DNA from: Eubacteriales bacterium
GTDB lineage: Bacteria > Bacillota > Clostridia > Oscillospirales > CAG-272
Length of the DNA: 64,000 bases
Assembly (NCBI GenBank): GCA_045120465.1
Contig: JBGVEW010000052.1
Coordinates: 22,635-86,634 of the forward strand
Reading direction: 5' to 3'
Shown here: positions 1-64,000 of the stretch, one piece after another
How the letters are laid out: every line of letters begins with the position of its first letter
How positions within the stretch are numbered: the stretch's first letter is position 1
Program-made: the position numbers and the translations under genes
Notes under the pieces: generated by a model
The model's input: the letters and a program-made list of their open reading frames with translations, nothing else
Told to the model about the DNA's origin: nothing
Databases searched by the model: none

Positions 1-1797
1 TGAGACTACCGCCAAACGGGGAAGCAGAGCACAGATCGCACCGTCCGACATTCGGGAAAGCTCCTCGCCCGTTAAGATCAGATCGTTTTGTTGATTGAGG
101 ATGCCGCAACGGCGCGCAATCGTTTCAGCGGTTTCGCGGCTGTCTCCCGTTATCATCACGACTTGAATCCCCGCGTCCTGAAGGTTTGCAACGGCACGCG
201 GTGCTTCTTTGCGAATCGGATCCAGCAAAACCACCGCGCCCAAATAGGAAAGACTCCCCGTAATGCGCTCCGCATGTCGTGAGGCATCGATTCCCTCACG
301 GGAGACTGCCAAGGCAAGTACCCTTCCGCCTTTTCGCGTTTCTTCGCGGATTGCCCGCTCGGCAAGAGAACGGGAAAAGGGGCGGATGCTGTTACCGTAC
401 CACTCGTCCGCAACAAAGGGAAGGATCCGTTCGGGCGCTCCGAACACAAAGGTGACCGATTCCCGTCCGCCCAACGTCACGGCGGCGTATTTGCGCGCGC
501 TGTCAAAGGGAAGGCGGGAGCGGATCTCGACACCGCGGGGAGCGGGAAGATGTAAAACGGACTCCAATAGCGCACGTGACGTGGCGTTGCCCCCAAACGC
601 GCAAGGCGTTCCGTCCGTGCTTTGCCCAACGGTGGATTCGCTCCCGAACCGAAAGAGCAGAGGGATCCATTCGGATACGCGGGAGCGGGAAGCACTCAGC
701 GCGGACAGCGTGTGCACACCGTTGGGGAGCAGGAGCGAGGAGACCTGCATGTGCCCCTCGGTCAGGGTGCCGGTTTTGTCGGTGAACAGAACGTTCATGC
801 TGCCCGCGGATTCGATCCCCACGGGCTTTCGCACGAGTACCTGATCCCGTATCATTCGTTTGATGTTAGAGGAAAGCACCACCGCCACCATCATCGGCAA
901 TCCTTCCGGTACGGAGGTGACCAGTACGGTCATTCCCAACGTTACCGCGCGGAGAAGATGGGGAAAGAAGTAATCGGGACTGGTGAACTTTAAAAGGATC
1001 AATTCCCGTTGCATTCCGCTATCCAGTACGAAGGCGTTGAAGAGATAGACGAGCGCTACCAATATCGAAGCCACGTATCCCAGAACGCTGATCTGCTTTG
1101 CTAATTTTGCAAGACGGCGTTTGAGCGGACTTTCGCGCGGCTGTTGCTGAATTTCGCGGGAGATCTCTCCCAGAAAGGTTTTGTCTCCCACGCGCTCCAC
1201 GAGCATTTCCCCGCTCCCTGACGTTACGGTGCATCCGCGAAAAAGGGCAACGGGCGAGGCGGGGGAGCGATCCTCCGTGTTGACGGGATACTTTCGGATC
1301 TCGCGGTTTTCCCCTGTCATGGCGGATTGATCGGTACGCAATTCTCCCGCAAGGAGTTGACCGTCTGCCGGGATCGGGTCGCCTGCACTGAGAAGAACGA
1401 TATCCCCAACCACGATCTCGGAGAGAGTGCACGCGCGTACCGCCCCGTTTCGCCTGACGTGACAAACGGTATTGCCGCTTTCTTCGGACAGGCGCGCAAA
1501 CGCACGTGCGGAGCCGTATTCCGACAGGGTAGAGATGAGCGTGGCGAGAAAGACCGCGACACCGATGCCGGCGGTCTCAATCCAATCCGCATCGCGGAAC
1601 AACAGTAAAAGATTGACCGCCAGTGCGCCCAGAAGAATGCGGATGACAGGATCGTTGAGGTTGGAAAGGAATTGCCGCAAAAAGCTTTTTTGTTTTTGGC
1701 GGCTCAAAAGATTTGCACCGTTTTGCTGTCGGGATTCCTTGACCTCTTCCTCGGTCAGCCCCATCGGGGAGGGGGAATTGCGTTGCGTTTTGTTCAT
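1..1797 (-). CDS. Cation-transporting P-type ATPase (type II, Ca2+-ATPase-like). N-terminal ~599 codons only; the C-terminus lies beyond the left window edge
   Basis: My own minus-strand translation gives one uninterrupted frame from ATG 1797 (GAGGA 6 nt upstream) to position 1: MNKTQRNSPSPMGLTEEEVKESRQQNGANLL... It carries PEGLP, the phosphorylation motif DKTGTLT and VVMITGD. It is absent from the ORF track because no stop codon lies in the window. The short ORFs listed at 88-1608 overlap it and are noise. Confidence 0.88.
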   Translation of the reverse strand, partial: MNKTQRNSPSPMGLTEEEVKESRQQNGANLLSRQKQKSFLRQFLSNLNDPVIRILLGALAVNLLLLFRDADWIETAGIGVAVFLATLISTLSEYGSARAFARLSEESGNTVCHVRRNGAVRACTLSEIVVGDIVLLSAGDPIPADGQLLAGELRTDQSAMTGENREIRKYPVNTEDRSPASPVALFRGCTVTSGSGEMLVERVGDKTFLGEISREIQQQPRESPLKRRLAKLAKQISVLGYVASILVALVYLFNAFVLDSGMQRELILLKFTSPDYFFPHLLRAVTLGMTVLVTSVPEGLPMMVAVVLSSNIKRMIRDQVLVRKPVGIESAGSMNVLFTDKTGTLTEGHMQVSSLLLPNGVHTLSALSASRSRVSEWIPLLFRFGSESTVGQSTDGTPCAFGGNATSRALLESVLHLPAPRGVEIRSRLPFDSARKYAAVTLGGRESVTFVFGAPERILPFVADEWYGNSIRPFSRSLAERAIREETRKGGRVLALAVSREGIDASRHAERITGSLSYLGAVVLLDPIRKEAPRAVANLQDAGIQVVMITGDSRETAETIARRCGILNQQNDLILTGEELSRMSDGAICALLPRLAVVS

Positions 1798-1942
1798 TGT
1801 ATTCCTCGCGTGTTTTTTTATTTCATCATACGGAAAAGGCGCGTGAAATATGAAAAAACGGAGCGGATTTTTGCAAAACGCTTGTATTTCCTTGGCTGCA
1901 ATGGTATAATGGAAACGTTCACAAACTTTTTGGAGGAACGCT

Positions 1943-3970
1943 ATGTATTGTGTATGGATTCCGATCTATAATCGCAAATGGACAACTCGACAATTAGAGG
2001 TGATGGCAGAGCAGCTGAAATTGGCACAGCCGGATCTCGTTCTTTTGACTTACGGGCGTATTCTTTGCGACGACGCGATGCTGGAGGCGGAATGTGAAAT
2101 GTTTTGCGAGACCAAACGCTTTTTGGAATCGCACGGCTTTACGGTTGGAGCATGGATTGCACCTACCATTGGATACGGGATGCCTTTTTACGGAGATAAC
2201 CGTGCCGCTACGGAGTTTACACATATTCGCAGATTGCGCTCCGCCAACGTTCCGGGCTCTCCCGGAATGGAGACCGATAAGGTGGATTTCGGCCTTAGCG
2301 AAGGGGATACGCCGGGGGCGTTTTGCCCGTGGGACGAACGATTTGTCAAAGAGTTTCTCAAGGCGATTACCGCGTTGGCAAAAACGGGGGTCAAAACCAT
2401 TATGCTGGAGGACGACTTTACGCTCGGCGGCGGAAAGTTCTGGCATGACGTCGGTTGCGCGTGTGATGCTCATATGGCAGAATATAACCGTCGCGCCGGG
2501 GAGCGGTTTGAGCGTGAAGATCTTGCGCAAAGAATTTTTACGGGCGGCAGGAGTCGGTGGCGCAACCTTTGGATGGAGCTGCAAAAGGAGACCTTGGTGG
2601 AGCTTTGCCAAAAGATCGAGCGAGCGGTTCACGCAATCGATCCCGAGATCCGTATCGGATTGAGTGCCAACGGCTCTTCCTATGAAATGGAGGGCGTTAC
2701 GATCGAGGAATTGGAAACCGTGATTGCGGGAGATACCAAGCCGTTTTTGCGCCTGACGGGTGCACCGTACTGGAAGCAGGCAATGACGCTGGCACCTTGT
2801 ATCGAATCCATCCGCTTGCAGAGCGTATGGTGTGCGGGAAAGGGGATCGAGCTCGTTACCGAGGGCGATACCTATCCGCGTCCGCGTCTGTGGGTTCCCG
2901 CGGCACATCTGGAGGCATACGATATGATCCTGCGTGCCGACGGATATACGCATACGATTCTGAAATATATGGTGGATTATAATTCTTCCGCCGATTACGA
3001 AACGGGATACGTCAGCCGCCACCGTTCCAACGCGGCGCATTACCGCGAGATTGAGCGTCGCTTTAGCGGAAAGCAGACGGTAGGCTTGCACTTGTACGAG
3101 CGGGAAATGACCTTTGCCGATCGCGTGTTCGACGGGGACGTTTCGATTGACAGTTACGGTAAGATCGGATATATGCCGTTGGCTTCGCAATGGTTTCTCA
3201 ACGATAACAGTATTCCGATCACGTATGAATCCTGCGATTGCCCGTTGATGATCGTTGGTGAAAACGCGCGGTACGTTGGTGAGGAAGAGCTGAAAAAAGG
3301 CGCGATTTTGGATATTCAAGCTGCAAAGAGACTGATGGAGCGCGGGATCAACGTGGGAATCGAGTCGATGGAGCGCGTGCAAAATCCTTTCTGTGAGTAT
3401 TTTGAAGCAGAAGATCAGTACACGCTGGCATCCGTTCCCATGGAAGGTGTGTTTTATGAAGCAACCTTGAAAAAGGGAGCGATCGTTGACAGCGAGTTTA
3501 TCATCACCGAGCCGGGCTTGGGTGTCATTCCGCCCTTGGGATTGGATGGCAAAAAGCGCTTTCCCGCCGCGTTCTTCTATCAAAATGAAAAGGGAATGCG
3601 CTTTGCGATCTATTCTTTCCTTCCCGAAAGCGTAACCACCACAAACGAGTGGATTCCGGGCATCTTCCGCAACTATTGTCGTCAGCGTCAGTTGGCGCGC
3701 GCATACGAGTGGGTAGGCGGAAAATCCCTTCCCGCAATGTGTTTTGGTTCTCCCGAATTGTATATTCTTTGCAAAAAGGATCGGGACGAAATGGCGGTAG
3801 GGCTTTGGAATCTCTTTGCGGACGGCATTGTCGATCCCGTCATCGAATTGGACGATTGCTACCGAGAGGTGGATTGCTACCGCTGCAGCGGCCGTTTGGA
3901 AGGAAAACGGTTGATATTGGACGGAGAGTTGCCGCCTTACGGATTTGCATTCTTTACAGTTCGGAAATAA
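1943..3970 (+). CDS. Hypothetical cytoplasmic protein, 675 aa, family not recognised by eye
   Basis: Long ORF with GGAGG 6 nt upstream of ATG 1943. A TTGTAT-17-TATAAT (TGn-extended) promoter-like site lies at 1882-1910 and a strong terminator follows directly. No signal peptide or TM segment is seen. Confidence 0.75.
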   Translation: MYCVWIPIYNRKWTTRQLEVMAEQLKLAQPDLVLLTYGRILCDDAMLEAECEMFCETKRFLESHGFTVGAWIAPTIGYGMPFYGDNRAATEFTHIRRLRSANVPGSPGMETDKVDFGLSEGDTPGAFCPWDERFVKEFLKAITALAKTGVKTIMLEDDFTLGGGKFWHDVGCACDAHMAEYNRRAGERFEREDLAQRIFTGGRSRWRNLWMELQKETLVELCQKIERAVHAIDPEIRIGLSANGSSYEMEGVTIEELETVIAGDTKPFLRLTGAPYWKQAMTLAPCIESIRLQSVWCAGKGIELVTEGDTYPRPRLWVPAAHLEAYDMILRADGYTHTILKYMVDYNSSADYETGYVSRHRSNAAHYREIERRFSGKQTVGLHLYEREMTFADRVFDGDVSIDSYGKIGYMPLASQWFLNDNSIPITYESCDCPLMIVGENARYVGEEELKKGAILDIQAAKRLMERGINVGIESMERVQNPFCEYFEAEDQYTLASVPMEGVFYEATLKKGAIVDSEFIITEPGLGVIPPLGLDGKKRFPAAFFYQNEKGMRFAIYSFLPESVTTTNEWIPGIFRNYCRQRQLARAYEWVGGKSLPAMCFGSPELYILCKKDRDEMAVGLWNLFADGIVDPVIELDDCYREVDCYRCSGRLEGKRLILDGELPPYGFAFFTVRK

Positions 3971-3976
3971 GTGCCA

Positions 3977-4021
3977 AACAGCCGACTCGGGCGAGTGCCC
4001 GGGTCGGCTGTTTGTTTTTTT
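3977..4021. terminator. Bidirectional intrinsic terminator between convergent genes
   Basis: AAACAGCCGAC-loop-GTCGGCTGTTT hairpin followed by a T-run (tttgttttttt), with an A-rich 5' flank for the opposite strand. Confidence 0.7.
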
Positions 4022-5558
4022 ACATCAGCGGCGCAAAGATACGGCAGATATCCTGAAGGAGCTTGACGAAGAAGTTGGTTTTGCAATCCGCTTCGCTGAT
4101 GTGGCGACATTCGGAAAGCGTTGCGTGGAAATCCTCTTCAATGCGGGTGACCGATTCGGTGCGGTACAAACACGCGCCGCATTCAAAATGTAGGTACAAA
4201 CTGCGGAAGTCCATGTTGACCGTTCCCACAATGGCGAGATCACCGTCCGAGATAAAGGTTTTTGCGTGGATAAAGCCGTCGGCAAACTCATAGACCTTGA
4301 TTCCCGCCTGCAAAAGCTCACGGTAGCAGGAGCGTGTGGTAAAATGCACCATGGGCTTGTCCGGTTTTCCCGGAGTTACGACGCGCACGTCCACTCCGCT
4401 TTTTGCGCAGTTTTTCAGTGCCGTCATCAATTCGTCACCCACCATCAGGTAGGGGGTTGTGATATAGAGATATTTTTGCGTGCGCGAGATAGCGTGCAGA
4501 TAGACGTGCTCTCCCACGTTTTCCTTGTCCATCGGGCTGTCGTTATAGGGTTGCACCCAGCCGTCCGAGTTTTCTTCGTGTGTCGTACTTGAAAGGTACT
4601 CCGAAACGGTTTCCTCGCGTTTGACAAGCATTCCCCACATTTGCAAAAACATGACGGTAAAGCTTTCTGCCGCTTTTCCGCACAGGCGGATGGAGTTATC
4701 CTTCCAACGCCCAAAGCGGATCTTTTCGTCGATATATTCGTCGGCTAAATTGATGCCGCCCGTGTAGGCGATTTTGCCGTCGATGACAGCAATCTTTCGG
4801 TGGTCTCGATTGTTCTGGATACTGGTCAGGAACGGGTGAAAGGGGTTGAAGGCGCGGCACTTGATGCCGTCCTTTTCCAGTGCCTGCGCAAAGCCCGTTG
4901 GGAGTGTCATGATCGAGCCGATGTCATCGTAGATCACGCGAACATCCACCCCTTCTTTCACCTTTTGGCGTAGGATTTTTGCAATCGAATCCCACATGAC
5001 CCCTTCCGCAATGATAAAATATTCCAAAAAGATATAGCGTTCAGCGCGCGCAAGATCTTCCAAAAGGACGTTGAGCATTTCTCTGCCCGATGGGAAATAG
5101 CGGCTCTCCGTTCGGTCGTAAACGGGAAACGCGGCGGTGTTTTGCAGATAGCGTATCAGTTTTTGATCTTTGGGAAGCTCGTTTGCGGCACGCTCTGCCT
5201 GTTCCTCCGAGCGCGCATATCCCTCGCGTGCCTTTTGCGTGATCTTATCCAATCTGCGACGGTAGCCGTAGGATGTGGTTTGAAAATGAAGAACCCAGTA
5301 AAATGCACCGCCGAATACGGGAAACAACAGGATCAGAAATACGAGGGAGAGCTTAAAGGAATCCTTATCGTGCCGTGTTAACAGGTGAAACGCAGTGGCA
5401 ACGCTGAGAGCGGTCAGGAGTCCCGCCAACCAATAAAGCTGATAGGATCGATAGAGCATCACGCCGAGAAAAATCAGTTGCACGAGAATCAGGAGCGCTA
5501 TGAGCATACGTCTGCCGAAAATTTTACTGAGTCGGTTGCGGTGCTTATGTGTTTGCAA
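4020..5558 (-). CDS. cls: Cardiolipin synthase (phospholipase D family, two HKD motifs)
   Basis: HRKIAVIDGKIAYTGGINLADEY and HAKTFISDGDLAIVGTVNMDFRS HKD motifs, with two N-terminal TM helices. Start moved from the track's TTG 5612 to TTG 5558, which has AAAGGAGG 8 nt upstream. Confidence 0.9.
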   Translation of the reverse strand: MQTHKHRNRLSKIFGRRMLIALLILVQLIFLGVMLYRSYQLYWLAGLLTALSVATAFHLLTRHDKDSFKLSLVFLILLFPVFGGAFYWVLHFQTTSYGYRRRLDKITQKAREGYARSEEQAERAANELPKDQKLIRYLQNTAAFPVYDRTESRYFPSGREMLNVLLEDLARAERYIFLEYFIIAEGVMWDSIAKILRQKVKEGVDVRVIYDDIGSIMTLPTGFAQALEKDGIKCRAFNPFHPFLTSIQNNRDHRKIAVIDGKIAYTGGINLADEYIDEKIRFGRWKDNSIRLCGKAAESFTVMFLQMWGMLVKREETVSEYLSSTTHEENSDGWVQPYNDSPMDKENVGEHVYLHAISRTQKYLYITTPYLMVGDELMTALKNCAKSGVDVRVVTPGKPDKPMVHFTTRSCYRELLQAGIKVYEFADGFIHAKTFISDGDLAIVGTVNMDFRSLYLHFECGACLYRTESVTRIEEDFHATLSECRHISEADCKTNFFVKLLQDICRIFAPLM

Positions 5559-5641
5559 AAAGAGAACCTCCTTTTTTGAAAAAATAGAAAAATGCGGGGA
5601 AAGCAATCTCAAACAGTCGCTTTCCCCGCAAAAGGTCGGTA

Positions 5642-8600
5642 TCAGCCTTCGCCGCCCTCGGGGTTATCGACGAATTTTGCCATATACTCTTCGGGAGTGA
5701 TCAGAATCGCGCGAGGCTTTGAACCGTCGGGAGGAGATACGATGCCTTCCGCTTGCATACGGTCAATCAGCTTTGCCGCGCGGCTGTAGCCGACCTCCAG
5801 CTTGCGCTGAAGGAGAGAGGTGGAAATGCGTTTTTCCTCGATTGCGATCCGAACGGCATCGGCATATTTGTTGTCTGCCGCCTTGTCGTCACCGCCTTCA
5901 GGCGAGGGAACGAAGTCTCCGCCGCTCTTGCCCTTGTTTCCGCACTGTGCGGCAAGCTCCTTGAGCTTGGTAATAAAGTTCTCGTCGTAAACCGCGGTTC
6001 CGTTGGTCGCTCGGATGAATTCGCAGATTTTTTCGACCTCTTTATCGTCCACGAATGCGCCCTGTACACGGGTGTCGCGCATCGATCCGATCGGGACGAA
6101 GAGCATATCTCCGCGACCCGTCAGGGATTCCGCACCGATATGGTCGAGAATGACGCGGGAGTCAACCTGGGACTTGACCGCAAACGCGATACGGGAAGGA
6201 ACGTTGGATTTGATCAGACCCGTTACGACGTCGGCGGACGGACGCTGCGTACCGATGATGAGGTGCATACCTGCGGCACGCGCCTTTTGCGCAATACGGC
6301 AGATCGCGGTTTCTACCTCGTCGCGCGCGGTCATCATCAAATCGGCAAGCTCGTCGATAATGATCACGATGTGAGGAAGCGGAGGCATATCGGGATCGTC
6401 TGCCGTTGCGGCGTTATATCCCTTGAGGTCGCGCACGCCAACCTGCTCAAACAGTTCAAATCGACGCTCCATTTCCTCAACCGATGCTTGCAATGCGCCT
6501 GCGGCATCCTTGGGGGTCGTAACGACGGGTGCCATCAGGTGCGGGATGTTTTTGTAAATACTGAATTCAACCTTTTTGGGGTCGATCATAACCAGCTTGA
6601 CTTCGTCTGGAGTGACCTTGTAAAGCAAGCTCATAATGATGCAGTTGATGCAGACCGACTTACCGCTACCGGTGGTACCCGCGATGAGCAGGTGAGGCAT
6701 TTTGGCGATATCAAAGATCAAGGGTTCGCCCGCAATGCCGGCTCCCAGGCAGGCGGCAAGCTTACTCTTGGATTCGTTGAATTCCTTTGATTCAATCAGC
6801 TCGCGCAGATAGATCGTACTGCGGGTCTTGTTGGGAACCTCAATACCAACGGCATTCGTGCCGGGAATGGGGGCTTCGATTCGGATACCGCCCGAGGAGC
6901 GCAACGCCAGTGCGAGGTCGTCGGACAAATTGGTAATGGTGCGCACGCGCACGCCCGCGGAGGGGGTGATCTCGTATCGGGTAACGGTAGGGCCGTGGGC
7001 GATACGGGGCTCGTCCTGAATGCTGACGTGGAAGCTGCGCAGGGTAGAGGAAAGCGCTTCCATGTTTGCACGCAGCTCTGCCTCGTTTTCCTCGGTAATG
7101 GGTTCCTTGGGATGCAGATAGGAGATAGGCGGGAAGGTGTACTTTTTGGAAGCCTGCTTTACGGGAGGCTTTGCCACGGGCTTGGGAGAAGCCTTGGCTT
7201 CGTTCGCTTTTTCGGTCGGTGCTTTTTGTTCGATCGCGTGGGTAGGCTTTTTCGCGCCTGCGCGAGGCAGAGTGATCTGCTGTGCTTCCAATTTTTCAAA
7301 TTCCTCGTTGGTAAGACCAAAGTCCTGCTTTTGAGGAGCAACCTGCTTTAATGGGGTTGTGGGAGCGGTTGCCTTAGGCAACGGCTTTTGCGTGGGAGGA
7401 GTGGGGTTTTGTGCCCCGATCGGCTTTTGCGGTACGGGACGTGCCGCTGCAGGCATTTGAGCAGACGCGGGCGGTGTGCGGAGTGCTCCCGCAGGGCTCT
7501 GGGGGCGTTGTTGCCCCTCTGCGCGAGCAACGTCTGCGGGGCGCGCGGTAGCCGCTTGCGGTGCAACGGGTCTTGGACGCGCTCCTGCGAGCGGGACCTC
7601 GGGCGGAACGGGTGCGTGATTGCGTACTGCTTTGGCATCGGTTTCGTCAAGATCCACGAAAATATTTTTCAAATCAAAATTGCGGTCGGTACGGGGAATG
7701 CGGCGCGCCTGTCGCGGTTCTGCCATCTTGGGGAAGATGGGCTCCACGGCTGCGTCGCGGTTGGCGGTGGGGTCAAGCGGCTTTTTCTCCTGTGCTGCCG
7801 CAACAGCCGCGGCGCGTGCGCCCTGACGGATCGCCATTTCGCTGGCAATCGCTTCCTCGGCTTCCATTTCCGCCATCTTTTCGTTGACCGCGTCGGGAAC
7901 GAAAAGATCCTCACCGTCGTTGGGATCAAGGCGGGGCATGGGCATGGGAGCGATCTTTTCCTCGGGAGCTTTTTGAGGCGCGGTGCTCCGCAGAACGCGA
8001 ACCGCACCGAGGGGGGCTTCGGTTTCAAAATCGGTATCGTCGGTGTGAAGCTGACCGCTCGTGGTGCGGCGGATCTTTGCTTCGATCTTGGCGCGGTTTT
8101 CCGCTTCCTCGGCGCTTTGTTCGGAGTAGGATTGCGTGCGCTTGGGGTGCTTTTTGCGGCGGTTGCGCAGATAATTCCATAAATGCTGAGGCGTCATGCC
8201 AAGGAAATAGAAAAGGGAAACACCGAGCAGTAAGAAGCTGATGATCAACGCCCCTACAAATCGGCAAAGCGTGTACAAGAAATATCCGAGCTTGCCGCCG
8301 ATGAGACCGCCGCCCGTGGTTGCCGCACCGTGAAGAAACAGGTCTGCGGCACTGATGTCACGCAGCTCTGCGGGAAGTGCGATCAGGCAGAATACGTGGA
8401 TCACGGTTCCCAGCATGATGACAAAGACGAGAGACGCGATGATCTTGGAAATGGTCAATTTATGGTCGATATACTGCTTCCAGAAGATTCCGAGGTTGAG
8501 AAGAACCAAAGGCAGTGCAAACGCGGCAGGACCGAACGTTCCAAACAACCCGTAGCAAATGCCGTATCCGACAACGCCCATCCAATGATCGTTGGGGTCT

Positions 8601-9148
8601 TTCAAGCTGTTTTGCCAGTTACAGAACAGGTTGAGAAGCAACGCAAGTCCGATAAAGATCGCCAATCCGATCAAAAAATAGGGAAGGATCTGATGGATGA
8701 CGTGCGCGGAACGGGGAAGGTCGTTGCTCTCGCGCGGCTTATCCTTTTTATTAACGGTGAATACCGTTTTCGGGGGATTGGCGGTGGAGGAACGGATCGG
8801 TTCCGTTTCTGCTTTCTTGGGCTCAGCGGATTCCGCTTTTTTCTTTACGGGAGAGGTTGTTTTGCGAACTGTTCTGCCTCCCTCTGCCTCGGTGGTGGGA
8901 GCACTCTTTTTGGGCGCCCCTTCTTTTTTGGGGGGCGTGGGTTCTTTTTTCTCCGTGAGTTCGGGAGCGGGAGTCGGAGTGGGTCGCTCCTCGGCACTCG
9001 TCTGCTCTACCTTTGCGGGATTCGCAGGCTCAGGCTTGCTTTCGGCACGCTCAAAGGGAGTGGTGATCACGTTGCCAAACGGCTCGTCGTAAGCGTTGGG
9101 CTTTTTGACCTTTTTGGGCGTTGGAGTTTCTCTGTTTTGCTCTGCCAT
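5642..9148 (-). CDS. ftsK: DNA translocase FtsK/SpoIIIE
   Basis: Walker A GTTGSGKSVCIN, the FtsK motor core and a C-terminal gamma wHTH (ISTSLLQRKLEVGYSRAAKLID). Four TM helices are preceded by a ~160-aa P/K/E/A-rich tail and followed by a ~330-aa P/A/Q-rich linker. ATG 9148 is preferred over the track's TTG 9187. Confidence 0.9.
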   Translation of the reverse strand: MAEQNRETPTPKKVKKPNAYDEPFGNVITTPFERAESKPEPANPAKVEQTSAEERPTPTPAPELTEKKEPTPPKKEGAPKKSAPTTEAEGGRTVRKTTSPVKKKAESAEPKKAETEPIRSSTANPPKTVFTVNKKDKPRESNDLPRSAHVIHQILPYFLIGLAIFIGLALLLNLFCNWQNSLKDPNDHWMGVVGYGICYGLFGTFGPAAFALPLVLLNLGIFWKQYIDHKLTISKIIASLVFVIMLGTVIHVFCLIALPAELRDISAADLFLHGAATTGGGLIGGKLGYFLYTLCRFVGALIISFLLLGVSLFYFLGMTPQHLWNYLRNRRKKHPKRTQSYSEQSAEEAENRAKIEAKIRRTTSGQLHTDDTDFETEAPLGAVRVLRSTAPQKAPEEKIAPMPMPRLDPNDGEDLFVPDAVNEKMAEMEAEEAIASEMAIRQGARAAAVAAAQEKKPLDPTANRDAAVEPIFPKMAEPRQARRIPRTDRNFDLKNIFVDLDETDAKAVRNHAPVPPEVPLAGARPRPVAPQAATARPADVARAEGQQRPQSPAGALRTPPASAQMPAAARPVPQKPIGAQNPTPPTQKPLPKATAPTTPLKQVAPQKQDFGLTNEEFEKLEAQQITLPRAGAKKPTHAIEQKAPTEKANEAKASPKPVAKPPVKQASKKYTFPPISYLHPKEPITEENEAELRANMEALSSTLRSFHVSIQDEPRIAHGPTVTRYEITPSAGVRVRTITNLSDDLALALRSSGGIRIEAPIPGTNAVGIEVPNKTRSTIYLRELIESKEFNESKSKLAACLGAGIAGEPLIFDIAKMPHLLIAGTTGSGKSVCINCIIMSLLYKVTPDEVKLVMIDPKKVEFSIYKNIPHLMAPVVTTPKDAAGALQASVEEMERRFELFEQVGVRDLKGYNAATADDPDMPPLPHIVIIIDELADLMMTARDEVETAICRIAQKARAAGMHLIIGTQRPSADVVTGLIKSNVPSRIAFAVKSQVDSRVILDHIGAESLTGRGDMLFVPIGSMRDTRVQGAFVDDKEVEKICEFIRATNGTAVYDENFITKLKELAAQCGNKGKSGGDFVPSPEGGDDKAADNKYADAVRIAIEEKRISTSLLQRKLEVGYSRAAKLIDRMQAEGIVSPPDGSKPRAILITPEEYMAKFVDNPEGGEG

Positions 9149-9289
9149 TGTGATGTGTGATCCTTTCTGCAAGGTTTTTGAATTCAAAAACGCGTTGCAT
9201 ATATTTTATCTATAATCTTCCACTTTATAGTATAACATCTTTTGTTGCCGATTTCAAGGGTGTCTCGAAAAAAAGTGAATGGAAATGCG

Positions 9290-10141
9290 TCATTTGTGCG
9301 CTTTCGTTGCGGATTTGCGATAATCGCTCGGACGAATTCCGGTGCGTTTGAAAAAAAGTGTGGAGAAATAATGCTCGTCCATCACGTGCAGTTTTTCCGC
9401 GATTTCTTTGATGGGAAGTGTGGTGTTGGCAAGGAGTGCTTCTGCGGCTTCGATCTTGGCGCGCAGAAGATACTCGTAGGGCGTGAGCCCGTAATGCTTT
9501 TTGAAGAGACGGATGGCGTTGGATTTGGAGACGTGGATTCGCTCGCAAACGGTGTCCAGATCGATTTTCTGATAGATCGACGCATCCAATTCCTCACGGA
9601 TGCGGTAGGCGTCGGATTCTCGTTCCGCAATTTTGAGCATGGCGGCAAGCGACACCAACCGGTGAACGCAATCCGAAACCGTTCGGCAAGCCTCAGCGTG
9701 GGATTCGGAGTGCTTGACCGCTTCGAATGCGAGGTCAAAATATTTTTTTGCATCCGCACCGGGATAGATGCCGGATTGCACGCCGTAGGCGTTCAAAAAA
9801 GGAGTCAGATATTCGGCGGAGTAGTTGATCCAAAGCTTATGAAAGGGATGCGCCGCATTGGCTCGGTAGTGATGCTCCTCTCCCGCACGCAGAATATACA
9901 GCGTCCCCGCCGTGACTTTTTTCCACACCCCGTCAAGAAGGATCTCTCCCTCTCCTTCCAAAACGTATTCAAACAGATTGATGTTGGTGGTGGCAGGTCG
10001 GTCGATGCAATAATCTGCGTGCGGATAGGTAATTCCGACCACCGCGTGGTCAAACGGCGCGTTTTTTTGTGGAATCATGGCGTATGCTTTTTCTTTTTGC
10101 GGAAATTTCGGATAATGTTCATTTGCTTCAATTTTGCGCAT
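9290..10141 (-). CDS. AraC family transcriptional regulator (cupin sensor + HTH)
   Basis: N-terminal cupin-like region (EYVLEGEGEILLDG...YILRAGEEHHY) and a C-terminal AraC HTH pair (KHYGLTPYEYLLRAKIEAAEALL...FFKRTGIRPSDYR). Divergent from the GH2 gene. Confidence 0.85.
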   Translation of the reverse strand: MRKIEANEHYPKFPQKEKAYAMIPQKNAPFDHAVVGITYPHADYCIDRPATTNINLFEYVLEGEGEILLDGVWKKVTAGTLYILRAGEEHHYRANAAHPFHKLWINYSAEYLTPFLNAYGVQSGIYPGADAKKYFDLAFEAVKHSESHAEACRTVSDCVHRLVSLAAMLKIAERESDAYRIREELDASIYQKIDLDTVCERIHVSKSNAIRLFKKHYGLTPYEYLLRAKIEAAEALLANTTLPIKEIAEKLHVMDEHYFSTLFFKRTGIRPSDYRKSATKAHK

Positions 10142-10252
10142 ATCTCACACCTTTTTGAGTATATTTTGTATTGTAATCAGGGCTTGTACTCATTATAATA
10201 GATGCGAGGGAAAAAGGCAATAGGTTTTGCCGAAAAGAAAGGAGATTTTTTT

Positions 10253-12031
10253 ATGAATATGCAAAATATTTGTCCCCGCCCCGAGCATCCCACCCCCCAG
10301 TGGGAGCGTTCCGATTGGAAAAACCTCAACGGCGAGTGGATGTTTGAAATTGATTACTCCAAGAGCGGTGAGGAGCGTGGGCTGCAAAAAGCGGAAGCGT
10401 TGAGCGGAACGATCATTCTTCCGTTCTGTCCCGAATCCGAGCTCTCCGGCGTTGGCGTTAAGGATTTTATGTACTGCGTTTGGTACAAAAAGATCCTTTC
10501 CTTCAATACCGATGCGCTCAAGGGAAAGCGCGTGATCTTCCATATCGGTGCCGCAGATTTTGAGACCAAGGTGTGGGTCAACGGCGCGCCGGCGGGACTG
10601 CCGCATTTGGGGGCGTTCGTTTCCTTTGAATACGATATTACCGACCTTTTGGTCAACGGTGACAATACGGTAACGATCGCGTGCTACGACGATACGAGAC
10701 ATCCCAGACAAGCGGGAGGAAAGCAGAGCCTGCGTCACAGCTCTTACGGATGCTATTATACCCGTACCACGGGTATCTGGCAGACCGTGTGGTATGAGAT
10801 CGTTCCCGAAACGCATCTCAAGTACGCACGTATCACGCCCGATCTTGAAAATTGCTCGGTTTCGGTCAATGCTGAGCTATGCGGCAGAGCGGATTTTTCG
10901 GCAGAGGTTTACTATCAGGGCAAAAAGGTTGGAGAGGCAAGCAAGAAGAATCTGTCGGTTACGGGACAGCTCGAAATCGCGCTTTCCGAAAAGCACGTAT
11001 GGGATCTTGGCGATGGGCAGCTTTACGATATGGTGTTTCGCTTTGGCGAGGACGAGGTCAAGACCTATTTCGGTCTGCGCTCGGTAGAGCTTTGCGACGG
11101 AAAGTTCCTTCTCAACGGCAGAACCGTGTTCCAACGCCTGATATTGGATCAGGGATTTTATCCGGACGGTATCTGGACCGCTCCCACCGAGGACGCGCTT
11201 CTTCAGGACATCAAGTGCAGTATGTCGGCAGGCTTTAACGGTGCGCGTCTGCACGAAAAGGTGTTTGAACCGAGATTCTTGTATCATTGTGACCGCGAAG
11301 GCTATATGGTATGGGGTGAGTACGGTAACTGGGGCTTTGACCACAGTACCACCGAGTACGTTCATCTTTATCTTTCCGATTGGTTGGCATCCGTTCGCCG
11401 CGATTACAACCATCCTTCCATCATCGGCTGGTGTCCCTTCAATGAAACGTGGGATACCAATCTTGCATGGGACGTGAGCAACGTCCAAAGACGCGCGCAG
11501 AACGATGCGGTGCTTCGCACGATGTACGAGCAGACCAAAGCGTTTGACCCCACCCGTCCCTGCATCGATACCAGCGGAAACTTCCACGTGGTGACCGATA
11601 TTTATGACGTGCACGACTACAATCAGGATCCCGTCAGCTTCAAGGCAAACTACGATAAGCTCTACTTGCAAAACGAGTTGTACGATCAGGTTCTCAATGG
11701 GAATCCCGGACGTCAGAAATGGAAGGGAGAGCCTGTATTCATGTCGGAGTACGGAGGTATCGGCTTGCAGTTGCCCGATCATAACGGTGACCGTGCCAAG
11801 GCTTGGAGCTACGGCAAATCCACACACAGCTACGAGGAGTTTTACGAGAGATATAAGGGCTTGACCGATGCGCTTTTGGACAATCCCCGTATGCTTGGCT
11901 TCTGCTACACGCAGTTGACCGACGTTGAGCAGGAGCAGAACGGACTCTTTACCTACGTTGGCAGAAAGCCCAAGTTCGATCTTGAGATCATTTCTGCAAT
12001 CAATCGCCGAAAAGCGGCAATTGAGGATTGA
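10253..12031 (+). CDS. Glycoside hydrolase family 2 protein (beta-galactosidase/glucuronidase-like)
   Basis: GH2 sugar-binding, Ig-like and TIM-barrel signatures (NGARLHEKVFEPRFLYHCDREGYMVWGE, NHPSIIGWCPFNETW). Start ATG 10253 has GAAAGGAG upstream; the track start at 10202 is an extension. Confidence 0.85.
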   Translation: MNMQNICPRPEHPTPQWERSDWKNLNGEWMFEIDYSKSGEERGLQKAEALSGTIILPFCPESELSGVGVKDFMYCVWYKKILSFNTDALKGKRVIFHIGAADFETKVWVNGAPAGLPHLGAFVSFEYDITDLLVNGDNTVTIACYDDTRHPRQAGGKQSLRHSSYGCYYTRTTGIWQTVWYEIVPETHLKYARITPDLENCSVSVNAELCGRADFSAEVYYQGKKVGEASKKNLSVTGQLEIALSEKHVWDLGDGQLYDMVFRFGEDEVKTYFGLRSVELCDGKFLLNGRTVFQRLILDQGFYPDGIWTAPTEDALLQDIKCSMSAGFNGARLHEKVFEPRFLYHCDREGYMVWGEYGNWGFDHSTTEYVHLYLSDWLASVRRDYNHPSIIGWCPFNETWDTNLAWDVSNVQRRAQNDAVLRTMYEQTKAFDPTRPCIDTSGNFHVVTDIYDVHDYNQDPVSFKANYDKLYLQNELYDQVLNGNPGRQKWKGEPVFMSEYGGIGLQLPDHNGDRAKAWSYGKSTHSYEEFYERYKGLTDALLDNPRMLGFCYTQLTDVEQEQNGLFTYVGRKPKFDLEIISAINRRKAAIED

Positions 12032-12095
12032 CGGAAAAATGAATTTTTGGGGGGAGCTTCTCGAAAGAAGCTCCCCCAGCTCGCTGAAAAAGGAG

Positions 12096-12294
12096 TCGTC
12101 AGTGTCAAATTGCCGAAAAAGTTTTGGTCAAGCTTTTTTAAAAGCTTGCGGGTTTCCAAAGGCAGAGCCTTGGTCGCTGTCCGCAGGCAGCGAAATCCCC
12201 TCAAAAACGGCGTTTCTCTTTTGTTAGCTTTTCTCTTTGCGCCTGCGGTGTCAAAGAGAAAAGCGGCTAAGGAATTTGTGCTTTTTGACAAACT
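12096..12294 (+). repeat. Structured intergenic repeat, copy A (about 190-200 bp, five internal hairpins)
   Basis: Shares tcgtcagt...aaaagttttggtcaagcttttt(t/c)aaaagcttgcg...ggcgtttctc(t/g)tttgttagctttt...ggtgtcaaa(g/c)agaaaagcggctaagg...tttgt...acaaa with 20294-20480, in the same orientation. Contains AAGCTTTT/AAAAGCTT and the perfect 13-bp hairpin GCTTTTCTCTTTG/CAAAGAGAAAAGC. Confidence 0.8.
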
Positions 12295-12330
12295 GTTGTT
12301 TTTAAACAGGGTTTGTTAGTTGCCTAGGGG

Positions 12331-12365
12331 GGTGAGTCAAATGCGAAACCGCATTTGACACACCT
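12331..12365. terminator. Terminator-like hairpin of the GTCAAATGCG...CGCATTTGAC family
   Basis: ggtgaGTCAAATGCGaaacCGCATTTGACacacc followed by tcgtagtttttctttt. The same core recurs at 20230, 20506 and 54594. Confidence 0.6.
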
Positions 12366-12430
12366 CGTAGTTTTTCTTTTGGCGATTGAACATCGCCATT
12401 TTTGCTTTTGATAAGAAAAAATAATAAATT

Positions 12431-12474
12431 CCCCTGAGCGAAAAAAGCTTACCGTTCCCTTTTTCGCTCAGGGG
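12431..12474 (-). terminator. Intrinsic terminator downstream of the MFS gene
   Basis: 15-bp stem CCCCTGAGCGAAAAA / TTTTTCGCTCAGGGG with T-rich sequence on both sides. Confidence 0.7.
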
Positions 12475-12502
12475 TTTTGCAATGACTTGACTTCAATTCG
12501 TA

Positions 12503-13759
12503 TCAGATTCTCTTAAACCGCTCCCAAAGCAGCGTTGCGCCGAGACAAACGGCAAGACCCGCAAGGGAGACGAAGATCCACGTCAAAATGGTGGTGTTCC
12601 AACCAAAGCTTTCCGCAATGGCGGCAAAGCCGTAAGAGGAGAGCGCGGCGCCGATGTAGGTACAGGCGTTGAGGAGCCCGGAATAGGTAGAGACCTTTCC
12701 GGTTTTTACAAATCGCTTGGGAACAACGGTGATGAGCATGAGATTGATTCCGTGCATTGCACCGACGATCAGTGCCATGAGGAGCATGGAGGAAACAAGG
12801 ACGACCGAATTGCCCAAGAGGGAGGAGAACAGGGTGTTGACAAAGTAGAGCAATACCGCGCAAACGGCAGATCCTCCGAAGATGACTGCGGAGCAGAACA
12901 CCTCGTTTCGGAACACCTTTCGGTGGAGCAGATCAAACGCCATAAAGCTGATCATGCTGAAAATTGCCAGAATGACCGTGGAAACGATCGCGTTTTCAGC
13001 GGGGATCGAAAAGGTTTCTGCAAGGTACGAGGGCATCCAGTTGGTTACGCCGTCACGCAAAATGCCTTGCAAAACGATTCCCAACGCAATGAACACGATC
13101 GGAACGTAAACGAATTTTGGGAGGGGCATTCTGTTCGGAATTTCCGCTTTTTCTTCGGATTTGTGCGCCCTTTGGGAAAAATCATGGGATAGCAGCTTGG
13201 GATTGAGTGCGATCCAAAAGCCCAGAACCACCGTTCCTACCAAGGCGCAGAGCAACATAATAAAACGCCAAGAAGTAACGGTGAGCAAGAGGGGGCAGAC
13301 GAGATACAAAAGGATGGTGGCTCCGGACGAGCCCCAGGATACGCGAACCGCCGCGTAACTGTACTCGGCATCATTGAGTGTTGTGGACATCATGCGGACG
13401 ATCGGGGGCCAAAGGAGTGCGTGCCCAAAACCGTTGACGCACCAGACCGCCGTCATGGGAATCGGGGATGCGAAAAAGAACATTGCTACGTTGGAAAGGA
13501 TCGCCAAGGAAAGACCTGCGGTCAGCATATGACGGGGATTGAGGCGGTCACCGAGCAATCCGCTGACCACTTGCCCTGCGCCGTAGGTGACCGTAAGTCC
13601 CGTAATGACGATGGCAAGATCGGTTTTTTGAAGTGCCAGATCCGCGCAGATCTTTACCAGCATCACCGCAAAATTGATGCGCATGACGTAGCTGGCAAAA
13701 TAAACGGCTGAGAATAAAAACGCGATCTGCTTGACGCGTGCTTGAATTTTGATGTTCAT
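12503..13759 (-). CDS. MFS transporter (organophosphate:Pi antiporter-like)
   Basis: 12-TM profile. GLLGDRLNPRHML and WCVNGFGHALLWPPIVRMM resemble the GlpT/UhpC-type signature. Last gene of a panT-coaX-MFS run. Confidence 0.75.
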   Translation of the reverse strand: MNIKIQARVKQIAFLFSAVYFASYVMRINFAVMLVKICADLALQKTDLAIVITGLTVTYGAGQVVSGLLGDRLNPRHMLTAGLSLAILSNVAMFFFASPIPMTAVWCVNGFGHALLWPPIVRMMSTTLNDAEYSYAAVRVSWGSSGATILLYLVCPLLLTVTSWRFIMLLCALVGTVVLGFWIALNPKLLSHDFSQRAHKSEEKAEIPNRMPLPKFVYVPIVFIALGIVLQGILRDGVTNWMPSYLAETFSIPAENAIVSTVILAIFSMISFMAFDLLHRKVFRNEVFCSAVIFGGSAVCAVLLYFVNTLFSSLLGNSVVLVSSMLLMALIVGAMHGINLMLITVVPKRFVKTGKVSTYSGLLNACTYIGAALSSYGFAAIAESFGWNTTILTWIFVSLAGLAVCLGATLLWERFKRI

Positions 13760-13792
13760 AAAAGCGGATTCCTTTTTCTGCTGTATTGTTTT

Positions 13793-14566
13793 TTATACGC
13801 GGTTTTTCTCCCAGATCAAACGCAATCCCTTTAAAAGAAGCGTTTCGTCCTCGGTGATCGTATGACGGCAATGGGGAATAACGACGTGTGACAGGCCGCC
13901 CGTGGCGACGATGGAGGCAAGCGTGCCGATCTGCTCTTCAAATCGGTCGAGAAGCCCGTCCACCGCTCCGGCCGAGCCGTAGAGGATTCCCGCTTTCATA
14001 CAATCGACCGTATTGGTGCCAACCGTGCTTTTGGGCGCTGTCAGATCGGTAAAGGGGAGGAGAGCCGTTCTTTGTGCCAGGGCATCAAGAGAGAGCTTGG
14101 TGCCGGGGAGGATCGCACCGCCGATGAATCGCCCTTTTTCGTCAAGGAGTGTCACCGTTGTGGCGGTTCCCATGTCTATGATCGCGCAAGGAAGCGGATA
14201 TTCTGCCTTTGCGGCAACCGCCGCGATGACCAGGTCGGAGGCGATCGTGCCGGGATCGTTGATGCAGATGTGAAGTCCCGTTTTGACCCCCGCGCCAACC
14301 ACCAACGGTGTTGTATGCGTCAGCTTTTCGGCGGCGCGCACCAGCGTTTCGGTCATGGGGGGAACAACGCAGGAAATCGCCGCGCCCAAGAGAGAATCGA
14401 GGGATATCCCCTCCAAATCCAAAATCTGCTTGATCTTCACTGCGTATCCGAATTCGGTTTCCGCGGGGTCGGTGGGAATCCGAAAAACGGGCAAGGCTGT
14501 GCCGAGAGAATCGACACAGCCTATTGTAATATGAGTATTTCCGCAATCAATTGCAAGAATCATCAT
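13793..14566 (-). CDS. coaX: Type III pantothenate kinase
   Basis: N-terminal MMILAIDCGNTHITIG, the ASKHA fold motif typical of CoaX/Baf. AAGGGA lies 7 nt upstream, 13 nt after the panT stop. Confidence 0.85.
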   Translation of the reverse strand: MMILAIDCGNTHITIGCVDSLGTALPVFRIPTDPAETEFGYAVKIKQILDLEGISLDSLLGAAISCVVPPMTETLVRAAEKLTHTTPLVVGAGVKTGLHICINDPGTIASDLVIAAVAAKAEYPLPCAIIDMGTATTVTLLDEKGRFIGGAILPGTKLSLDALAQRTALLPFTDLTAPKSTVGTNTVDCMKAGILYGSAGAVDGLLDRFEEQIGTLASIVATGGLSHVVIPHCRHTITEDETLLLKGLRLIWEKNRV

Positions 14567-14578
14567 GATACCGTCCCT

Positions 14579-15184
14579 TTAAAACCGCTTTTGAACAGCG
14601 GAAATCACGCGCAGAATGACGGGGGTCAAAACAAGGTTGATTGCAAGCTCCACCAAAAAGTTGACTCCTACCACTCCGAGAATCACGTAGGCAAACGCAT
14701 TGGCAAAGCCCTCACCGATCGCCCAGCCGGTAACAAGGCTGTTGTAAAACGCCAGCATACCGATGCAAAGGATACCCGTGTTGCAGATCGGGCAGGCAAT
14801 CGCGGACAAAATGACCGCAATCAACGGCTTGGTGCGGTTTTTGAGCGCTTTCCAGATCCATCCCGCAACCGCTCCCGCGACGGTGCTTTTGAGCATACAA
14901 AGAAAGAGCGTGAGAACGGGATTTTGCTGGAACATTAAAAATCCGCCCGCATCGGCACCCGTTACGACGGAAATGCATACAACGACACCAAATACGCCAC
15001 CGAGGATGGCTCCCGAAAGCGGGCCGAAGAGGATGGCACCGATGATAATGGGTACCAAAGAGAGCGTAATGGTAAAGGGGCCGATCTTAATTCCGCTTGC
15101 CACCAATTGCAAAACGATGACCACTGCGGCAAGGATCGCTGTTCCGACAAGACGTCGGATCATTTGACGGTTTGTGTTGTTCAT
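14579..15184 (-). CDS. panT: ECF-transporter substrate-specific (S) component, probably pantothenate (PanT)
   Basis: About 200 aa with 6 TM helices of ECF S-component type. Lies immediately upstream of coaX. ATG 15184 has GGAGG 8 nt upstream; the track's TTG 15190 is too close to the RBS. Substrate is inferred from context only. Confidence 0.65.
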   Translation of the reverse strand: MNNTNRQMIRRLVGTAILAAVVIVLQLVASGIKIGPFTITLSLVPIIIGAILFGPLSGAILGGVFGVVVCISVVTGADAGGFLMFQQNPVLTLFLCMLKSTVAGAVAGWIWKALKNRTKPLIAVILSAIACPICNTGILCIGMLAFYNSLVTGWAIGEGFANAFAYVILGVVGVNFLVELAINLVLTPVILRVISAVQKRF

Positions 15185-15300
15185 ATTCAATTCCTCCTGC
15201 TACTGTTCCGATCCTGTCGGATATAGTGCAGGGAGAGTATAACACATTTTTGCGCAAATGTCAAGCGGTTGGAGGGATATTCTCCAACCGTTGCGCGACT

Positions 15301-15813
15301 TTATTGCTTTTGCAATACCTGTTCGATCTCACAGATATACACGCGGTGGTAATCTTTTTTTGCGTAGTGCGCAAGCATTTCGGAATCGATAAAGGCACTT
15401 TCCTTGATGTCATCTGCGTACAGTTTACGGCAGATGAGCACAACGGAGGCTTCGGCGGGGTAGGGCACGCCGTCTTCGGTCAAGGCTTTGGTCAAGCCCG
15501 CACCCTCAAATTTGTCACCGTCACGCCCCGAGGTTCTGCCGCAAAAGGTGAGCGCGGAGCGGTATGCCTCCCCATCAAAAAAGGAAAGCGAGAGGCGGTC
15601 GCTCTTTTCGGTCAACGAGTAGGTGTAGCGTTGCGGACGGATAAAGCAAAACGCCACGGGCTTGTGCCAAAGCACGCCCAAACCGCCCCACGAAGCGGTC
15701 ATCACGTTGGACTGTTCTCCGTCGGAGGCACCGATGAGCATCCAATCCTTGCCGATTCGCGAGAAAACGCCGTCAAAATCTTCGGGGCGAACGGGAATCA
15801 TTTTTTGTTCCAT
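15301..15813 (-). CDS. Flavin reductase-like FMN-binding domain protein
   Basis: NVMTASWGGLGVLWHKPVAFCFIRPQRYT matches the flavin-reductase-like split-barrel signature. ATG 15813 has an AAAGGAAG RBS. Confidence 0.7.
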   Translation of the reverse strand: MEQKMIPVRPEDFDGVFSRIGKDWMLIGASDGEQSNVMTASWGGLGVLWHKPVAFCFIRPQRYTYSLTEKSDRLSLSFFDGEAYRSALTFCGRTSGRDGDKFEGAGLTKALTEDGVPYPAEASVVLICRKLYADDIKESAFIDSEMLAHYAKKDYHRVYICEIEQVLQKQ

Positions 15814-15990
15814 AACATATCTTCCTTTCAAAACGGTATATTTATATCATACTCCCGTGCGTCCCAAAATGCAAGTAGATGAGAAAAAGTTTTTGAAAAA
15901 ACAGGATTTACCAAAACGTTAACAGCTTTTACATAGAAAATCTTTTTTGTGTGCGATATAATAAAAGAAATACGGAAAGGAGTGACCCAA

Positions 15991-17667
15991 ATGCGTTTTT
16001 CGCTTCTTCAACAACCTTCCTTTTGGACGGAGTTGACCAAAGATCCCTCACGCGCACCTTTGCTGACACATATTGAAAAGAAATGGGAGGAGCTTGGTGA
16101 GGATCCCATTCCATCCATCTCCTACTTTGACCGTATGCTGTTTTATAAAACGGGAGACCGTAAGACCTTCGAGACCTCGTATTTTCGCCGCCGAAACGCG
16201 CTTTCCGCCGTGTCGATCCTTGCCTTGATCCACCCCGAACGGGAGGATTATCTTGCAAACGTGCAACGTTATTTGTGGGAAATTTGCGATGAGTATTCCT
16301 GGGCACTTCCCGCGCATACCAAGGGAGACCCCGACACAGATCCGTTTGAATTGGATCTGTTCAATTGCGAAACGGGCTTTGCCGTCACCGAGATCGCACA
16401 GCTTTTGCGCGATCGACTTGAAAAAGCGGTCTGCGAGCGCGTCAGGATTGAAGTCAAACGCCGCATCATTGAGCCGTACTGCGCGCGCCTTACCTGCTTT
16501 GACGATAATTTTGCCAACTGGGCAGCGGTTTGCGGCGGTAACGTGGGAGGCACCCTGATGTATTGGGATCCCGATCTCTTTCGCGCACAGCTCCCGCGTA
16601 TTTTGAAGAATATGCAGAATTTTATCGACGGTTTTTCGGACGAGGGAATCTGCATGGAGGGAACGACCTATTGGGTCTATGGATTTTCCAATTTCGTGTG
16701 GTTTTCGGAGATGCTTTTGCATTTCACCAACGGAAAAATCGATCTGCTGGATAGCCGCAAGGTGGAGTTGATCGCGGGATATATGCAGCGCAGCTTCCTG
16801 AAGGGAAACACCACCGTCAGCTTTTCGGACGGAACGCGTACGGGACGCGCGGCAGACGAACTGCAGTACTATCTCACGCAGCGTTTCCCCAACTCGGTGC
16901 ACATGCTTCCGCGAGAGGTCAGCGCAACGTGGGACGGTAACGTTTCGTGGATTCAATGGACGCGTGCACTTTTGCACACGCCGCCCGTCGATATTCCGCG
17001 CTCTTTGCCAACCCAAAATTACGATTTTCCCATGGCGGCGCAGACCGTCGTTCACGAGGATGCATACTCGCTTTTCGCCAAGGCGGGAAATAACCGCGAA
17101 GAGCATAACCACAACGACGTGGGAAGCTTTATCCTTGCTACCAAAAACGGGCAAGTGCTTTGCGATATCGGCGCCGGGATTTATACGCGCCAATATTTTC
17201 GACATACAATGCACGAGAGATATGCCATCCTTTGCAATTCCTCATTGGGGCATAGCGTTCCCATTGTAAACGGTCAGCCTCAGCTGTTTGGAAAGCAGTA
17301 CGCAGGCAGCCTTTGCCATCGGGGAAATCGCATCGAGATCGAGATGGCGGGGGCGTACGGAATCCCCGAATTGCAAAGCCTTTCGCGCGTGCTGTGTCAT
17401 CAAGCCGACCGCGTGGAATTGACCGATTCCTTTGAGGGGGAGATTGATTCCTTTACCGACCGCTTCGTGAGCTTTTTTGAACCCACGGTGTGCGAAAACG
17501 AGGTTTTGGTGGCGGACGTGCGCATTGGATTTGACCCGACTGCCGTAACACCGCGGGTGAGTGTTGATAGGCACTTCAGGTACACGGGGGACGGAGACCC
17601 CGTTTATCTGCTCGATTTTGAAGTCAAAAAGGGGATTCACAGCGTAACGTTTTTGTTTACGTTTTGA
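15991..17667 (+). CDS. Heparinase II/III-like protein (polysaccharide-lyase-like), no signal peptide
   Basis: N-terminal alpha/alpha-toroid-like region (YLWEICDEYSWALPAH) and the C-terminal heparinase II/III signature HNHNDVGSF. ATG 15991 has AAAGGAG 8 nt upstream. Confidence 0.75.
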   Translation: MRFSLLQQPSFWTELTKDPSRAPLLTHIEKKWEELGEDPIPSISYFDRMLFYKTGDRKTFETSYFRRRNALSAVSILALIHPEREDYLANVQRYLWEICDEYSWALPAHTKGDPDTDPFELDLFNCETGFAVTEIAQLLRDRLEKAVCERVRIEVKRRIIEPYCARLTCFDDNFANWAAVCGGNVGGTLMYWDPDLFRAQLPRILKNMQNFIDGFSDEGICMEGTTYWVYGFSNFVWFSEMLLHFTNGKIDLLDSRKVELIAGYMQRSFLKGNTTVSFSDGTRTGRAADELQYYLTQRFPNSVHMLPREVSATWDGNVSWIQWTRALLHTPPVDIPRSLPTQNYDFPMAAQTVVHEDAYSLFAKAGNNREEHNHNDVGSFILATKNGQVLCDIGAGIYTRQYFRHTMHERYAILCNSSLGHSVPIVNGQPQLFGKQYAGSLCHRGNRIEIEMAGAYGIPELQSLSRVLCHQADRVELTDSFEGEIDSFTDRFVSFFEPTVCENEVLVADVRIGFDPTAVTPRVSVDRHFRYTGDGDPVYLLDFEVKKGIHSVTFLFTF

Positions 17668-17753
17668 ATTTTAAAGGGATCGGATTGCAAGGGTTGTTTT
17701 GCGATGCGATCCCTTGCTTTTTTGAACGAGATGTTAACAATCGGCAAAAAGGA

Positions 17754-17805
17754 TTGACAAATTTGCGAAAGGTATGATATAATCAGTGCAGCACACAGTG
17801 TGCTG
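17754..17805 (+). promoter_or_regulatory. Promoter (TTGACA-18-TATAAT) with a perfect 8-1-8 palindrome, candidate TetR operator
   Basis: -35 at 17754-17759 and -10 at 17778-17783. CAGCACAC-a-GTGTGCTG at 17789-17805 lies between the -10 and the tetR RBS. Confidence 0.7.
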
Positions 17806-17821
17806 AACAGGAGGTGCTCGA

Positions 17822-18415
17822 TTGACAGGTCGTTTGCGTAAGAAGGAAGAACTGATTTCGGATGCGATGTCCGATCGGATCATCGAAACCGCGGAGCGGA
17901 TCGCAACCTCCGAGGGGGCGCATACCGTTACGGTGCGCAAGATCCTCAAGGAGCTCGGGATTACGAACCGCGTATTTTATAACCGCTTTCGCAACGTTGA
18001 TGACGTTCTTGCGATCGTTTATAAAAATATGGTTGTCAAGATCCGTCGGGATATTCTTTCGGAATATCATGAAACGCAGGATTTTTTTGAGTACGTGATG
18101 GACGTCGTCGAGCGTTCGCTCGTGATCACCTACGATACCAAAATGCAATTCAGCCAATACGCGTTTGAAAATGATTCTCTTACCGAAAGCAACTACGCGT
18201 GGTGGACGGATCAGATCAAATCACTGATCGATTCCGCCAAGGAGCGCGGTTTGATCAAGGACGTGGATTCCGAGGTGATGAGTTACTCCATTTGGTGCTT
18301 TTGCCGCGGATACAACGCCGACGCAGCCGGGAGAAATCTGCCCAAGGACGAGGCGATCCGAAATTTTCGGTACAGCTTTGGTTTTTTGCTCGAGGGCATG
18401 AAAAAACGTTCTTGA
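17822..18415 (+). CDS. TetR/AcrR family transcriptional regulator
   Basis: N-terminal HTH (TVRKILKELGITNRVFYNRFRNVDDVL). TTG start has AGGAGG 7 nt upstream. Confidence 0.85.
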   Translation: MTGRLRKKEELISDAMSDRIIETAERIATSEGAHTVTVRKILKELGITNRVFYNRFRNVDDVLAIVYKNMVVKIRRDILSEYHETQDFFEYVMDVVERSLVITYDTKMQFSQYAFENDSLTESNYAWWTDQIKSLIDSAKERGLIKDVDSEVMSYSIWCFCRGYNADAAGRNLPKDEAIRNFRYSFGFLLEGMKKRS

Positions 18416-18510
18416 TTGGAAATCAATGCCGCGTGAATTTATGTTGCAACGCGGCAAACTAATTTTGAAAACGATTATGAAAAACATATGGTTTGAAAGG
18501 ATCTGCAAAC

Positions 18511-20211
18511 ATGAAAAAGGAAATGTTACATGAGAGAAAAGATTTTGCCAACGTGCGGGATCTGGTAGAATGGGCAGCGGAAACCTACGGAGAGGACACG
18601 GCGTTTTCCTGTAAGCTCAACCCCCACAAGGCAGAGGTTACGACGTACAGCTACGTTCAGCTCCGCGATGACGTGCGTGCGCTGGCTTCCTCGCTTTTGG
18701 CGATGGGGTGCGCGGGTAAAAACTGTGTACTGATCGGAAAAATGTCCTACGAGTGGGCAATTATGTATTACGCCACGATGTCCATTGGCGGTGTTTTGAT
18801 TCCTCTGGACCGCGATTGGCAGCCCGCCGATTTGGCAGATACTGTTGCAAAGGCAGATGCCGATTTTCTCTTCTGCGATGAGGATTTGGCAGAAAAAGCG
18901 ACCTATATCGCATCTCACGTCACCTCTCTCAAGAGTGCACCCGTATATTTGACGGCAAGCAACGAGGAGCGAAGAGTTTCCGATCTGGTCAAAGACGGTC
19001 GCGCGCTGTTTGCGGCAAATCCCGACGCATATCATCATGCACCCATCGATCCCCACGCGCTGGCACTTCTCGTATTCACCTCGGGAACCACGGGCAAGGG
19101 CAAGGGCGTTATGCTTCCGCAAAACGCGTTCCTGTCCGACCTTTCTTCGGTAATCCCGTATATCGATTTCGGTAAAAAGACGGTAGGCGTTTTGCCGCCT
19201 CACCACACCTTCGGCTCGTCGGTTATGCTCATCGGTCACGTCATGATCGGATGTGAGATCTATATTTCCGCGGGACTCCGTTATATCGTAAAGGAGCTCA
19301 AGGAGCAAAAGCCCGAGCACTTGGTGCTGGTTCCCTTGTATTTGGAGACCTTCTATCGCCGTATTCGCGCAACACTCAAGGAAAAAGGCAAGGAAAAGCT
19401 GGTTGCGCGCATGATCAAGATCAGTAACGCGCTTCTCAAAACCGGTATTGACGTGCGTAAAAAGCTGTTTGCGGAGATCCGTGCGGCGTTTGGCGGTGAG
19501 ATCAAGATGATCATTTCGGGCGGTGCTCCCATCAATCCCGAGATCATCGATTTCTTTGAGGCAATCGGTATTTCCACGCTCAACGGTTACGGAATTACCG
19601 AGTGCGCACCCATCATTGCGGTCAACAGAAGCCGTCATAACGTAAAGGGAAGCGTTGGTACCGTGTTGGACATCGACCACGTAAAGATCGATTCTCCCAA
19701 CGAGGACGGAGAGGGTGAAATTTGGGTTACGGGTCCCAACGTGATGCTGGGCTACTACAAGGATGAGGAAGCAACGCGCGAGGCGATCGACAGTGAGGGC
19801 TTCTTTAAAACCGGAGACTACGGTAAGCTCGACAAGAATAACATCCTCTATATCACGGGAAGAAAGAAGAATCTGATTATTCTTTCCAACGGTAAAAACG
19901 TATATCCCGAAGAGATCGAGAACGAGCTGGTTGCGATTCCCGGTGTCATCGACGTGATCGTTTACGAGGGGCAGAGCAAGAGAGGCTTGGAGCACAACGC
20001 GATCGTTGCCGAGGTTTATCCCGATAAGGAATTTATTGAAAAGAACGGTATTGAGGATATTCAGGCGCATCTGCAAAAGTACGTGGACGACTACAACAGA
20101 GGTGCGGTTCCTTACAAGAAGATCGGTATTCTCAAGGTCAGAACCGAGGAATTCCCCAAAAACACCCTGCGCAAGATCATGCGCTTTAAGCTGGATATGT
20201 CGATCGATTGA
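18511..20211 (+). CDS. AMP-dependent acyl-CoA synthetase/ligase (long-chain fatty-acid-CoA ligase-like)
   Basis: AMP-binding motif FTSGTTGKGKGVML and the downstream GYGITE and TGD motifs. ATG 18511 has an AAAGGA RBS. Confidence 0.85.
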   Translation: MKKEMLHERKDFANVRDLVEWAAETYGEDTAFSCKLNPHKAEVTTYSYVQLRDDVRALASSLLAMGCAGKNCVLIGKMSYEWAIMYYATMSIGGVLIPLDRDWQPADLADTVAKADADFLFCDEDLAEKATYIASHVTSLKSAPVYLTASNEERRVSDLVKDGRALFAANPDAYHHAPIDPHALALLVFTSGTTGKGKGVMLPQNAFLSDLSSVIPYIDFGKKTVGVLPPHHTFGSSVMLIGHVMIGCEIYISAGLRYIVKELKEQKPEHLVLVPLYLETFYRRIRATLKEKGKEKLVARMIKISNALLKTGIDVRKKLFAEIRAAFGGEIKMIISGGAPINPEIIDFFEAIGISTLNGYGITECAPIIAVNRSRHNVKGSVGTVLDIDHVKIDSPNEDGEGEIWVTGPNVMLGYYKDEEATREAIDSEGFFKTGDYGKLDKNNILYITGRKKNLIILSNGKNVYPEEIENELVAIPGVIDVIVYEGQSKRGLEHNAIVAEVYPDKEFIEKNGIEDIQAHLQKYVDDYNRGAVPYKKIGILKVRTEEFPKNTLRKIMRFKLDMSID

Positions 20212-20229
20212 TCGAAAATCAAACAAAAA

Positions 20230-20261
20230 GGGAGTCAAATGTGAAAACGCATTTGACTCCC
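20230..20261 (+). terminator. Intrinsic terminator (GTCAAATG-family hairpin) after the ligase gene
   Basis: GGGAGTCAAATGtgaaaaCGCATTTGACTCCC followed by TTTTTG. Confidence 0.8.
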
Positions 20262-20293
20262 TTTTTGCAGACTATAGACAAAACTTACAACTT

Positions 20294-20480
20294 TCGTCAG
20301 TTTGACAAAAGTTTTGGTCAAGCTTTTTCAAAAGCTTGCGCAGTGGAGGGCGCGTAGCCCTCCTCGCGCTCCGCAGAGCGCGAAATTTACCTCGGCGTTT
20401 CTCGTTTGTTAGCTTTTATCATTGCGCCTATGGTGTCAAACAGAAAAGCGGCTAAGGCGTTTGTCCTATCTCACAAATCG
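20294..20480 (+). repeat. Structured intergenic repeat, copy B
   Basis: Homologous to 12096-12294 (see copy A). Two internal stems differ from copy A by compensatory changes. Confidence 0.8.
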
Positions 20481-20505
20481 TATGTCCTCGGCCTACAGTC
20501 TGAAA

Positions 20506-20537
20506 GGGAGTCAAATGCGAAAACGCATTTGACTCCC
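20506..20537. terminator. Second copy of the GTCAAATG-family hairpin (31/32 identical to 20230-20261)
   Basis: GGGAGTCAAATGcgaaaaCGCATTTGACTCCC followed by TTTTTG. Lies 8 nt from the stop of the minus-strand exporter gene. Confidence 0.7.
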
Positions 20538-20544
20538 TTTTTGT

Positions 20545-21006
20545 TTATTCCATCTGCTTTTTTCTCAGCATTTCCACTACGTACAACAGCATTTTCGTTA
20601 CTGCGCTGACCAAAACGATTCCCAGTGCCAAGGCAACCGCCAATTGAAGCGTGTAAACGCCCTTGTCCAGAAAATGCAACAGATCTCCCTCAAACACCGA
20701 CGTCATGGTGTAGTATAAAGAACCTCCGGGGATCAGTGGGATGAGGGAGGTAATGAGAAAGGTGGTGGTAGGCGTTTTTAACAAACGTGCCATGATTTCC
20801 GCATAGACGGAGATCAAAACCGCCACCAAAAAATAGCGGATCGATTCACTTTCGGTGAGGAATTTGAACAGCAGAAAGAGCGTCCATGAAAGAAATCCGC
20901 CCAGTGCCGAAAGCACCAGCTTTTTGCCGTGAATGTTGTAAAGAACGGCAAAACCCAAGGAACCGAGAAAACCCGTAATGATTTGCAAAATTTCAAACGA
21001 AGTCAT
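20545..21006 (-). CDS. Threonine/serine exporter family protein, small subunit (DUF3815-type)
   Basis: About 150 aa with 5 TM helices, including LIPLIPGGSLYYTM. ATG 21006 begins 1 nt after the stop of the upstream partner. Confidence 0.75.
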   Translation of the reverse strand: MTSFEILQIITGFLGSLGFAVLYNIHGKKLVLSALGGFLSWTLFLLFKFLTESESIRYFLVAVLISVYAEIMARLLKTPTTTFLITSLIPLIPGGSLYYTMTSVFEGDLLHFLDKGVYTLQLAVALALGIVLVSAVTKMLLYVVEMLRKKQME

Positions 21007-21007
21007 T

Positions 21008-21757
21008 TCAAAGCCCTCCCAACGTACAAACGAAGAGGAAATATCCTGCGGCAATGGCAAGCGCGGTCAACATGGCGTCGATCAAGCGCAAAAGCCCGGC
21101 TACGCTGTCTCCTGTAAACAGGTCGCGCAGAGCGTTGGTCAAACCCACTCCCGGGATCAGTAGCATGATCGTTCCGATAATTACCTTGTCAATGCTTGCG
21201 AGCCAGCCGAGCTTGACCGTGACAAACGTAACGGCACAGGCAAGAAAGGTGGCGGCAAGACGGGAAAAGATCTTGTTCATCAAGGTTTTGTCGCTTAAGG
21301 CGACCACGAATTTCATCAACGCGCCCACAAACGCGGCAATCAGGGCATCCCATACTCCGCCGCCGAAAAAGAGCGCAAAGGAGGAGGCGATCACGGCATA
21401 GGAAAGGCAAGACACCCAAAACGGATAGCTGTAGGTTCGCATAATCTCGTCGTATTCCGCACGAATCTGCTCCGTTGTCAAAGCTTTCGTACAGATCTTG
21501 CGGGAAAGCTCGTTGAGGCGGTGAAGCCGTTCGATGTCGGTTCCCGAAGAAAGGATTCTGCGCGTTTGCGTAAAGGGATGATCCTCGGCATCGTACACCG
21601 TGACGATCATACTGCTGGTAATGATAAACACATCGACGCGTTTTGCGCCCAAGGCGTGGCACATTCGCTCGATGCTATCCTCGACGCGATAGATTTCAGC
21701 ACCCGACATCAGCATTTGCTCGCCAATGTCCAAGGTGCATCTTAACAGTTCTTTCAT
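21008..21757 (-). CDS. Threonine/serine exporter family protein, large subunit (ThrE/DUF1212-type)
   Basis: MKELLRCTLDIGEQMLMSGAEIYRVEDSIERM is the typical N-terminus. ATG 21757 has GGAG 8 nt upstream; the track start at 21871 is an extension. Confidence 0.75.
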   Translation of the reverse strand: MKELLRCTLDIGEQMLMSGAEIYRVEDSIERMCHALGAKRVDVFIITSSMIVTVYDAEDHPFTQTRRILSSGTDIERLHRLNELSRKICTKALTTEQIRAEYDEIMRTYSYPFWVSCLSYAVIASSFALFFGGGVWDALIAAFVGALMKFVVALSDKTLMNKIFSRLAATFLACAVTFVTVKLGWLASIDKVIIGTIMLLIPGVGLTNALRDLFTGDSVAGLLRLIDAMLTALAIAAGYFLFVCTLGGL

Positions 21758-22054
21758 AACGTATCTCCAACCGGATTTGACTTTTGGTGGAGTTATTATA
21801 TCACGGAAGCTTCCAAAAAGCAAGATGTTTTTTTCAAAACGCGGGAAAAGTGACGGACAAAGCGAAATCAAGCGCCTTTTCTTTCTTTTTGCGTCGCTTT
21901 TGTGACGGTTTTTGAAAAAAACTCGTAAAATTATAAAAATTATAATGGAAGTGTTTACAAAAACAAAAAAGTATGCTATACTATTATAATAGGACGGTGT
22001 TGCAATTCGAAAATGAATGAATACCGCTTAAAAGGAAAGAAAGGAGAGGCGGAT

Positions 22055-23302
22055 ATGGAAAAGGTTGCGGAAGAGTTGCAGAATCCGTGGGAAAAACGAG
22101 TGGAATTTTCCCGTGTGAAGAGTGCGCACGTTGCGGCAGCGATGCTCGCGGTTGCACTTTGCGCACTGGAGCTTGCCTGTTTTGCCTTTGAGGCACTTGC
22201 GTGGATCGTTTTGCCGGCTCTCTTTGTTTATACCGTGATTACCGTGCGCTCTCCCGGGGCGGTTGGATCTATCCTGATCGTTGCCGTAGGCGTCACGCTT
22301 CTTTCGGGAACTCTCGTGTTTGGCGCAATGGCACTATCTCTGATCGTGGGAACGGGAAGCCTTGCGTGGCTTCTCACGGTCAAGCGTCCGCCGTATTTGG
22401 CGATGCTCATTCCCGTTTTGATGTTCTTTTTGGGATGGTTCATTACGCATGACGTATGGTTTTCGCTTCTTGCCTTGTCCTTTGTCCCGGCCGCGATCCT
22501 CTTGGCACACGCCACGGTTACCGACCGCGGGCGCACCTCCGCCATCCTGTTTGCCGAAGGCGGACTTCTCCTGTCGGTTTTCGTTTTGATCGCCATCGTA
22601 ATCTACCGTATGTACGGTGCGTTGGACGGTGTAACGATTGCACGCGCCGTGGAGGAAACGCGCGGATATTTTTTGCATATGCTCTTGACTCTGCGCGAGG
22701 AACTGATCCTTGCGGTGCAGGCAACGGGGGCTGAAGGGATGCAGGCGATGGTCGATCAGCTCAATACCGTTCTCAGCATGGAAAATCTGAACGCGGTGCT
22801 GTCGCTCCTGTTCAACCTGATTCCCGCATTTTTGACGATCGGATGCAGTATCATTGCGTTTGAGTCGCATCTGCTGCTGGAAATGACCTATCTTTCCACC
22901 GGCTGGAAGCAGGTGCTCACTCGCAACTATTGCGTCTTTACCATGAGCGTTACGGCAAGCTTGCTGTATTACGTCAGCTTCCTTTTGACCATGTTTGCGG
23001 ACGGAAGAACGCTCTTTGGCGCGGCAATGCAAAACGTTTGCTTGATTCTGCTTCCGGGCTTTTGCGTCCTCGGCGCGTGGTCGCTGTTGGCGCGCATCCG
23101 CTTTTCAAAGGGCGGAGCTAAGATTTTTTGGATTCTGCTGTGTGCGTCCTTCATATGCTGCGCCGGCTTTTCGGCACTGTATTTTTTGGCGCTGTGGGGG
23201 GCAAATACCACCATCACCATGGCCTTGCGCAACCGTATGATTCAAAAGATGCGCGAGATGGGCGGCAAGGGCCCCGACGACCGCGACGACGATCCTCAAT
23301 AA
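22055..23302 (+). CDS. Polytopic membrane protein, YybS-like (DUF2232-type)
   Basis: Multi-TM protein directly upstream of gdpP-rplI-dnaB. This matches the B. subtilis yybS-yybT(gdpP)-rplI-dnaC order. AGGAGAGG RBS before ATG 22055. Family assignment rests mainly on synteny. Confidence 0.6.
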   Translation: MEKVAEELQNPWEKRVEFSRVKSAHVAAAMLAVALCALELACFAFEALAWIVLPALFVYTVITVRSPGAVGSILIVAVGVTLLSGTLVFGAMALSLIVGTGSLAWLLTVKRPPYLAMLIPVLMFFLGWFITHDVWFSLLALSFVPAAILLAHATVTDRGRTSAILFAEGGLLLSVFVLIAIVIYRMYGALDGVTIARAVEETRGYFLHMLLTLREELILAVQATGAEGMQAMVDQLNTVLSMENLNAVLSLLFNLIPAFLTIGCSIIAFESHLLLEMTYLSTGWKQVLTRNYCVFTMSVTASLLYYVSFLLTMFADGRTLFGAAMQNVCLILLPGFCVLGAWSLLARIRFSKGGAKIFWILLCASFICCAGFSALYFLALWGANTTITMALRNRMIQKMREMGGKGPDDRDDDPQ

Positions 23303-23348
23303 CTCACGACGTTACCATTTCCCATCCTGATAAAAGGAGAGTGACAAT

Positions 23349-25472
23349 ATGCAAAACAAGAAGAACCATATTCGCCTGCCGGATCTGAAAGCTCCGTTGA
23401 TTATCTGTTCGATGATCGGTGCGCTGTTACTCGGTATGTTTTTGATTACGGCTTTTGCGGTGGAGGATATCGAACGGGTGCAACGCTACGGAATTTTGCT
23501 GTGCGCTGTATATGCGATTACGGTTGGCGTGATCGTTGCGGCACATCTGCTCCGTTACCGTCGGATCCGTAACGCGGATGAAGCCGCGGAGCTGATGACC
23601 ACCGAGATCAGCGATATGTTCCGCTACGTGGTTGACATTCCGTACGCGATCGTCAACGAGGAGGGCACGGTCAAGATCGTCAGCGGTGCGTTACAGGATA
23701 TGTTACAGTTCCGTTCTCCCGTGTGTAACGTTCCGCTCTCAAGCTTTTGCAGCGTTCCGATCAAGGACGTGGTCGCGTACGCGCAAAACGGCGGACCCGT
23801 AAAGGATATTACCTTTAACGAGGACGGTGTTCCGATCGATCATACCAAGCCGATGATCACCGAGATCGACGGCAAAAAATACGGCTTGCGTTGCTATATT
23901 CTGCGCTCACGCGGTAAGGATTACTATTTTATCGTGTTCAACGATATTACCGATTTGGAAAATCTTCGCAAGACGATGTACGAAAACGAGCCGATCGTAG
24001 CGTATATCGTGATCGACAGCTTGCAGGAGCTGGCACAGTATATCCGTGTCAGTTACCGTACCGCGGTCAATGAGATCGAGGCAAAGCTTAAGGAATGGGC
24101 GGCAAGCTTTGGCGGAATGCTGCGAGAGTATGAGCGCGAAAAATATTTGTTGGTCTTTACACGCGCGGCACTTGACCGTTGTGTGCGCGGAAAATTCCGC
24201 ATTCTGGATACCATCCGAAGCATTCGCTTGGGGGATAACAGCTTTCCGGTCACCATTTCGATCGGTGTCGGAGCGATCGACGGTTCGTTTGAGGACAAAG
24301 AACGTGCCGCGGGAGACGCGCTCGACGTGGCACTTCAAAAGGGAGGCGACCAAGCGGCTGTTAACGACGGCAAGAGCGTTACCACCTACGGCGGACGCGT
24401 CAACACCATGGCGGGCTCTACCACCATTACTTCCCGTGTCAACTCTCAGCACCTGTGCCGCTTGATGAAGGAGGCGGGGAACGTGCTGATCATGGGACAC
24501 CGTTCTCCCGACTACGATTCCATCGGCTCCTGCGTCGGTCTTGCGCGTCTTGCAATCTGTGCGCGCGGAGGAGACACCTCAAAAATCCGTATCGTTGTCA
24601 ATCGGGATCATGCCAATTTTCGACTTTGCTACGATCTCTTGGCGGCACTTCCCGAATACCGTTCCATGTTTATCGGTGGCGACACCGCGCTGGATGCGGT
24701 GCGCTCGGATACGCTTTTGATCATGAGTGACGTAAACAACGTCTTTAACACCGAGGCACCCAAGCTTCTCAAATGCGTCGGTAACGTGGTGATCATCGAC
24801 CATCACAGAAGGCAGGATCAGCTTTACGAATTCAAGCCTCTTATGACCTATATCCGTCCCGGTGTTTCGGCGGCAAGCGAATTGGTCAGTGAGATGCTGG
24901 AATTCAGCCCGCACCACGATTCGCTCCTCAAGGAAGAGGCGAACCTGATGCTGGCGGGTATGATGCTGGATACCAAAAACTTTACCACGGGCGTGGGAAT
25001 GCAGACCTTCTCCGCCGTGCATTATCTCTACGAGAGAGGTGCGCACGCGAGCGTGGTACGCAGATTCTTTACCGAAACCATGTCCACGCTCTTTACCGCG
25101 TCGGATATCGACAGCCGTACCCGTACCTATCGGGATAAGATCGCTCTGACCTGGCTCAGCGTCGATCATCCCGCAACTGAGGAGGATAACATCGCGGTTG
25201 CAAAGGCAGCGGACAAGCTGATGAATATCGACGGCATTGAGGCGTCCTTTGCCATTTTGCGCGCGGAGAACACCGTCAATATTTCCGCTCGCTCGCATGA
25301 TAAGATCAACGTGCAAATGATTATGCAAAAGCTGGGCGGCGGCGGTCACTACGATATGGCGGGCGCAAGGCTTGTGGACGTAACCTTGGAGGAAGCCTGC
25401 CGCAAACTCAAGGAAGCGCTCGACCAATATATGGACAATGAATACGAGTCCGAAAAGAAAACCAAAAAATAA
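23349..25472 (+). CDS. gdpP: Cyclic-di-AMP phosphodiesterase GdpP (2 TM, PAS-like, degenerate GGDEF, DHH/DHHA1)
   Basis: Two N-terminal TM helices, DHH-family motifs (GHRSPDYDSIGS, IIDHHRR) and DHHA1 GGGGHYDMAG. Conserved position before rplI. Confidence 0.85.
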   Translation: MQNKKNHIRLPDLKAPLIICSMIGALLLGMFLITAFAVEDIERVQRYGILLCAVYAITVGVIVAAHLLRYRRIRNADEAAELMTTEISDMFRYVVDIPYAIVNEEGTVKIVSGALQDMLQFRSPVCNVPLSSFCSVPIKDVVAYAQNGGPVKDITFNEDGVPIDHTKPMITEIDGKKYGLRCYILRSRGKDYYFIVFNDITDLENLRKTMYENEPIVAYIVIDSLQELAQYIRVSYRTAVNEIEAKLKEWAASFGGMLREYEREKYLLVFTRAALDRCVRGKFRILDTIRSIRLGDNSFPVTISIGVGAIDGSFEDKERAAGDALDVALQKGGDQAAVNDGKSVTTYGGRVNTMAGSTTITSRVNSQHLCRLMKEAGNVLIMGHRSPDYDSIGSCVGLARLAICARGGDTSKIRIVVNRDHANFRLCYDLLAALPEYRSMFIGGDTALDAVRSDTLLIMSDVNNVFNTEAPKLLKCVGNVVIIDHHRRQDQLYEFKPLMTYIRPGVSAASELVSEMLEFSPHHDSLLKEEANLMLAGMMLDTKNFTTGVGMQTFSAVHYLYERGAHASVVRRFFTETMSTLFTASDIDSRTRTYRDKIALTWLSVDHPATEEDNIAVAKAADKLMNIDGIEASFAILRAENTVNISARSHDKINVQMIMQKLGGGGHYDMAGARLVDVTLEEACRKLKEALDQYMDNEYESEKKTKK

Positions 25473-25504
25473 TCAAAAAACAAGAAAAACGGAGAGACTA
25501 CATC

Positions 25505-25951
25505 ATGAAAGTGATTTTGCTTGCTGACGTAAAAGGTCAGGGAAAAAAGAATGACGTTATCGAGGTATCCGACGGCTACGGAAAGAACTTTTTGATTCCC
25601 CGTAAGCTGGCGAAGGCGGCGGATGCGCAGTCCCTCAATGACGTAAAAGTCAAGGAAGAGGCGCGCCTGTACCGTATTGAAACCGAGAAAAAGGAAGCCA
25701 AGGCATTGGCAGAAAAATTCAAAGAGACGTTGGTCAAGATCCCTGCGTCCTCAGGAGCGGACGGCAGACTCTACGGATCTGTTACCGCCAAGGACATTTC
25801 CGAGAGATTGCAGGCAGACTACGGCATTTCCATTGATAAGAGAAAGATCGTGATGAACGATCCCATCAAGGCGTACGGAAAATATGAGCTGGACGTTAAG
25901 CTTTACCCCGAGGTAACGGGCAAGCTTTACGTTCTGGTTTGTGAAAAGTAA
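25505..25951 (+). CDS. rplI: 50S ribosomal protein L9
   Basis: MKVILLADVKGQGKKNDVIEVSDGYGKNFLIPRKLA is the canonical L9 N-terminus; 148 aa. Confidence 0.95.
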   Translation: MKVILLADVKGQGKKNDVIEVSDGYGKNFLIPRKLAKAADAQSLNDVKVKEEARLYRIETEKKEAKALAEKFKETLVKIPASSGADGRLYGSVTAKDISERLQADYGISIDKRKIVMNDPIKAYGKYELDVKLYPEVTGKLYVLVCEK

Positions 25952-25956
25952 TTGCC

Positions 25957-27297
25957 ATGCAAGAGGAATTGATTCGAAAGCTCCCGTTCTCCATGCCCGC
26001 CGAGCAATCGCTTCTCGGTGCGGTGCTGATCGATCCCGCGTCTCTCAACGAGGTTGCGGATCTGATCGTTTCGGAGGATTTCTATCTCTCGGAGCATAAA
26101 CAGATCTATCTTGCGATGCACGAGTTGTTTTTGGCAAACAGCGAGATCGACGTTGTTACGCTGATCGATATGCTGGTCACCAAGGGCATCTATGACAAGT
26201 CGGGCGGTGAGGATTATATCCGCACCCTGACCGAGGCGGTTCCGGATGCGCTCAACATCAAGGACTATGCCCGCATCGTCAAGGAAAAAAGTGTATTGCG
26301 TCAATTGATCAGCGCGTGCAGCGAGATCTCCGAAAGCGCGTATTCCGAGCAGGAATCGGTGTCCGAGATCCTCGACCATGCCGAAAATCTGATCTTCCAC
26401 ATCGCGCAAGGAAGAGATACCAAAAACTTCCGCCATATCCGTGAGGTGCTTGGCGACGTTTATAACCATTTGCACGAGCTCAATACCAACAAGGAAGCCA
26501 CGCAGGGAACGCAGACGGGATTTTCCGCGCTCGACCGTGTTTTGGCGGGTATGGGAAAAAGCGATCTGGTTTTGGTCGGTGCGCGTCCCGGTATGGGTAA
26601 GACCTCGTTTGCGCTCAATATTGCTACCAACGTTGCAAAGCAAACCAAAAAGGCAGTTTGTATCTTCTCCCTCGAAATGTCGGCGGAGCAGTTGGTCAAC
26701 CGCGTATTGGCGAGTGAAGCACTGGTCAACAGCTACACGCTCCGTACGGGTGAGCTCGCCCCCGAGGATTGGGAGCATCTTGCCGTTGCGGCGGGAGAGC
26801 TTGCGGGGTGCGATATTCTGATCGACGATACCTCGGGTATGACGGTTACCGCGATGAAGGCAAAGCTGCGCCGCGTTAAGAATCTCGGCATGGTCGTAAT
26901 CGACTATCTGGGATTGATGACCGGCGATCGCCATAACGATAACCGCGTGCAGGAGGTCTCCGAGATCTCGCGTTCGCTCAAGATCATGGCAAAGGAGCTG
27001 ATGGTGCCGGTCGTATGCTGTGCACAGCTCTCCCGTGGTCCCGAATCCCGAACCGATAAACGTCCGATGCTGTCGGATCTGCGTGATTCGGGTGCGATCG
27101 AGCAGGACGCCGATACTGTCATTTTCCTATACCGTGACGAATATTATAAGACCGATGCCGCCAATCAGGATGCGAGCATTGCGGAGGTCATTATCGCAAA
27201 GAACCGTCATGGATCGGTTGGTTCGGTCAATATGGGATGGAACGGACAGTTTACCAAGTTTATTACCATTGATAATCAGCAGGACGCAAACGCATGA
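25957..27297 (+). CDS. dnaB: Replicative DNA helicase DnaB
   Basis: PFSMPAEQSLLGAVLIDP N-domain, Walker A GARPGMGKTSFALN, and the RecA-like core with QLSRGPE. Confidence 0.95.
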   Translation: MQEELIRKLPFSMPAEQSLLGAVLIDPASLNEVADLIVSEDFYLSEHKQIYLAMHELFLANSEIDVVTLIDMLVTKGIYDKSGGEDYIRTLTEAVPDALNIKDYARIVKEKSVLRQLISACSEISESAYSEQESVSEILDHAENLIFHIAQGRDTKNFRHIREVLGDVYNHLHELNTNKEATQGTQTGFSALDRVLAGMGKSDLVLVGARPGMGKTSFALNIATNVAKQTKKAVCIFSLEMSAEQLVNRVLASEALVNSYTLRTGELAPEDWEHLAVAAGELAGCDILIDDTSGMTVTAMKAKLRRVKNLGMVVIDYLGLMTGDRHNDNRVQEVSEISRSLKIMAKELMVPVVCCAQLSRGPESRTDKRPMLSDLRDSGAIEQDADTVIFLYRDEYYKTDAANQDASIAEVIIAKNRHGSVGSVNMGWNGQFTKFITIDNQQDANA

Positions 27298-28688
27298 CGC
27301 AGTTGGAGCTTTGGCGGGAGATGGAGTCTCCCCAACGCTTGTCGGGATATCCGATGGATACGGCAGTGTTGCTGGCGTATTCCGGTGGGGCGGATTCCAC
27401 GGTGTTGTTGCATTGCTTGATTGCACTGCGCCGTCAAAATCCGTTTCCGTTGATTTTAGCGCACGTCAATCACGGAATCCGAGGCGATGAAGCGATTCGA
27501 GACCGAGATTTTTGCGTCGGGGTCGCACGGAGAGAGGGATTGGAGATCTGTGTGCTGGATGCCGACGTTCCGAGCCTTGCCGCAAAGAGCGGAAGAGGCT
27601 TGGAGGAAGAGGCGCGCGCGGTGCGATATGAATATTTTGAGCGTTTGATGAGGGAGCGTGAGATCCCGATTCTCGTAACGGCACATCACGCAAACGATCA
27701 GCTCGAAACGCTTTTGTTCCGTATGTCACGCGGAACGGGCTTGCATGGGCTTTGCGGAATTCCCACAGTGCGTTCGTTCGCCAACGGTCATCTCGTGCGT
27801 CCGATGCTTGGCTTTTCGCGGGAACGGATCGAAGCCTTTTGCCGCGAGAACAGATTGGAGTACGTAACCGATGCGACCAATCAGGATCTTTCCTACGCAC
27901 GCAACCGCCTGCGTGGTGAGGTCGTTCCCATTTTGGAGGAGCTTTTCTCGGGATGCGCGGAGCGTGTAGCCGACATGGCGGCGGTGTTGCGTGAGGATGA
28001 CGTTTATCTTTCCTCTCTTGCCGATGCGTTTTTAGAGGAGTATTCCCAAGCGGAAGGCTTGCCGACGGCAGCATTGCAAAAACTTGCTTTGCCGATCCGT
28101 AAGCGAGCTTTGATGCATTGGGCAGAGAAGTTGGGAAGCACTTTGGAGAGCGTGCATCTGGAAAAACTGATGCGCGTATGCATCCAAGAGACCTCAAATG
28201 CAAGAGTCGCGTTGCCAAACGGCAGATACGCGGTTTGCCAAAACGGCAGATTGCATCTGACCAAGGAGCGTGTGCGCTCGATCCCCAATTACCGTATTCC
28301 GTTTGCGATCGGCGTGCAGACGGCAGGAGATACGGGAATCCAAATTTTGGTACAACAAGCCGAAAATGGTGGAGACGGAGAAAAAATTCACAATTTATCA
28401 ACGGTTTCCCCCCTTATTTTAACAGAAAAGCTTGATACAATAACAAAAGACGCCTATTGGCGACCGCGAAAAGAGGGAGACGTACTGCTTTTGCGCGGTA
28501 TGCACCGTAAGCTCCGCAGGCTTTATGCCAAAGCGGGATTTTCGCCGGAGGCGCGGGAACAGATGCCGCTTTTGTGCGATGGCGAAGGTGTGCTTTGGGC
28601 ACCCGGAATCGGGGTGCGCGACGGTATCGCCGCCTGTTGTGAGCGTGGCGGTTATCATTTGCAGATCTGCTTTCCCCGGGAACCGTAA
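27294..28688 (+). CDS. tilS: tRNA(Ile)-lysidine synthetase
   Basis: PP-loop LLAYSGGADSTVLL. ATGA overlap with the dnaB stop. Confidence 0.9.
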   Translation: MTQLELWREMESPQRLSGYPMDTAVLLAYSGGADSTVLLHCLIALRRQNPFPLILAHVNHGIRGDEAIRDRDFCVGVARREGLEICVLDADVPSLAAKSGRGLEEEARAVRYEYFERLMREREIPILVTAHHANDQLETLLFRMSRGTGLHGLCGIPTVRSFANGHLVRPMLGFSRERIEAFCRENRLEYVTDATNQDLSYARNRLRGEVVPILEELFSGCAERVADMAAVLREDDVYLSSLADAFLEEYSQAEGLPTAALQKLALPIRKRALMHWAEKLGSTLESVHLEKLMRVCIQETSNARVALPNGRYAVCQNGRLHLTKERVRSIPNYRIPFAIGVQTAGDTGIQILVQQAENGGDGEKIHNLSTVSPLILTEKLDTITKDAYWRPRKEGDVLLLRGMHRKLRRLYAKAGFSPEAREQMPLLCDGEGVLWAPGIGVRDGIAACCERGGYHLQICFPREP

Positions 28689-28751
28689 GACGGTTTTGGA
28701 AAAGCATTTTGAAGATAGAACGGTATAATCCGATAATGGAGGAGTTTGATT

Positions 28752-30815
28752 TTGAAGAAACGCAGTTTCGTTCGTGAGATTTTATTCTACGTGGTGATCT
28801 TTGCCGTCATCATCGTGATGCTGTCCACGCTGTTGCAAAACGATGCAAAGGCAACTGCCATCGAAAGCTATAGCGAGCTTGGAAGCTATATCGAAAAGAA
28901 TGAAGTCAAGTCTATTTACGTTGCAAACAACAATAAGGTGAGCGTAACGCTGAAGAATGACGAGGTCAAGACCTATACCTTGGCATACGTTTCCTTCTTC
29001 CATGACGATTACGCGGACACCTTGCAGGCAAACGGCGTTACCGTAGAGTATCAGCCCGCAACCACGCTCCCGTGGTGGGTCAGCCTGTTGCCAACACTCT
29101 TTATCATCATTTTGTTCGTGGTGATCTATTTCGTTTCCTTCAGCAAGATGAGCGGAGGCGGCGGAAAGTTCAATTCCTTTGGAAAAGCAAAGGTCAAGAC
29201 CCCCTCGGTGGACGAAAAGAGCCGCGTGCTGTTTGGTGACGTGGCAGGTGCCGACGAGGAAAAAGAGGAGCTGGTTGAGATCGTTGAATTTTTAAAGGAT
29301 CCCGCAAAGTTTACGCGCCTTGGCGCAAAAATCCCTCACGGTGTGCTTTTGATGGGCCCTCCCGGTACGGGTAAGACCCTGCTCGCAAAGGCGGTTGCAG
29401 GGGAAGCGGGTGTTCCGTTCTACTCCATTTCCGGTTCGGATTTTGTGGAGATGTACGTCGGTGTCGGTGCGTCGCGTGTGCGTGACCTGTTTGATACCGC
29501 GCGCAAGTCTCCCGCGGCGATCATCTTTATCGATGAGATCGATGCGGTCGGACGCCACAGAGGAGCAGGCCTTGGCGGCGGTCACGATGAGCGTGAGCAG
29601 ACCTTAAACCAGCTTTTGGTTGAGATGGACGGATTTGGATCGCACGACGGTATTATCGTTATGGCGGCAACCAACCGCCCCGATATCCTCGACCCCGCGC
29701 TCCTGCGCCCCGGACGTTTTGACCGTCAGGTAACGGTCAACTATCCCGACATGAAGGGTAGAGAAGAGATTTTGAAGGTTCACGCACGCAACAAGCCCTT
29801 GGAGTCGAGCGTCGATTTCCATAAGGTAGCGCAGAGCACCGTCGGCTTTACGGGTGCAGATCTGGCAAACCTGCTCAACGAGGCGGCATTGCTCGCGGCA
29901 AAGAAGAACAAGACTCTGATCGGTATGGACGATATTGAGGAATCCTATATGAAGGAGCTGCTGGGTCCCCAGAAGAAGGCGCGTGTACGTCGCGAGGAGG
30001 ACAACAAGCTCACCGCTTACCACGAGGCGGGACACGCAGTGGTTTCCTATTACTGTAAGCATACCGATCCCGTCAAACACATCACCATCATTCCGTCGGG
30101 GCGTGCGGGCGGTGTTACGGTCAGCGTTCCCACGGAGGATGTTTCCTACAAGACCCGCGGTTCGATGCTGGACGATATTTGCATGAGCCTTGGCGGCAGA
30201 ATTGCCGAGGAATTGATCATGGGAGATATTTCTACGGGTGCGTCGGGTGACATTCAGCAGGCAACCAAGGTTGCGCGTGAAATGGTAACGCGCTACGGTA
30301 TGAGTGATAAGCTCGGTACGGTGCTGTACGGCTCGGAGCATTCGAGCAGCGAGGTGTTCCTCGGTCGTGATTACAGTGCGGGTAAGAATTATTCCGAGGA
30401 GACCGCGGCACAGATCGATGCGGAGATTCAGCGTATCATCGGCGGCGAATACGAAAACGCAAAGAAGATCCTTTCCGAGCATATTGACCGACTGCATTTT
30501 GTAGCGCAGTATCTGCTTTCGCATGAGAGCATGGACGGCGACCAGTTTGCGGCGGCGATGCAGGAGGATGCTACGGTAGAAACGCTTGAAGCGATTGCCG
30601 CTGAAAAGGCGGAAAAGAGCAGACGCGACAACGAGGAGCGTGCACGCATTGCGGCTGAGGAAGCCGAAAAAGCGGCACGTGAGGCGGAGGCGATTCTGAG
30701 GGGGGAGACTCCTTCCGATGCCGACGTGACCGAACACGCGGAAAGTGATTTTGTTAAGGATTCCGGTGAGGAATCGAACGAGGAGTCGGATTCCTCCGAT
30801 TCCGACAAGGAATAA
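28752..30815 (+). CDS. ftsH: ATP-dependent zinc metalloprotease FtsH
   Basis: Two TM helices, AAA+ Walker [17 protein letters not shown], and zinc site HEAGHA. The C-terminus is acidic and Ser-rich. TTG 28752 lies 9 nt from GGAGG; TTG 28746 (track start) is an alternative. Confidence 0.93.
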
Positions 30816-30947
30816 CAGCATCAAAGGGGCTTCTCCAATGCCAAAAAGCATCGGGAAGCTCCTTTTTTCTTCCATTTTATAAAAGATTCATGTCATAATT
30901 ACCAATAAACACCGTTGAAGCAATAAAATGCTTGGCGTTTTGAAGGA

Positions 30948-30975
30948 TTGACAAATCGCTGTTTTGTGGTATAAT
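30948..30975 (+). promoter_or_regulatory. Sigma-A-type promoter for the folT leader
   Basis: TTGACA (30948-30953), 16 nt spacer, TGg-TATAAT (30970-30975). Confidence 0.7.
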
Positions 30976-31009
30976 ATATCATGCGTAAGGTTGCGCTTTT
31001 TGCAACCGT

Positions 31010-31133
31010 GAAGAGTAAAAGCATGGGCGTTGGAGAGATCCGCAGTGCCAAACGGACGGGGAGTTGCCGTTTGGACGAAAAGACTGGAACGCTTTTTTAT
31101 CCCGCTTGCGATCCGTGCTTTGCATCCCGCTTC
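31010..31133 (+). promoter_or_regulatory. THF (tetrahydrofolate) riboswitch, class I
   Basis: GAAGAGUAAAAGCAUGGGCGUUGGAG...CCAAACGG-ACGGGGAGUUG-CCGUUUGG-ACGAA...CCGUGCUUUGCAUCCCGCUUC matches, element by element, the Eubacterium siraeum folT aptamer as I recall it. The matching elements are GAGUAG, GCGUUAAG, the AUGGGAUGUC loop, ACGAAGC and UUGCAUCCGCUC. P1, P2 and P3 pairings are all formable. A downstream UCUCCUUUC segment can sequester the GAAAAGGAGG SD. It precedes a folT-like gene and folC. Confidence 0.8.
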
Positions 31134-31201
31134 ATAAAAGCCGACGGAAGATTTTTGCGGTCTCCTTTCTGCTTATTATGGGTGGAAAAGGAGGTATATT
31201 T

Positions 31202-31792
31202 ATGAAACGCTCATTTTCTGCACGCACAAACGTTTACCGCATCACCTTGGACGCGCTGTTCGTGGCGCTCTACGTGGTGTTGGGAACCTTTGCATCCATC
31301 AAGATCCCCGGAGTGATCCAGATCTCGTTTTCCACGTTGCCCATCCTTTTGGCGGCGTTTTTGTTCCGCCCTTTGGATGCTATTGGAATCGCTCTTATGG
31401 GGACCTTTGTCGAGCAGGTGATCGATCCTTCGCCCTATGGCTTTGTTACCATGCCGATGTGGTTGATCCCGGGCGCTGTTGTGGCAATCGTTGCTTCTAT
31501 GGGTGCGATCCTTGTCAAGCGACAGGAAGGCAAGCGGATGCGCTTGATCCTGACCTTTGCAACGATCTTTGTCGCAGAATTGCTTTTGACCGCGCTCAAT
31601 ACTGCCGCACTGTATATTGACGGTGCGATTCTGGGCTACTCGGTCAAAGCACTCCATCTCTTGTTGCCCGCGCGCCTCATCAACGGTCTTGGCCGCGCTG
31701 TGGTTTCCTGCATTGCCGTTCCCTTGCTATACGTCCCCTTGCATAAAATTGTATCCCGATTATTTCCGCGCTCCTCTTCAATAAACGATTAA
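31202..31792 (+). CDS. folT: ECF-transporter S component, folate family (FolT-like)
   Basis: About 196 aa with 5-6 TM helices of S-component type. It follows a THF riboswitch and precedes folC. ATG 31202 has AAAGGAGG upstream; the track's 31064 start would run through the riboswitch. Confidence 0.75.
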   Translation: MKRSFSARTNVYRITLDALFVALYVVLGTFASIKIPGVIQISFSTLPILLAAFLFRPLDAIGIALMGTFVEQVIDPSPYGFVTMPMWLIPGAVVAIVASMGAILVKRQEGKRMRLILTFATIFVAELLLTALNTAALYIDGAILGYSVKALHLLLPARLINGLGRAVVSCIAVPLLYVPLHKIVSRLFPRSSSIND

Positions 31793-31805
31793 AGGTAGGT
31801 TATTT

Positions 31806-33089
31806 ATGAATTGCGAAGAAGCGATCCGATATATCCACTCCGTTGGATGGCATAGCCCCGAGCCGGGCACAGAACGCATAGCGGAGCTGTTGCACGCCAT
31901 GGGAGATCCCCAAAAGACTCTTTCCTGTATCCACGTGGCGGGAACCAACGGAAAGGGAAGTACCTGTGCGATGTTGGATTCGATCCTGCGCGCATCCGGC
32001 TATCGTGTCGGATTGTTTACGTCTCCTTATATCCGCGCATTTACCGAACGGATTCGTTTGGATGGAGAAAATATTGCACAGGATGAGCTTGCTTCTTTGA
32101 CCGAGGAGGTCAAGGGTGTGGTGGATTCTCTTGGCATTTCGGTAACGGAGTTTGAACTGATCACGGCAATCGCATTTGCGTATTTTGCACGCAAAAACGT
32201 CGATTACGTGGTATTGGAGGTTGGGCTTGGCGGTCGATTTGACCCAACCAACGTGATCCCCAAAAACTTGCTTGCGATTATTACGGGAATTGATTTTGAT
32301 CATACCGCGCTCCTTGGCAATACCATTCAGGAGATCGCTGCCGAAAAGGCGGGAATCATCAAGGAGGGCTGCCCTTGCCTTTACGGCGGAGAGGACAATG
32401 CCGCATATCGCACCATCCGTGCCTTTGCGGATAAACGCCATGCGCCTTTTTATACCGTGGATCGTTCGTCTTATCGCAAAACAACAGCGGATCTTTCGGG
32501 AACGGTGTTTGATTTTGACCGTTACCGTGGCTTGCATTTGCCGCTTCTCGGCTCGTATCAGCCCTATAACGCGACCCTTGTTTTAACTGCCGTTTCGGTT
32601 TTGGAAACCCTCGGGCTTTCGATTTCAGAGGATGCGGTTCGTCGAGGGCTTGAACAAACGCGTTGGATGGCAAGATTTGAATTGCTTGCAAATGATCCTA
32701 TCGTGATCTACGACGGCGGACACAATCCGCAGGGCGTTTTAGCGGCGGTTAAGAGCATTTGTGAATACTTTCCCGAGCAGCGTGTCAACGTTCTCAGCGG
32801 TGTGATGATCGACAAGGATTTTGACGCGATGATTGAGGAGCTGAAGAGTGTGAGCCGTCGGGTCTTTACCGTTACTCCCAATAACCCAAGAGCGCTGTCG
32901 GCGCAGGAATACGCCGCGCAATTCGCATCGCATCAAATCTCCTCAACGGCGTATGACAGCATTGAGGAGGGTGTGCGCGACGCGATTCGTGACAGCCGCG
33001 CAAACGGTGTACCTCTTATTTGCCTGGGTTCGCTTTACCTCTATTCCGACGTAGCGGATGCCGTTCTAAAGCTGACACAGGATTCATAA
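31806..33089 (+). CDS. folC: Bifunctional folylpolyglutamate synthase / dihydrofolate synthase
   Basis: Mur-ligase P-loop HVAGTNGKGSTCAML, 427 aa, typical FolC architecture. Confidence 0.9.
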   Translation: MNCEEAIRYIHSVGWHSPEPGTERIAELLHAMGDPQKTLSCIHVAGTNGKGSTCAMLDSILRASGYRVGLFTSPYIRAFTERIRLDGENIAQDELASLTEEVKGVVDSLGISVTEFELITAIAFAYFARKNVDYVVLEVGLGGRFDPTNVIPKNLLAIITGIDFDHTALLGNTIQEIAAEKAGIIKEGCPCLYGGEDNAAYRTIRAFADKRHAPFYTVDRSSYRKTTADLSGTVFDFDRYRGLHLPLLGSYQPYNATLVLTAVSVLETLGLSISEDAVRRGLEQTRWMARFELLANDPIVIYDGGHNPQGVLAAVKSICEYFPEQRVNVLSGVMIDKDFDAMIEELKSVSRRVFTVTPNNPRALSAQEYAAQFASHQISSTAYDSIEEGVRDAIRDSRANGVPLICLGSLYLYSDVADAVLKLTQDS

Positions 33090-33123
33090 AAGTTGTTTTC
33101 TGCATTCTTGCGGTGAACATAAA

Positions 33124-33165
33124 CGTGAGTTCGAAACCATCCTCACGAAAAACAAAACTAAGGAG
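33124..33165 (+). promoter_or_regulatory. preQ1 riboswitch, class I (candidate)
   Basis: CGUGAG-UUCGAAACCAUC-CUCACG hairpin with a 12-nt loop starting UUC. It is followed by the A-rich tail GAAAAACAAAACUAAGGAG, which ends in the SD. This has the same size and layout as preQ1-I aptamers and lies directly upstream of a QueT-family gene. Confidence 0.65.
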
Positions 33166-33175
33166 AAAAAATCAT

Positions 33176-33667
33176 ATGAGAAACAACAAAAATCGGAAAC
33201 GGTTGGTCTATGTTTGTGAGGCGAGCGTGATTGCGGCACTTTATGCGGCAATCACCTTGCTCATTGCCCCCATCGGCAGCGGAGCCATCCAATGTCGAAT
33301 TTCGGAGGCACTTTGCGTGCTTCCTTTTTTTACATCGGCGGCAATTCCGGGGCTTACCGTTGGATGCTTGGCTGCTAACTTTTTAGTGTCGGGACTTTGG
33401 CAGGATCTGGTGTTCGGAACGCTTGCCACTTTTCTCGGTGCCCTGGGGGCATATTGGTTGCGGAAGTTTCCGTATCTGGTTCCGCTTCCAACGGTGCTTT
33501 CCAACACGGTCATTGTCCCCCTTGTGCTGGCGTATGCCTACAACGCGCCGGACGGGCTCCCGTTTTTAATGCTGACAGTGGGACTGGGCGAGATCATTTC
33601 CGCATACGTTTTGGGAATGCTTTTGCTGGTGACGCTGAAACGATATGAAGGAAAAATTTTTCGTTAA
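33176..33667 (+). CDS. queT: Queuosine-precursor transporter QueT (ECF S-component family)
   Basis: VIAALYAAITLLIAPIGSGAIQCRISEALCVLPFF is the characteristic QueT N-terminal signature. ATG 33176 has an AAGGAG RBS. Confidence 0.8.
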   Translation: MRNNKNRKRLVYVCEASVIAALYAAITLLIAPIGSGAIQCRISEALCVLPFFTSAAIPGLTVGCLAANFLVSGLWQDLVFGTLATFLGALGAYWLRKFPYLVPLPTVLSNTVIVPLVLAYAYNAPDGLPFLMLTVGLGEIISAYVLGMLLLVTLKRYEGKIFR

Positions 33668-33706
33668 AGCATTTTAGAATTTGATTTTGCGTGAAAGGAG
33701 TTTGCT

Positions 33707-35041
33707 ATGGAGTGCATTTCGTTGCCGCTTCCCGTAAGCGAGGCGCTGTCGTGCTTGGAGAAAAATGGTTTCGAAGCCTACGTTGTAGGCGGATGCGTGC
33801 GTGACAGTCTCCTTGGCAAGCGTCCGAACGATTGGGATATTACCACGTCTGCACGTCCCGAGGAAACCGCGGCTTGCTTTGCGGAGTGCCGACGGGTGGA
33901 AATTGGTGCCAAGCACGGCACGATCGGCGTTTTGCTGGGGGGGATGATGTTAGAGATCACCACCTATCGCAGTGACGGTGCGTATGCGGATAATCGTCAT
34001 CCAACAAGCGTTTCCTTTTCTTCACGCGTGGAGGACGATCTTTGCCGCAGAGATTTTACGGTCAATGCCATGGCGTATCACCCTGCGCGCGGTATCGTAG
34101 ATCTGTATGGTGGACGCGAGGATCTTGAAAAGGGGATCATTCGTTGCGTGGGAGATCCGACTACACGCTTTTACGAGGATGGGCTTCGCATTTTGCGCGC
34201 GATTCGTTTTGCATCGGTTTTGGAATTCGATCTGGAACGAGAGACTTCCGATGCGGTCAAAAACTGCTCACACTTGCTTGAGAATATTGCCGCAGAACGC
34301 ATCCGTGAGGAGCTTTGTAAGCTTTTGCGCGGAAAGGGAGCGGTTGATATTTTACGGGAATACGTAGGCGTGATCGCGCGTTTTGTACCGGAGCTTGCCC
34401 GTTGCGTAGGCTTTGATCAAAACACCAAATATCATTGCTACGACGTATTTGAGCATACTCTGCAGGCACTGGCGTTGGAAACAAAGGGGGATCTGATCAC
34501 CCGCCTTTCGATCTTACTTCACGATATCGGAAAGCCCTTGTGCTACACCGAGGATGCGCTTGGCGGACACTTTAAGGGACACGCGCCTATCGGTGTTCAG
34601 ATCACGGAGGACGTGATGCAACGCTTGCGATTTGATAAAGAGAGCATTGAGCGTGTCAAATTACTGGTGGAGCTGCACGATCTTCCGCTTTCAGCCGAGC
34701 CGCGCGCGGTCAAACGCTTGATGCGTCGGATTTCGGACGACGATATCGATCGGCTGATGGAGGTCAAACGGTGCGACCGCTTGGCGCACGCCGAGTTCTT
34801 CCGCGAGCTGACGCCCGAGGTTGCCGAAATTCCACGCGTGGTCAAACGCTTACGCGAGGAGGATGCTTGTCTGCATTTAAAGGATCTTTGCATCAACGGT
34901 GACGATCTGATGCGGATGGGCGTTCCGCGCGGAAAGCAGATTGGAGAAATTTTGAACGCGCTTTTGGAGGAGGTTCTGGACGAACGGCTTCCAAACGAAT
35001 CAAACGCACTTACGCAAGCCGCAAAGGCAATGATGAAATAA
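33707..35041 (+). CDS. cca: CCA-adding tRNA nucleotidyltransferase (with HD domain)
   Basis: AYVVGGCVRDSLLGKRPNDWDITT nucleotidyltransferase head, RDFTVNAM, and a C-terminal HD (LLHDIGKP). Confidence 0.9.
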   Translation: MECISLPLPVSEALSCLEKNGFEAYVVGGCVRDSLLGKRPNDWDITTSARPEETAACFAECRRVEIGAKHGTIGVLLGGMMLEITTYRSDGAYADNRHPTSVSFSSRVEDDLCRRDFTVNAMAYHPARGIVDLYGGREDLEKGIIRCVGDPTTRFYEDGLRILRAIRFASVLEFDLERETSDAVKNCSHLLENIAAERIREELCKLLRGKGAVDILREYVGVIARFVPELARCVGFDQNTKYHCYDVFEHTLQALALETKGDLITRLSILLHDIGKPLCYTEDALGGHFKGHAPIGVQITEDVMQRLRFDKESIERVKLLVELHDLPLSAEPRAVKRLMRRISDDDIDRLMEVKRCDRLAHAEFFRELTPEVAEIPRVVKRLREEDACLHLKDLCINGDDLMRMGVPRGKQIGEILNALLEEVLDERLPNESNALTQAAKAMMK

Positions 35042-35046
35042 AGGAA

Positions 35047-35086
35047 GCAAGTGGCTGAGTCAATGACTCAGCCACTTGCTTTGTTT
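35047..35086. terminator. Bidirectional intrinsic terminator (cca / epimerase)
   Basis: Perfect 14-bp stem GCAAGTGGCTGAGT / ACTCAGCCACTTGC followed by TTTGTTT. Confidence 0.8.
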
Positions 35087-36005
35087 AATATTTGACCGAA
35101 ATCCGCGTCTTGAACTGCCGCGTTTCGTTGGGGGAGAGTACAATCAAACCGAAATCGATCGGGTCTCCGTCCAAATGGAAGCAATCGATGGCGCAGGTTT
35201 GAGGCTCGCATACCAAAAACGTTCCGTCTGCGGTTTGGAAGAGCATACGGTAGGGATACTGATCGTCTCCCACGTAGGAGATCGAAACACCGCTTTCGGT
35301 ATCCGTCAGGAGCATTTCACCGTTACATTCGTAAAATGCCGACAGATGCTTTCCATAGGGTACGTATTCCCCCTTTTGCATCTCTCGTTCGCGGTTGGAC
35401 GGGGCGCGAAATTCTCCCGTAGGGATGAATTTTTCGGTGCGCATTTCCTCCCGACCGACAGGCAGAGTCAGGCGGAGATTCTCACGCTTTCCATCTGCCA
35501 GAAACGGAAGATTGAAGGTGGTGTGATATGCCAGCATAAAAGGCATCGGCAAATCCGAGCGATTTTGAACCGTATCGGTTTCCCAAAGTCCGCTTTCATC
35601 CAGGCGGTATTCTCGGATAAAGGTAAACGCGTGCGGGAAATGGATGTACTCGCCCGCCTCGGCGCGGTAAACGAGCTTGACGGAGCTTTCGGTAAGCGTT
35701 TCTATTTCAAATGCTTGTTCCCAAAGTGCTCCGTGAATGTGGCAGCCCGTGGAGGGCTCGTTGAGCGGGAGTGTGTAAGTTCTTCCGTTGAAATCAAAGA
35801 TCCCGCCCACGATGCGGTTTGGGGGAAAGAGCGGAGGATTGCCAAAGAGATAGACGTTTTCCCTCAGGTGCTCCTCGTCGCGCGGTGTGCGCAACAGATC
35901 CGCGCCCGTGGGAATATGGCAGAGGCGGAAGCAAATGCCGCCTCGCAAAGAGGAGATATCCGCTTCGTATCCGCCGTGGGAGAGATGAATATCGGTTGCG
36001 ATCAT
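35085..36005 (-). CDS. Aldose 1-epimerase family protein
   Basis: Mutarotase-like beta-sandwich signatures (LFGNPPLFPPNRI, CHIHGALW, MLAYHTTFNLP); 306 aa. Confidence 0.7.
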   Translation of the reverse strand: MIATDIHLSHGGYEADISSLRGGICFRLCHIPTGADLLRTPRDEEHLRENVYLFGNPPLFPPNRIVGGIFDFNGRTYTLPLNEPSTGCHIHGALWEQAFEIETLTESSVKLVYRAEAGEYIHFPHAFTFIREYRLDESGLWETDTVQNRSDLPMPFMLAYHTTFNLPFLADGKRENLRLTLPVGREEMRTEKFIPTGEFRAPSNREREMQKGEYVPYGKHLSAFYECNGEMLLTDTESGVSISYVGDDQYPYRMLFQTADGTFLVCEPQTCAIDCFHLDGDPIDFGLIVLSPNETRQFKTRISVKY

Positions 36006-36023
36006 ACGTGTTCCTCGCTGTTA

Positions 36024-38639
36024 TCAACGAAATTCGGTTACACCGTCCGCCACATAGACGTTGGTGCGCAGAATGGAATAATGCTCCGCTGTGGGGTTCC
36101 CCGAAAGGATTCCCAGCTTGTCCTTTGCCGCTTTGATGAGCAATTCGGGATTGAGATGCTCGGTGTTTCCTGCGGAGAGCACGGTGTCTATCAGGATCTC
36201 TCCCGTTTTGGGAGAAGAAACGCGGACTTCCTTGATCATGGGGATCAGATCGATCTCACGCTCGCCCGATTTGGATTTTTTGAGCATCGTCAAGGGGGAG
36301 GTGGTAAAGAGGTCTTGCAGCTGTGCGGCAGTGCTTTCGTCAGCACCGGCAAAGGAAAGCTTCATTTGGTATCTTGCCCATGCGATATCTTGGAACTTGG
36401 AGGTTGGCTCGTAAGCCTCAATGACCTGCATCTCGTCGGTCAATTCGCGGTTGAGGCGTTCCTTGACCTCTTTGCCCGTAATGTCTCGATCTACACGCAG
36501 ATCGATAAATTCACACTCACTTTCGGTTCCAACCGAGAGGGGAAGCCCGAAAATGACCTTTGCGTGAGGGTTAAAGCCCTGCGTGTACCACATGGGGAGC
36601 TTTGCGCGCACAAGAATGCGGGACATGGTGCGTTGCAGATCCAGGTGCGAAATGTATTGCAGATCTCCCACCTTGCGGAACTTGATACGGATGCTTTTAA
36701 ACGTGTCGAGCGGTTTCCATTCGGGGGTGGAAAGATCCACGGGAGCGGGGGATGCCGTTGCTCCTTGAGTCGAGCATCCGGGGCATACCGCGCGCACGCC
36801 ACCCAATTTGTTTGCACCGCACGCGGAGCATTTTTCGCGGCAGTTGGGGGTGGTGGATTCAGCATAAGCGCGGTCGCGCTCACGCAGGAAGAATTCCTTC
36901 GTCACACCGCAATCAATAATATCCCAAGGAAGGATCTCATCTCTTCCAAAGGCGCGGTTTGCATAAAAGGCGGGGTCGATGCCGGTGCGCTCCAGTACCG
37001 AGATCCATTTGTCATAGTCGAAATATTCATCCCACGCGTCAAAGGCAAAGCCTTCGCGGCAGGCAAGCTCCAAAGCATCGGACAAGCGTCTGTCGCCGCG
37101 TGCCAGCACCGCCTCAATGCGAGAGACCTTGGCGTCGTGATGCTGATAGCGGATGTGCTTACTCTTGATCTTGGTTTTAAGATATTCCTGCTTTTCGGCA
37201 AGCATTTCCATGCTGTCCTGCGCTTCCCATTGGAAGGGTGTGAAGGGCTTGGGAATAAAGCAGGAAACGCTGACGGTGACCTGTACGGGGCGCGCCTTAT
37301 TGCGGTTGGGATTTTGATAGTAGGCATTCACAACCGTTTGCGCGAGGTTGGCAATGCCTTCAATATCCTCGTAGGTCTCGGTGGGAAGTCCGTTCATAAA
37401 GTAGAGCTTGACGGAGTTCTTTTTTGCGTCAAACGCGACGTTGACCGCGCGGAGAACGTCCTCCTCACGCACGTTTTTATTGATGACGTTACGCAATCTC
37501 TGCGTTCCCGCCTCGGGGGCGAAGGTCAGAGAAGAGGAGCGAACCGAATCGATGCGGTTCATCAGATCCTTGCTGAAGCTGTCCACACGCAGGGAGGGGA
37601 GCGATAGACTGACCATGTTGTTGTCGGTCCAAGAGAGAAGCTTATCGCAAAGCGGCTCCAGCTCGGTGTAATCGCTGATGGAGAGTGAGGAGAGCGAGAT
37701 CTCCTCGTATCCTGTGGTGGAGTAGAGTTTTTTTGCCTGTTCGTTGAGCACCTCAGCACTCTTTTCGCGCACAGGGCGGTAGATCATGCCCGCCTGACAG
37801 AAGCGGCATCCGCGGATGCATCCGCGATAGACCTCCAGCATGATACGGTCGTGAACGGTTTCGATGTAGGGCATGACGACCTTGTCGGGGAAGTAAACCT
37901 GATCCAGATCCTTGATGATCTGCTTGGTGACCTGCCTTGGGATGTCGTCGTAAATGGGGGTGTAAGCCTGAATGGTTCCGTCCTCATTGTAGGTGACCTC
38001 GTAAAAGGAGGGGACGTAAACGCCTTGAATCCTTTTTGCAGCCTCGTGCAAAAAGTCTTGTCTCGTATAGGTGCCATTCTCCTTCATTTGAACGTAGAGA
38101 CGGAGGATCGCGGGAAGCATATCCTCACCCTCACCGATGTTAAAAAGATCGAAGAACTCTGCAATCGGTTCGGGATTGTATGCGCAAGGACCGCCGCCGA
38201 TAACGATGGGATCGCTTTCCGCACGGTCACGGGAACGAAGCGGGATCTTTGCAAGATCAAGCATATTGAGCACGTTGGTGTAACTCATTTCATACTGCAG
38301 AGTAAAGCCGACGAAATCAAATGCGGAGAGCGGATCACCGCTTTCCAATGCCGTTAAGGGGAGATCGTGGCGGCGCATTTCCTCCTGCATATCCATCCAC
38401 GGATCGTATGCTCGCTCGCACCAGATGTCGGGATGCTCGTTGAGCGCACCGTAAAGAAGGCGTACGCCAAGGTTGGACATTCCGATCTCATAGGTGTCGG
38501 GAAAGCAGAGTGCCATACGCGCTTTGATATCTGCTTTGTTTTTGAGGATCTGACCGTATTCGCCGCCCGCGTATCTGCCGGGCTTGGATACGGATTTTAA
38601 GATCGTACTGTTGGGGCGTTTTTCTTTTGTATGATTCAT
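36024..38639 (-). CDS. Radical SAM protein. B12-binding-like N-domain + radical SAM core, fused to a DUF2344-type C-terminal domain (TIGR03960/TIGR03936-like fusion)
   Basis: KPGRYAGGEYG N-terminus, radical-SAM cluster CIRGCRFCQAG, and a C-terminal IRIKFRKVGDLQYISHLDL domain. Confidence 0.8.
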   Translation of the reverse strand: MNHTKEKRPNSTILKSVSKPGRYAGGEYGQILKNKADIKARMALCFPDTYEIGMSNLGVRLLYGALNEHPDIWCERAYDPWMDMQEEMRRHDLPLTALESGDPLSAFDFVGFTLQYEMSYTNVLNMLDLAKIPLRSRDRAESDPIVIGGGPCAYNPEPIAEFFDLFNIGEGEDMLPAILRLYVQMKENGTYTRQDFLHEAAKRIQGVYVPSFYEVTYNEDGTIQAYTPIYDDIPRQVTKQIIKDLDQVYFPDKVVMPYIETVHDRIMLEVYRGCIRGCRFCQAGMIYRPVREKSAEVLNEQAKKLYSTTGYEEISLSSLSISDYTELEPLCDKLLSWTDNNMVSLSLPSLRVDSFSKDLMNRIDSVRSSSLTFAPEAGTQRLRNVINKNVREEDVLRAVNVAFDAKKNSVKLYFMNGLPTETYEDIEGIANLAQTVVNAYYQNPNRNKARPVQVTVSVSCFIPKPFTPFQWEAQDSMEMLAEKQEYLKTKIKSKHIRYQHHDAKVSRIEAVLARGDRRLSDALELACREGFAFDAWDEYFDYDKWISVLERTGIDPAFYANRAFGRDEILPWDIIDCGVTKEFFLRERDRAYAESTTPNCREKCSACGANKLGGVRAVCPGCSTQGATASPAPVDLSTPEWKPLDTFKSIRIKFRKVGDLQYISHLDLQRTMSRILVRAKLPMWYTQGFNPHAKVIFGLPLSVGTESECEFIDLRVDRDITGKEVKERLNRELTDEMQVIEAYEPTSKFQDIAWARYQMKLSFAGADESTAAQLQDLFTTSPLTMLKKSKSGEREIDLIPMIKEVRVSSPKTGEILIDTVLSAGNTEHLNPELLIKAAKDKLGILSGNPTAEHYSILRTNVYVADGVTEFR

Positions 38640-38671
38640 AACTCGAAAGCCTTTCGGGAAAAATGAGAAGA

Positions 38672-40906
38672 TTATTTGCGAATGCAGAGCGTATGCTTAT
38701 TGAGATAAACGAAGGATGCGGTTCCGGCAATTAACATACAGGATAGGTGATATGCCGCAATGGTGAGCGGATGGAGCCATTCAAAGGGGGCTCCAAAGCT
38801 GATGATAGAGAGAACGGTTGCCGCCACCGCACCAAACGCGCTTGCCGCGTATTGCAGGTACAGTCCAAAGGTGCGTGCGGTACGGATGGCTTTTGCCGCG
38901 TGCAGGGGATATACGATATCCTCGGGGCGGTCCAATGCCACGGCACCCGTGTCGCAGGAACGCAAAACCGTTTCCGGCTCGTACTTTCCGAGCTTGATCA
39001 CGCGGACGTGTGCGGCGTTTTCTTCACGGCTGATTTGGAGGAACCGTTCGTTGAGATTGGGATCGTAGGATTGGATCGCAACTGCGGTATCGATATCCGA
39101 CAGATCGTTTGCCAAAATCTCAAACGAGGGGTTGACGCTGTATTCGATCTCATAGCTGACTTTCAGAATGCCGTCAATAGCAACGTACAAAATCGAGGTG
39201 TTGGGTGTGCGGCGAAGTGCGCGGTCGGAGCTTTCCTTAGGGACTCGGATGCCGCACTTTTTCAAAAACTCGGCGTTTCCCGCAATCATGTGGTACTGAT
39301 TGTCAACCACTGCCTCAACACCGTAATCCGCGATGCGGACAAAGGCAACTGAGGGGTCTGCACTCTTGGTGGCGTAAGATTCGCCAAGACCTGCGAGCGT
39401 GCCCCCGATCTTGCGGAACAGAATCCCTGCTAAACGCAGATCCCGGCGGAAATCATCACTCTCCCGCATTGCGATCTCGGTGCATTTTTCAACGTTGTAA
39501 AGGTCGGTGTCCGAAAAGATCACCGTTTTGGATTCTCCAAATTCCTGTACCGCTTCCTCACCGACCAGCGCACAGTTGTATCGCGCAAGCAATTTGTTGG
39601 CGCGGCAGAGCGGGAAAAAGAAGGACAGGGTCTCGGTAAAGGGGGCTGCGATCATCAAAACTGCCATAAAGGCGGAAAATGCCGCAAAGATGCTTTCGGT
39701 AACGACCAGCGTTACGAACGCACAGATAAAGCCAACGGCGGGGGAGAGCCCCAATAAAACGTGGAAGGGCTCGTGCGAATCCTTGGTCGTGTTAAATCGG
39801 CGGAAAAATCCCGTTACCGTTTCTGCCTGTTGCACGCGATAAAAGCTTTCGTCAATATCGTCGTTGATGATCTTGACCAGCTTTTTGCCTTGGCGAAGCT
39901 TCTTTTTACGAGGGGTGGTGGGTTCCAACACGGTTTTGATGCCCTCCGTGCTCAAAAGACGGAAGATCCGCATTTCGGAAACCAGACGCATGGTATCGCA
40001 AAAAGCGAGAAGGAGCAGGATGCCGCACGCGATAAAGTTGACGCGGAGCATTTCCTCCGTGGTAAAAAGCGATACCACGTCATACAGTACGGTTAGAGGC
40101 AGAATTGCCGCGATCGCGGAATAGGGGGAGGGCTTGAGCTTGAAATAACTGCGAAGCCCGGCGTTAAACTGCCGCCAAGACAGCACCGATACGCCGACCA
40201 GAATACAAAGCGAGAGGATTGGCAAAACCAAAGGATTCTCTCTTGCAAACAGTACGTACGAACCGCCTATGAGCGTGGGATGATCCAAAAACAAAAGGAG
40301 GATGGTGGCAAGTGCCGTAAGCAACGTGCGCAAGAGCAGAAAATTGCGATCGTGCAGATAAGTGGCAATAATCGCTGCTCGGCTGTGCTCGTTCACGTCC
40401 TCAATGCCGCAATAGCCGAATGCCGTGCGGTAATTTTTGTGCTGGTTCTTATTCATGCGCATAAAGTGATCGCGCTTGAGCTTTTTCAAGTTTTCGTATC
40501 CGACCACGCGGCCAAGCTCACTTTCGTAGCCCAGCTCCAGCATCATGGCGATATCGTCCTCTGAAAATCCGCTCTTTTGCCGGATCAATTCCAGCGCCGA
40601 CATTTTTTGCGCCGCTTGCCGTTCGCGTCGTTCTTTGATCTTGTGAAAGAGATTTTGCGGCTTGGTGTCGGTGGGGATTTCTTCGGGGGTGTCAAAAGGG
40701 ATCTCTTCTGGAGATTCTTCAACAATCTCGTCAAGTGCCTCATCCAGCCCTTCGTCGGTGGGCAGATGCGTGTCTCCCGTTTGATGTACGCGACGGATCT
40801 TTTTTTTCGTCAAGGGTTTCTTTTGGGGGAAAACCGCAGGAGCGTCCGTTGAGGATGCTTGGGATGTCGCATTGATTTGCGGATCCGTTGGTTGGTTTTG
40901 TTTCAT
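38672..40906 (-). CDS. Degenerate P1B-type ATPase-like membrane protein (all catalytic motifs replaced) with a ~190-aa charged N-terminal extension
   Basis: The TM layout and inter-motif segments follow heavy-metal ATPases. Examples are W-QFNAGLRSYFKLKP...YDVVSLF, IDESFY..ETVTG, NCALVGEEAVQEFGESKTVIF, MIAGNAEFLKKCGI and ILYVAIDGILKVSYEIEY. However, CPC becomes APF, DKTGT becomes SDTDL (39500-39514), TGD becomes SYD, and GDGxND becomes GKYEPE. Confidence 0.6.
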   Translation of the reverse strand: MKQNQPTDPQINATSQASSTDAPAVFPQKKPLTKKKIRRVHQTGDTHLPTDEGLDEALDEIVEESPEEIPFDTPEEIPTDTKPQNLFHKIKERRERQAAQKMSALELIRQKSGFSEDDIAMMLELGYESELGRVVGYENLKKLKRDHFMRMNKNQHKNYRTAFGYCGIEDVNEHSRAAIIATYLHDRNFLLLRTLLTALATILLLFLDHPTLIGGSYVLFARENPLVLPILSLCILVGVSVLSWRQFNAGLRSYFKLKPSPYSAIAAILPLTVLYDVVSLFTTEEMLRVNFIACGILLLLAFCDTMRLVSEMRIFRLLSTEGIKTVLEPTTPRKKKLRQGKKLVKIINDDIDESFYRVQQAETVTGFFRRFNTTKDSHEPFHVLLGLSPAVGFICAFVTLVVTESIFAAFSAFMAVLMIAAPFTETLSFFFPLCRANKLLARYNCALVGEEAVQEFGESKTVIFSDTDLYNVEKCTEIAMRESDDFRRDLRLAGILFRKIGGTLAGLGESYATKSADPSVAFVRIADYGVEAVVDNQYHMIAGNAEFLKKCGIRVPKESSDRALRRTPNTSILYVAIDGILKVSYEIEYSVNPSFEILANDLSDIDTAVAIQSYDPNLNERFLQISREENAAHVRVIKLGKYEPETVLRSCDTGAVALDRPEDIVYPLHAAKAIRTARTFGLYLQYAASAFGAVAATVLSIISFGAPFEWLHPLTIAAYHLSCMLIAGTASFVYLNKHTLCIRK

Positions 40907-40939
40907 AATGCTCCTTTCCGACGGTGCGTTTGAGAGCCG

Positions 40940-41824
40940 TCAGTTTGCAGGATGGTGCTGATGCGCGGTTTGTGCCAGAAGAATGGCGGCCGCAGTGGAT
41001 ACGTTAAAGGAATTGACCTTTCCGTACATTGGAATCGAGACAACGGCATCGGCGGTCTTTTTGACCAATTGAGAGACACCGTTTCCCTCACTTCCGAGAA
41101 TCAGAGCACAAGGCCCCTTAAAATCGGTTTCATAAACGTTTTGTCCGCCTGCCTCGGCAGCATAGGTCCAAACACCCTTTTCTTTGAGGAGCTCCACGGT
41201 GGACGCGATGTTGGAGACCTTTGCAATAGCAAGATGCTCAATAGCACCTGCCGAAGCCTTGGTGACCAAGGGAGTCAAGCCTGCCGCACGTCGTTTGGGG
41301 ATAATCAGACCGTGTGCACCGCAGCATTCGGCACAACGGATGATCGCGCCAAGGTTATAGGGATCGGTGATCCCGTCACAAATAACGATCAAAGGAGCTT
41401 CTCCTCGCTCCTCGGCAATGGCGAGGATGTCCTCAACCGTGCAGTATTCCTTTTCCGCGGCATAGGCAATCACGCCTTGGTGGGGGGCATAGCCTGCGAT
41501 GGTGTCAAGATGGGATTTGTCGGTTTCGATGACGGGGATTCCGCGTTCGATCGCTTGCGCAACGAGAACGACGATAGAGCCCGTGCGCTCACCGCGTTGC
41601 ACGAGAAGCTTGTCCACCGATCTCTCGCTTTTGAGCAGTTCCCGCACAGCGTTTCGACCAATCACCGCACCGTTTTCGTAGTCACCGTGAATGGTTTCGG
41701 ATTCGGTATCGGTGGTTGCCTGAGGAGACTGCACGCGAACGTCGCGGCGAGGGGGCTTTTGATCAAATTTCTCGCGTCTGCCATCAAAATTACGGCGAGG
41801 AGATTTCTTTTTATTATTTTCCAT
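40940..41824 (-). CDS. rlmB: 23S rRNA (guanosine-2'-O)-methyltransferase RlmB (SpoU/TrmH family) with a basic N-terminal tail
   Basis: SpoU substrate-binding region (GRNAVRELLK) and SPOUT motifs (HQGV, LILGSEGNGVS, IPMYGKVNSFNVSTAAAILL). Confidence 0.85.
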   Translation of the reverse strand: MENNKKKSPRRNFDGRREKFDQKPPRRDVRVQSPQATTDTESETIHGDYENGAVIGRNAVRELLKSERSVDKLLVQRGERTGSIVVLVAQAIERGIPVIETDKSHLDTIAGYAPHQGVIAYAAEKEYCTVEDILAIAEERGEAPLIVICDGITDPYNLGAIIRCAECCGAHGLIIPKRRAAGLTPLVTKASAGAIEHLAIAKVSNIASTVELLKEKGVWTYAAEAGGQNVYETDFKGPCALILGSEGNGVSQLVKKTADAVVSIPMYGKVNSFNVSTAAAILLAQTAHQHHPAN

Positions 41825-42112
41825 AGATGTAAGGGGTGTCCTTTCCTGACGTCCGAGTGCGTCGATTTTATTACTGATTATAATTATAACATGAAAAATC
41901 TTTTTTGTATAGACTATTTTCGAAATTTATCCTGCTTTCGGGCAGTTTTCGTTCGACTTTACACGACAGAAAACCAGAAAAAGGGAGAAGAGGAGTGCGG
42001 AACGCGTCGAAAAAGACAAATAGGCAGTTTGCACAACATGATAAAAAACGGGAGTCCGAAGGCAGTAAAAACGATGAAAAACAAAAAAATAGAAAAATGT
42101 TAGAAAAAAGAC

Positions 42113-42141
42113 TTGACAAAACGAAACAGTTGTGGTATCAT
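42113..42141 (+). promoter_or_regulatory. Promoter for tRNA-Ser
   Basis: TTGACA (42113-42118), 17 nt spacer, TGg-TATCAT (42136-42141), 14 nt before the tRNA 5' end. Confidence 0.65.
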
Positions 42142-42155
42142 ATATAAGTCGGCAT

Positions 42156-42247
42156 GGAGAGATGGCTGAGCTGGTCTAAGGCGCACGACTGGAAATCGTG
42201 TTTAGGCTAATACCCTAACGAGGGTTCGAATCCCTCTCTCTCCGCCA
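42156..42247 (+). tRNA. tRNA-Ser (anticodon GGA), long variable arm, genomically encoded CCA
   Basis: GGAGAGA acceptor stem paired with TCTCTCC, D arm GCT-GAGCTGGTCTAA-GGC, anticodon loop CTGGAAA, 19-nt variable arm, T arm GAGGG-TTCGAAT-CCCTC, discriminator G + CCA. Aligns position by position with E. coli tRNA-Ser. Confidence 0.93.
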
Positions 42248-42248
42248 G

Positions 42249-42286
42249 AAAAAGACTCAGGATTGGATACAATCCTGAGTCTTTTT
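42249..42286 (+). terminator. Intrinsic terminator after tRNA-Ser
   Basis: AAAAAGACTCAGGATTG-gatac-AATCCTGAGTCTTTTT. Confidence 0.8.
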
Positions 42287-42290
42287 CAGC

Positions 42291-42457
42291 TAAATCCGCC
42301 TTCTGCGGAATAAATCCACTATCGTGGATGAAATCGCTACGCGATGAAATCTTGCTTCGCAAGGTTAAGGGAGGCGGATTTAATTTCATCTGAAGCCGCA
42401 GGCTGAAGATTTCATCCGAGCTTGCTCGGATTTCATCGTGCAACGCACGATTTCATT
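42291..42457. repeat. Tandem array of seven mini-hairpins arranged as two inverted sub-arrays
   Basis: Hairpins at 42295-42309, 42314-42329, 42333-42345, 42351-42363, 42388-42410, 42414-42431 and 42435-42451. Most stems begin ATC and end GAT. Spacers are GAA in the first four units and TTC in the last three. AAATCCGCC (42292-42300) is complementary to GGCGGATTT (42373-42381). Confidence 0.75.
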
Positions 42458-42528
42458 AAAGATGCAAGGCTACGTCTTGATTTATTTGTGAAAGTGTGTT
42501 ATAATACTCTCAAAGGGAGTGATTATAA

Positions 42529-43095
42529 TTGACAAAAAGTGAATTTGGAAAGCATATTATAGTCTCTTCGCTGCTAACAGTAGTGGCAATAGTAGTGATT
42601 ATCTCATTCTGTGTAATTATGTTTGATAAATATTCCAAGCCAAGCGAGGAGAACACCTCTATTTCAAGCGGTACTGTTGCGGATGTTTATTATGCCAGTG
42701 GAAAAGATGTAGTCATTGTTGAAATGTCTGATGGAGAACAATTTCAACTTGTATATCCGTGGCTCCTCAAAGATCTATACGATGCAATCGGTTATAACCT
42801 TGATCAGCTTGCGGAGCTCTTGGAGGGGCAAAAAGTTGAATATCGTAAAATGGACAACTTACCTTGGGTGGTGGAAATTTATATCAATGACATTGTGATT
42901 GACAATAACAAAATGACCTCCGAGGAGATTGATACAACATATGTTGGTATTGTGATTATAGGTCTTATAATGCTGGCATTTCCTATCTGTGGAGACGTAG
43001 CATACATAAAAGCGAAGCAGAAGATTTACAGAAAAGCTGAAAAGAAACGAGTCAGAAGTGCAAAAAGAAAAGCGAACAAATTGCAAAACAGTTGA
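42529..43095 (+). CDS. Hypothetical membrane protein (2 TM, basic C-terminal tail)
   Basis: TTG start with AGGGAG upstream, in an AT-richer stretch. N-terminal TM, ~110-aa soluble domain, second TM, K/R-rich tail. No family recognised. Confidence 0.55.
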   Translation: MTKSEFGKHIIVSSLLTVVAIVVIISFCVIMFDKYSKPSEENTSISSGTVADVYYASGKDVVIVEMSDGEQFQLVYPWLLKDLYDAIGYNLDQLAELLEGQKVEYRKMDNLPWVVEIYINDIVIDNNKMTSEEIDTTYVGIVIIGLIMLAFPICGDVAYIKAKQKIYRKAEKKRVRSAKRKANKLQNS

Positions 43096-43144
43096 CCTTT
43101 TGTTCGCTTTTACCTCGATTTTTGACCTTTTTATCAGTATTAGG

Positions 43145-43189
43145 CATAAGAAAAGGGACATTCCACCAAGGAATGTCCCTTTTCTTATG
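43145..43189. terminator. 20-bp perfect hairpin (terminator-like) abutting an inverted tRNA-Ser 3'-end fragment
   Basis: CATAAGAAAAGGGACATTCC-accaa-GGAATGTCCCTTTTCTTATG. TGGCGGAGAGA at 43188-43198 is the reverse complement of tRNA-Ser positions 42237-42247. Confidence 0.6.
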
Positions 43190-43591
43190 GCGGAGAGAAC
43201 CAAACACGAACACTGCCTTGCAAAGCAAGGCTGGGGTTTGCATTCGCCGCCCGAAGGTCGGGGAGCTTGCTCAGCAGACGAAGGGTGAGCGATTCTTCAA
43301 ATCCGTTGGCGGATTTGAATACCCATCTCGCATCATTTTGCGAAAGCGATACAAATTGGTTGAAACATCTTGAATTTTCTATATAATCGTGATATAATAC
43401 GCATGATGAACAAAACTTAATAGCCTTGGCATTTTCGAGACAAGAGGGCACTATGCTTTTTCTTTGTATTCTATTCACCGTTAGAATTTGATACAAATAC
43501 GAATTATTATCGGATGAATTGTGGATATGTTTGGGTGTTATTAAGTTGCTGCAGAAACAATCGGGATTTGTATTTTTTGGAGGAAAGAACT

Positions 43592-45541
43592 ATGAAAAAA
43601 CTCGTAACATCATTTTTATCGGTATGCATGTTAGTTTTCCTTGTAACAATTCTTGCGGCTTGCAATGCGGGGAACGGTTCCACAACCGAGTTGACGGAAG
43701 GCTCAAAGAATCCCCCAACACAAGAGCCGCCAATAGAGGGGCTGAAACCCGGAGAGTTTGAATTTGAGTTGAATTCTGACGGTAACTCTTATACGATAAC
43801 AGATTTTGGAAAAACCAAGGGCGAAATCATCATCCCTGAGAAGCATCAAAACCTGCCCGTAACGGCGATTGGAAATAACGTTTTTTCGGGTAGCACCGCA
43901 ATCACAAAGATTGTAATTCCCGATAGCGTGAAAACAATCGGGCATAATGCTTTTAAAGATTGTACCGCTCTTTTGGAGATCATGCTTGGCGGCGGTGTCG
44001 AAAGCATTGGAGCAAGTGCTTTTGCAAACTGCTTTTCTCTTACGGAAATTACTTTGCCACAGGGTCTGACAAGTATTGGGGAGGGAGCTTTTGAAAATTG
44101 CTATTGTCTGATTCAAATCAAAAATCTCTCTTCTATCAAGCTGACTTGCGGTTACAATAATAACGGTCACGTTGCGTATTACGCGGAAAACATCTACACA
44201 AACGATATCGGTGAAAGCAAGCTCCAAAAAAGAGACAACTGTATTTTTTACGTTGACGAATCGACCGATACCTACTATTTGATCAAATACATTGGAAGCG
44301 AAACGAACGTTGTTACACCGGAGGGTGTGGAGAACAAGCCGTACACCGTTCGCAATTTTGCCTTTGCTGCTACAAAAGTGACGTCGGTTGAAATCGCCGG
44401 TGGTGCGACAAAAATTGACTCCAATGCTTTCGTCGGATGCTCACGGATGGAGAGTGTTCTGATCGGGGATAGCGTTACCCATCTTTCTAAAAACGCGTTT
44501 ACATCCTGCGGTAAGCTGAAAAACGTGACGATTGGCAAAAATGTCAGTGTGCTGGAGAGCCCGACGTTTTACGATTGCGATTCGATCGAAAACATTTACT
44601 TCCATGCAAAAAATGCAGTAAACACCTACGAGGTTGATGATGGAAATTACATTTTCTCCAATCCGCAGGGCTGTGACACCGTAATCAGCATCAAAATCGG
44701 TGCCGAGGTTATTCGTATTCCAGAAAATTGGTTTTTCGGTCATAACGTGGGCAGCATTCAATTCGACAGTCAAAGTGTTTGTGAGAGTATCGGCAACGGC
44801 GCATTCAGCAATCATAAAAAGATTACCACTCTTGAACTTCCCGATAGTGTGACGATGGTGGGTGACTTCGCATTTAACAATTGTGAAGGGCTTGTAAGCG
44901 TGAAAATGAACGGTGTTACCAGTATCCGTACCGGTGCATTCAGCAATTGCAAAGCTCTTAAAACGGTTTCGGCAAAAAATGCGGTTAGAATTAGTCGCTT
45001 GGGATTTTCAGGTTGCGGTTCCCTGACGGATATCGATTTGGGTAGTCAATTAACGGAAATAGGTGAGAGTGCGTTCCAAAATTGTGTGGCGTTGAAGCTT
45101 ACCTTGCCGGCTACCGTAACGAACATCGGCGGTAGCGCGTTTGAAAATTGTACGTCTCTTGCAAATTTAGTGTTCCCGGAGGGGCTCACTACCATTGGCG
45201 ACTATGCTTTTACAGGGTGTACTTCTATTACAAATGTTGAACTTCCCAATACGGTAACTTATTTGGGACAATCCGCTTTTGCAGGATGCACGTCGTTAAA
45301 ATCCGTGAGACTGGGGAACCAAGTTGCCGCGATCCATAGTAGGACATTTGCCAATTGTACCTCGCTTGAAAGCATCTACTTTGGAACAAGTGTAACTCGG
45401 ATTGGCAAAGATATATTCTACGGTTGCGACACATTAGATATTTATTATGATGGACTTTCCTCTCAATGGGGACAAATTGAGGGATTCAGAAGCGTATTCC
45501 ATAGAATTCACTGTGCGGATACGACCATCGACAGAAGTTAA
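43592..45541 (+). CDS. BspA-type leucine-rich-repeat surface lipoprotein
   Basis: Signal peptide with lipobox LAAC (MKKLVTSFLSVCMLVFLVTILAAC). Many ~23-aa LRR_5-type repeats (IPDSVKTIGHNAFKDCTALLEI, LPQGLTSIGEGAFENC...). GGAGGAAAG RBS before ATG 43592. Confidence 0.85.
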   Translation: MKKLVTSFLSVCMLVFLVTILAACNAGNGSTTELTEGSKNPPTQEPPIEGLKPGEFEFELNSDGNSYTITDFGKTKGEIIIPEKHQNLPVTAIGNNVFSGSTAITKIVIPDSVKTIGHNAFKDCTALLEIMLGGGVESIGASAFANCFSLTEITLPQGLTSIGEGAFENCYCLIQIKNLSSIKLTCGYNNNGHVAYYAENIYTNDIGESKLQKRDNCIFYVDESTDTYYLIKYIGSETNVVTPEGVENKPYTVRNFAFAATKVTSVEIAGGATKIDSNAFVGCSRMESVLIGDSVTHLSKNAFTSCGKLKNVTIGKNVSVLESPTFYDCDSIENIYFHAKNAVNTYEVDDGNYIFSNPQGCDTVISIKIGAEVIRIPENWFFGHNVGSIQFDSQSVCESIGNGAFSNHKKITTLELPDSVTMVGDFAFNNCEGLVSVKMNGVTSIRTGAFSNCKALKTVSAKNAVRISRLGFSGCGSLTDIDLGSQLTEIGESAFQNCVALKLTLPATVTNIGGSAFENCTSLANLVFPEGLTTIGDYAFTGCTSITNVELPNTVTYLGQSAFAGCTSLKSVRLGNQVAAIHSRTFANCTSLESIYFGTSVTRIGKDIFYGCDTLDIYYDGLSSQWGQIEGFRSVFHRIHCADTTIDRS

Positions 45542-45763
45542 ATTTTTGAATATTCACATGGATTTGACGAGCGTATTATCAAGGCACGGCTAAATTCAGA
45601 AAAGTATAACGGTTATTGCTCGTCGATGCGTTTGCGGTGTAATCTTTACGGTTCACCCTCGCCACCCAAAAGCGCCCCACCGCCACCGCGGTGGGGCGCT
45701 TGATTCCGTATTGACGAAAAATTGACTCATTATAGCAAAAAATTATCCTCTCTCTCCCATCTC

Positions 45764-45792
45764 TTGACCTTCTTTCAAAACTGTGCTACAAT
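45764..45792 (+). promoter_or_regulatory. Promoter for the beta-helix protein gene
   Basis: TTGACC (45764-45769), 17 nt spacer, TGc-TACAAT (45787-45792). Confidence 0.6.
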
Positions 45793-45827
45793 AAAACGAC
45801 TGAATTTTGACGGTGCGGAGGTGCGTT

Positions 45828-47330
45828 ATGCTTGCAACGGATGCGTTTTTGAAGCATTTGGACGAAATGAGCGAGGCTCGGAAGCGAGAAATTTTATCCG
45901 CCCCCGATGGTGTGGCGGTAACGGGAAATCGTTATTACGTTTCTGCCGACGGAAAGGATGAAAACGATGGAACGAGTCCTGCGCGCGCGTGGAAAAGCCT
46001 TGCGCGTGTGTCTGCGGCAGAGCTTGCGGAGGGGGATGCCGTGTATTTTCGTCGCGGCGACCTCTTTCGCGGCTCCTTAAAAACCTGCCCCGGGGTCACC
46101 TACGCGGCCTTTGGAACGGGCGAAAAGCCTCGTTTTTATTCTTGGAATTACGATCTTGCAAATCCCGATCTCTGGGAGTTGTTCGATGAGGCACATCACG
46201 TCTGGAAGCTGACCGAAAAGATCCTTGATTGCGGCACGCTGGTGTTTGACGGGGGAGCGGCGCACAGCCGCAAGCTGATCCCGTCCTATATCGGCGGTCG
46301 GTTCGTTTGCCGCGAGGATGAGAGCAGCCCCTTTGATATGTCGCGCGAGATGACGATGGATCTCGATCTGGTCTGCTTTTATGAGGAGCGAATGACCACG
46401 CGTCCCTCAAAAGGGGAGGACTTTCCAATTCCCGTGATTGATTCGGAGAGCTACGGCTCTTTGTATTTGCGGTGCGACAGAGGTAACCCCGGGGCGGTCT
46501 TTGGGAGCATTGAGGCACTTGCAAAGCGCAATATGATCTGCGTAGGCGGAAATGCAAACGTTCGAATCGATAACCTTTGCATCAAATACGTCGGCGCGCA
46601 CGCCATTGGTGCGGGGGGAGAGTGTGTGGTCGGTTTACACGTTACCAACTGTGAGATCGGTTGGATCGGTGGAACGATCCAGCATTATCTCGGTACCGAT
46701 CCCAACTATCCGGAGGGCGGACGCGGTACGGTAACGAGATACGGAAATGCAGTTGAGATCTACGGCGGGTGCAAGGACTACACGGTAGAAAATTGCTATA
46801 TCTATCAGGTTTATGATGCGGGGATTACCCATCAGGTCACCACGGGAGGCTCTTTCCGTGAAATGAGAGGAATCCGTTACCGAAACAACCTGATTGAGCG
46901 TTGCGTGTATTCCATTGAGTATTTTTTGGAAAAGACGATGGGAGATACCGAGAGCTATATTGCGGATTGTGAGATCTCGCACAACGTCCTGCGCTTTTCG
47001 GGGTACGGATGGGGACAACAGCGCCACAACACGCATACGCCCGCGCACATCAAGGGGTGGAGCTTTGAAAATACCGCAAGGGAGTTTTCCATCCACGATA
47101 ACGTATTTGATCGCGCCGCCTATCGGATGCTGCATCTGGTGGCACGCGAGGTGGAATCCTTGCCCGATATGTACAATAACCTCTACGTGCAGCAAAAGGG
47201 GTTGATGCTGGGACAATATGGTGCCAACCGTGAGGCAGAGCCGCCGATCCTTTCGTTTGACGAGCACACCGAGCAAACGGTGGAGACTGTTTTGGATGAC
47301 CAAAACGCCAAGATCTATATCATAGAATAA
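45828..47330 (+). CDS. Right-handed parallel beta-helix repeat protein (pectate-lyase-fold; glycan-active enzyme candidate), no signal peptide
   Basis: YYVSADGKDENDGTSPARAWKSL N-terminal signature and repeated beta-helix coils (NCEIGWIGG, GNAVEIYGGCKDYTVENCYIYQVYDAGITHQ). ATG 45828 has GGAGG 6 nt upstream. Confidence 0.7.
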   Translation: MLATDAFLKHLDEMSEARKREILSAPDGVAVTGNRYYVSADGKDENDGTSPARAWKSLARVSAAELAEGDAVYFRRGDLFRGSLKTCPGVTYAAFGTGEKPRFYSWNYDLANPDLWELFDEAHHVWKLTEKILDCGTLVFDGGAAHSRKLIPSYIGGRFVCREDESSPFDMSREMTMDLDLVCFYEERMTTRPSKGEDFPIPVIDSESYGSLYLRCDRGNPGAVFGSIEALAKRNMICVGGNANVRIDNLCIKYVGAHAIGAGGECVVGLHVTNCEIGWIGGTIQHYLGTDPNYPEGGRGTVTRYGNAVEIYGGCKDYTVENCYIYQVYDAGITHQVTTGGSFREMRGIRYRNNLIERCVYSIEYFLEKTMGDTESYIADCEISHNVLRFSGYGWGQQRHNTHTPAHIKGWSFENTAREFSIHDNVFDRAAYRMLHLVAREVESLPDMYNNLYVQQKGLMLGQYGANREAEPPILSFDEHTEQTVETVLDDQNAKIYIIE

Positions 47331-47337
47331 ACAACAA

Positions 47338-47372
47338 GGGGGACTCAAACGCTGTGGGCGTTTGAGTCCCCC
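47338..47372. terminator. Hairpin between convergent beta-helix and GRE genes
   Basis: GGGGGACTCAAACGC-tgtgg-GCGTTTGAGTCCCCC. T-rich only in the minus-strand reading direction. Confidence 0.65.
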
Positions 47373-47424
47373 AAAAAAACGGGGCTCGGCAGATTTAGGC
47401 GAGAAGCGTCGAATGTGACAGCCG

Positions 47425-49668
47425 TTAGGGTTCATAGGATTCGAGACGGCGGATGTAGGCTTCCTGCTGGGGTGCGGGGACGTTGTTCCAAAGAGCGTTC
47501 CATCCGCAAATACGTACCTGTAGATTTCGATATTGATCGGGATTTTTTTGCGCGTCGCGCAAGGTCTTCGTTTGAAAGACGTTGAATTGGATCGACATTC
47601 CGCCGCCCTCCATATACGCCATCACCAAAGCGCGCATGGCGGCAAGTCCGCCCTCACCGCTGACGGCAGAGGGATGGAGCATGACGTCCGTGCAGAAGGA
47701 TTCCAACCACAGATAGGGGGAGAGCGCAAGGGAGGAGCGCAACAGTGCCGTGACCCCGCCGCGATCCATTCCGGGGGTGGGAGAGGCGTTTTTGGAGTAT
47801 TCCTCGCCCGCCATACGTCCGTCGGGGGTGGCACCCGTTTGTTCGCCCTGCCATACGAATTGCATGGCGGTGTGAATACAGGATTTATAAATGCCGCCGC
47901 GCGCGTTGGGGCGGTAATTGATCTTTCCACTCAGCCAGTGCGAGAGTGCCTGCGCATAGCGGTCGGTCTCCTCGTCGCCGTTTCCGTACTTGTGAGGAGA
48001 ATTTTTGATGCGCTTTTGCAGGAGCTCGTAGCCCTGCCAGTTGCGCTCCAAGGCAAGGGCAAGCTCCTCAAGGCTCAGGGTGTGCGTGTCGTAAACGAAT
48101 TCCTTGACCGCCATCAAGCTGTCAACAAAGCTTCCAAAACCGCAACAAAGAATGGCGGTGTTGTTGTATTTGACTCCGCCCGCATAGCCGTCGCGCGCAT
48201 TTTTCAAGCTGTGCTCTACCGTTGCGGAGTAGAGCGAGGACGGGTTGACCTCTTCAAGATGCGCTTCGATGCGATTGATCGATGCGATTACGCGCTCGAT
48301 AAAGGAGCTCAACTGCTTTTGTACGGCGGAATAGAAATCTTCAAAGGTTGCAAAATCGGAGAGCTTGCCTGTGTGGATGCCCACCTGTTCTCCGGTTTTT
48401 GCGTCGTAACCGTCGCTCAGGACGTAGAGAACGGATTTGAGCAGATTGATATAGGCATCCGCGGTGGAAATCTCGTTGGCGCGCACGCCCGTTTCGTAGC
48501 AACCGCGAAAATCCATATCCAAGGCTTCTTCAAAGCTGGCACCGTAGCTCATAACGGCACGCATATGCCCGGGCTCACAACAAAAGACGAGGGCTCCTTC
48601 ACCCGATCGCGCGATATCCAGCGTGAGATTCCAAAATTCGATGGGGGTGTTGGTATTGACCTTGATTTGGATTTTGGGATTGTAGATGTGAAGCGCGCGG
48701 TAGGTGTTGAGAATATCGTAGGAAAGATGGTTGACACGGGTCGAGCCGTCGGGGAACGTTCCGCCTAGATAAAACGGCTGTCCCCAGTAGTTTCCAATGG
48801 CGGAAAACTGCATAAAGAAGTAGCCAAGTAGCTCGCAAAGCTCCTCGCGTGCAACCCCGTTTTGCAGATCCTTTTCCCAAAAGGGGAGCAGGGTGTGGTC
48901 AAGTCCGTTTCCAAGCGAGCGCACCTGAAAGAAATCGACCGATTCGCTCACCATAAAATAGAGGTACATCAATTGCAACGCGTCATAGGTATTTTGCGGT
49001 GCACCGTCGCGCAAATGTGCAAGGGAGGTGGCAATGGCGGGGGCTTTGGCGTGTGTCTGCTTCAACGCGTATGCGTGCAAGCGATCCAAAAAGCGGATGG
49101 TTGCGGAATATTCGATCTCAATTCCGTCAAAATACGCCTTTTGCTCGTCTGTCAAAGCACCTTTTGTCTCATGATGCCGTCTCCAAGTACGAGCACGCTC
49201 CAAAATCCCCGGAAAGCCGAGGTTCATCAAAGCCTCCCAGTCGGGAACGATATGATCGTAATCCACCCACATATTTACCGCACCCGAGCGGTTGAAGAGC
49301 GCCATCTGTGCGCCGTCCTCGGGGAGCGTTTTTTCAAACAGCTCGCGGTCCCATTTGCGAACGGTCACGTCCCCAATGGCGCGGTTCCACGTATAGACCC
49401 CAACAAACCAGTCGTGCTCGTTGACGTCGATCCGTGTGTGATCCAGCACGTACTCTACTGCCATCGCCTTAAAAACGGGGCGTGGGAGATGACCGTGCGT
49501 GGCTTCCAAACGGCGCAAGCCTTCCTTGATCTCCTCGTCCGTGTCTCCCGTTGAGGGATCGTACTCGTATCCGTGGTACGCCATACGCACGTAAGGGTCA
49601 AAGGGTTGGTCCTGGCGGTGGTATTTGTTTTCCAGATAATCGCGGTCTGATTGCAGATTTTCAAACAT
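47425..49668 (-). CDS. Glycyl radical enzyme, PFL2/dehydratase-like family, substrate unknown (GRE-1)
   Basis: C-terminal glycyl motif QVRICGWNA (Gly codon 47503-47505). Cys loop DFRGCYETG (Cys codon 48499-48501). PFL2-like N-terminus. ATG 49668 has GGAGG 8 nt upstream. Confidence 0.85.
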   Translation of the reverse strand: MFENLQSDRDYLENKYHRQDQPFDPYVRMAYHGYEYDPSTGDTDEEIKEGLRRLEATHGHLPRPVFKAMAVEYVLDHTRIDVNEHDWFVGVYTWNRAIGDVTVRKWDRELFEKTLPEDGAQMALFNRSGAVNMWVDYDHIVPDWEALMNLGFPGILERARTWRRHHETKGALTDEQKAYFDGIEIEYSATIRFLDRLHAYALKQTHAKAPAIATSLAHLRDGAPQNTYDALQLMYLYFMVSESVDFFQVRSLGNGLDHTLLPFWEKDLQNGVAREELCELLGYFFMQFSAIGNYWGQPFYLGGTFPDGSTRVNHLSYDILNTYRALHIYNPKIQIKVNTNTPIEFWNLTLDIARSGEGALVFCCEPGHMRAVMSYGASFEEALDMDFRGCYETGVRANEISTADAYINLLKSVLYVLSDGYDAKTGEQVGIHTGKLSDFATFEDFYSAVQKQLSSFIERVIASINRIEAHLEEVNPSSLYSATVEHSLKNARDGYAGGVKYNNTAILCCGFGSFVDSLMAVKEFVYDTHTLSLEELALALERNWQGYELLQKRIKNSPHKYGNGDEETDRYAQALSHWLSGKINYRPNARGGIYKSCIHTAMQFVWQGEQTGATPDGRMAGEEYSKNASPTPGMDRGGVTALLRSSLALSPYLWLESFCTDVMLHPSAVSGEGGLAAMRALVMAYMEGGGMSIQFNVFQTKTLRDAQKNPDQYRNLQVRICGWNALWNNVPAPQQEAYIRRLESYEP

Positions 49669-49714
49669 TCGAGCGACCTCCAAATTGATGAATATACTTT
49701 CATTATATGTTTTT

Positions 49715-49776
49715 TTTCGAAAAAGTCAATGAAGATTTTGATCATACTTGACTTTTTCGAAACAAAAAGCTATAAT
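49715..49776. promoter_or_regulatory. Divergent promoter pair built on a perfect 15-bp inverted repeat
   Basis: TTTCGAAAAAGTCAA (49715-49729) and TTGACTTTTTCGAAA (49748-49762). Each arm supplies a TTGACT -35 element, spaced 17 nt from TATAAT (49771-49776) on the plus strand and 16 nt from TATAAT on the minus strand. Confidence 0.7.
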
Positions 49777-49800
49777 ATAGGCAGAAACGGAGGAATGGGA

Positions 49801-50562
49801 ATGGATTTTTTGTCATTTTCGGAGATCACTGTTACCAAAATTGTTTTGGCGATCTGTGTGGAAAAGGGGACTCCTTATCACCGCAATCGTCCGTCTCACG
49901 GTTTGGCTTTGCAGCTTGGCGGAAGGCGCGAATACCTTTTTGAGGACGGGACACGCTTTACGGTTGAAAAAAGCGGATTGCTCTATCTTCCCAAGGGATC
50001 AAGCTACAGCGTTCGCACGCAGGAGGCGGGAAAAACCTATGCCATCAATTTTGACGTGGATAGCGACGCGTCTTTTTCACCGTTTTCCATGAGGATCAAG
50101 GAGCCGTTTGCGTTGACCGAGGCGTTTGCCGCGGCGGAACGAGCGTGGATGGGATCTCGTGGGGGACGAGATGCGGAAATCCGTGCGCGTTTGTACGATA
50201 TTTTGGCATATTTGCAGCGGGAGCGCGAAGCGGGGATTCAAAGAGACGCGCGCAGAGGTTTGTTGCAAAAGGCGGAGCGTTATATCGATGAGCATTTCAG
50301 CAATCCCGAATTGCGAGTGAGGGAGATTGCCGCGGTATGCGGGATGAGCGAGGTCTATTTGCGAAAGCTTTTTCATGAGGAGCTGGGGATGACTCCCATT
50401 GCAAGAATCCGCGCGCACCGAATCGAGTACGCCAAGGGGCTGATCGCGTCCGGCTTTTACAGCATGAAAGAGGCGGCAACGCTTGCGGGATATGCGGATT
50501 ATTCCTACTTTTGCCGTGAATTTAAAAAAGAGACGGGCTGCGCACCGTCGGGGTATCGGTAG
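49801..50562 (+). CDS. AraC family transcriptional regulator
   Basis: Cupin-like N-domain and a C-terminal AraC HTH pair (EVYLRKLFHEELGMTPIARIRAHRIEYAKGLI...FCREFKKETGCAPSGYR). ATG 49801 lies 8 nt after GGAGG. Confidence 0.85.
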   Translation: MDFLSFSEITVTKIVLAICVEKGTPYHRNRPSHGLALQLGGRREYLFEDGTRFTVEKSGLLYLPKGSSYSVRTQEAGKTYAINFDVDSDASFSPFSMRIKEPFALTEAFAAAERAWMGSRGGRDAEIRARLYDILAYLQREREAGIQRDARRGLLQKAERYIDEHFSNPELRVREIAAVCGMSEVYLRKLFHEELGMTPIARIRAHRIEYAKGLIASGFYSMKEAATLAGYADYSYFCREFKKETGCAPSGYR

Positions 50563-50593
50563 GCAATCAAATTTTAATGGGGGATCATGAAAC

Positions 50594-50635
50594 GGGGGTG
50601 AGCCAAATGCAAAAACGCAGTTGGTACTCACCCCC
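50594..50635 (+). terminator. Intrinsic terminator-like hairpin after araC (degenerate member of the CAAATGC hairpin family)
   Basis: GGGGGTGAGccaaatgcaaaaacgcagttggtaCTCACCCCC. Confidence 0.6.
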
Positions 50636-50710
50636 GCAAATGATAGACAACGCAATCAAGTTTCGTCAATTTGCCTTCCCAAATGTATTGTACATTTGGG
50701 AAGATTTTTT

Positions 50711-51016
50711 TTATTTTGCAAGATCTTTCATTAAATTCAAAACGGCTTGTCTGGTTTGTGGTGAAAGAGCTTCGTAGGTTTCGATAAATTCTTTCTTTTT
50801 AGAAGGAATGGAAGCGTCACCGCTGTCTTCAAAAAATTCGGACATTGAAATTCCAAATGCTGTACAAAGATTTTCCAAGGTTGTAATGGACGGGAGTGTT
50901 TCACGATTAAACATATTGATAAGCGTAGATTGAGCAATTCCCGATTCTACCGAGAGTTTATAAATTGACCATCCTCGATTCATGCGGAGCGTATTGATTC
51001 GTTTTAAAATATTCAT
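50711..51016 (-). CDS. XRE family helix-turn-helix transcriptional regulator
   Basis: MNILKRINTLRMNRGWSIYKLSVESGIAQSTLINMFNRETLPSITTLENLCTAFGISMSEFF is a classic Cro/C1 HTH. AAGGAGG RBS before ATG 51016. AT-rich islet. Confidence 0.85.
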   Translation of the reverse strand: MNILKRINTLRMNRGWSIYKLSVESGIAQSTLINMFNRETLPSITTLENLCTAFGISMSEFFEDSGDASIPSKKKEFIETYEALSPQTRQAVLNLMKDLAK

Positions 51017-51260
51017 AATGCTCCTCCTTAGTTCCTCTTTGTATATATTATAGTACACATTTGTAAAAAAATAATTACCCATATGTATTGACAATATAAT
51101 ACATTTGTGATATAATCAAGTATAAAAAGGGGACAAGATGTTTTGAAATCTTGATTCAACTAAAAGAGAAGGCGATAAGAGTGCAGATTTTTTATTAAAC
51201 TTTTTTGCAAAATCTATTAACTTTATTTAGCAGGTTTTTATTTTAAGAAAGGAATATTTT

Positions 51261-51707
51261 ATGGACAATCAAAAAGTTGACACACTGTTCGGTGGAATGA
51301 TTGTTATCATTTTGGGCATCGCAATTGCGCTCGTTATTCAATTTTTTATAGCAAAACAGTTTGAAAAAATTGCTATAATGAAAGGACATCCAAATGCACA
51401 TGCCTTTGCATGGTGCTTCTGGCTTGGTATTGTCGGATATATTTATGTTGCTACCTTGCCAAACATATCTTTAAATAATACCATTCTAAAAAACAAGGCA
51501 AATCCTACTACAAATGCTGCCTTTAACCGTTATACCTGCAATTCCATCATCAAGACCGAAAAAGTTACTTCCGGCAAATGCTTTGGATGTTATGAGTTTT
51601 ATCCCGATATATCTTTTTGCAGGATTAATAAAGGTAACAATACAGTTGAGTTTCCCGTATGTGACAAGTGTATAGAAAAATATGAGCAAAATGCAAAGAA
51701 TCGATAA
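51261..51707 (+). CDS. Small membrane protein with a C-terminal CxxC...CxxC zinc-ribbon-like module
   Basis: Two TM helices, then CFGCYEF...CDKCIEKY. AAAGGAA RBS. Divergent from the XRE gene, in the AT-rich islet. Confidence 0.6.
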   Translation: MDNQKVDTLFGGMIVIILGIAIALVIQFFIAKQFEKIAIMKGHPNAHAFAWCFWLGIVGYIYVATLPNISLNNTILKNKANPTTNAAFNRYTCNSIIKTEKVTSGKCFGCYEFYPDISFCRINKGNNTVEFPVCDKCIEKYEQNAKNR

Positions 51708-51710
51708 TTT

Positions 51711-51777
51711 GAGCGAGCCGCGTAAAACGGCTCGCTTTTGTTATACAATAAGAGGAGAAGCCATTGGGCTTCTCCTC
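51711..51777. terminator. Two back-to-back terminator hairpins between convergent genes
   Basis: AGCGAGCCG-cgtaaaa-CGGCTCGCT followed by TTTG (51711-51740). GAGGAGAAGCC-attg-GGCTTCTCCTC (51752-51777) has T-rich flanks. Confidence 0.7.
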
Positions 51778-51798
51778 GCATTTTTATCAACTTTTGAA

Positions 51799-52461
51799 TC
51801 AATAGTTCTCTGCGTGAACCTCAAAGTAGCTCTGGGGATGTGCGCAGGTGGGGCATACCTCGGGAGCATTGGTTCCGATAACGAGATGTCCGCAGTTGCG
51901 GCACTCCCAAACCTTCACCTCGCTCTTTGCAAAAACAGCAGCGGTTTCTACGTTGTGAAGCAGTGCGCGGTAACGCTCCTCGTGATGCTTTTCGATTGCG
52001 GCAACGAGACGGAACTTTTCTGCCAATTCGGGGAAGCCTTCCTTTTCTGCGGTCTCAGCAAAGCCCGCATACATATCGGTCCACTCATAGTTTTCGCCGT
52101 TTGCAGCCTCTACAAGGTTCTTTGCGGTGTCACCGATGCCGTTCAGCTCCTTGAACCACATTTTTGCGTGCTCTTTTTCGTTGTCTGCAGTCTTGAGGAA
52201 GAGGGCAGAGATCTGCTCGTAGCCTTCCTTTTTTGCAACGGATGCAAAATAGGTATATTTGTTTCTTGCCTGAGACTCGCCTGCAAAAGCAGCCTCAAGG
52301 TTCTTTTCGGTCTGCGTGCCGGCATACTTGTTTGCTTTGGGAGCTTCAACAATCTCCTCAAGCTTCTTTCCCTTGAGTCCGCACTTGGGGCAAACGGGTT
52401 CAACACCCTCGGCAACCTCAAACACTTCACCACACATCAGGCATCTGTACTTTTTCATCAT
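51799..52461 (-). CDS. rbr: Rubrerythrin with an extra N-terminal rubredoxin-like domain
   Basis: N-terminal CLMCGEVF...CPKCG, di-iron four-helix core ([35 protein letters not shown]) and C-terminal rubredoxin CRNCGH...CPTCAHP. AAAGGAG RBS before ATG 52461. Confidence 0.88.
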
Positions 52462-52493
52462 CGTAATCTCCTTTAAAAATCGTTTATTGTTTT

Positions 52494-52874
52494 TTATTTT
52501 TGATCGAATGGAACTTGACACTCCTTGCAAATACCGTAGTATTTTACGGAGCAGCTTTCTACAACGTATTCCTCGCTTGCAGGGGGGAACACGTTTGTGG
52601 GGGACGGCAGATCGATGATCTTACCGCAGGTCTTACAGGAAAAGTGCGCGTGACCGTCTATCACGGGATCGTATCTTGCACCCTCACCGGGGAAAATGAG
52701 GCGAATGATTTTTCCTTCTTCCTCCAGCACGGTAAGGTTGCGGAACACGGTGGCGCGCCCTACCGATGGATGCGTTTTGGAAAGTGCCTCGTACACCTCA
52801 ATTGCGGTTGGGTGATACAGAGAACACAATGCCTCATAGACGATATCACGCTGTTTGGTGGATCTTCGTTGCAT
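52494..52874 (-). CDS. Fur family transcriptional regulator (PerR-like by context)
   Basis: [12 protein letters not shown] wHTH start and two CxxC pairs (CKTCGKI, CKEC). Lies directly upstream of rubrerythrin. AAGGAGG RBS before ATG 52874. Confidence 0.8.
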
Positions 52875-52884
52875 ATCCGACCTC

Positions 52885-52909
52885 CTTATCGATATCTCGT
52901 CTCGATAAG
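52885..52909 (-). promoter_or_regulatory. Inverted repeat in the fur/perR leader (candidate operator)
   Basis: CTTATCGA-n9-TCGATAAG lies between a TATACT -10-like hexamer and the RBS on the minus strand. Confidence 0.4.
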
Positions 52910-53044
52910 AGTATATCATACAATCAAGTTGTTGTCAATAGGTTTTTGAAAAAATTAAAAAATTATTTTATGCCATTTACAAATGCTTCCAAGCGTGTTA
53001 TAATAATAAGCGTTAATAATATTGAATGTATGAAGGAATCCAAC

Positions 53045-54550
53045 ATGACAACAAACAACGTATGCAATCACATTTTGGATCTGGTCGATTATGCTATCAA
53101 GCGCGGACTTGCCGAGGAGCTTGACCGTGTGTATTTGTGTAACCGATTGATGGAGGAGCTTGGCGTTTTTGAGCTCGCCCCCGACCGTGAGCCGAACGGA
53201 AGCTGCCCCTTGGAAGAAATTCTCAACGCCCTTTGCGACTATGCGATCGAGCATAAGGTCATTCCCGACAGAGGGATCACGGGCAGAGACCTGTTTGATA
53301 CCAAGCTGATGGGGATTCTGACACCGCGTCCGTCCCTGGTCAATCGCACCTTTTGGTCGCTGTATCAAAAAGACCCGAAGCAAGCCACCGACTATTATTA
53401 CCGTCTGGCGTGCGACTCCGATTATATTCGTACTTATCGTATCAAAAAGGATCTCAAGTGGACGTATCAAGGCAAATACGGCGAATTGGATATTACCGTC
53501 AATCTTTCCAAGCCCGAAAAGGATCCCAAGGCGATTGCGGCGGCTAAGCACCAAAAGCCTGCGGGATATCCCAAGTGCGCGCTTTGCCGCGAGAACGAGG
53601 GCTTTGCGGGGAGCATGAATCAGGCGGCTCGCCAGTCGCACCGGCTGATCCCCTTGGAGATCGGCGGCAAGGAATGGTTTTTGCAGTATTCTCCTTACGT
53701 TTATTATAACGAGCATTGCATCCTGCTCTCGGGCGAGCATACGCCCATGAAGATCGATCGTTCCACTTTTGCGCGTCAAATGGATTTTGTCACGCAGTTT
53801 CCGCACTATATGCTCGGTTCCAATGCCGATCTTCCCATTGTCGGTGGCTCGATCCTGACGCACGACCATATGCAAGGCGGACGTTATACCTTTGCGATGG
53901 AGAGAGCGGAGATCGAGAGGGAATGGAGTTTTGAAGGCTTTGAAAACGTGCGCGCCGGAATCGTGCACTGGCCATTGTCGGTCATCCGTCTCGATTCGGA
54001 GGATCCCAACGCTTTGGTGGAACTTTCCGAGCGGATTTTGAATGCGTGGAGAGGATATTCCGATCCCGAGACAAGCATTTTTGCCGTGACCGATGGCGAG
54101 GCGCACAACACGGTAACACCCATCGCGCGTCGCCGCGGAGATCTTTACGAGATCGATCTGGTCTTGCGCAACAACCTGACCACCGAGGAGCACCCCTTGG
54201 GGCTTTTCCATCCTCATGCGGATAAGCATAATATCAAAAAGGAAAACATCGGTTTGATCGAGGTCATGGGTCTTGCGGTGCTTCCCGCGCGCCTCAAGAG
54301 CGAGATGACCGCTCTTGCCGCCGCAATTTTGGAGGGGAAGGATCTGACGCAGGATGAGGTTCTTGCCAAGCACGCCGCATGGGTAGAGGGCTTCCGCAAT
54401 CACTATACCTTTACTCCCGACAACGTTGAAGGGATTCTGCAAGCCGAGATCGGCAGAACCTTTGAGGGCGTTCTCGAGGATGCGGGTGTTTACAAATGTA
54501 CAGCCGAGGGCAGAGAAGCGTTTTTGAGATTCCTCGAAACCGTACAGTAA
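53045..54550 (+). CDS. galT: UDP-glucose--hexose-1-phosphate uridylyltransferase (GalT, class II / Firmicutes type)
   Basis: About 500 aa. Class II GalT signatures: ILDLVDYAIKRGL..., KCALCRENEGFAGS, YYNEHCILLSGEHTPM, LPIVGGSILTHDHMQGG. ATG 53045 has an AAGGAA RBS; the track start at 52766 is an extension across the fur promoter region. Confidence 0.88.
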   Translation: MTTNNVCNHILDLVDYAIKRGLAEELDRVYLCNRLMEELGVFELAPDREPNGSCPLEEILNALCDYAIEHKVIPDRGITGRDLFDTKLMGILTPRPSLVNRTFWSLYQKDPKQATDYYYRLACDSDYIRTYRIKKDLKWTYQGKYGELDITVNLSKPEKDPKAIAAAKHQKPAGYPKCALCRENEGFAGSMNQAARQSHRLIPLEIGGKEWFLQYSPYVYYNEHCILLSGEHTPMKIDRSTFARQMDFVTQFPHYMLGSNADLPIVGGSILTHDHMQGGRYTFAMERAEIEREWSFEGFENVRAGIVHWPLSVIRLDSEDPNALVELSERILNAWRGYSDPETSIFAVTDGEAHNTVTPIARRRGDLYEIDLVLRNNLTTEEHPLGLFHPHADKHNIKKENIGLIEVMGLAVLPARLKSEMTALAAAILEGKDLTQDEVLAKHAAWVEGFRNHYTFTPDNVEGILQAEIGRTFEGVLEDAGVYKCTAEGREAFLRFLETVQ

Positions 54551-54593
54551 ACCGAGTAACCGCTCATCATCGAATATTGATCCAATCGAAAAA

Positions 54594-54631
54594 GGGTGGT
54601 GTCAAATGCAATTTCGCATTTGACGCCACCC
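54594..54631. terminator. Bidirectional terminator hairpin, GTCAAATGC family
   Basis: GGGTGGTGTCAAATGCaatttCGCATTTGACGCCACCC, flanked by AAAAA on one side and TCTTTCG on the other. Confidence 0.75.
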
Positions 54632-54639
54632 TCTTTCGA

Positions 54640-55416
54640 TTATAATTGGATATGCCTTTCCGCCATCAGTGCCGCCTGCTTGCTCTCCCCCAATGCGTGA
54701 TAGGGGAGAAACGCTACGGAAAGATTGCGATCCTGACAGAATTGGCGGATTTTGTCACATTCCGCTCCTTCGTTAAAGTCGGGGATCACGGGCGTGCGGA
54801 TCAAGATCTGCGTTCCCGTTTTTCGAAGCTTTTCGAGATTGGAGAGAATGAGCGTGTTGTCTGCCCCCGTTCCGCGTCGATGCAGATCGGGGTCAAGACA
54901 TTTGATATCGTAAAGAAAAAGATCAACGAAGGGGAGCACGGCTTCAAAATGGCGGTAGGGAACCTGTCCCGAGGTGTCGATCGCAACGTGGATGCCGTTT
55001 TCGCGGCAATCCTTGGCAAGAGAAGCTACCTCTTGCGGGTAGAGCATACATTCACCGCCCGAAAAGGTCACGCCGCCACCCGTGGCATCAAAGTAGGGCT
55101 TGTCTGCCATGATCAGCTCGAACAATTCTTCCTTTGCGAAAGGGGTTCCGTAAAGCCGTTTCGCACCCGTTGGGCAAACGGCGGCACACGCGCCGCAGGC
55201 TGTGCAAGCGTTCTTGTGCGTGCAATTGTTTTGACAGGCATGACAGCCGACGCATTGCTCCTTAAACCAAGCAAGCTCAGGTTGGGGGGATTTTCCCTCG
55301 GGATTGTGGCACCAATAGCAGTTCAAGGGACATCCCTTCAAAAAGAGCACCGTGCGCAAGCCCGGACCGTCCGAGGTGGAGGAGCGGTGAACGTCAAAAA
55401 CCAAAGGGGTGCTCAT
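54640..55416 (-). CDS. Glycyl-radical enzyme activating protein (radical SAM, with ferredoxin-like auxiliary cluster region)
   Basis: DGPGLRTVLFLKGCPLNCYWCHNPE (CxxxCxxC) plus CVGCHACQNNC...CTACGACAAVCP. ATGA overlap with the upstream reductase stop. Confidence 0.9.
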   Translation of the reverse strand: MSTPLVFDVHRSSTSDGPGLRTVLFLKGCPLNCYWCHNPEGKSPQPELAWFKEQCVGCHACQNNCTHKNACTACGACAAVCPTGAKRLYGTPFAKEELFELIMADKPYFDATGGGVTFSGGECMLYPQEVASLAKDCRENGIHVAIDTSGQVPYRHFEAVLPFVDLFLYDIKCLDPDLHRRGTGADNTLILSNLEKLRKTGTQILIRTPVIPDFNEGAECDKIRQFCQDRNLSVAFLPYHALGESKQAALMAERHIQL

Positions 55417-56354
55417 GTCAATCCAACTCGATTCATCATTTCAAGCTCCTTATCGGTGAGGGGGAGCTCCAATCCGCGTGCGTTTTGCAAAAGCTGCTCG
55501 GGGGTTGCGGAGAAGAGCGGGATCACGCGCGGGAAGCCGTTGCAACGGTGGAGATTGGTCAGCCAAGCGATAACGAGCGCGCTGGGGTTGACTCCCTTTT
55601 CTGCCGCCATACTGCGGATGAACTCCAGGCGTTCACCGCCCTCGTACTCTGCGGGGAGCAGATCGGGATTCTCGTAAGCACCCTTGCACAGACAGGCGTA
55701 GGAAACGAGAGGCATATTCTTGTCGCAGAGGAAGCGCAAACGCTCGCGGTTGACCACCTCGTTAAAGGCGTATTTGGGAGCGGCGGAGAATTTGGGGTTG
55801 AGATAGCTCAAACGCTGTTGCATTACGGTGTAGGGCGTTTGTCCGCGGGCGGCGGCAATTTGATTTGCCTCTGCCAATCTCCAAGTGTCAAAGTTGCTCG
55901 ATCCCAGCGTGCGCACTTTGCCTTTTTTGACCAAACGGTCAAAGGCTTCCATGGTTTCTTCAATAGGGGTGTTCGTGTCATCGGTGTGCGCGTAATAAAG
56001 GTCGATGTAGTCGGTGCCGAGTTTGCGAAGGCTTTCCTCTACCCAGTATTCGATCTGCTCCTTTTTCAGTCCCGCGCCCTTTCCGTGGCGGTCAAAGCCT
56101 ACCTTGGTGGCAAGAACCACGCGGTCGCGGCAGCCTCGGTCTCGGAGCCATTCGCCAAGCAGGGTCTCGCTTTCGTCACCTGTGCCCGCCCAGTGCGCGT
56201 AGTTATTGGAGGTATCGATAAAGTTCCCGCCAAGATCCATATAGGTATCAAGGACGCGGTAGGACTCCTCTTTAGAGGTGGTGGAACCGAACATCATTGC
56301 TCCAAGAGCGATTTCGGAAACCTCAAGCCGGTTGGGAAGAAGTATTTTTTTCAT
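55413..56354 (-). CDS. Aldo/keto reductase
   Basis: LGAMMFGS...VLDTYMDLGGNFIDTSNNY, LYYAHTDD and RTLGSSNF AKR signatures; 313 aa. Confidence 0.88.
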   Translation of the reverse strand: MKKILLPNRLEVSEIALGAMMFGSTTSKEESYRVLDTYMDLGGNFIDTSNNYAHWAGTGDESETLLGEWLRDRGCRDRVVLATKVGFDRHGKGAGLKKEQIEYWVEESLRKLGTDYIDLYYAHTDDTNTPIEETMEAFDRLVKKGKVRTLGSSNFDTWRLAEANQIAAARGQTPYTVMQQRLSYLNPKFSAAPKYAFNEVVNRERLRFLCDKNMPLVSYACLCKGAYENPDLLPAEYEGGERLEFIRSMAAEKGVNPSALVIAWLTNLHRCNGFPRVIPLFSATPEQLLQNARGLELPLTDKELEMMNRVGLT

Positions 56355-56384
56355 GATCGTATTCCTTTCTGTGTGTTGATCGAA

Positions 56385-58604
56385 TTATTGAAAGCGTTCG
56401 ATAATGTCATCCTGCAAGCGATCGCAGATATCCACGAAAACACCGCTGTAGCCCGTGACACGAACACGGATGTCTCGGTGAAGCGAGGGATTTTTGCGTG
56501 CGTCGAGCAGATCTTCGAGCGTGGTGCAGGAAACCTGCGCGTGGAGACCGCCTCGGTTGAAATAGGTGGCAAGGAGAGAGGCAAAAATCGCGTGCCCGCT
56601 CTCTCCCACAAACTGCTTTGCATCCACGTCCAGATTCAAAGCTCCCGACACCAAGCCGTCTTTGGGAAGGTGAAGCATGGAGTTGAACATTGCGGTCAAT
56701 CCGTTTTTGCACGCCCCGTTAGAGGGGCGCGTGTTTTGTGAAAAAGGGGTGTGCGCGCGTCTGCCGTCCGGGGTCGCGCCAAAGTCCTCCCCCATTTTGA
56801 GGTGCCACGTGTCGCTTTGGAAGCAGGGCACGAGGAAGAGGCGTTCTTTTTCAAAATACGGATGGCATTTTTGAATCACCGTATCCGTAATCGCCTTGGA
56901 AAGCCTTGCAACGTGTGCGTTGGAAAAGGGGGTATCCATGCCGTATTTATCGGCATTGCGGCAGAGCGCGAGGAGTTCGGGAAATCCTTCAAAATCCGCA
57001 TCGACCGCGCGCAGAAGCTCGGAGAGTGTCAAACGCTTTTCACGAATGACTAATTTGTCGATTGCGATGATGGAATCCACCACTGTGCCAAACATCTGAA
57101 AGGGCTGAAGCTCAAAATGATAGGTTGCGCATACGGAGTGCGTTTGACCGCTTTCCATCACATCCGTGAGGAAGCAATCGCCAAAGGTCAAAGCCGCCCA
57201 CGGGTTTCGCTTGCGGACCGAAAGCTCGCGGGAGAGGATCGACAGCTTTCGGTCGATAAATTCCGACAGCCGTTTGAGTAATCCATCGTAAACATCGTCG
57301 ATCGTAAGGGAGTCGGGAGCTTTCTTTGCCAGCTCACGCAAAACGAGCATCAGGTCCTCGGGATAGGCGTGCGGTGTGTTGGTGCGCATAAAGGGAATGT
57401 TGAGCGCGTGCGTCTCCTCGTCGGTTTGATAGACCTTCATATGGACGCTCTTGGGAGGAGCTTGCATCCAAACGCCTCTCTCGCCGGGGGAGCACCAGTT
57501 GCATCCAAAGTGCGCGTACTGACGTGCGTCCGCTTTGGGAAGACCGAGACGCTCAAACGCGGAAATGACGTTTCCGTCGTTATAGAACATGAGAGAGGAA
57601 GCGGCAAGAGCGCGGTCGCACAGCGTGCGCCACAGGTGCGGTGCGGTTTGATCCATGCCCGTTACGTAACGAACGACCACAACGGGATTTTTGAAGGCGG
57701 GGACGATACACTCTGCCATCAATTCGGTCAACTCGTTTACTGCGAGATCACCGTTTTCGTCCGTGCCCCCAAGCAAGAGGTATTGCGGTGCGTCAAAATT
57801 GGGAATGCGGGCAAACGTAGTGCTGTTGGTTTCATCTCCCACTTGATGCTCACCGCGCCCCATAATGAGATTGTGCTTGCAATAGTAATCCGTGATATCC
57901 TTCGCAACGTCCTCTCGGGTCGTCCTTCCGCTTTTGAGGTCGGCTTGGTAATAAGGATAGAGGAGTTGGTCGAGCCGTCCCACCGTCAAGGTAGGATTTT
58001 CCGAAACGTAGGCACAGTTGATCAGCGTGACCATCCAGAGCAATTGCAATGCGGAAGAAAAGCTGTCGGGGGGAGCGGTTGCAACGCGGCGCAGATTGCA
58101 TGCGACATCGTCTTTTCCCATGCTTTGCGCTACGTCGGCGTAGCGGAGTGCAAAAGAAATGATGGCATCGTAAATTTCAACCATCGCTTCCGCAAATGCC
58201 GACTCTCTGTCGTCGGTGGCACGGTTCCGTCTTGCGAGCACCTGCGCACGGAGCCCGGAAAGCCCTCGCTCCAAAAGAGTTCCCCAAGAGTAGGTGCAAT
58301 GTCCGGATGAGAGAAATAGATTATGGGCGGGGTAGTCGGGATGCTTGAGATACGCTTGAAAGCGTGCTTCCTCCTCCTCGCAAAGTTCGCGGTCCACGAC
58401 TCTTCCGGCAATCCGATCATACGGCTCTATTGGGAGAGAGACGCGCGAGAGAAGGATCGATAGCGCACGAGAAAAACGCTTGGGTTGAACGAGCTCGGGA
58501 CAATCGGATTTGATTTCATCGAGGATCAAAAAGCGTTCTGCGGAGGTGGCGCGTATTGGTTTTTCGGTCAAAGCGAGCGTGGCTTCCCTGATATTTCGTT
58601 CCAT
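56385..58604 (-). CDS. Glycyl radical enzyme, PFL2-like family, substrate unknown (GRE-2)
   Basis: C-terminal RVRVTGYSGVF (Gly codon 56451-56453). Unusual Cys loop HFGCNWCSPGE (Cys codons 57501-57503 and 57492-57494). AAAGGAGG RBS, 13 nt after the transporter stop. Confidence 0.85.
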   Translation of the reverse strand: MERNIREATLALTEKPIRATSAERFLILDEIKSDCPELVQPKRFSRALSILLSRVSLPIEPYDRIAGRVVDRELCEEEEARFQAYLKHPDYPAHNLFLSSGHCTYSWGTLLERGLSGLRAQVLARRNRATDDRESAFAEAMVEIYDAIISFALRYADVAQSMGKDDVACNLRRVATAPPDSFSSALQLLWMVTLINCAYVSENPTLTVGRLDQLLYPYYQADLKSGRTTREDVAKDITDYYCKHNLIMGRGEHQVGDETNSTTFARIPNFDAPQYLLLGGTDENGDLAVNELTELMAECIVPAFKNPVVVVRYVTGMDQTAPHLWRTLCDRALAASSLMFYNDGNVISAFERLGLPKADARQYAHFGCNWCSPGERGVWMQAPPKSVHMKVYQTDEETHALNIPFMRTNTPHAYPEDLMLVLRELAKKAPDSLTIDDVYDGLLKRLSEFIDRKLSILSRELSVRKRNPWAALTFGDCFLTDVMESGQTHSVCATYHFELQPFQMFGTVVDSIIAIDKLVIREKRLTLSELLRAVDADFEGFPELLALCRNADKYGMDTPFSNAHVARLSKAITDTVIQKCHPYFEKERLFLVPCFQSDTWHLKMGEDFGATPDGRRAHTPFSQNTRPSNGACKNGLTAMFNSMLHLPKDGLVSGALNLDVDAKQFVGESGHAIFASLLATYFNRGGLHAQVSCTTLEDLLDARKNPSLHRDIRVRVTGYSGVFVDICDRLQDDIIERFQ

Positions 58605-58617
58605 GCGGTTCCTCCTT

Positions 58618-59562
58618 TTATAAGAGACTCATGCTGACGATTCCCAGCATGGCAACGGCAGAGCCAAGGAGACTGCGCCGTGTGATTCGCTCTCCAAAGA
58701 AGAGCATTGCGGTAAAGGTGACGGTGATCAGGCAACCGCCCTTGATGATCGGGTACAACACCTGAGAGGGCATACCAAGGTCTGCGGTTGCAACGGTTTG
58801 CAGGTAGTTTGCGGCAAAGAGACAGATTGCCATGGTGAGGATATGGAGCACGATGCCGATCGAAAGGTGCGCTTTTGTGGCGCGCGTTCCTTTTTCGTTC
58901 GTTTTGCGGTTACGGATCAACGTCCCCGCCCAAAAGAGGAGGAGAGCTACCGCCGCAAAGAAAAAGGTATAAACGTGAAAGACCGATTTGGGGTAGAATA
59001 CGTTGTGCGTCAGCGCTCCTGCCTCGGTGTAAAACTGCTTGTAGAGTTGTTGCGCAAAGCCGGACACTCCGTCGCCGATGGCGGCAAAAATCAGCAGGAT
59101 CAACCCCGAAGCACTGCTTTGGGAGGCGGCCTTAGGTTTTCCGCCCGCGAGGATGACCGTTGCCCCGAGGATCATGGCAAAGCCGAGCATTTTGGGAACG
59201 GAGATCGCTTCGCCAAAAAAACAAGCGCACAAAACGGCAGGGAGGAGAGAGCCCATTGTAAGCCCTACGTCTACGAGCACCATGGAGTTTTTTTGTATCG
59301 CCAACAGCCAGCCAACCAAAAACGCCGCATTGGCAAGTCCCGAAAGGGCGCAGATCAAAAGCATTTGCCATTCGGGAAGGAGGGAACCTTGCGCTCCTTC
59401 AAAAAAGACGAACAGCACACCGATTGCGATGCAGAATACCATTCTTAATAAATTGAAGAGAAGTGCGTCTGCCGTAGAGGAGGCGTAACAGCTGATTCTT
59501 TTGCCGCAATAGCCCTTTACCGAAAGGGCAAGCAGGGCAAGTGCAATGATTCCGTAAACCAA
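58618..59562 (-). CDS. DMT-superfamily (EamA-like) transporter, 10 TM
   Basis: Two EamA-like halves, ending FGERITRRSLLGSAVAMLGIV. Start set to TTG 59562 (GGGGGA 7 nt upstream). The track's 59808 start would cover the divergent promoter and the araC start. Confidence 0.75.
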   Translation of the reverse strand: MVYGIIALALLALSVKGYCGKRISCYASSTADALLFNLLRMVFCIAIGVLFVFFEGAQGSLLPEWQMLLICALSGLANAAFLVGWLLAIQKNSMVLVDVGLTMGSLLPAVLCACFFGEAISVPKMLGFAMILGATVILAGGKPKAASQSSASGLILLIFAAIGDGVSGFAQQLYKQFYTEAGALTHNVFYPKSVFHVYTFFFAAVALLLFWAGTLIRNRKTNEKGTRATKAHLSIGIVLHILTMAICLFAANYLQTVATADLGMPSQVLYPIIKGGCLITVTFTAMLFFGERITRRSLLGSAVAMLGIVSMSLL

Positions 59563-59641
59563 ATTCGTTTCCCCCGTTTGTTTTGGTGATTCTATTATAA
59601 CAGAAAGGAAAAGGCTTGGGAATGTATTATTGTGATAAACC

Positions 59642-59670
59642 TTGACTTTTCTGCACAAAGATGATACAAT
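59642..59670 (+). promoter_or_regulatory. Promoter for the third araC gene
   Basis: TTGACT (59642-59647), 17 nt spacer, TACAAT (59665-59670). Confidence 0.6.
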
Positions 59671-59697
59671 AAAGCAGAGAAAGAGAGGGGGATTGAC

Positions 59698-60540
59698 GTG
59701 AGAGTTATAACTCCGTGGGCACTTTGCCGACAAAATGCGGACCTGGAGATTCTTGCTGTTTTGCGAGAGCATTGGACACCCAAAAAGGAATTTTCGCTCC
59801 ACAAGCACAAGGAACGCCCAACGTCTGCGCTGTTTTTCGTGTGTTCAAAGGTCGAAGTGGCGTTTGAAACACCAAGCGGCGAGCGGATGATCACAGCGCA
59901 GGAGGGGGATGCGGTCTTTATTCCCAAGGGGAGCCTTTACGAGGCACGCGTGGTGTCAAATTCCCCCGATCCGATCGATACCTATACCGTAAACCTGCAC
60001 ATTTATGGCGAGGGAAGGGAAGAATTGCTCTTGTCGGAGGGGATTTCGCTCTTGTCTCATGACGCCTCAGGAGTGTACGCAACGCATCTCAAAGCCTTGT
60101 CGGATGCCTTTTACGGTGTCACGGGAGGAGGGGGCTCCAACATGGTGCGAAGCAAGGGAGAGCTCTTCTTGCTGCTGGATCGCATCGGGAATGCGGCGTC
60201 CCCAAAGGAAGAATTTTACTATCCGATCCGTCGAGGTGCCGACGCGATGCGTGAGGAGTGGTGGCTCAATGAAAAAATAGAAAAATATGCACAGATGAGC
60301 GGTGTCAGCGTCACCTATTTTTACCGATGCTTCCGTAACTGGTCGGGCAAAAGCCCCGTTGAGTACCGTACGGCGCTTCGCCTTTCTCATGCGGAGGGAC
60401 TTTTGCGCGGAACCGATATCGGGATCCGCGAGATCTCCCAATCGGTGGGCTTTGAGGATCCGTTCTATTTTTGCCGCGTGTTCGAAAAGGCATACGGAAC
60501 GTCGCCCCGCCGTTACCGCACACAATGCCGCAACGGTTGA
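59698..60540 (+). CDS. AraC family transcriptional regulator
   Basis: Cupin-like N-domain (AQEGDAVFIPKGSLYEARV) and AraC HTH pair (VTYFYRCFRNWSGKSPVEYRTALRLSHAEGLL...FCRVFEKAYGTSPRRYR). GTG start has GAGGGGG upstream. Confidence 0.85.
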   Translation: MRVITPWALCRQNADLEILAVLREHWTPKKEFSLHKHKERPTSALFFVCSKVEVAFETPSGERMITAQEGDAVFIPKGSLYEARVVSNSPDPIDTYTVNLHIYGEGREELLLSEGISLLSHDASGVYATHLKALSDAFYGVTGGGGSNMVRSKGELFLLLDRIGNAASPKEEFYYPIRRGADAMREEWWLNEKIEKYAQMSGVSVTYFYRCFRNWSGKSPVEYRTALRLSHAEGLLRGTDIGIREISQSVGFEDPFYFCRVFEKAYGTSPRRYRTQCRNG

Positions 60541-60698
60541 CACGGTTTTGTTTTTGCTTGCGCAAGATTGATTTTTTAGAGAAAAGCGTTTGGAATCGAG
60601 CTTTTTTTCTTGACTTTCCAAAACGTTTATGTTATACTGAAAATGGATAATTATAGAGACGAAAACGTAAATTCGTACAAAAGAGAGGAACGCAACGC

Positions 60699-63452
60699 AT
60701 GAAAAAGAATTTGAGAAGCATGATTGAGATTCTGCCGCAGGATACGCCGCAGTGTCTGGTGGATATGAATCAATACGACCTGATCGAGAGCACGGGAATG
60801 CTCCCGAATCTGGCACATAAAAAGAGTGCGCATATGACGGCGGCGTGGAATCCCGCAAAACTTTCTCGCACGGTCATTCCCATGGGCGGATCGGATCTGT
60901 CCGGATACCGTTACCTCACCTTTTCGGTGTTTGGATCGGGATGTACGGGGCTTTCCTTCCGCTTGATGTTTGATAACAGTCTCGACGGTGACGGCAAAAA
61001 CGGATATGCCGTACAGTTGTTTGTTACCAAGGACGGCTGGAACGATTATCGCATCGAGTTGCCCTTTATGCATAGCGTAAGAGAAGCGGAGGGCTGGGAT
61101 CATATCGGCAGCATTACGCTCGAATACCTCACGGGGCTTGACGGCACGCGCGCGGGGACTCTGTACCTCGACAGCTTCTTCATTTATGCGGATTACGTCG
61201 CACCCCTTTACACAAAAATGCCGGAGCTCAAGGGGGCTGCACTCTTTTCCAAAACGGGGAACTTCAGCATCATCGACCGCAAGCGGATCCCCAATTCGCT
61301 CGACGGTGCGGATGCCAAGCCCTTTGAGGAGGACGGTGTGCTTTGGCTTCCCATGGCACCCGTTGCGGCGGGAATCGCGTTTTCCGCGGTTGCCGATAAC
61401 CGCGCTTTGACCTTGAACTTTACCTATCGTCGCAAAAAATACGCTTTTTCTGCGGAATCCGATCAAATGACGGTGGACGGTGAGCCTGTTTCTCTCGGCT
61501 TCTATCCCAAAACGCGCGGAGGTATGCTCTTTTTCCCCGCAGACTTCGTGCGCGAGTTCTTCCGCTGGAGACAGATCTTTACCGATCCGATGGGGCTTGT
61601 CGTGCTTTCCAACCGCCGCGGCATTTTCCAGAGTGTACGTGACGAGGGCGTGATCTGGCAGTTGATCGCAGATATGACCTTCCTGCGCCCCACGGGTGAG
61701 CGGATTTTGGCAGATCTGCACCGCCGCTTCCCGAATCCCACGCGCGGCAGACTCCTTCTTAGCCATGACGAGCTGATGCAGCTTCGCCGCAACGTCAAGG
61801 AGGACGCAAATCTCAAGGAATACGTAACCGCTCTCAAATCCCGCTACGGGGTTGGCAGTGCAGCGTTTGCGGCTTCCGAGATCCCCGCGCTCCTTCCCAG
61901 AACCGCGCAGGAATTGGCGGAGGAATTGCTCGATTCCGCGGATAAGATCCTCGCGTTTTCCACCCTTTACCGCGTGACGGGGGATAAGAAATACTGCGAA
62001 CGTGCCGCGCGCGAATGTGAGGCGTTGGCGGAATTTAAGGATTGGAGCTCACAGACCATGTCGGTCACGGGTACGGTCTCTCTCTCGGTCGCACTCTGCT
62101 ACGATTGGTGCCACCATACGTGGAGCGAGGGCAGAAAGGCGATCGTTGAGCGCGCGCTCCTTCGCAACGGTATGCGCGTAGGTCTTGAATGTTACGACGG
62201 TAAGAGAAGAATGTGGATCACCGGCGGTACTGCGGCGGCGGTCGTCAATGCGGGTATGCTTGCCATGGCGTTGGCTCTTGCCGATATCTATCCCGAAACC
62301 GCGCATAAGCTTCTTGACCGTATTTTGCGCAACGTGGAGCCTTGCTTTGCCTCCTACGCTCCCGACGGTGGCTACTGTGAAGGAATTGCCGCGTGGGAAA
62401 AGAGCTTCCGTTCGCTTTCTTTGATCATCGCAATGCTCGAAAAGGCTTGCGGAGAGGACTACGGACTCCTGTCCGCTCCCGGCTTTGCCGCAACCGCTTA
62501 TTTCCCGATCTGTACCGAGACCGCAAACGGTGCTTGGAACTATCATAACACCGAGCAAGCTCCCATCGATACTTCCATGATGTTCTGGCTCTCTTCCAAA
62601 ATCAACAATCCCACGCCCGCTTGGATGCGCCGTCAGCAGCTTCTCTCGGGACAAAAACAGGTACATCCCTTCGATATCGTATTCTATACTCCGGTTGACG
62701 ACGGACTTTCTCAACGGCTTCCCACCGATGCCGTTTACCGCAAGGCGGGGCTTGCAATCATGCGTTCGGGATGGGGACGCGAGGATATTTTCGTTGGTCT
62801 CCACGGTGGAAACAACGCGGAGGTCAACGGTGACCTTGACGCGGGCAGCATCGTTTTGGATGCGGGAGGCGTTCGCTTCTTTGCGGAAACCGGCGGAATC
62901 GCAGGGCTTCCCATTATGCTTCGCCGTCGTGCCGCAGGGCAGAACACGATCGTGGTCAATCCCACCGAGGAGCCGGCTCCCGACCAAAACCCCTTGGCAC
63001 TTGCAAAGCTGACTGAAATGAAGGGAAGCCCCGAGCATATTTACGCGGTCGTGGATATGGCATCCACCAATGACGCGATCTTGCGCGGTAAGCGTGGCGT
63101 AATGCTGACCGATAACCGTTCTACCGTTGTGATTCAGGATGAATTGGTGCTCTCCGAGCCATCCGTTGTGGTTTGGACGGTATATACCCCTGCATCTGTT
63201 ACGCTTCTCTCGGGTGGAAAAAGCGCAAGATTGGATAAGGACGGCAAGACCCTCCTTTGTAAGATCGGTGGCTTTGGACAAGCAAGATTTGAGTGCGAAG
63301 CGGTGGAAGGGTGCGAGTTGACCCGTCTCTTCATTCGCATGGAGGTCAAGCAACGCTTGCGCCTCTCGGTTGCCTCGACGTTGGTAAGCGAGGACGAGAT
63401 CGCAACCAAAAAACTGTACGAAACCGCGCCCATTAGCACGTGGGGCGAATAA
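60699..63452 (+). CDS. Large heparinase II/III-like protein (917 aa) with extra N-terminal beta-rich domains, no signal peptide
   Basis: Central alpha-toroid region (YRVTGDKKYCERAARECEAL...ALCYDWCHHTW) and a C-terminal heparinase II/III-type beta-sandwich (GLHGGNNAEVNGDLDAGSIVLDAGGVRFFAETGG). The first ~330 aa hold a CBM-like segment and a copper-amine-oxidase-N-like segment. Confidence 0.75.
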   Translation: MKKNLRSMIEILPQDTPQCLVDMNQYDLIESTGMLPNLAHKKSAHMTAAWNPAKLSRTVIPMGGSDLSGYRYLTFSVFGSGCTGLSFRLMFDNSLDGDGKNGYAVQLFVTKDGWNDYRIELPFMHSVREAEGWDHIGSITLEYLTGLDGTRAGTLYLDSFFIYADYVAPLYTKMPELKGAALFSKTGNFSIIDRKRIPNSLDGADAKPFEEDGVLWLPMAPVAAGIAFSAVADNRALTLNFTYRRKKYAFSAESDQMTVDGEPVSLGFYPKTRGGMLFFPADFVREFFRWRQIFTDPMGLVVLSNRRGIFQSVRDEGVIWQLIADMTFLRPTGERILADLHRRFPNPTRGRLLLSHDELMQLRRNVKEDANLKEYVTALKSRYGVGSAAFAASEIPALLPRTAQELAEELLDSADKILAFSTLYRVTGDKKYCERAARECEALAEFKDWSSQTMSVTGTVSLSVALCYDWCHHTWSEGRKAIVERALLRNGMRVGLECYDGKRRMWITGGTAAAVVNAGMLAMALALADIYPETAHKLLDRILRNVEPCFASYAPDGGYCEGIAAWEKSFRSLSLIIAMLEKACGEDYGLLSAPGFAATAYFPICTETANGAWNYHNTEQAPIDTSMMFWLSSKINNPTPAWMRRQQLLSGQKQVHPFDIVFYTPVDDGLSQRLPTDAVYRKAGLAIMRSGWGREDIFVGLHGGNNAEVNGDLDAGSIVLDAGGVRFFAETGGIAGLPIMLRRRAAGQNTIVVNPTEEPAPDQNPLALAKLTEMKGSPEHIYAVVDMASTNDAILRGKRGVMLTDNRSTVVIQDELVLSEPSVVVWTVYTPASVTLLSGGKSARLDKDGKTLLCKIGGFGQARFECEAVEGCELTRLFIRMEVKQRLRLSVASTLVSEDEIATKKLYETAPISTWGE

Positions 63453-63460
63453 TGCAACAA

Positions 63461-63532
63461 GGGCGAGCCGATGTCAATCGCGCTCGCCCTCCTTTTGTAA
63501 ATAAAAGAGGACTGCCACAGCAGTCCTCTTTT
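63461..63532. terminator. Two convergent terminator hairpins
   Basis: GGGCGAGC-n13-GCTCGCCC followed by TCCTTTTG (63461-63489). AAAAGAGGACTGC-caca-GCAGTCCTCTTTT (63503-63532). Confidence 0.75.
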
Positions 63533-63542
63533 GGTATTCAGA

Positions 63543-63911
63543 TCAATCCTTAGCCTTGTTGTACTTGGTGCTGCCGATCTTGATGTAATCATCGCCTTCT
63601 TCAAAAGCAACGGGCTCTTTCAGAGCGTCTGCAAATGCCTGTACGGCTGCGTCTGCGCTGTCGTCAAGCTCGGGGAAGGAGAAGGAAATTTTGTCATCCT
63701 TGATCTCGTAATTTGCCTCAATCGAGCCAATCTCTTTACCGACTACGGTGATTGCGATCGTTACCTTGTTGCCGTTAAAGGTCAAAACCGTTCCATTGCC
63801 CAAGACGGTTGCCTGATACTTACCGGAGAGCGTTTTTGCACACGCTGCCAAGGTTAAAACGGACATAACCAAAACAAGTGCCAATGCGATGAGTTTGATG
63901 GTGTTTTTCAT
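63543..63911 (-). CDS. Small secreted lipoprotein, function unknown
   Basis: MKNTIKLIALALVLVMSVLTLAAC signal peptide with lipobox. AAAGGAG RBS before ATG 63911. Confidence 0.7.
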   Translation of the reverse strand: MKNTIKLIALALVLVMSVLTLAACAKTLSGKYQATVLGNGTVLTFNGNKVTIAITVVGKEIGSIEANYEIKDDKISFSFPELDDSADAAVQAFADALKEPVAFEEGDDYIKIGSTKYNKAKD

Positions 63912-64000
63912 GTTTTTTACTCCTTTGGGTGAATTTGATGTGATACTTGCGTGATCACTATAACACATTATAGCAGAAATGTCCGAAAATGTCAATGGAT

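Follow-up and report, generated by a model that had tools for sequence, protein, structure and literature searches.

The window analysed here, a 64,000-nucleotide stretch of DNA from an Eubacteriales bacterium, contains two genes for glycyl radical enzymes (GREs), GRE-1 and GRE-2. The GRE-1 gene is located on the minus strand (47425-49668), starts with ATG, is preceded by a GGAGG Shine-Dalgarno sequence 8 nt upstream and encodes 747 amino acids. Pfam matches (PFL-like, 6.7e-92; Gly_radical, 2.3e-19), 120 homologues with 57-100% identity and an AlphaFold2 model identify the product as a PFL-like GRE of a group defined below as the GW/GCYE clade. GRE-2 (56385-58604, minus strand, 739 aa) is part of a cassette that comprises, on the same strand, an EamA ORF (58618-59808), an AKR gene (55413-56354) and a GRE activase gene (54640-55416; TIGR02494, 275.6 bits), with an AraC gene in divergent orientation (59698-60540, plus strand). 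The two GREs share 23% identity over 705 columns, which bears out the original prediction that GRE-1 differs from GRE-2 throughout and is no recent duplicate of it. In one gut-metagenome run, identical contigs span 45.5-61.5 kb and their depth is even (about 18-19), hence this region is not an assembly chimera; the runs X29 and X30 are of low coverage and metagenome-like.

GRE-1 is flanked by two genes on the plus strand. Upstream, the divergent AraC-family regulator that had been predicted was confirmed by Pfam (HTH_18 and HTH_AraC). The position of the Shine-Dalgarno sequence and a 253-aa orthologue point to 49801 as its best start, giving a gene at 49801-50562 with a 253-aa product. Between the two genes there are two sigma-70-like promoter matches, each agreeing with the consensus at 11 of 12 positions and recognised by this match only: TTGACT-16-TATAAT toward GRE-1 (49702-49729, minus strand) and TTGACT-17-TATAAT toward the AraC gene (49748-49776, plus strand). 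Directly after the GRE-1 stop codon follows an intrinsic-terminator-like hairpin (47338-47372, minus strand) with a 15-bp stem containing 10 G-C pairs. We read GRE-1 as a monocistronic gene that has a promoter-like site and a terminator to itself and is likely controlled by the AraC regulator. A divergent AraC gene is found upstream of the GRE in 65 of 79 assessable relatives.

The convergent neighbour of GRE-1 (45828-47330, plus strand, 500 aa) had been described as a pectate-lyase-fold beta-helix protein and taken as a hint at the substrate. The gene is indeed convergent, and the match to Pfam Beta_helix is weak (E 0.0024, sub-threshold); the N-terminus of the product weakly resembles GH136 lacto-N-biosidases (E 1e-5), and no signal peptide was seen by eye. 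As an orthologue was found only in the closest relative (L004, in which GRE-1 is 79% identical), the gene was rejected as a conserved partner and says little about function. When 537 neighbour proteins from about 80 loci were clustered, no conserved metabolic operon partners emerged: only the AraC and activase genes recur, while the others are sporadic.

The AlphaFold2 model of GRE-1 (pLDDT 90.6, pTM 0.91) predicts the ten-stranded beta/alpha barrel fold, and Foldseek aligned it to about 50 solved GRE chains with TMq of 0.78-0.85. The protein is short for its type, as noted originally, with 747 aa versus 764-850 aa in solved PFL2-type enzymes; its Pfam match begins only at profile position 153. 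The glycine loop R719-I-C-G722-W723-N-A (RICGWNA; 47494-47514, minus strand) contains the predicted radical site, Gly722. Among 115 diverse representatives of the clade, R719, G722, W723 and N724 are invariant or nearly so. We compared this region with the superfamily fingerprint RVxG[FWY]x6-8[FL]x4Qx2[IV]x2R (PMC13450708). GRE-1 reads RICGW-NALWNN-V-PAPQ-Q-EA-Y-IR-R, with the core RVxG[FWY], Q and R present and with two deviations, V at the [FL] position (L in the family consensus) and Y at the [IV] position.

The tryptophan following the radical glycine had been considered odd, in place of a tyrosine expected for the family. It is in fact the rule among relatives: every one of the 120 close homologues has Gly-Trp, and so do 127 of the 150 nearest representatives of clusters at 50% identity. 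The solved Archaeoglobus fulgidus PFL2 has it as well (RVAGWS), and the accepted fingerprint RVxG[FWY] admits Trp at this position (PMC13450708, PMC11528403). That the Trp variant is common in a known subfamily had been named as half of one ground for abandoning the original prediction; the variant is indeed common, although the subfamily carrying it is not a known one.

The cysteine loop G389-C390-Y391-E392 (GCYE; 48493-48504, minus strand) is similarly conserved, G389 and C390 being invariant (C390 in 115/115) and Y391 and E392 present in 106 and 109 of the 115 representatives, respectively. GCYE is also present in all 120 close homologues and, among the 150 nearest representatives of clusters at 50% identity, in about 130. 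C390 aligns with the catalytic cysteine of HypD, GD, HplG and PflD. The loop had been called eliminase-like, in agreement with its correspondence to the CXE motif, a mark of GRE eliminases and isomerases, among them the sugar-phosphate enzymes YbiW and PflD (PMC13450708); E392 may have a hydrogen-bonding role. In the HMMER alignment to 1r8w, His139 (codon at 49252-49254, minus strand; translation YDHIV) corresponds to His164 of glycerol dehydratase, which has been proposed to protonate the departing hydroxyl, and could act as a general acid. A histidine is present here in 114 of the 115 representatives. The alignment contained no conserved counterpart of glycerol dehydratase Asp447, which counts against the reading of GRE-1 given below. 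The clade-wide invariant set comprises D136, H139, R250, D257, K332, GCYE, R618, N627, D661 and H665, whereas the specificity positions Q248, Y300, R396, E399, Y406 and H599 vary within the clade (115 representatives in both cases).

We define the GW/GCYE clade by a glycine loop R[VIL][CSA]GWN, a cysteine loop GCYE and a length of about 680-750 aa, its members being closer to one another than to any characterised GRE. GRE-1 belongs to it on all counts, scoring 265-880 bits against clade representatives versus at most 249 bits against any solved GRE. When grouped at 50% identity, the clade comprises at least about 140 clusters, the majority from Clostridia of the gut and rumen, often with several paralogues per genome. 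No papers on the clade, its motifs or its CAZyme fusions (see below) were found in CC-licensed and bioRxiv full text.

An activase query compared with every window ORF of 80 aa or more matched one only, the activase of the GRE-2 cassette, 4.97 kb from the GRE-1 start; the original prediction was correct in that no activase adjoins GRE-1. The other radical-SAM gene of the window, at 36024-38639, was considered as a GRE activase and rejected, being of the DUF2344 type. No activase remnant is present downstream of GRE-1, and there is no room for one, since only 94 nt, filled by the terminator hairpin, separate GRE-1 from the convergent gene. The description of GRE-1 as an orphan does not extend to its family. 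In 53 of 77 relatives with enough flanking DNA the activase gene is directly downstream of the GRE, and in 11 more it is within about 4.5 kb (64/77 in total), so that a dedicated activase is usual and its absence is a lineage-specific loss. GRE-1 groups with its three closest relatives (L004, L001 and L011) in a monophyletic subclade of orphans, and at least five further independent losses of the activase occurred in the family. The gene trees and gene neighbourhoods thus indicate that the orphan state of GRE-1 is derived, by activase loss in its lineage. The ancestral unit would have been a three-gene module consisting of a divergent AraC gene, the GRE and a co-evolved activase directly downstream; with no cis activase left in the lineage, GRE-1 would have to be activated in trans.

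Which activase could do this is suggested by the activase phylogeny, in which all 61 activases adjacent to GW-type GREs form one clade. The window activase falls into a separate clade of RVTGYSG cassettes, with 37-57% identity to the GW-type activases, and its homologues at 60-82% identity are always found in EamA-GRE(RVTGYSG)-AKR-activase cassettes; for both reasons it belongs with GRE-2, as the co-evolved partner of enzymes of that type. We propose as the activator either a GW-type activase encoded elsewhere in the genome, which we favour, or the GRE-2-cassette activase 5 kb away, which is a possible candidate, sharing not being the default reading.

If the latter also installed the radical in GRE-1, the two GREs would be a functional pair in separate transcription units. 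It is the sole activase in 64 kb and is encoded on the same strand as GRE-1. For two other members of the orphan subclade, near-contiguous NCBI accessions (MBQ9784370 and MBQ9783891; MBQ9773703 and MBQ9773564) suggest that a GRE-2-type cassette is present on a different contig of the same MAG, and in related Clostridia there are arrays with more GREs than activases and with differing glycine loops (for example, four GREs and two activases in L007). However, activase phylogeny follows GRE type, and the glycine loops of GRE-1 and GRE-2 are unlike at four of seven positions (RICGWNA versus RVTGYSG). Published data link activase specificity to the glycine-loop sequence (PMC13450708, section 2.5), which counts against sharing. 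The loops of the orphan subclade (RICGWNA, RVCGWNV and RVAGWNV) show no shift toward that of GRE-2. Moreover, L004 has an intact GRE-1 orthologue and lacks the GRE-2 cassette at the syntenic site (between GalT and a 917-aa gene), and no activase of about 80% identity turned up from NCBI. Sharing of the window activase is therefore possible but doubtful.

The conserved residues and the characterised GREs suggest how an activated GRE-1 might work. A radical-SAM activase would take a hydrogen from Gly722, and the glycyl radical would generate a thiyl radical on Cys390. Cys390 would then take a hydrogen off the carbinol carbon of a small hydroxylated substrate, whose hydroxyl would be deprotonated by Glu392 of the CXE motif. 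Loss of the vicinal C-O leaving group, with His139 as the likely proton donor, would result in 1,2-elimination or in ring-opening isomerisation, and the hydrogen would be returned from Cys390 to the product radical. Most likely, GRE-1 is an eliminase or isomerase that cleaves C-O bonds, is activated in trans and is under AraC control.

As its substrate, a carbohydrate-derived compound is the most likely (a sugar, a sugar acid, a polyol or a deoxy- or anhydro-sugar), which may be freed by esterases, lactonases or glycosidases. This assignment is supported by the domains to which GRE domains of the clade are fused, namely GH2-like, GH78-like, AXE1/CE7, SASA esterase and 3-keto-disaccharide hydrolase domains; several of these CAZyme-type fusions were seen repeatedly, each time on an independent contig. 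Sporadic operon partners in the family include SASA, SMP-30 lactonase, PTE, beta-lactamase-fold esterase, EamA and GH35 genes. One orphan relative, L095, has its AraC gene directly adjoining, and in the same orientation as, GH123 and sugar-isomerase-like TIM-barrel genes, and the three likely form one operon. The suggestion of a glycan-derived substrate has thus gained independent support from the fusions and sporadic partners, while the beta-helix neighbour, on which it had partly relied, is a weak clue. In one fusion protein (P0177), the N-terminal 890 aa have no Pfam match and the central 430 aa (approximately residues 222-651) have no PDB sequence match.

Several observations run against the sugar reading. 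The clade has diversified at the specificity positions, and the fused GRE domains are distant from GRE-1 (30-39% identity). As neighbours, only the AraC and activase genes are consistently conserved, and among the operon partners some resemble peptidases (M20, M42) or are generic hydrolases, which leaves room for a non-sugar substrate. Such a substrate could be a small diol, an amino-acid derivative resembling hydroxyproline, or a plant secondary metabolite or xenobiotic freed by amidases and esterases. The best sequence and structure matches of GRE-1 are HypD, which is a hydroxyproline dehydratase and the best match by sequence, HplG and the diol dehydratases; neighbouring paralogous GRE modules include genes for PTE, M20 peptidase, beta-lactamase-fold and SDR proteins; and AraC regulators also sense aromatics. 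On the other hand, the substrate-binding Asp278 of HypD is replaced by Gln248 in GRE-1, the NCBIfam HypD score is far below its cut-off, neither P5C reductase nor a microcompartment context was seen, and clade members have fusions to five different CAZyme-type domains. Hence we consider a non-carbohydrate substrate unlikely, and retain a carbohydrate-derived one.

The pattern of selection was determined for GRE-1 and its regulator. With respect to the 79% orthologue, GRE-1 has a dN/dS ratio of 0.09 at dS of about 1.7 (0.20 for the AraC gene); GRE-1 is intact and under purifying selection. Low-level metatranscriptome fragments map to it in all four bovine-gut RNA runs, as contigs of depth 2-3 and with DNA carry-over possible. 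The lack of a cis activase and the sparseness of the RNA fragments would be expected if GRE-1 were a decaying or silent relic, non-functional since the activase was lost. This is very unlikely given the low dN/dS at such a divergence, the whole 747-aa frame with all clade-invariant residues kept, the retention of the GRE-1-type gene with its AraC partner throughout the orphan subclade, and the preserved Shine-Dalgarno sequence, promoter-like sites and terminator.

Clustering of GRE-1 with a characterised GRE had been named as grounds for abandoning the original prediction, and NCBIfam, PDB sequence and Foldseek searches gave no such clustering. The best NCBIfam match is the subfamily model PFL2-3 (about 318 bits versus a cut-off of 678), and the scores and cut-offs for the other models are 301/1100 for HypD, 250/1000 for HpfG, 220/1000 for HpsG, 199/1050 for CutC, 175/1150 for HPAD, 165/1100 for IAD and 78/994 for PFL. 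That GRE-1 is an ortholog of a characterised GRE (HypD, GD, PD, CutC, IslA, HpsG/HpfG, HplG or YbiW/PflD), with which it has the CXE motif and the fold in common, is extremely improbable, as all equivalog models score it 3- to 13-fold under the cut-off, its identity to solved GREs is at most 25% with all PFL2-type structures roughly equidistant by Foldseek, and every characterised enzyme is more distant from it than are about 140 uncharacterised clusters at 50% identity.

In summary, we consider it somewhat better than an even chance that GRE-1 is functional and belongs to a large group of short PFL2-type GREs that are biochemically uncharacterised, this estimate covering jointly the proposed mechanism, substrate and trans-activation. 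With regard to the earlier finding, the main result is deflationary: the tryptophan is normal, and the orphan state is common and derived. A 2026 review of GREs stated that entire clades are still without experimental validation (PMC13450708). The clade of GRE-1 is one of these: it is large, is well delimited by motifs (GW and GCYE), abounds in metagenomes of gut and rumen and shows repeated fusion to glycosidases and carbohydrate esterases. This leads to a testable hypothesis, namely that the use of anaerobic radical chemistry on substrates derived from sugars extends further than the anhydro-sugar isomerases described recently. The repeated loss of cis activases in multi-GRE genomes also provides a natural system for studying activase specificity, a practical bottleneck of the field. 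Tentatively, and with the balance tilted against it, the whole clade may represent unrecognised radical carbohydrate-active enzymes that perform oxygen-independent C-O cleavage and share activases in trans. Their chemistry would then include dehydration, ring opening and even lysis of glycosidic or ether bonds on sugars or derivatives released by fused or adjacent esterases, lactonases and glycosidases, and sharing of activases between GREs with dissimilar glycine loops would contradict the one-GRE-one-activase picture.

The closest known systems compare with GRE-1 as follows. GRE-2 is likewise short, uncharacterised, AraC-linked and from the same organism, but differs in its glycine loop (RVTGYSG), its cysteine loop (GCNWCS, with no Glu at +2), its own activase clade and its conserved AKR and transporter. 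HypD (PDB 6vxc/6vxe), the best match both by sequence (1.2e-72) and by Foldseek (TMq 0.82), has in common with GRE-1 the GRE barrel, the CXE loop (GCVE in HypD), the histidine aligned with H139 and the occurrence in gut Clostridia. Yet the identity is 25%, HypD has the glycine loop RVAGYS and is about 40 aa longer, and the GRE-1 family has the AraC-GRE-activase module and no proline-pathway genes. The A. fulgidus PFL2 (PDB 2f3o), a PFL2-type protein whose function is still debated (PMC13450708), is the second-best sequence match (1.3e-67) and resembles GRE-1 in the Trp after the radical glycine. It differs in that it is 25% identical, has the cysteine loop GCVE and 776 aa, comes from a hyperthermophilic archaeon and, by score (232 bits versus 265-880 for members), is not part of the GW/GCYE clade. 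The B12-independent glycerol and 1,2-propanediol dehydratases (PDB 1r8w, 5i2g) have the same fold, the CXE motif and the His164 equivalent (H139), whereas their identity to GRE-1 is 21-24%, Gln248 takes the place of Ser282 in glycerol dehydratase, and GRE-1 has neither a microcompartment nor an aldehyde-dehydrogenase context. Finally, YbiW and PflD (PDB 8id7, 8id0, 8yjo), ring-opening isomerases of 1,5-anhydrohexitol-6-phosphates with the CXE motif, are 22-23% identical to GRE-1, have Tyr in the glycine loop and adjoin PTS and aldolase genes in Enterobacteria and streptococci, while GRE-1 bears no sign of a sugar-phosphate substrate. They are the only characterised GREs acting on sugars, and their cleavage of a C-O bond beside a carbinol radical provides the analogy for the chemistry that GRE-1 may perform.

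The glycyl radical enzyme (GRE) gene GRE-1 (47425-49668, minus strand) is an uninterrupted ORF of 747 codons, whose ATG follows a GGAGG Shine-Dalgarno sequence at a distance of 8 nt. The product matches the Pfam domains PFL-like (6.7e-92) and Gly_radical (2.3e-19), and its translation contains the Cys loop GCYE (48493-48504, minus strand) and the Gly loop RICGWNA (47494-47514, minus strand). It is 23% identical to GRE-2 (56385-58604, minus strand), whose Cys and Gly loops are GCNWCS and RVTGYSG, respectively. A divergent AraC-family gene (best start at 49801) begins 132 nt from the GRE-1 start, and this gap holds two sigma-70-like matches, each 11/12, one per gene direction; the GRE-1 stop codon and the convergent gene 45828-47330 (plus strand) are 94 nt apart, and a terminator hairpin with a 15-bp stem fills this interval. 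Having its own promoter-like match and terminator, GRE-1 is predicted to be a monocistronic unit. Identical contigs of even depth over 45.5-61.5 kb in one gut-metagenome run show that the two GRE loci truly lie side by side. Every factual detail of the original prediction (the ORF, both loops, the AraC gene and no adjoining activase) was borne out, while its interpretation of GRE-1 proved partly right.

It had regarded as odd both the Trp following the radical Gly and the length, short for the PFL2-type family. The enzyme is indeed short, but both features are unremarkable within the family and define a large clade. The Gly-loop fingerprint used in the field, RVxG[FWY], allows Trp (PMC13450708; PMC11528403), and A. 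fulgidus PFL2, whose structure is solved, likewise has RVAGWS. All of the 120 best GRE-1 homologues (57-100% identity, 744-748 aa) carry the Gly loop R[VI][CA]GWN[VAI] and the Cys loop RGC[YH]ETG. When 1.84 billion cluster representatives were searched exhaustively with HMMER, 4868 matched, and the best 150 were inspected: they are 30-51% identical to GRE-1 and mostly 680-750 aa long, 127 of them have G-W and nearly all have GCYE, and canonical G-Y enzymes of 790-804 aa appear only at the bottom of this list. Invariant or near-invariant in 115 full-length representatives are R719, G722, W723, N724, G389, C390, Y391 and E392, as well as D136, H139, R250, D257, K332, R618, N627, D661 and H665. 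GRE-1 bit scores are 265-880 within the clade versus at most 249 to any solved or characterised GRE. The shared motifs and the closer scores thus place GRE-1, by sequence, among the short GW/GCYE enzymes, which form one large and coherent clade.

For every NCBIfam equivalog the score of GRE-1 is far under the cut-off (HypD 301/1100, HpfG 250/1000, CutC 199/1050, PFL 78/994), and for the subfamily model PFL2-3 it is 319 versus 678. The high-confidence AlphaFold2 model (pLDDT 90.6, pTM 0.91) matches about 50 GRE chains about equally well (TMq 0.78-0.85, 18-25% identity). Hence neither comparison revealed a characterised GRE with which GRE-1 would cluster. A 2026 review of all characterised GREs includes none from the GW/GCYE clade and states that whole GRE clades are still without validation (PMC13450708); a full-text search of CC-licensed and bioRxiv papers found nothing on this clade.

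We surveyed 80 loci from species-representative genomes, all uncultured MAGs, mostly Clostridia from gut, rumen and faeces, with single cases in Kiritimatiellia and Lentisphaeria. Flanking DNA was sufficient for 77 relatives. Of these, 53 have an activase directly downstream on the same strand, 11 have one within ~4.5 kb (in nine of these downstream, with one to five genes between), and in 13 none was found. AraC is divergent upstream of the GRE in 65 relatives, and clustering of 537 neighbour proteins left AraC and the activase as the only conserved partners. In a neighbour-joining tree the window GRE-1 and its relatives L004 (79%), L001 (67%) and L011 (66%) make up one monophyletic group without activase; a fifth member, P0004 (67%), likewise lacks one, and elsewhere in the tree there are five or more further losses at scattered positions. 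GRE-1 is an orphan, as predicted, but hardly an exceptional one: the missing activase is a recurrent derived condition. The dN/dS ratio between the window and L004 is 0.09 for GRE-1 (dS ~1.7) and 0.20 for the AraC gene, and GRE-1 retains all clade-invariant residues, which argues that it is not a decaying gene. Fragments of GRE-1 are sparse in four of four bovine-gut metatranscriptomes, at a depth of 2-3 that could be DNA carry-over.

The only GRE activase among the window ORFs (54640-55416, minus strand; TIGR02494, 275.6 bits) lies 4.97 kb upstream of GRE-1 with six other genes between. Its homologues with 60-87% identity are always found in the same type of cassette: a divergent AraC, then EamA, a GRE with RVTGYSG and GCNWCS, AKR and the activase. 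In a tree of 72 activases, the clades correspond to the type of the adjoining GRE; all 61 GW-adjacent activases fall in one clade, and the window activase belongs to a separate cassette clade, with 37-57% identity to the GW type. Both observations mark it as the co-evolved partner of GRE-2. For GRE-1 we lean towards activation by a GW-type activase encoded elsewhere in the genome, with a small share of probability left to routes other than this and cross-activation. Cross-activation, with the cassette activase also serving GRE-1, seems plausible but less likely, given its place outside the GW-adjacent clade and given that the Gly loops of GRE-1 and GRE-2 differ at 4/7 positions, activase specificity being tied to Gly-loop sequence (PMC13450708), although activases are outnumbered by GREs in arrays of related genomes (in L007, two activases accompany four GREs, each with a different Gly loop), a single activase in L088 lies between two GW-type GREs, and near-contiguous NCBI accessions suggest a GRE-2-type cassette on another contig in the orphan-subclade genomes IJW29 and IJW30. 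Also against it, L004 retains the GRE-1 orthologue in the same synteny (SpoU … beta-helix, GRE-1, AraC, HTH, 148-aa gene, rubrerythrin, Fur, GalT, 917-aa gene) but has no cassette at the junction of the last two genes, a ~6-kb indel.

The GRE-2 locus (54640-60540) is a conserved five-gene cassette with the same order in several other Clostridia MAGs. The arrays (L007 1-22235; also L015, L028, L033 and L065) hold three or four short GREs, highly dissimilar to one another, within ~22 kb, with Gly loops RVTGYSG, RVCGWNV, RVCGFSA and RVSGFSD and Cys loops GCNEWC, GCYETG, GCDSDG and GCNEVA; each GRE has a divergent AraC, yet activases are fewer, and some paralogues adjoin PTE, M20 peptidase, SDR or beta-lactamase-fold genes.

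Elsewhere in the window, G+C is 0.41-0.45 at 42001-46000 and 50001-52000 versus ~0.52. In the former stretch, gene 43514-45541 encodes a 675-aa BspA-type leucine-rich-repeat protein whose N-terminus resembles that of a lipoprotein; the gene may have been acquired recently, since L004 has different genes in its place. The rubrerythrin gene (51799-52530), at which assembly contigs of run X1 break, reaches metatranscriptome contig depths of hundreds to thousands, where the GRE genes have 0-3; related organisms, cross-mapping at 92% likeness, probably account for much of it. The 744-aa ORF 38672-40906 (minus strand), adjoining SpoU methylase and DUF2344 radical-SAM genes, is similar in length to a GRE but is not one; neither it nor its 775-aa orthologue at the same position in L004 has a Pfam match.

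Clues to the substrate are indirect but consistent with a carbohydrate-derived compound. In seven of the 150 best representatives among the 4868 matches (P0145, P0148, P0150, P0159, P0164, P0177 and P0262; also P0398), an intact GW/GCYE GRE domain is naturally fused with GH2 mannosidase-like, AXE1/CE7 (two clusters), SASA carbohydrate esterase, 3-keto-disaccharide hydrolase, GH78 rhamnosidase-like or unassigned 890-aa domains; the GH2, SASA and 890-aa fusions occur on 3, 5 and 9 independent contigs, respectively. P0177 and P0398 have signal-peptide-like N-termini, which would be odd because a GRE needs a cytoplasmic radical-SAM activase. In the GRE-1 family proper, genes for a SASA esterase, SMP-30/gluconolactonase, PTE lactonase, beta-lactamase-fold esterase or EamA transporter occasionally lie between GRE and activase; in one orphan group the GRE is followed by M42 peptidase and GH35 genes. 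In the orphan-subclade locus L095 (491-7027, GCA_017456295.1), AraC is followed on the same strand by GH123 and xylose-isomerase-like TIM-barrel (AP_endonuc_2) genes, likely one operon directly opposite the GRE. The beta-helix protein 45828-47330, originally taken as a glycan clue, resembles over its N-terminal ~100 aa GH136 lacto-N-biosidases and relatives weakly (7v6m, 1.2e-5; 6kqs, 8e-4), more than any pectate lyase, and may be a cytoplasmic GH136-like glycosidase; it carries little weight because it is conserved only in L004.

The GW/GCYE clade merits attention more than the oddities flagged in GRE-1: it is large, has clear defining motifs, is functionally dark and is linked to carbohydrate-active domains, and it offers a natural setting in which to study activase specificity.

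The CXE motif is common to all characterised GRE eliminases and isomerases, its Glu hydrogen-bonding a substrate hydroxyl (PMC13450708); GRE-2 has no Glu at +2 of GCNWCS and so would not be a CXE eliminase. H139 of GRE-1 aligns with glycerol dehydratase His164, the residue proposed to protonate the departing hydroxyl, and where glycerol dehydratase has Ser282 and HypD has Asp278, GRE-1 has Q248; no conserved residue corresponds to glycerol dehydratase Asp447. Invariance of R250, K332, D661 and H665 and variation of Q248, Y300, R396, E399, Y406 and H599 between subfamilies are what one would expect if the chemistry is common to the clade and the substrates have diversified. CXE, H139 and the substrate clues together lead us to propose that GRE-1 would be a radical eliminase or isomerase that cleaves a C-O bond in a small hydroxy compound of carbohydrate origin, its closest mechanistic analogues being, by this proposal, the anhydro-sugar enzymes YbiW and PflD and the diol dehydratases.

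Follow-up and report, generated by a model that had tools for sequence, protein, structure and literature searches.

A glycyl radical enzyme with a Cys-Asn-Trp loop and its conserved aldo/keto reductase partner

The window analysed here, a stretch of 64,000 nucleotides taken as a whole, encodes an oxygen-sensitive glycyl radical enzyme (GRE), GRE-2, which belongs to an uncharacterised GRE clade with an invariant Cys-Asn-Trp (C-N-W) loop. No GRE type before it has been seen to pair with an aldo/keto reductase (AKR) that is both obligate and highly conserved, and the true conserved unit of the locus is GRE plus AKR. The lack of the catalytic Glu, together with the pairing with an AKR, implies that the enzyme probably carries out an undescribed anaerobic reaction.

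Operon organization and identity of GRE-2

Positions 54593-59697 make up a single minus-strand operon encoding an EamA permease, GRE-2, the AKR and a GRE activase, with an AraC gene oriented divergently. Its features are as follows:

54593..54632, unstranded: perfect hairpin (17-bp stem with 9 GC, loop of 6) separating the activase stop from galT, which is convergent
54640..55416, minus: GRE-activating radical-SAM enzyme (activase), 258 aa; TIGR02494, Pfam Radical_SAM/Fer4_12
55413..56354, minus: AKR, 313 aa, (alpha/beta)8 domain, tetrad D47/Y52/K84/H123; PF00248, 193 bits
56385..58604, minus: GRE-2, GRE of the C-N-W clade, 739 aa; PF02901 and PF01228
56442..56462, minus: glycyl radical loop RVTGYSG, residues 715-721, with G718 at 56451-56453; invariant; hairpin 713-716/719-722 in the model
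58618..59562, minus: EamA/DMT-type permease, 314 aa, TTG start; PF00892; first gene of the operon, optional in the module
59563..59697, unstranded: control region between the divergent genes; two promoter-like sites placed back to back, 10/12 matches each
59622-59594, minus: promoter-like site with TG-TATAAT, 10/12 matches
59642-59670, plus: promoter-like site, 10/12 matches
59698..60540, plus: AraC-family regulator, 280 aa, GTG start after GAGGGGG; PF12833/PF00165; optional module component

A preliminary description of this DNA had reported four packed minus-strand genes with gaps of 13 and 30 nt, an ATGA overlap and a divergent AraC gene, and reading of the sequence confirmed all of it. The open reading frames of the activase, AKR, GRE-2, EamA and AraC proteins, as well as one of 917 aa, were found again where that description had placed them, and its family assignments held with the Pfam and NCBIfam profiles. 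Read directly, the 13-nt EamA-GRE gap carries AAGGAGG, the 30-nt GRE-AKR gap carries GAAAGGAA, and ATGA joins the AKR stop and the activase start. The short gaps with their ribosome-binding sites, the overlap, the divergent promoter pair and the terminal hairpin imply that these genes form a single operon, and the hairpin is likely a bidirectional terminator that closes it. The local sequence and the gene call in L007, a locus 99% identical to the window, led us to take the TTG at 59562 (314 aa) as the most likely EamA start, and not the start of the 396-aa open reading frame. No riboswitch that could serve as a clue to the ligand was found upstream of the module, in the window or in nine loci.

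The C-terminal fingerprint of GREs is RVxG[FWY]x6-8[FL]x4Qx2[IV]x2R (PMC13450708), and GRE-2 carries it as R715-V-T-G718-Y...I726...Q731..I734..R737, an Ile for [FL] being the sole deviation (PF01228, 59 bits). Its AF2 model (pLDDT 92.8) has both finger loops, and C368 forms the tip of a hairpin between strands 364-366 and 370-372. Together with the Pfam domains and the fold matches, this model marks GRE-2 as a genuine GRE, whose two finger loops carry at their tips an intact glycyl site (G718) and the thiyl residue C368. The two motifs singled out earlier, RVTGYSG (715-721) and HFGCNWCSPGE (365-375), are both present in the protein.

The proposal that GRE-2 is an orphan was also borne out, as it scored under all NCBIfam equivalog cut-offs and under that of the PFL2/3 and glycerol dehydratase family (TIGR01774, 229.7 bits vs a cut-off of 678.2), and it shares at most about 25% identity with any solved GRE. 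Foldseek returned TM values of 0.75-0.80 to solved eliminase and isomerase GREs; pyruvate formate-lyase (PFL) lay outside the top 50 structural matches, and with the PFL profile TIGR01255 GRE-2 reached 45 bits where 994 are required. NCBI records label the close homologues of GRE-2 "hypothetical protein", and we found no characterisation of an enzyme of this type in the literature on GRE/AKR pairing, sugar and polyol GREs, recent GRE work and PDB codes.

On sequence grounds, the radical-SAM enzyme co-encoded with GRE-2 is its dedicated, bona fide activase. It scored 275.6 bits with TIGR02494, above the cut-off of 174.35, reached no equivalog cut-off, and carries the CX3CX2C motif as C29/C33/C36, followed by eight further Cys (55-81) that were assigned to two auxiliary clusters.

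The C-N-W loop and the predicted active site

Glycerol dehydratase (GD) has the same fold as GRE-2 (TM about 0.79) and the universal GRE motifs GR.D, ATPDGR and RV.G in common with it; however, identity is 19%, and GRE-2 is about 50 aa shorter and has a 5-residue GRGEH insertion. While the Cys and His164 of GD are kept, Glu435 is replaced by Trp370, His281 and Ser282 by Asn203 and Thr205, and Asp447 by Gln381; His281, Ser282 and Asp447 are residues that we take to have roles in the GD active site. The corresponding elements of GRE-2, all on the minus strand, are:

56802..56819, minus: QSDTWH (596-601); Q596 and D598 align with GD Tyr640 and Ser642, on an active-site strand; D598 invariant
57495..57503, minus: Cys loop C368-N369-W370; C368 the predicted thiyl Cys, W370 at the position of the C-x-E glutamate
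57792..57794, minus: D271, invariant clade-specific acid; approximate alignment, beside indels, with GD Tyr339 (active-site wall)
57843..57860, minus: GRGEHQ (249-254), clade-specific 5-residue insertion, invariant; lies in the one loop modelled with low confidence
58299..58304, minus: G101-H102, equivalent of GD His164; aligned at high posterior probability, invariant

Which Cys is the thiyl residue had been left to an alignment, and the alignment to known catalytic Cys points to C368, which falls on C433 of GD and on the catalytic Cys of HpzG, HplG and PflD, with N369 and W370 on V434 and E435 of GD. Cys435 of the best single-sequence PDB match of GRE-2 (186 bits) also aligns with C368; this enzyme differs, however, in having a C-x-E Glu (Glu437), an amino-acid substrate and no AKR partner, and its identity to GRE-2 is about 20-25%. 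The C-N-W motif is conserved in 81 of 81 relatives. The same alignment confirmed that the loop has neither an adjacent CC nor C-x-E. PFL/TdcE is a member of the same superfamily, but the Cys418 and Cys419 of PFL are adjacent, whereas the second Cys of the GRE-2 loop lies at +3 and is only 40% conserved. C371 and E375 were therefore rejected as catalytic features, being conserved in only 40% and about 50% of the 81 relatives: with Cys at position 371 in 40% and no fixed acid at position 375, neither is a family feature, and the hallmark is C-N-W.

In all characterised eliminases and isomerases the C-x-E Glu is hydrogen-bonded to the substrate and acts as general base, and it is essential where tested; in GD this residue is Glu435, and His164 is the general acid for the leaving hydroxyl (PMC13450708). 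According to this June 2026 review, there is no characterised GRE eliminase or isomerase without C-x-E (PMC13450708). GRE-2 lacks the C-x-E of this class and retains its His general acid, as H102 sits opposite GD His164, and opposite the GH of PD and PflD, in the alignments. The C-N-W clade breaks the C-x-E rule that now unites all eliminase and isomerase GREs.

D271 was present in 19 of 19 CNW sequences and absent from CxE sequences, and D598 also counted as specific to C-N-W GREs. When placed by alignment to GD, D271, D598 and E252 would lie near C368. The predicted active-site positions that were mapped in GRE-2 hold polar residues and a Trp, and none has an Arg. A single-linkage network at 250-400 bits was discarded as it did not split CNW from CxE sequences, which pairwise scores do; C-N-x and C-C-x intermediates bridge the two groups, and the sample was biased to GRE-2 relatives.

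GRE plus AKR as the conserved unit

The neighbourhoods of 90 related loci were compared, 87 of which could be assessed for the AKR. An AKR gene comes immediately after the GRE gene in 86 of the 87, on the same strand and within 85 nt in 83 of those 86, and all 82 distinct AKR orthologues retain the Asp-Tyr-Lys-His catalytic tetrad. Members of the GRE-2 subfamily (at least 45% identity) have, almost without exception, an AKR with an intact tetrad behind the GRE. Moreover, conservation is stronger in the AKR than in the GRE: among the best 120 homologue clusters listed, AKR homologues are at least 80% identical, vs 60-75% for the GRE. Relatives at 31-40% identity have no AKR, and the existence of this distant C-N-W subclade implies that reduction of the GRE product is not needed in every case. 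CBM4_9 and lectin-like neighbours were observed in this subclade. The nearest solved AKRs, the AKR12D tylosin-aldehyde reductase and the DepB 3-keto-DON reductase, were too generic for naming the substrate and were rejected as guides to it.

The preliminary description had asked whether the neighbourhood is conserved in related genomes, which held for GRE and AKR, the remaining parts being variable. A divergent AraC homologue was found in 35 of the 90 loci and EamA upstream of the GRE in 28; activase, EamA and AraC, each in about 30-40% of the loci, are optional. No other conserved enzyme stands alongside GRE and AKR among the recurrent neighbours of the 90 loci, nor did these loci have conserved kinase, PTS, aldolase, uronate-pathway, small Fe-S subunit or CoA-handling genes. 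In agreement with what had been noted before, genes for a BMC shell or a CoA-acylating aldehyde dehydrogenase were absent from the genes called within 10 kb and from the recurrent neighbours of the 90 loci. Many loci lie amid housekeeping genes, and many have no transporter or regulator. A functional link between GRE-1 and GRE-2 was rejected, since their co-location does not recur.

The hints about the substrate that these neighbourhoods offer were heterogeneous. PocR-type regulators and a glycerol-3-phosphate-dehydrogenase-like trio (Pyr_redox_2/DUF1667/DAO+BFD) occur at about seven loci from few related lineages, and GH2, GH42 and GH32 genes adjoin the module in a few other genomes.

Proposed reaction and alternative explanations

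By analogy with the DhaB1/DhaB2/DhaT system of glycerol reduction, and with slightly less than even confidence, we favour a radical reaction that cleaves a C-O bond and yields a carbonyl compound for the AKR to reduce. The substrate would be small, hydroxylated and probably neutral, such as a polyol or a derivative of a sugar; it would be imported, through the permease where present, and the thiyl radical would take an H atom from it. The C-O bond beta to the radical would then be broken, with H102 protonating the leaving oxygen, in a dehydration or an ether or ring opening, and one of the clade-specific acids D271, D598 or E252 would stand in for the absent Glu. The AKR would at once reduce the resulting aldehyde or ketone at the expense of NAD(P)H, so that the net reaction would be the reductive loss of an oxygen function, serving as an electron sink and removing a reactive carbonyl. 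An uncharged substrate is suggested because no Arg occurs at the mapped active-site positions and because the loci with a transporter have a non-PTS one. As the His general acid of C-O-cleaving GREs is kept, the chemistry may be a modified elimination or ring opening and not a wholly different one.

The C-N-W GRE with its obligate AKR might even represent a new functional class, which we regard as possible but somewhat unlikely. This would be a Glu-independent cleavage of a C-O or other bond, relying on clade-specific Asp/His residues and a Trp platform and handing the reactive carbonyl to a physically associated reductase, or else a chemistry unseen in GREs, and it would target a common gut metabolite for which no anaerobic route is known. 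Defining the function would add a new reaction class or catalytic solution to the GRE superfamily. As the AKR provides an NAD(P)H-coupled read-out for substrate screening, this function is directly testable.

With Trp in place of the essential Glu, the chemistry may not be elimination at all. Radical reactions that need no Cys-loop base, such as C-C cleavage or formation, decarboxylation, and epimerisation or isomerisation, with the AKR handling a carbonyl substrate or product, would fit the observation that the C-x-E Glu is present in every eliminase and isomerase characterised, as well as the insertion and invariant acids that are unique to the clade; the Trp could offer a hydrophobic or stacking surface. 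However, the sequence and fold of GRE-2 resemble those of eliminases and isomerases more than those of decarboxylases or X-succinate synthases, PFL being far, its leaving-group His is invariant, and small Fe-S subunits and CoA-handling genes are not conserved, which makes such chemistry unlikely.

The order in which GRE and AKR act is not fixed by the order of their genes, GRE before AKR. The AKR could come first and reduce an imported keto or aldehyde compound (e.g. a keto-sugar) to the alcohol that GRE-2 would isomerise or cleave. The parallel here is the reduction of 1,5-anhydrofructose to 1,5-anhydroglucitol, carried out by some AKRs (PMC12441222), with ring opening by a GRE to follow, as GRE isomerases act on phosphorylated anhydro-alditols (PMC13450708). 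PflD and YbiW (PDB 8ID0, 8ID7), sugar-acting C-O-cleaving GREs that share the GH motif kept by GRE-2, are among its best sequence and structure matches; they open the ring of 1,5-anhydromannitol-6-phosphate and 1,5-anhydroglucitol-6-phosphate, and downstream aldolases cut the product (PMC13450708). Nevertheless, both keep C-x-E (Glu433, Glu443), which GRE-2 lacks, and use phosphorylated substrates, whereas the GRE-2 module has an obligate AKR and no conserved PTS, kinase or aldolase. In addition, a product entering central metabolism would predict further conserved pathway genes, and none were seen in the 90 loci. For these reasons we consider that an AKR acting first is distinctly unlikely.

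A GRE, its activase and a carbonyl-reducing enzyme are likewise encoded together in the case of DhaB1, DhaB2 and DhaT of Clostridium butyricum (PDB 1R8W), which convert glycerol to 3-hydroxypropanal and this to 1,3-propanediol; DhaT belongs to the iron-dependent alcohol dehydrogenase family, and the reductase of our module is an AKR. This operon logic, the presence of GD and PD among the best profile and structural matches, the equivalence of H102 and GD His164, and the PocR-domain regulators (7 loci) and Pyr_redox_2/DUF1667/DAO+BFD trio beside the module in some genomes would all suit a divergent dehydratase of glycerol or 1,2-diols, independent of B12, in which an AKR takes the place of the iron-dependent alcohol dehydrogenase. 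We deem it very unlikely, however, in view of the changes of Glu435 to Trp, His281/Ser282 to Asn/Thr and Asp447 to Gln, the identity of 19-22%, the score under the TIGR01774 cut-off and the absence of microcompartment genes, the PocR and glycerol-3-phosphate dehydrogenase context being confined to few related lineages.

Two further features of the window lie past the AraC gene:

60610-60638, plus: promoter-like site of the PL35-like gene, its own site
60699..63452, plus: PL35-like polysaccharide lyase, 917 aa; matches 8khv (172 bits) and 9o3q, a PL35 chondroitinase; a neighbour outside the conserved module

The gene described before as heparinase II/III-like is thus present after AraC and is, more exactly, PL35-like. 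Among the 90 loci it adjoins the module only in L007 and L008, two loci that share 99% identity with the window and hence represent its organism or one nearly identical to it, and we rejected the lyase as a part of the system. As this adjacency is not conserved, a glycan-derived substrate has no conserved support; of the earlier proposal of new radical chemistry on a glycan-derived molecule, an orphan GRE without C-x-E stands. A substrate freed by the lyase (e.g. an unsaturated uronate or glycosaminoglycan breakdown product) would suit its position directly past AraC, the GH2, GH42 and GH32 neighbours of a few genomes, the CBM4_9/lectin-like neighbours of the distant subclade and an active site predicted to be polar with a Trp, but is highly improbable given the restricted adjacency, the promoter-like site of its own, the lack of conserved uronate-pathway genes and the absence of an Arg for a carboxylate or sulfate at the predicted active-site positions.

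GRE reactions of gut bacteria that affect the host include the formation of trimethylamine, p-cresol, skatole and H2S and the use of hydroxyproline. To our knowledge, each newly characterised GRE clade has revealed a new pathway, and the function of this one might account for an electron sink in the fermentations of uncultured Oscillospiraceae and Christensenellales. Relatives of GRE-2 were found in 231 species-representative genomes, and all of the loci fetched (80/80) come from gut, rumen or faecal MAGs, human ones included.

Operon layout and its conservation

In the window, the GRE-2 locus is organised as an operon of permease, GRE, AKR and activase genes, controlled by an AraC-type regulator. 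All six genes of the preliminary description were recovered as ORFs at the coordinates it had assigned to them.

Features of the GRE-2 locus (genes from ORF reading)
54593-54632, perfect 17-bp hairpin 3' of the activase gene
54640-55416 (-), radical-SAM protein (activase), 258 aa
55413-56354 (-), aldo/keto reductase (AKR), 313 aa
56385-58604 (-), GRE-2, glycyl radical enzyme, 739 aa
end at 58618 (-), EamA-type membrane protein
59698-60540 (+), AraC-family regulator
60699-63452 (+), 917-aa protein

The gene junctions, read from the sequence, also agreed with that description: the AKR stop overlaps the activase start in ATGA, 30 nt containing GAAAGGAA separate GRE-2 from the AKR gene, and the 13-nt EamA-GRE gap contains AAGGAGG. 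TTG 59562 is the most probable start of the EamA gene (314 aa); a 99%-identical metagenomic contig has the same gene call. The 135 bp between the EamA and AraC genes contain two back-to-back promoter-like sites, both with 10 of 12 positions matched, and the 917-aa gene has a promoter-like site of its own. No riboswitch was found upstream of the module in the window or in nine loci examined, and base composition does not distinguish the unit from its flanks.

Relatives were detected in 231 of the species-representative genomes scanned, and 80 of their loci were fetched. All of these came from gut, rumen or faecal MAGs, several of them from human samples, belonging mostly to Oscillospiraceae, Clostridia or Eubacteriales, with some Christensenella, Lentisphaerae/Victivallales and Verrucomicrobia. 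Ten further loci obtained through exact-protein look-ups brought the set to 90, some of them redundant. Of the neighbourhood originally outlined, the GRE-AKR pair proved to be the conserved core: 86 of the 87 assessable loci have a co-directional AKR gene following the GRE, at most 85 nt away in 83 of these 86, whereas neighbour clustering found the activase in only 37, the divergent AraC gene in 35 and the EamA permease in 28 of the 90 loci. No other neighbour family occurred in more than seven. In many genomes the pair is embedded among housekeeping genes (e.g. ATP synthase, ThrRS, Tex); minor recurrent contexts included a PTS_EIIC_2 permease immediately 3' of the AKR gene and GH2, GH42 and GH32 genes.

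The AKR (PF00248, 193 bits; tetrad D47/Y52/K84/H123, invariant among orthologues) is conserved above the GRE throughout, e.g. 86% vs 65% identity, and the best 120 database clusters listed were all at least 80% identical to it. Compared at equal rank, it is by a clear margin the slower-evolving partner (at least 80% vs 60-75%); its invariant residues cluster at positions 17-207, the C-terminal third being variable. A small substrate or a protein-protein interface might explain this pattern.

The limit of the pairing emerged from a metagenome scan seeded with a distant subclade sharing the Cys-Asn-Trp (C-N-W) loop (31-40% identity to GRE-2; GCNWPDIP, RITGYSA), which matched mainly environmental contigs. 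The AKR was absent from all 43 of its loci with 1.2 kb or more of downstream sequence, and present in all seven members at or above 45% identity (RVTGYSG) for which the same scan gave sufficient downstream sequence; therefore, the pairing marks the GRE-2 subfamily and not the entire clade. No strongly conserved partner appeared among the neighbours of the distant subclade, the minor ones being URO-D-like proteins, activases, small CBM4_9 and ConA-lectin-like proteins, DUF6785/6784 membrane proteins, and DegT and class-III aminotransferases. Some of its environmental contigs (L116, L120 and L121, within the set L091-L157) carry two to three paralogous copies.

GRE-2 belongs to a new clade

GRE-2 is a genuine GRE of a new clade, predicted to be activatable, with the AKR as its obligate catalytic partner. 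It contains the Pfam PFL-like and Gly_radical domains, scores below the NCBIfam PFL2/3 subfamily model (229.7 bits; cut-off 678.2), lies far under all NCBIfam equivalog cut-offs and reaches no named family's curated score cut-off. The activase exceeds the TIGR02494 cut-off (275.6 vs 174.35) and passed none of the equivalog models; its CX3CX2C motif (C29/C33/C36) is accompanied by eight further Cys for two auxiliary clusters.

When GRE-2 was aligned with solved GREs, by single sequence and by profile, C368 fell on the catalytic Cys of HpzG (Cys435), HplG (Cys427), PflD (Cys431) and the B12-independent glycerol dehydratase, GD (Cys433), and W370 on the Glu of C-x-E, with residue numbers consistent with a June 2026 review (PMC13450708). 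In a confident AlphaFold2 model built from 77 homologues (pLDDT 92.8, pTM 0.93), two beta-hairpins form the canonical finger loops, the Cys loop with C368 at its tip and the Gly loop with G718. Alignment and model thus answer the earlier question of which Cys occupies the thiyl position in favour of C368. The C-x-E motif is kept in all characterised eliminases and isomerases and two loop cysteines occur only in PFL and TdcE (PMC13450708); GRE-2 has neither C-x-E nor CC, as originally claimed. By Foldseek, eliminase and isomerase GREs are all about equally distant from it (TM 0.75-0.80, 18-23% identity). GRE-2 is inside the GRE superfamily and outside every characterised class.

More than 120 clusters in a large protein database share 60-75% identity with GRE-2, all of 734-747 aa; the named ones stem from uncultured Clostridia and are annotated as 'hypothetical protein' by NCBI or as 'formate C-acetyltransferase' by JGI. 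Among 50%-identity representatives, the GCNW Cys loop and R[IV]TGYS Gly loop are common to full-length relatives down to ~31% identity. C-N-W is 100% conserved in 81 distinct sequences; the second Cys and the loop Glu, highlighted previously, are not family features, since C371 is Cys in 40% and Pro in 48% of these sequences, and roughly half have an acidic residue (Asp or Glu) at position 375. The class signature comprises GH (19/19), D271 (19/19) and GRGEHQ (18/19). The median length is 736 aa vs 788 aa for C-x-E enzymes, and all CNW-CNW pairs score at least 285 bits, CNW-CxE pairs at most 275.

The literature searched yielded nothing about the C-N-W clade or any GRE-AKR pairing. That uncharacterised GRE clades exist was already known in general, which lessens the surprise; nevertheless, GRE-2 is a well-defined, directly testable discovery target, because it has lost the catalytic Glu, is paired with an obligate AKR of unusual conservation and is widely distributed in gut taxa.

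Proposed chemistry and its alternatives

Our tentative overall reading, plausible though short of an even bet, is radical C-O cleavage of a neutral polyol or sugar-like compound to a carbonyl product that the AKR then reduces. Invariant H102 is the counterpart in profile alignments of GD His164, which protonates the leaving hydroxyl (PMC13450708). Given this retained leaving-group His and the C-O-cleaving activity of the closest relatives, the GRE-2 step would most likely be C-O cleavage, that is, dehydration or ether/ring opening. A clade-specific acid (D271, D598 or E252) may act as base in place of the lost Glu, the loss of which also counts in favour of non-eliminase chemistry, an alternative we consider unlikely.

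Since the only enzyme that invariably accompanies GRE-2 is a carbonyl reductase, the product would most likely be an aldehyde or ketone, reduced at once. The net outcome would be reductive deoxygenation, consuming NAD(P)H and removing a reactive carbonyl, in parallel with glycerol -> 3-hydroxypropanal -> 1,3-propanediol. The reverse order, the AKR acting before GRE-2, appears distinctly unlikely.

The DhaB1/DhaB2/DhaT and PflD/YbiW systems come nearest in working mode. Further minor recurrent contexts of the pair feature PocR-domain AraC regulators and a Pyr_redox_2/DUF1667/DAO+BFD trio characteristic of clostridial glycerol-3-phosphate dehydrogenases. A plain glycerol or diol dehydratase is nonetheless improbable. 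Further counterparts in the profile alignment are N203/T205 for GD His281/Ser282, Q381 for Asp447, Q596/D598 for Tyr640/Ser642 and, approximately, D271 for Tyr339. No solved GRE has the five-residue insertion formed by the invariant GRGEH (249-253), which falls in the sole low-confidence loop of the model. The residues at the predicted active-site positions mapped by alignment are polar or aromatic, with Arg at none; together with the non-PTS transporter, this fits a neutral polyol or sugar-like substrate.

The glycan-derived substrate of the preliminary description, for example a glycosaminoglycan product, is very improbable: although the neighbouring 917-aa protein is PL35-like (8KHV, 172 bits, plus a match to a PL35 chondroitinase), its gene adjoins the module only in two of the 90 loci, both 99% identical to the window. 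This lyase (60699-63452, +) has an additional N-terminal ~350 aa with a weak Cu_amine_oxidN1-like match and, judged by eye, no obvious signal peptide.

A second GRE and other features of the window

A second orphan GRE, GRE-1 (752 aa, 47425-49683, -; divergent AraC gene at 49651-50562, +), is 23% identical to GRE-2. It keeps C-x-E (GCYET), has an unusual Gly loop (RICGWNALW), lies under all NCBIfam cut-offs (TIGR01774, 319 vs 678) and has HypD as its best PDB match (249 bits). As no activase adjoins it, GRE-1 may be activated by the GRE-2 activase 7 kb away. In L007, a 99%-identical metagenomic contig, its orthologue (19083-21326) is annotated as two genes, one PFL-like (623 aa) and one Gly_radical (114 aa), which points to a frameshift or assembly error there. 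Christensenella sp. UBA1259 (L036, ~1750-11900) carries three GRE-activase units in tandem, the middle one GRE-1-like (GCYE, RLCGWN) and the last a GRE-2-type GRE-AKR-activase unit.

Elsewhere, a tetrahydrofolate riboswitch (31009-31134, +; 68.6 bits) lies upstream of an ORF at 31064-31792. The ORFs at 38672-40906 (-, 744 aa) and 45807-47330 (+, 507 aa) had no significant Pfam or NCBIfam match. The region 42000-46000, with a GC content of 0.41-0.45 vs ~0.52, contains a tRNA (42156-42244) and a 675-aa BspA-type leucine-rich-repeat protein (43514-45541), and may be an acquired island.
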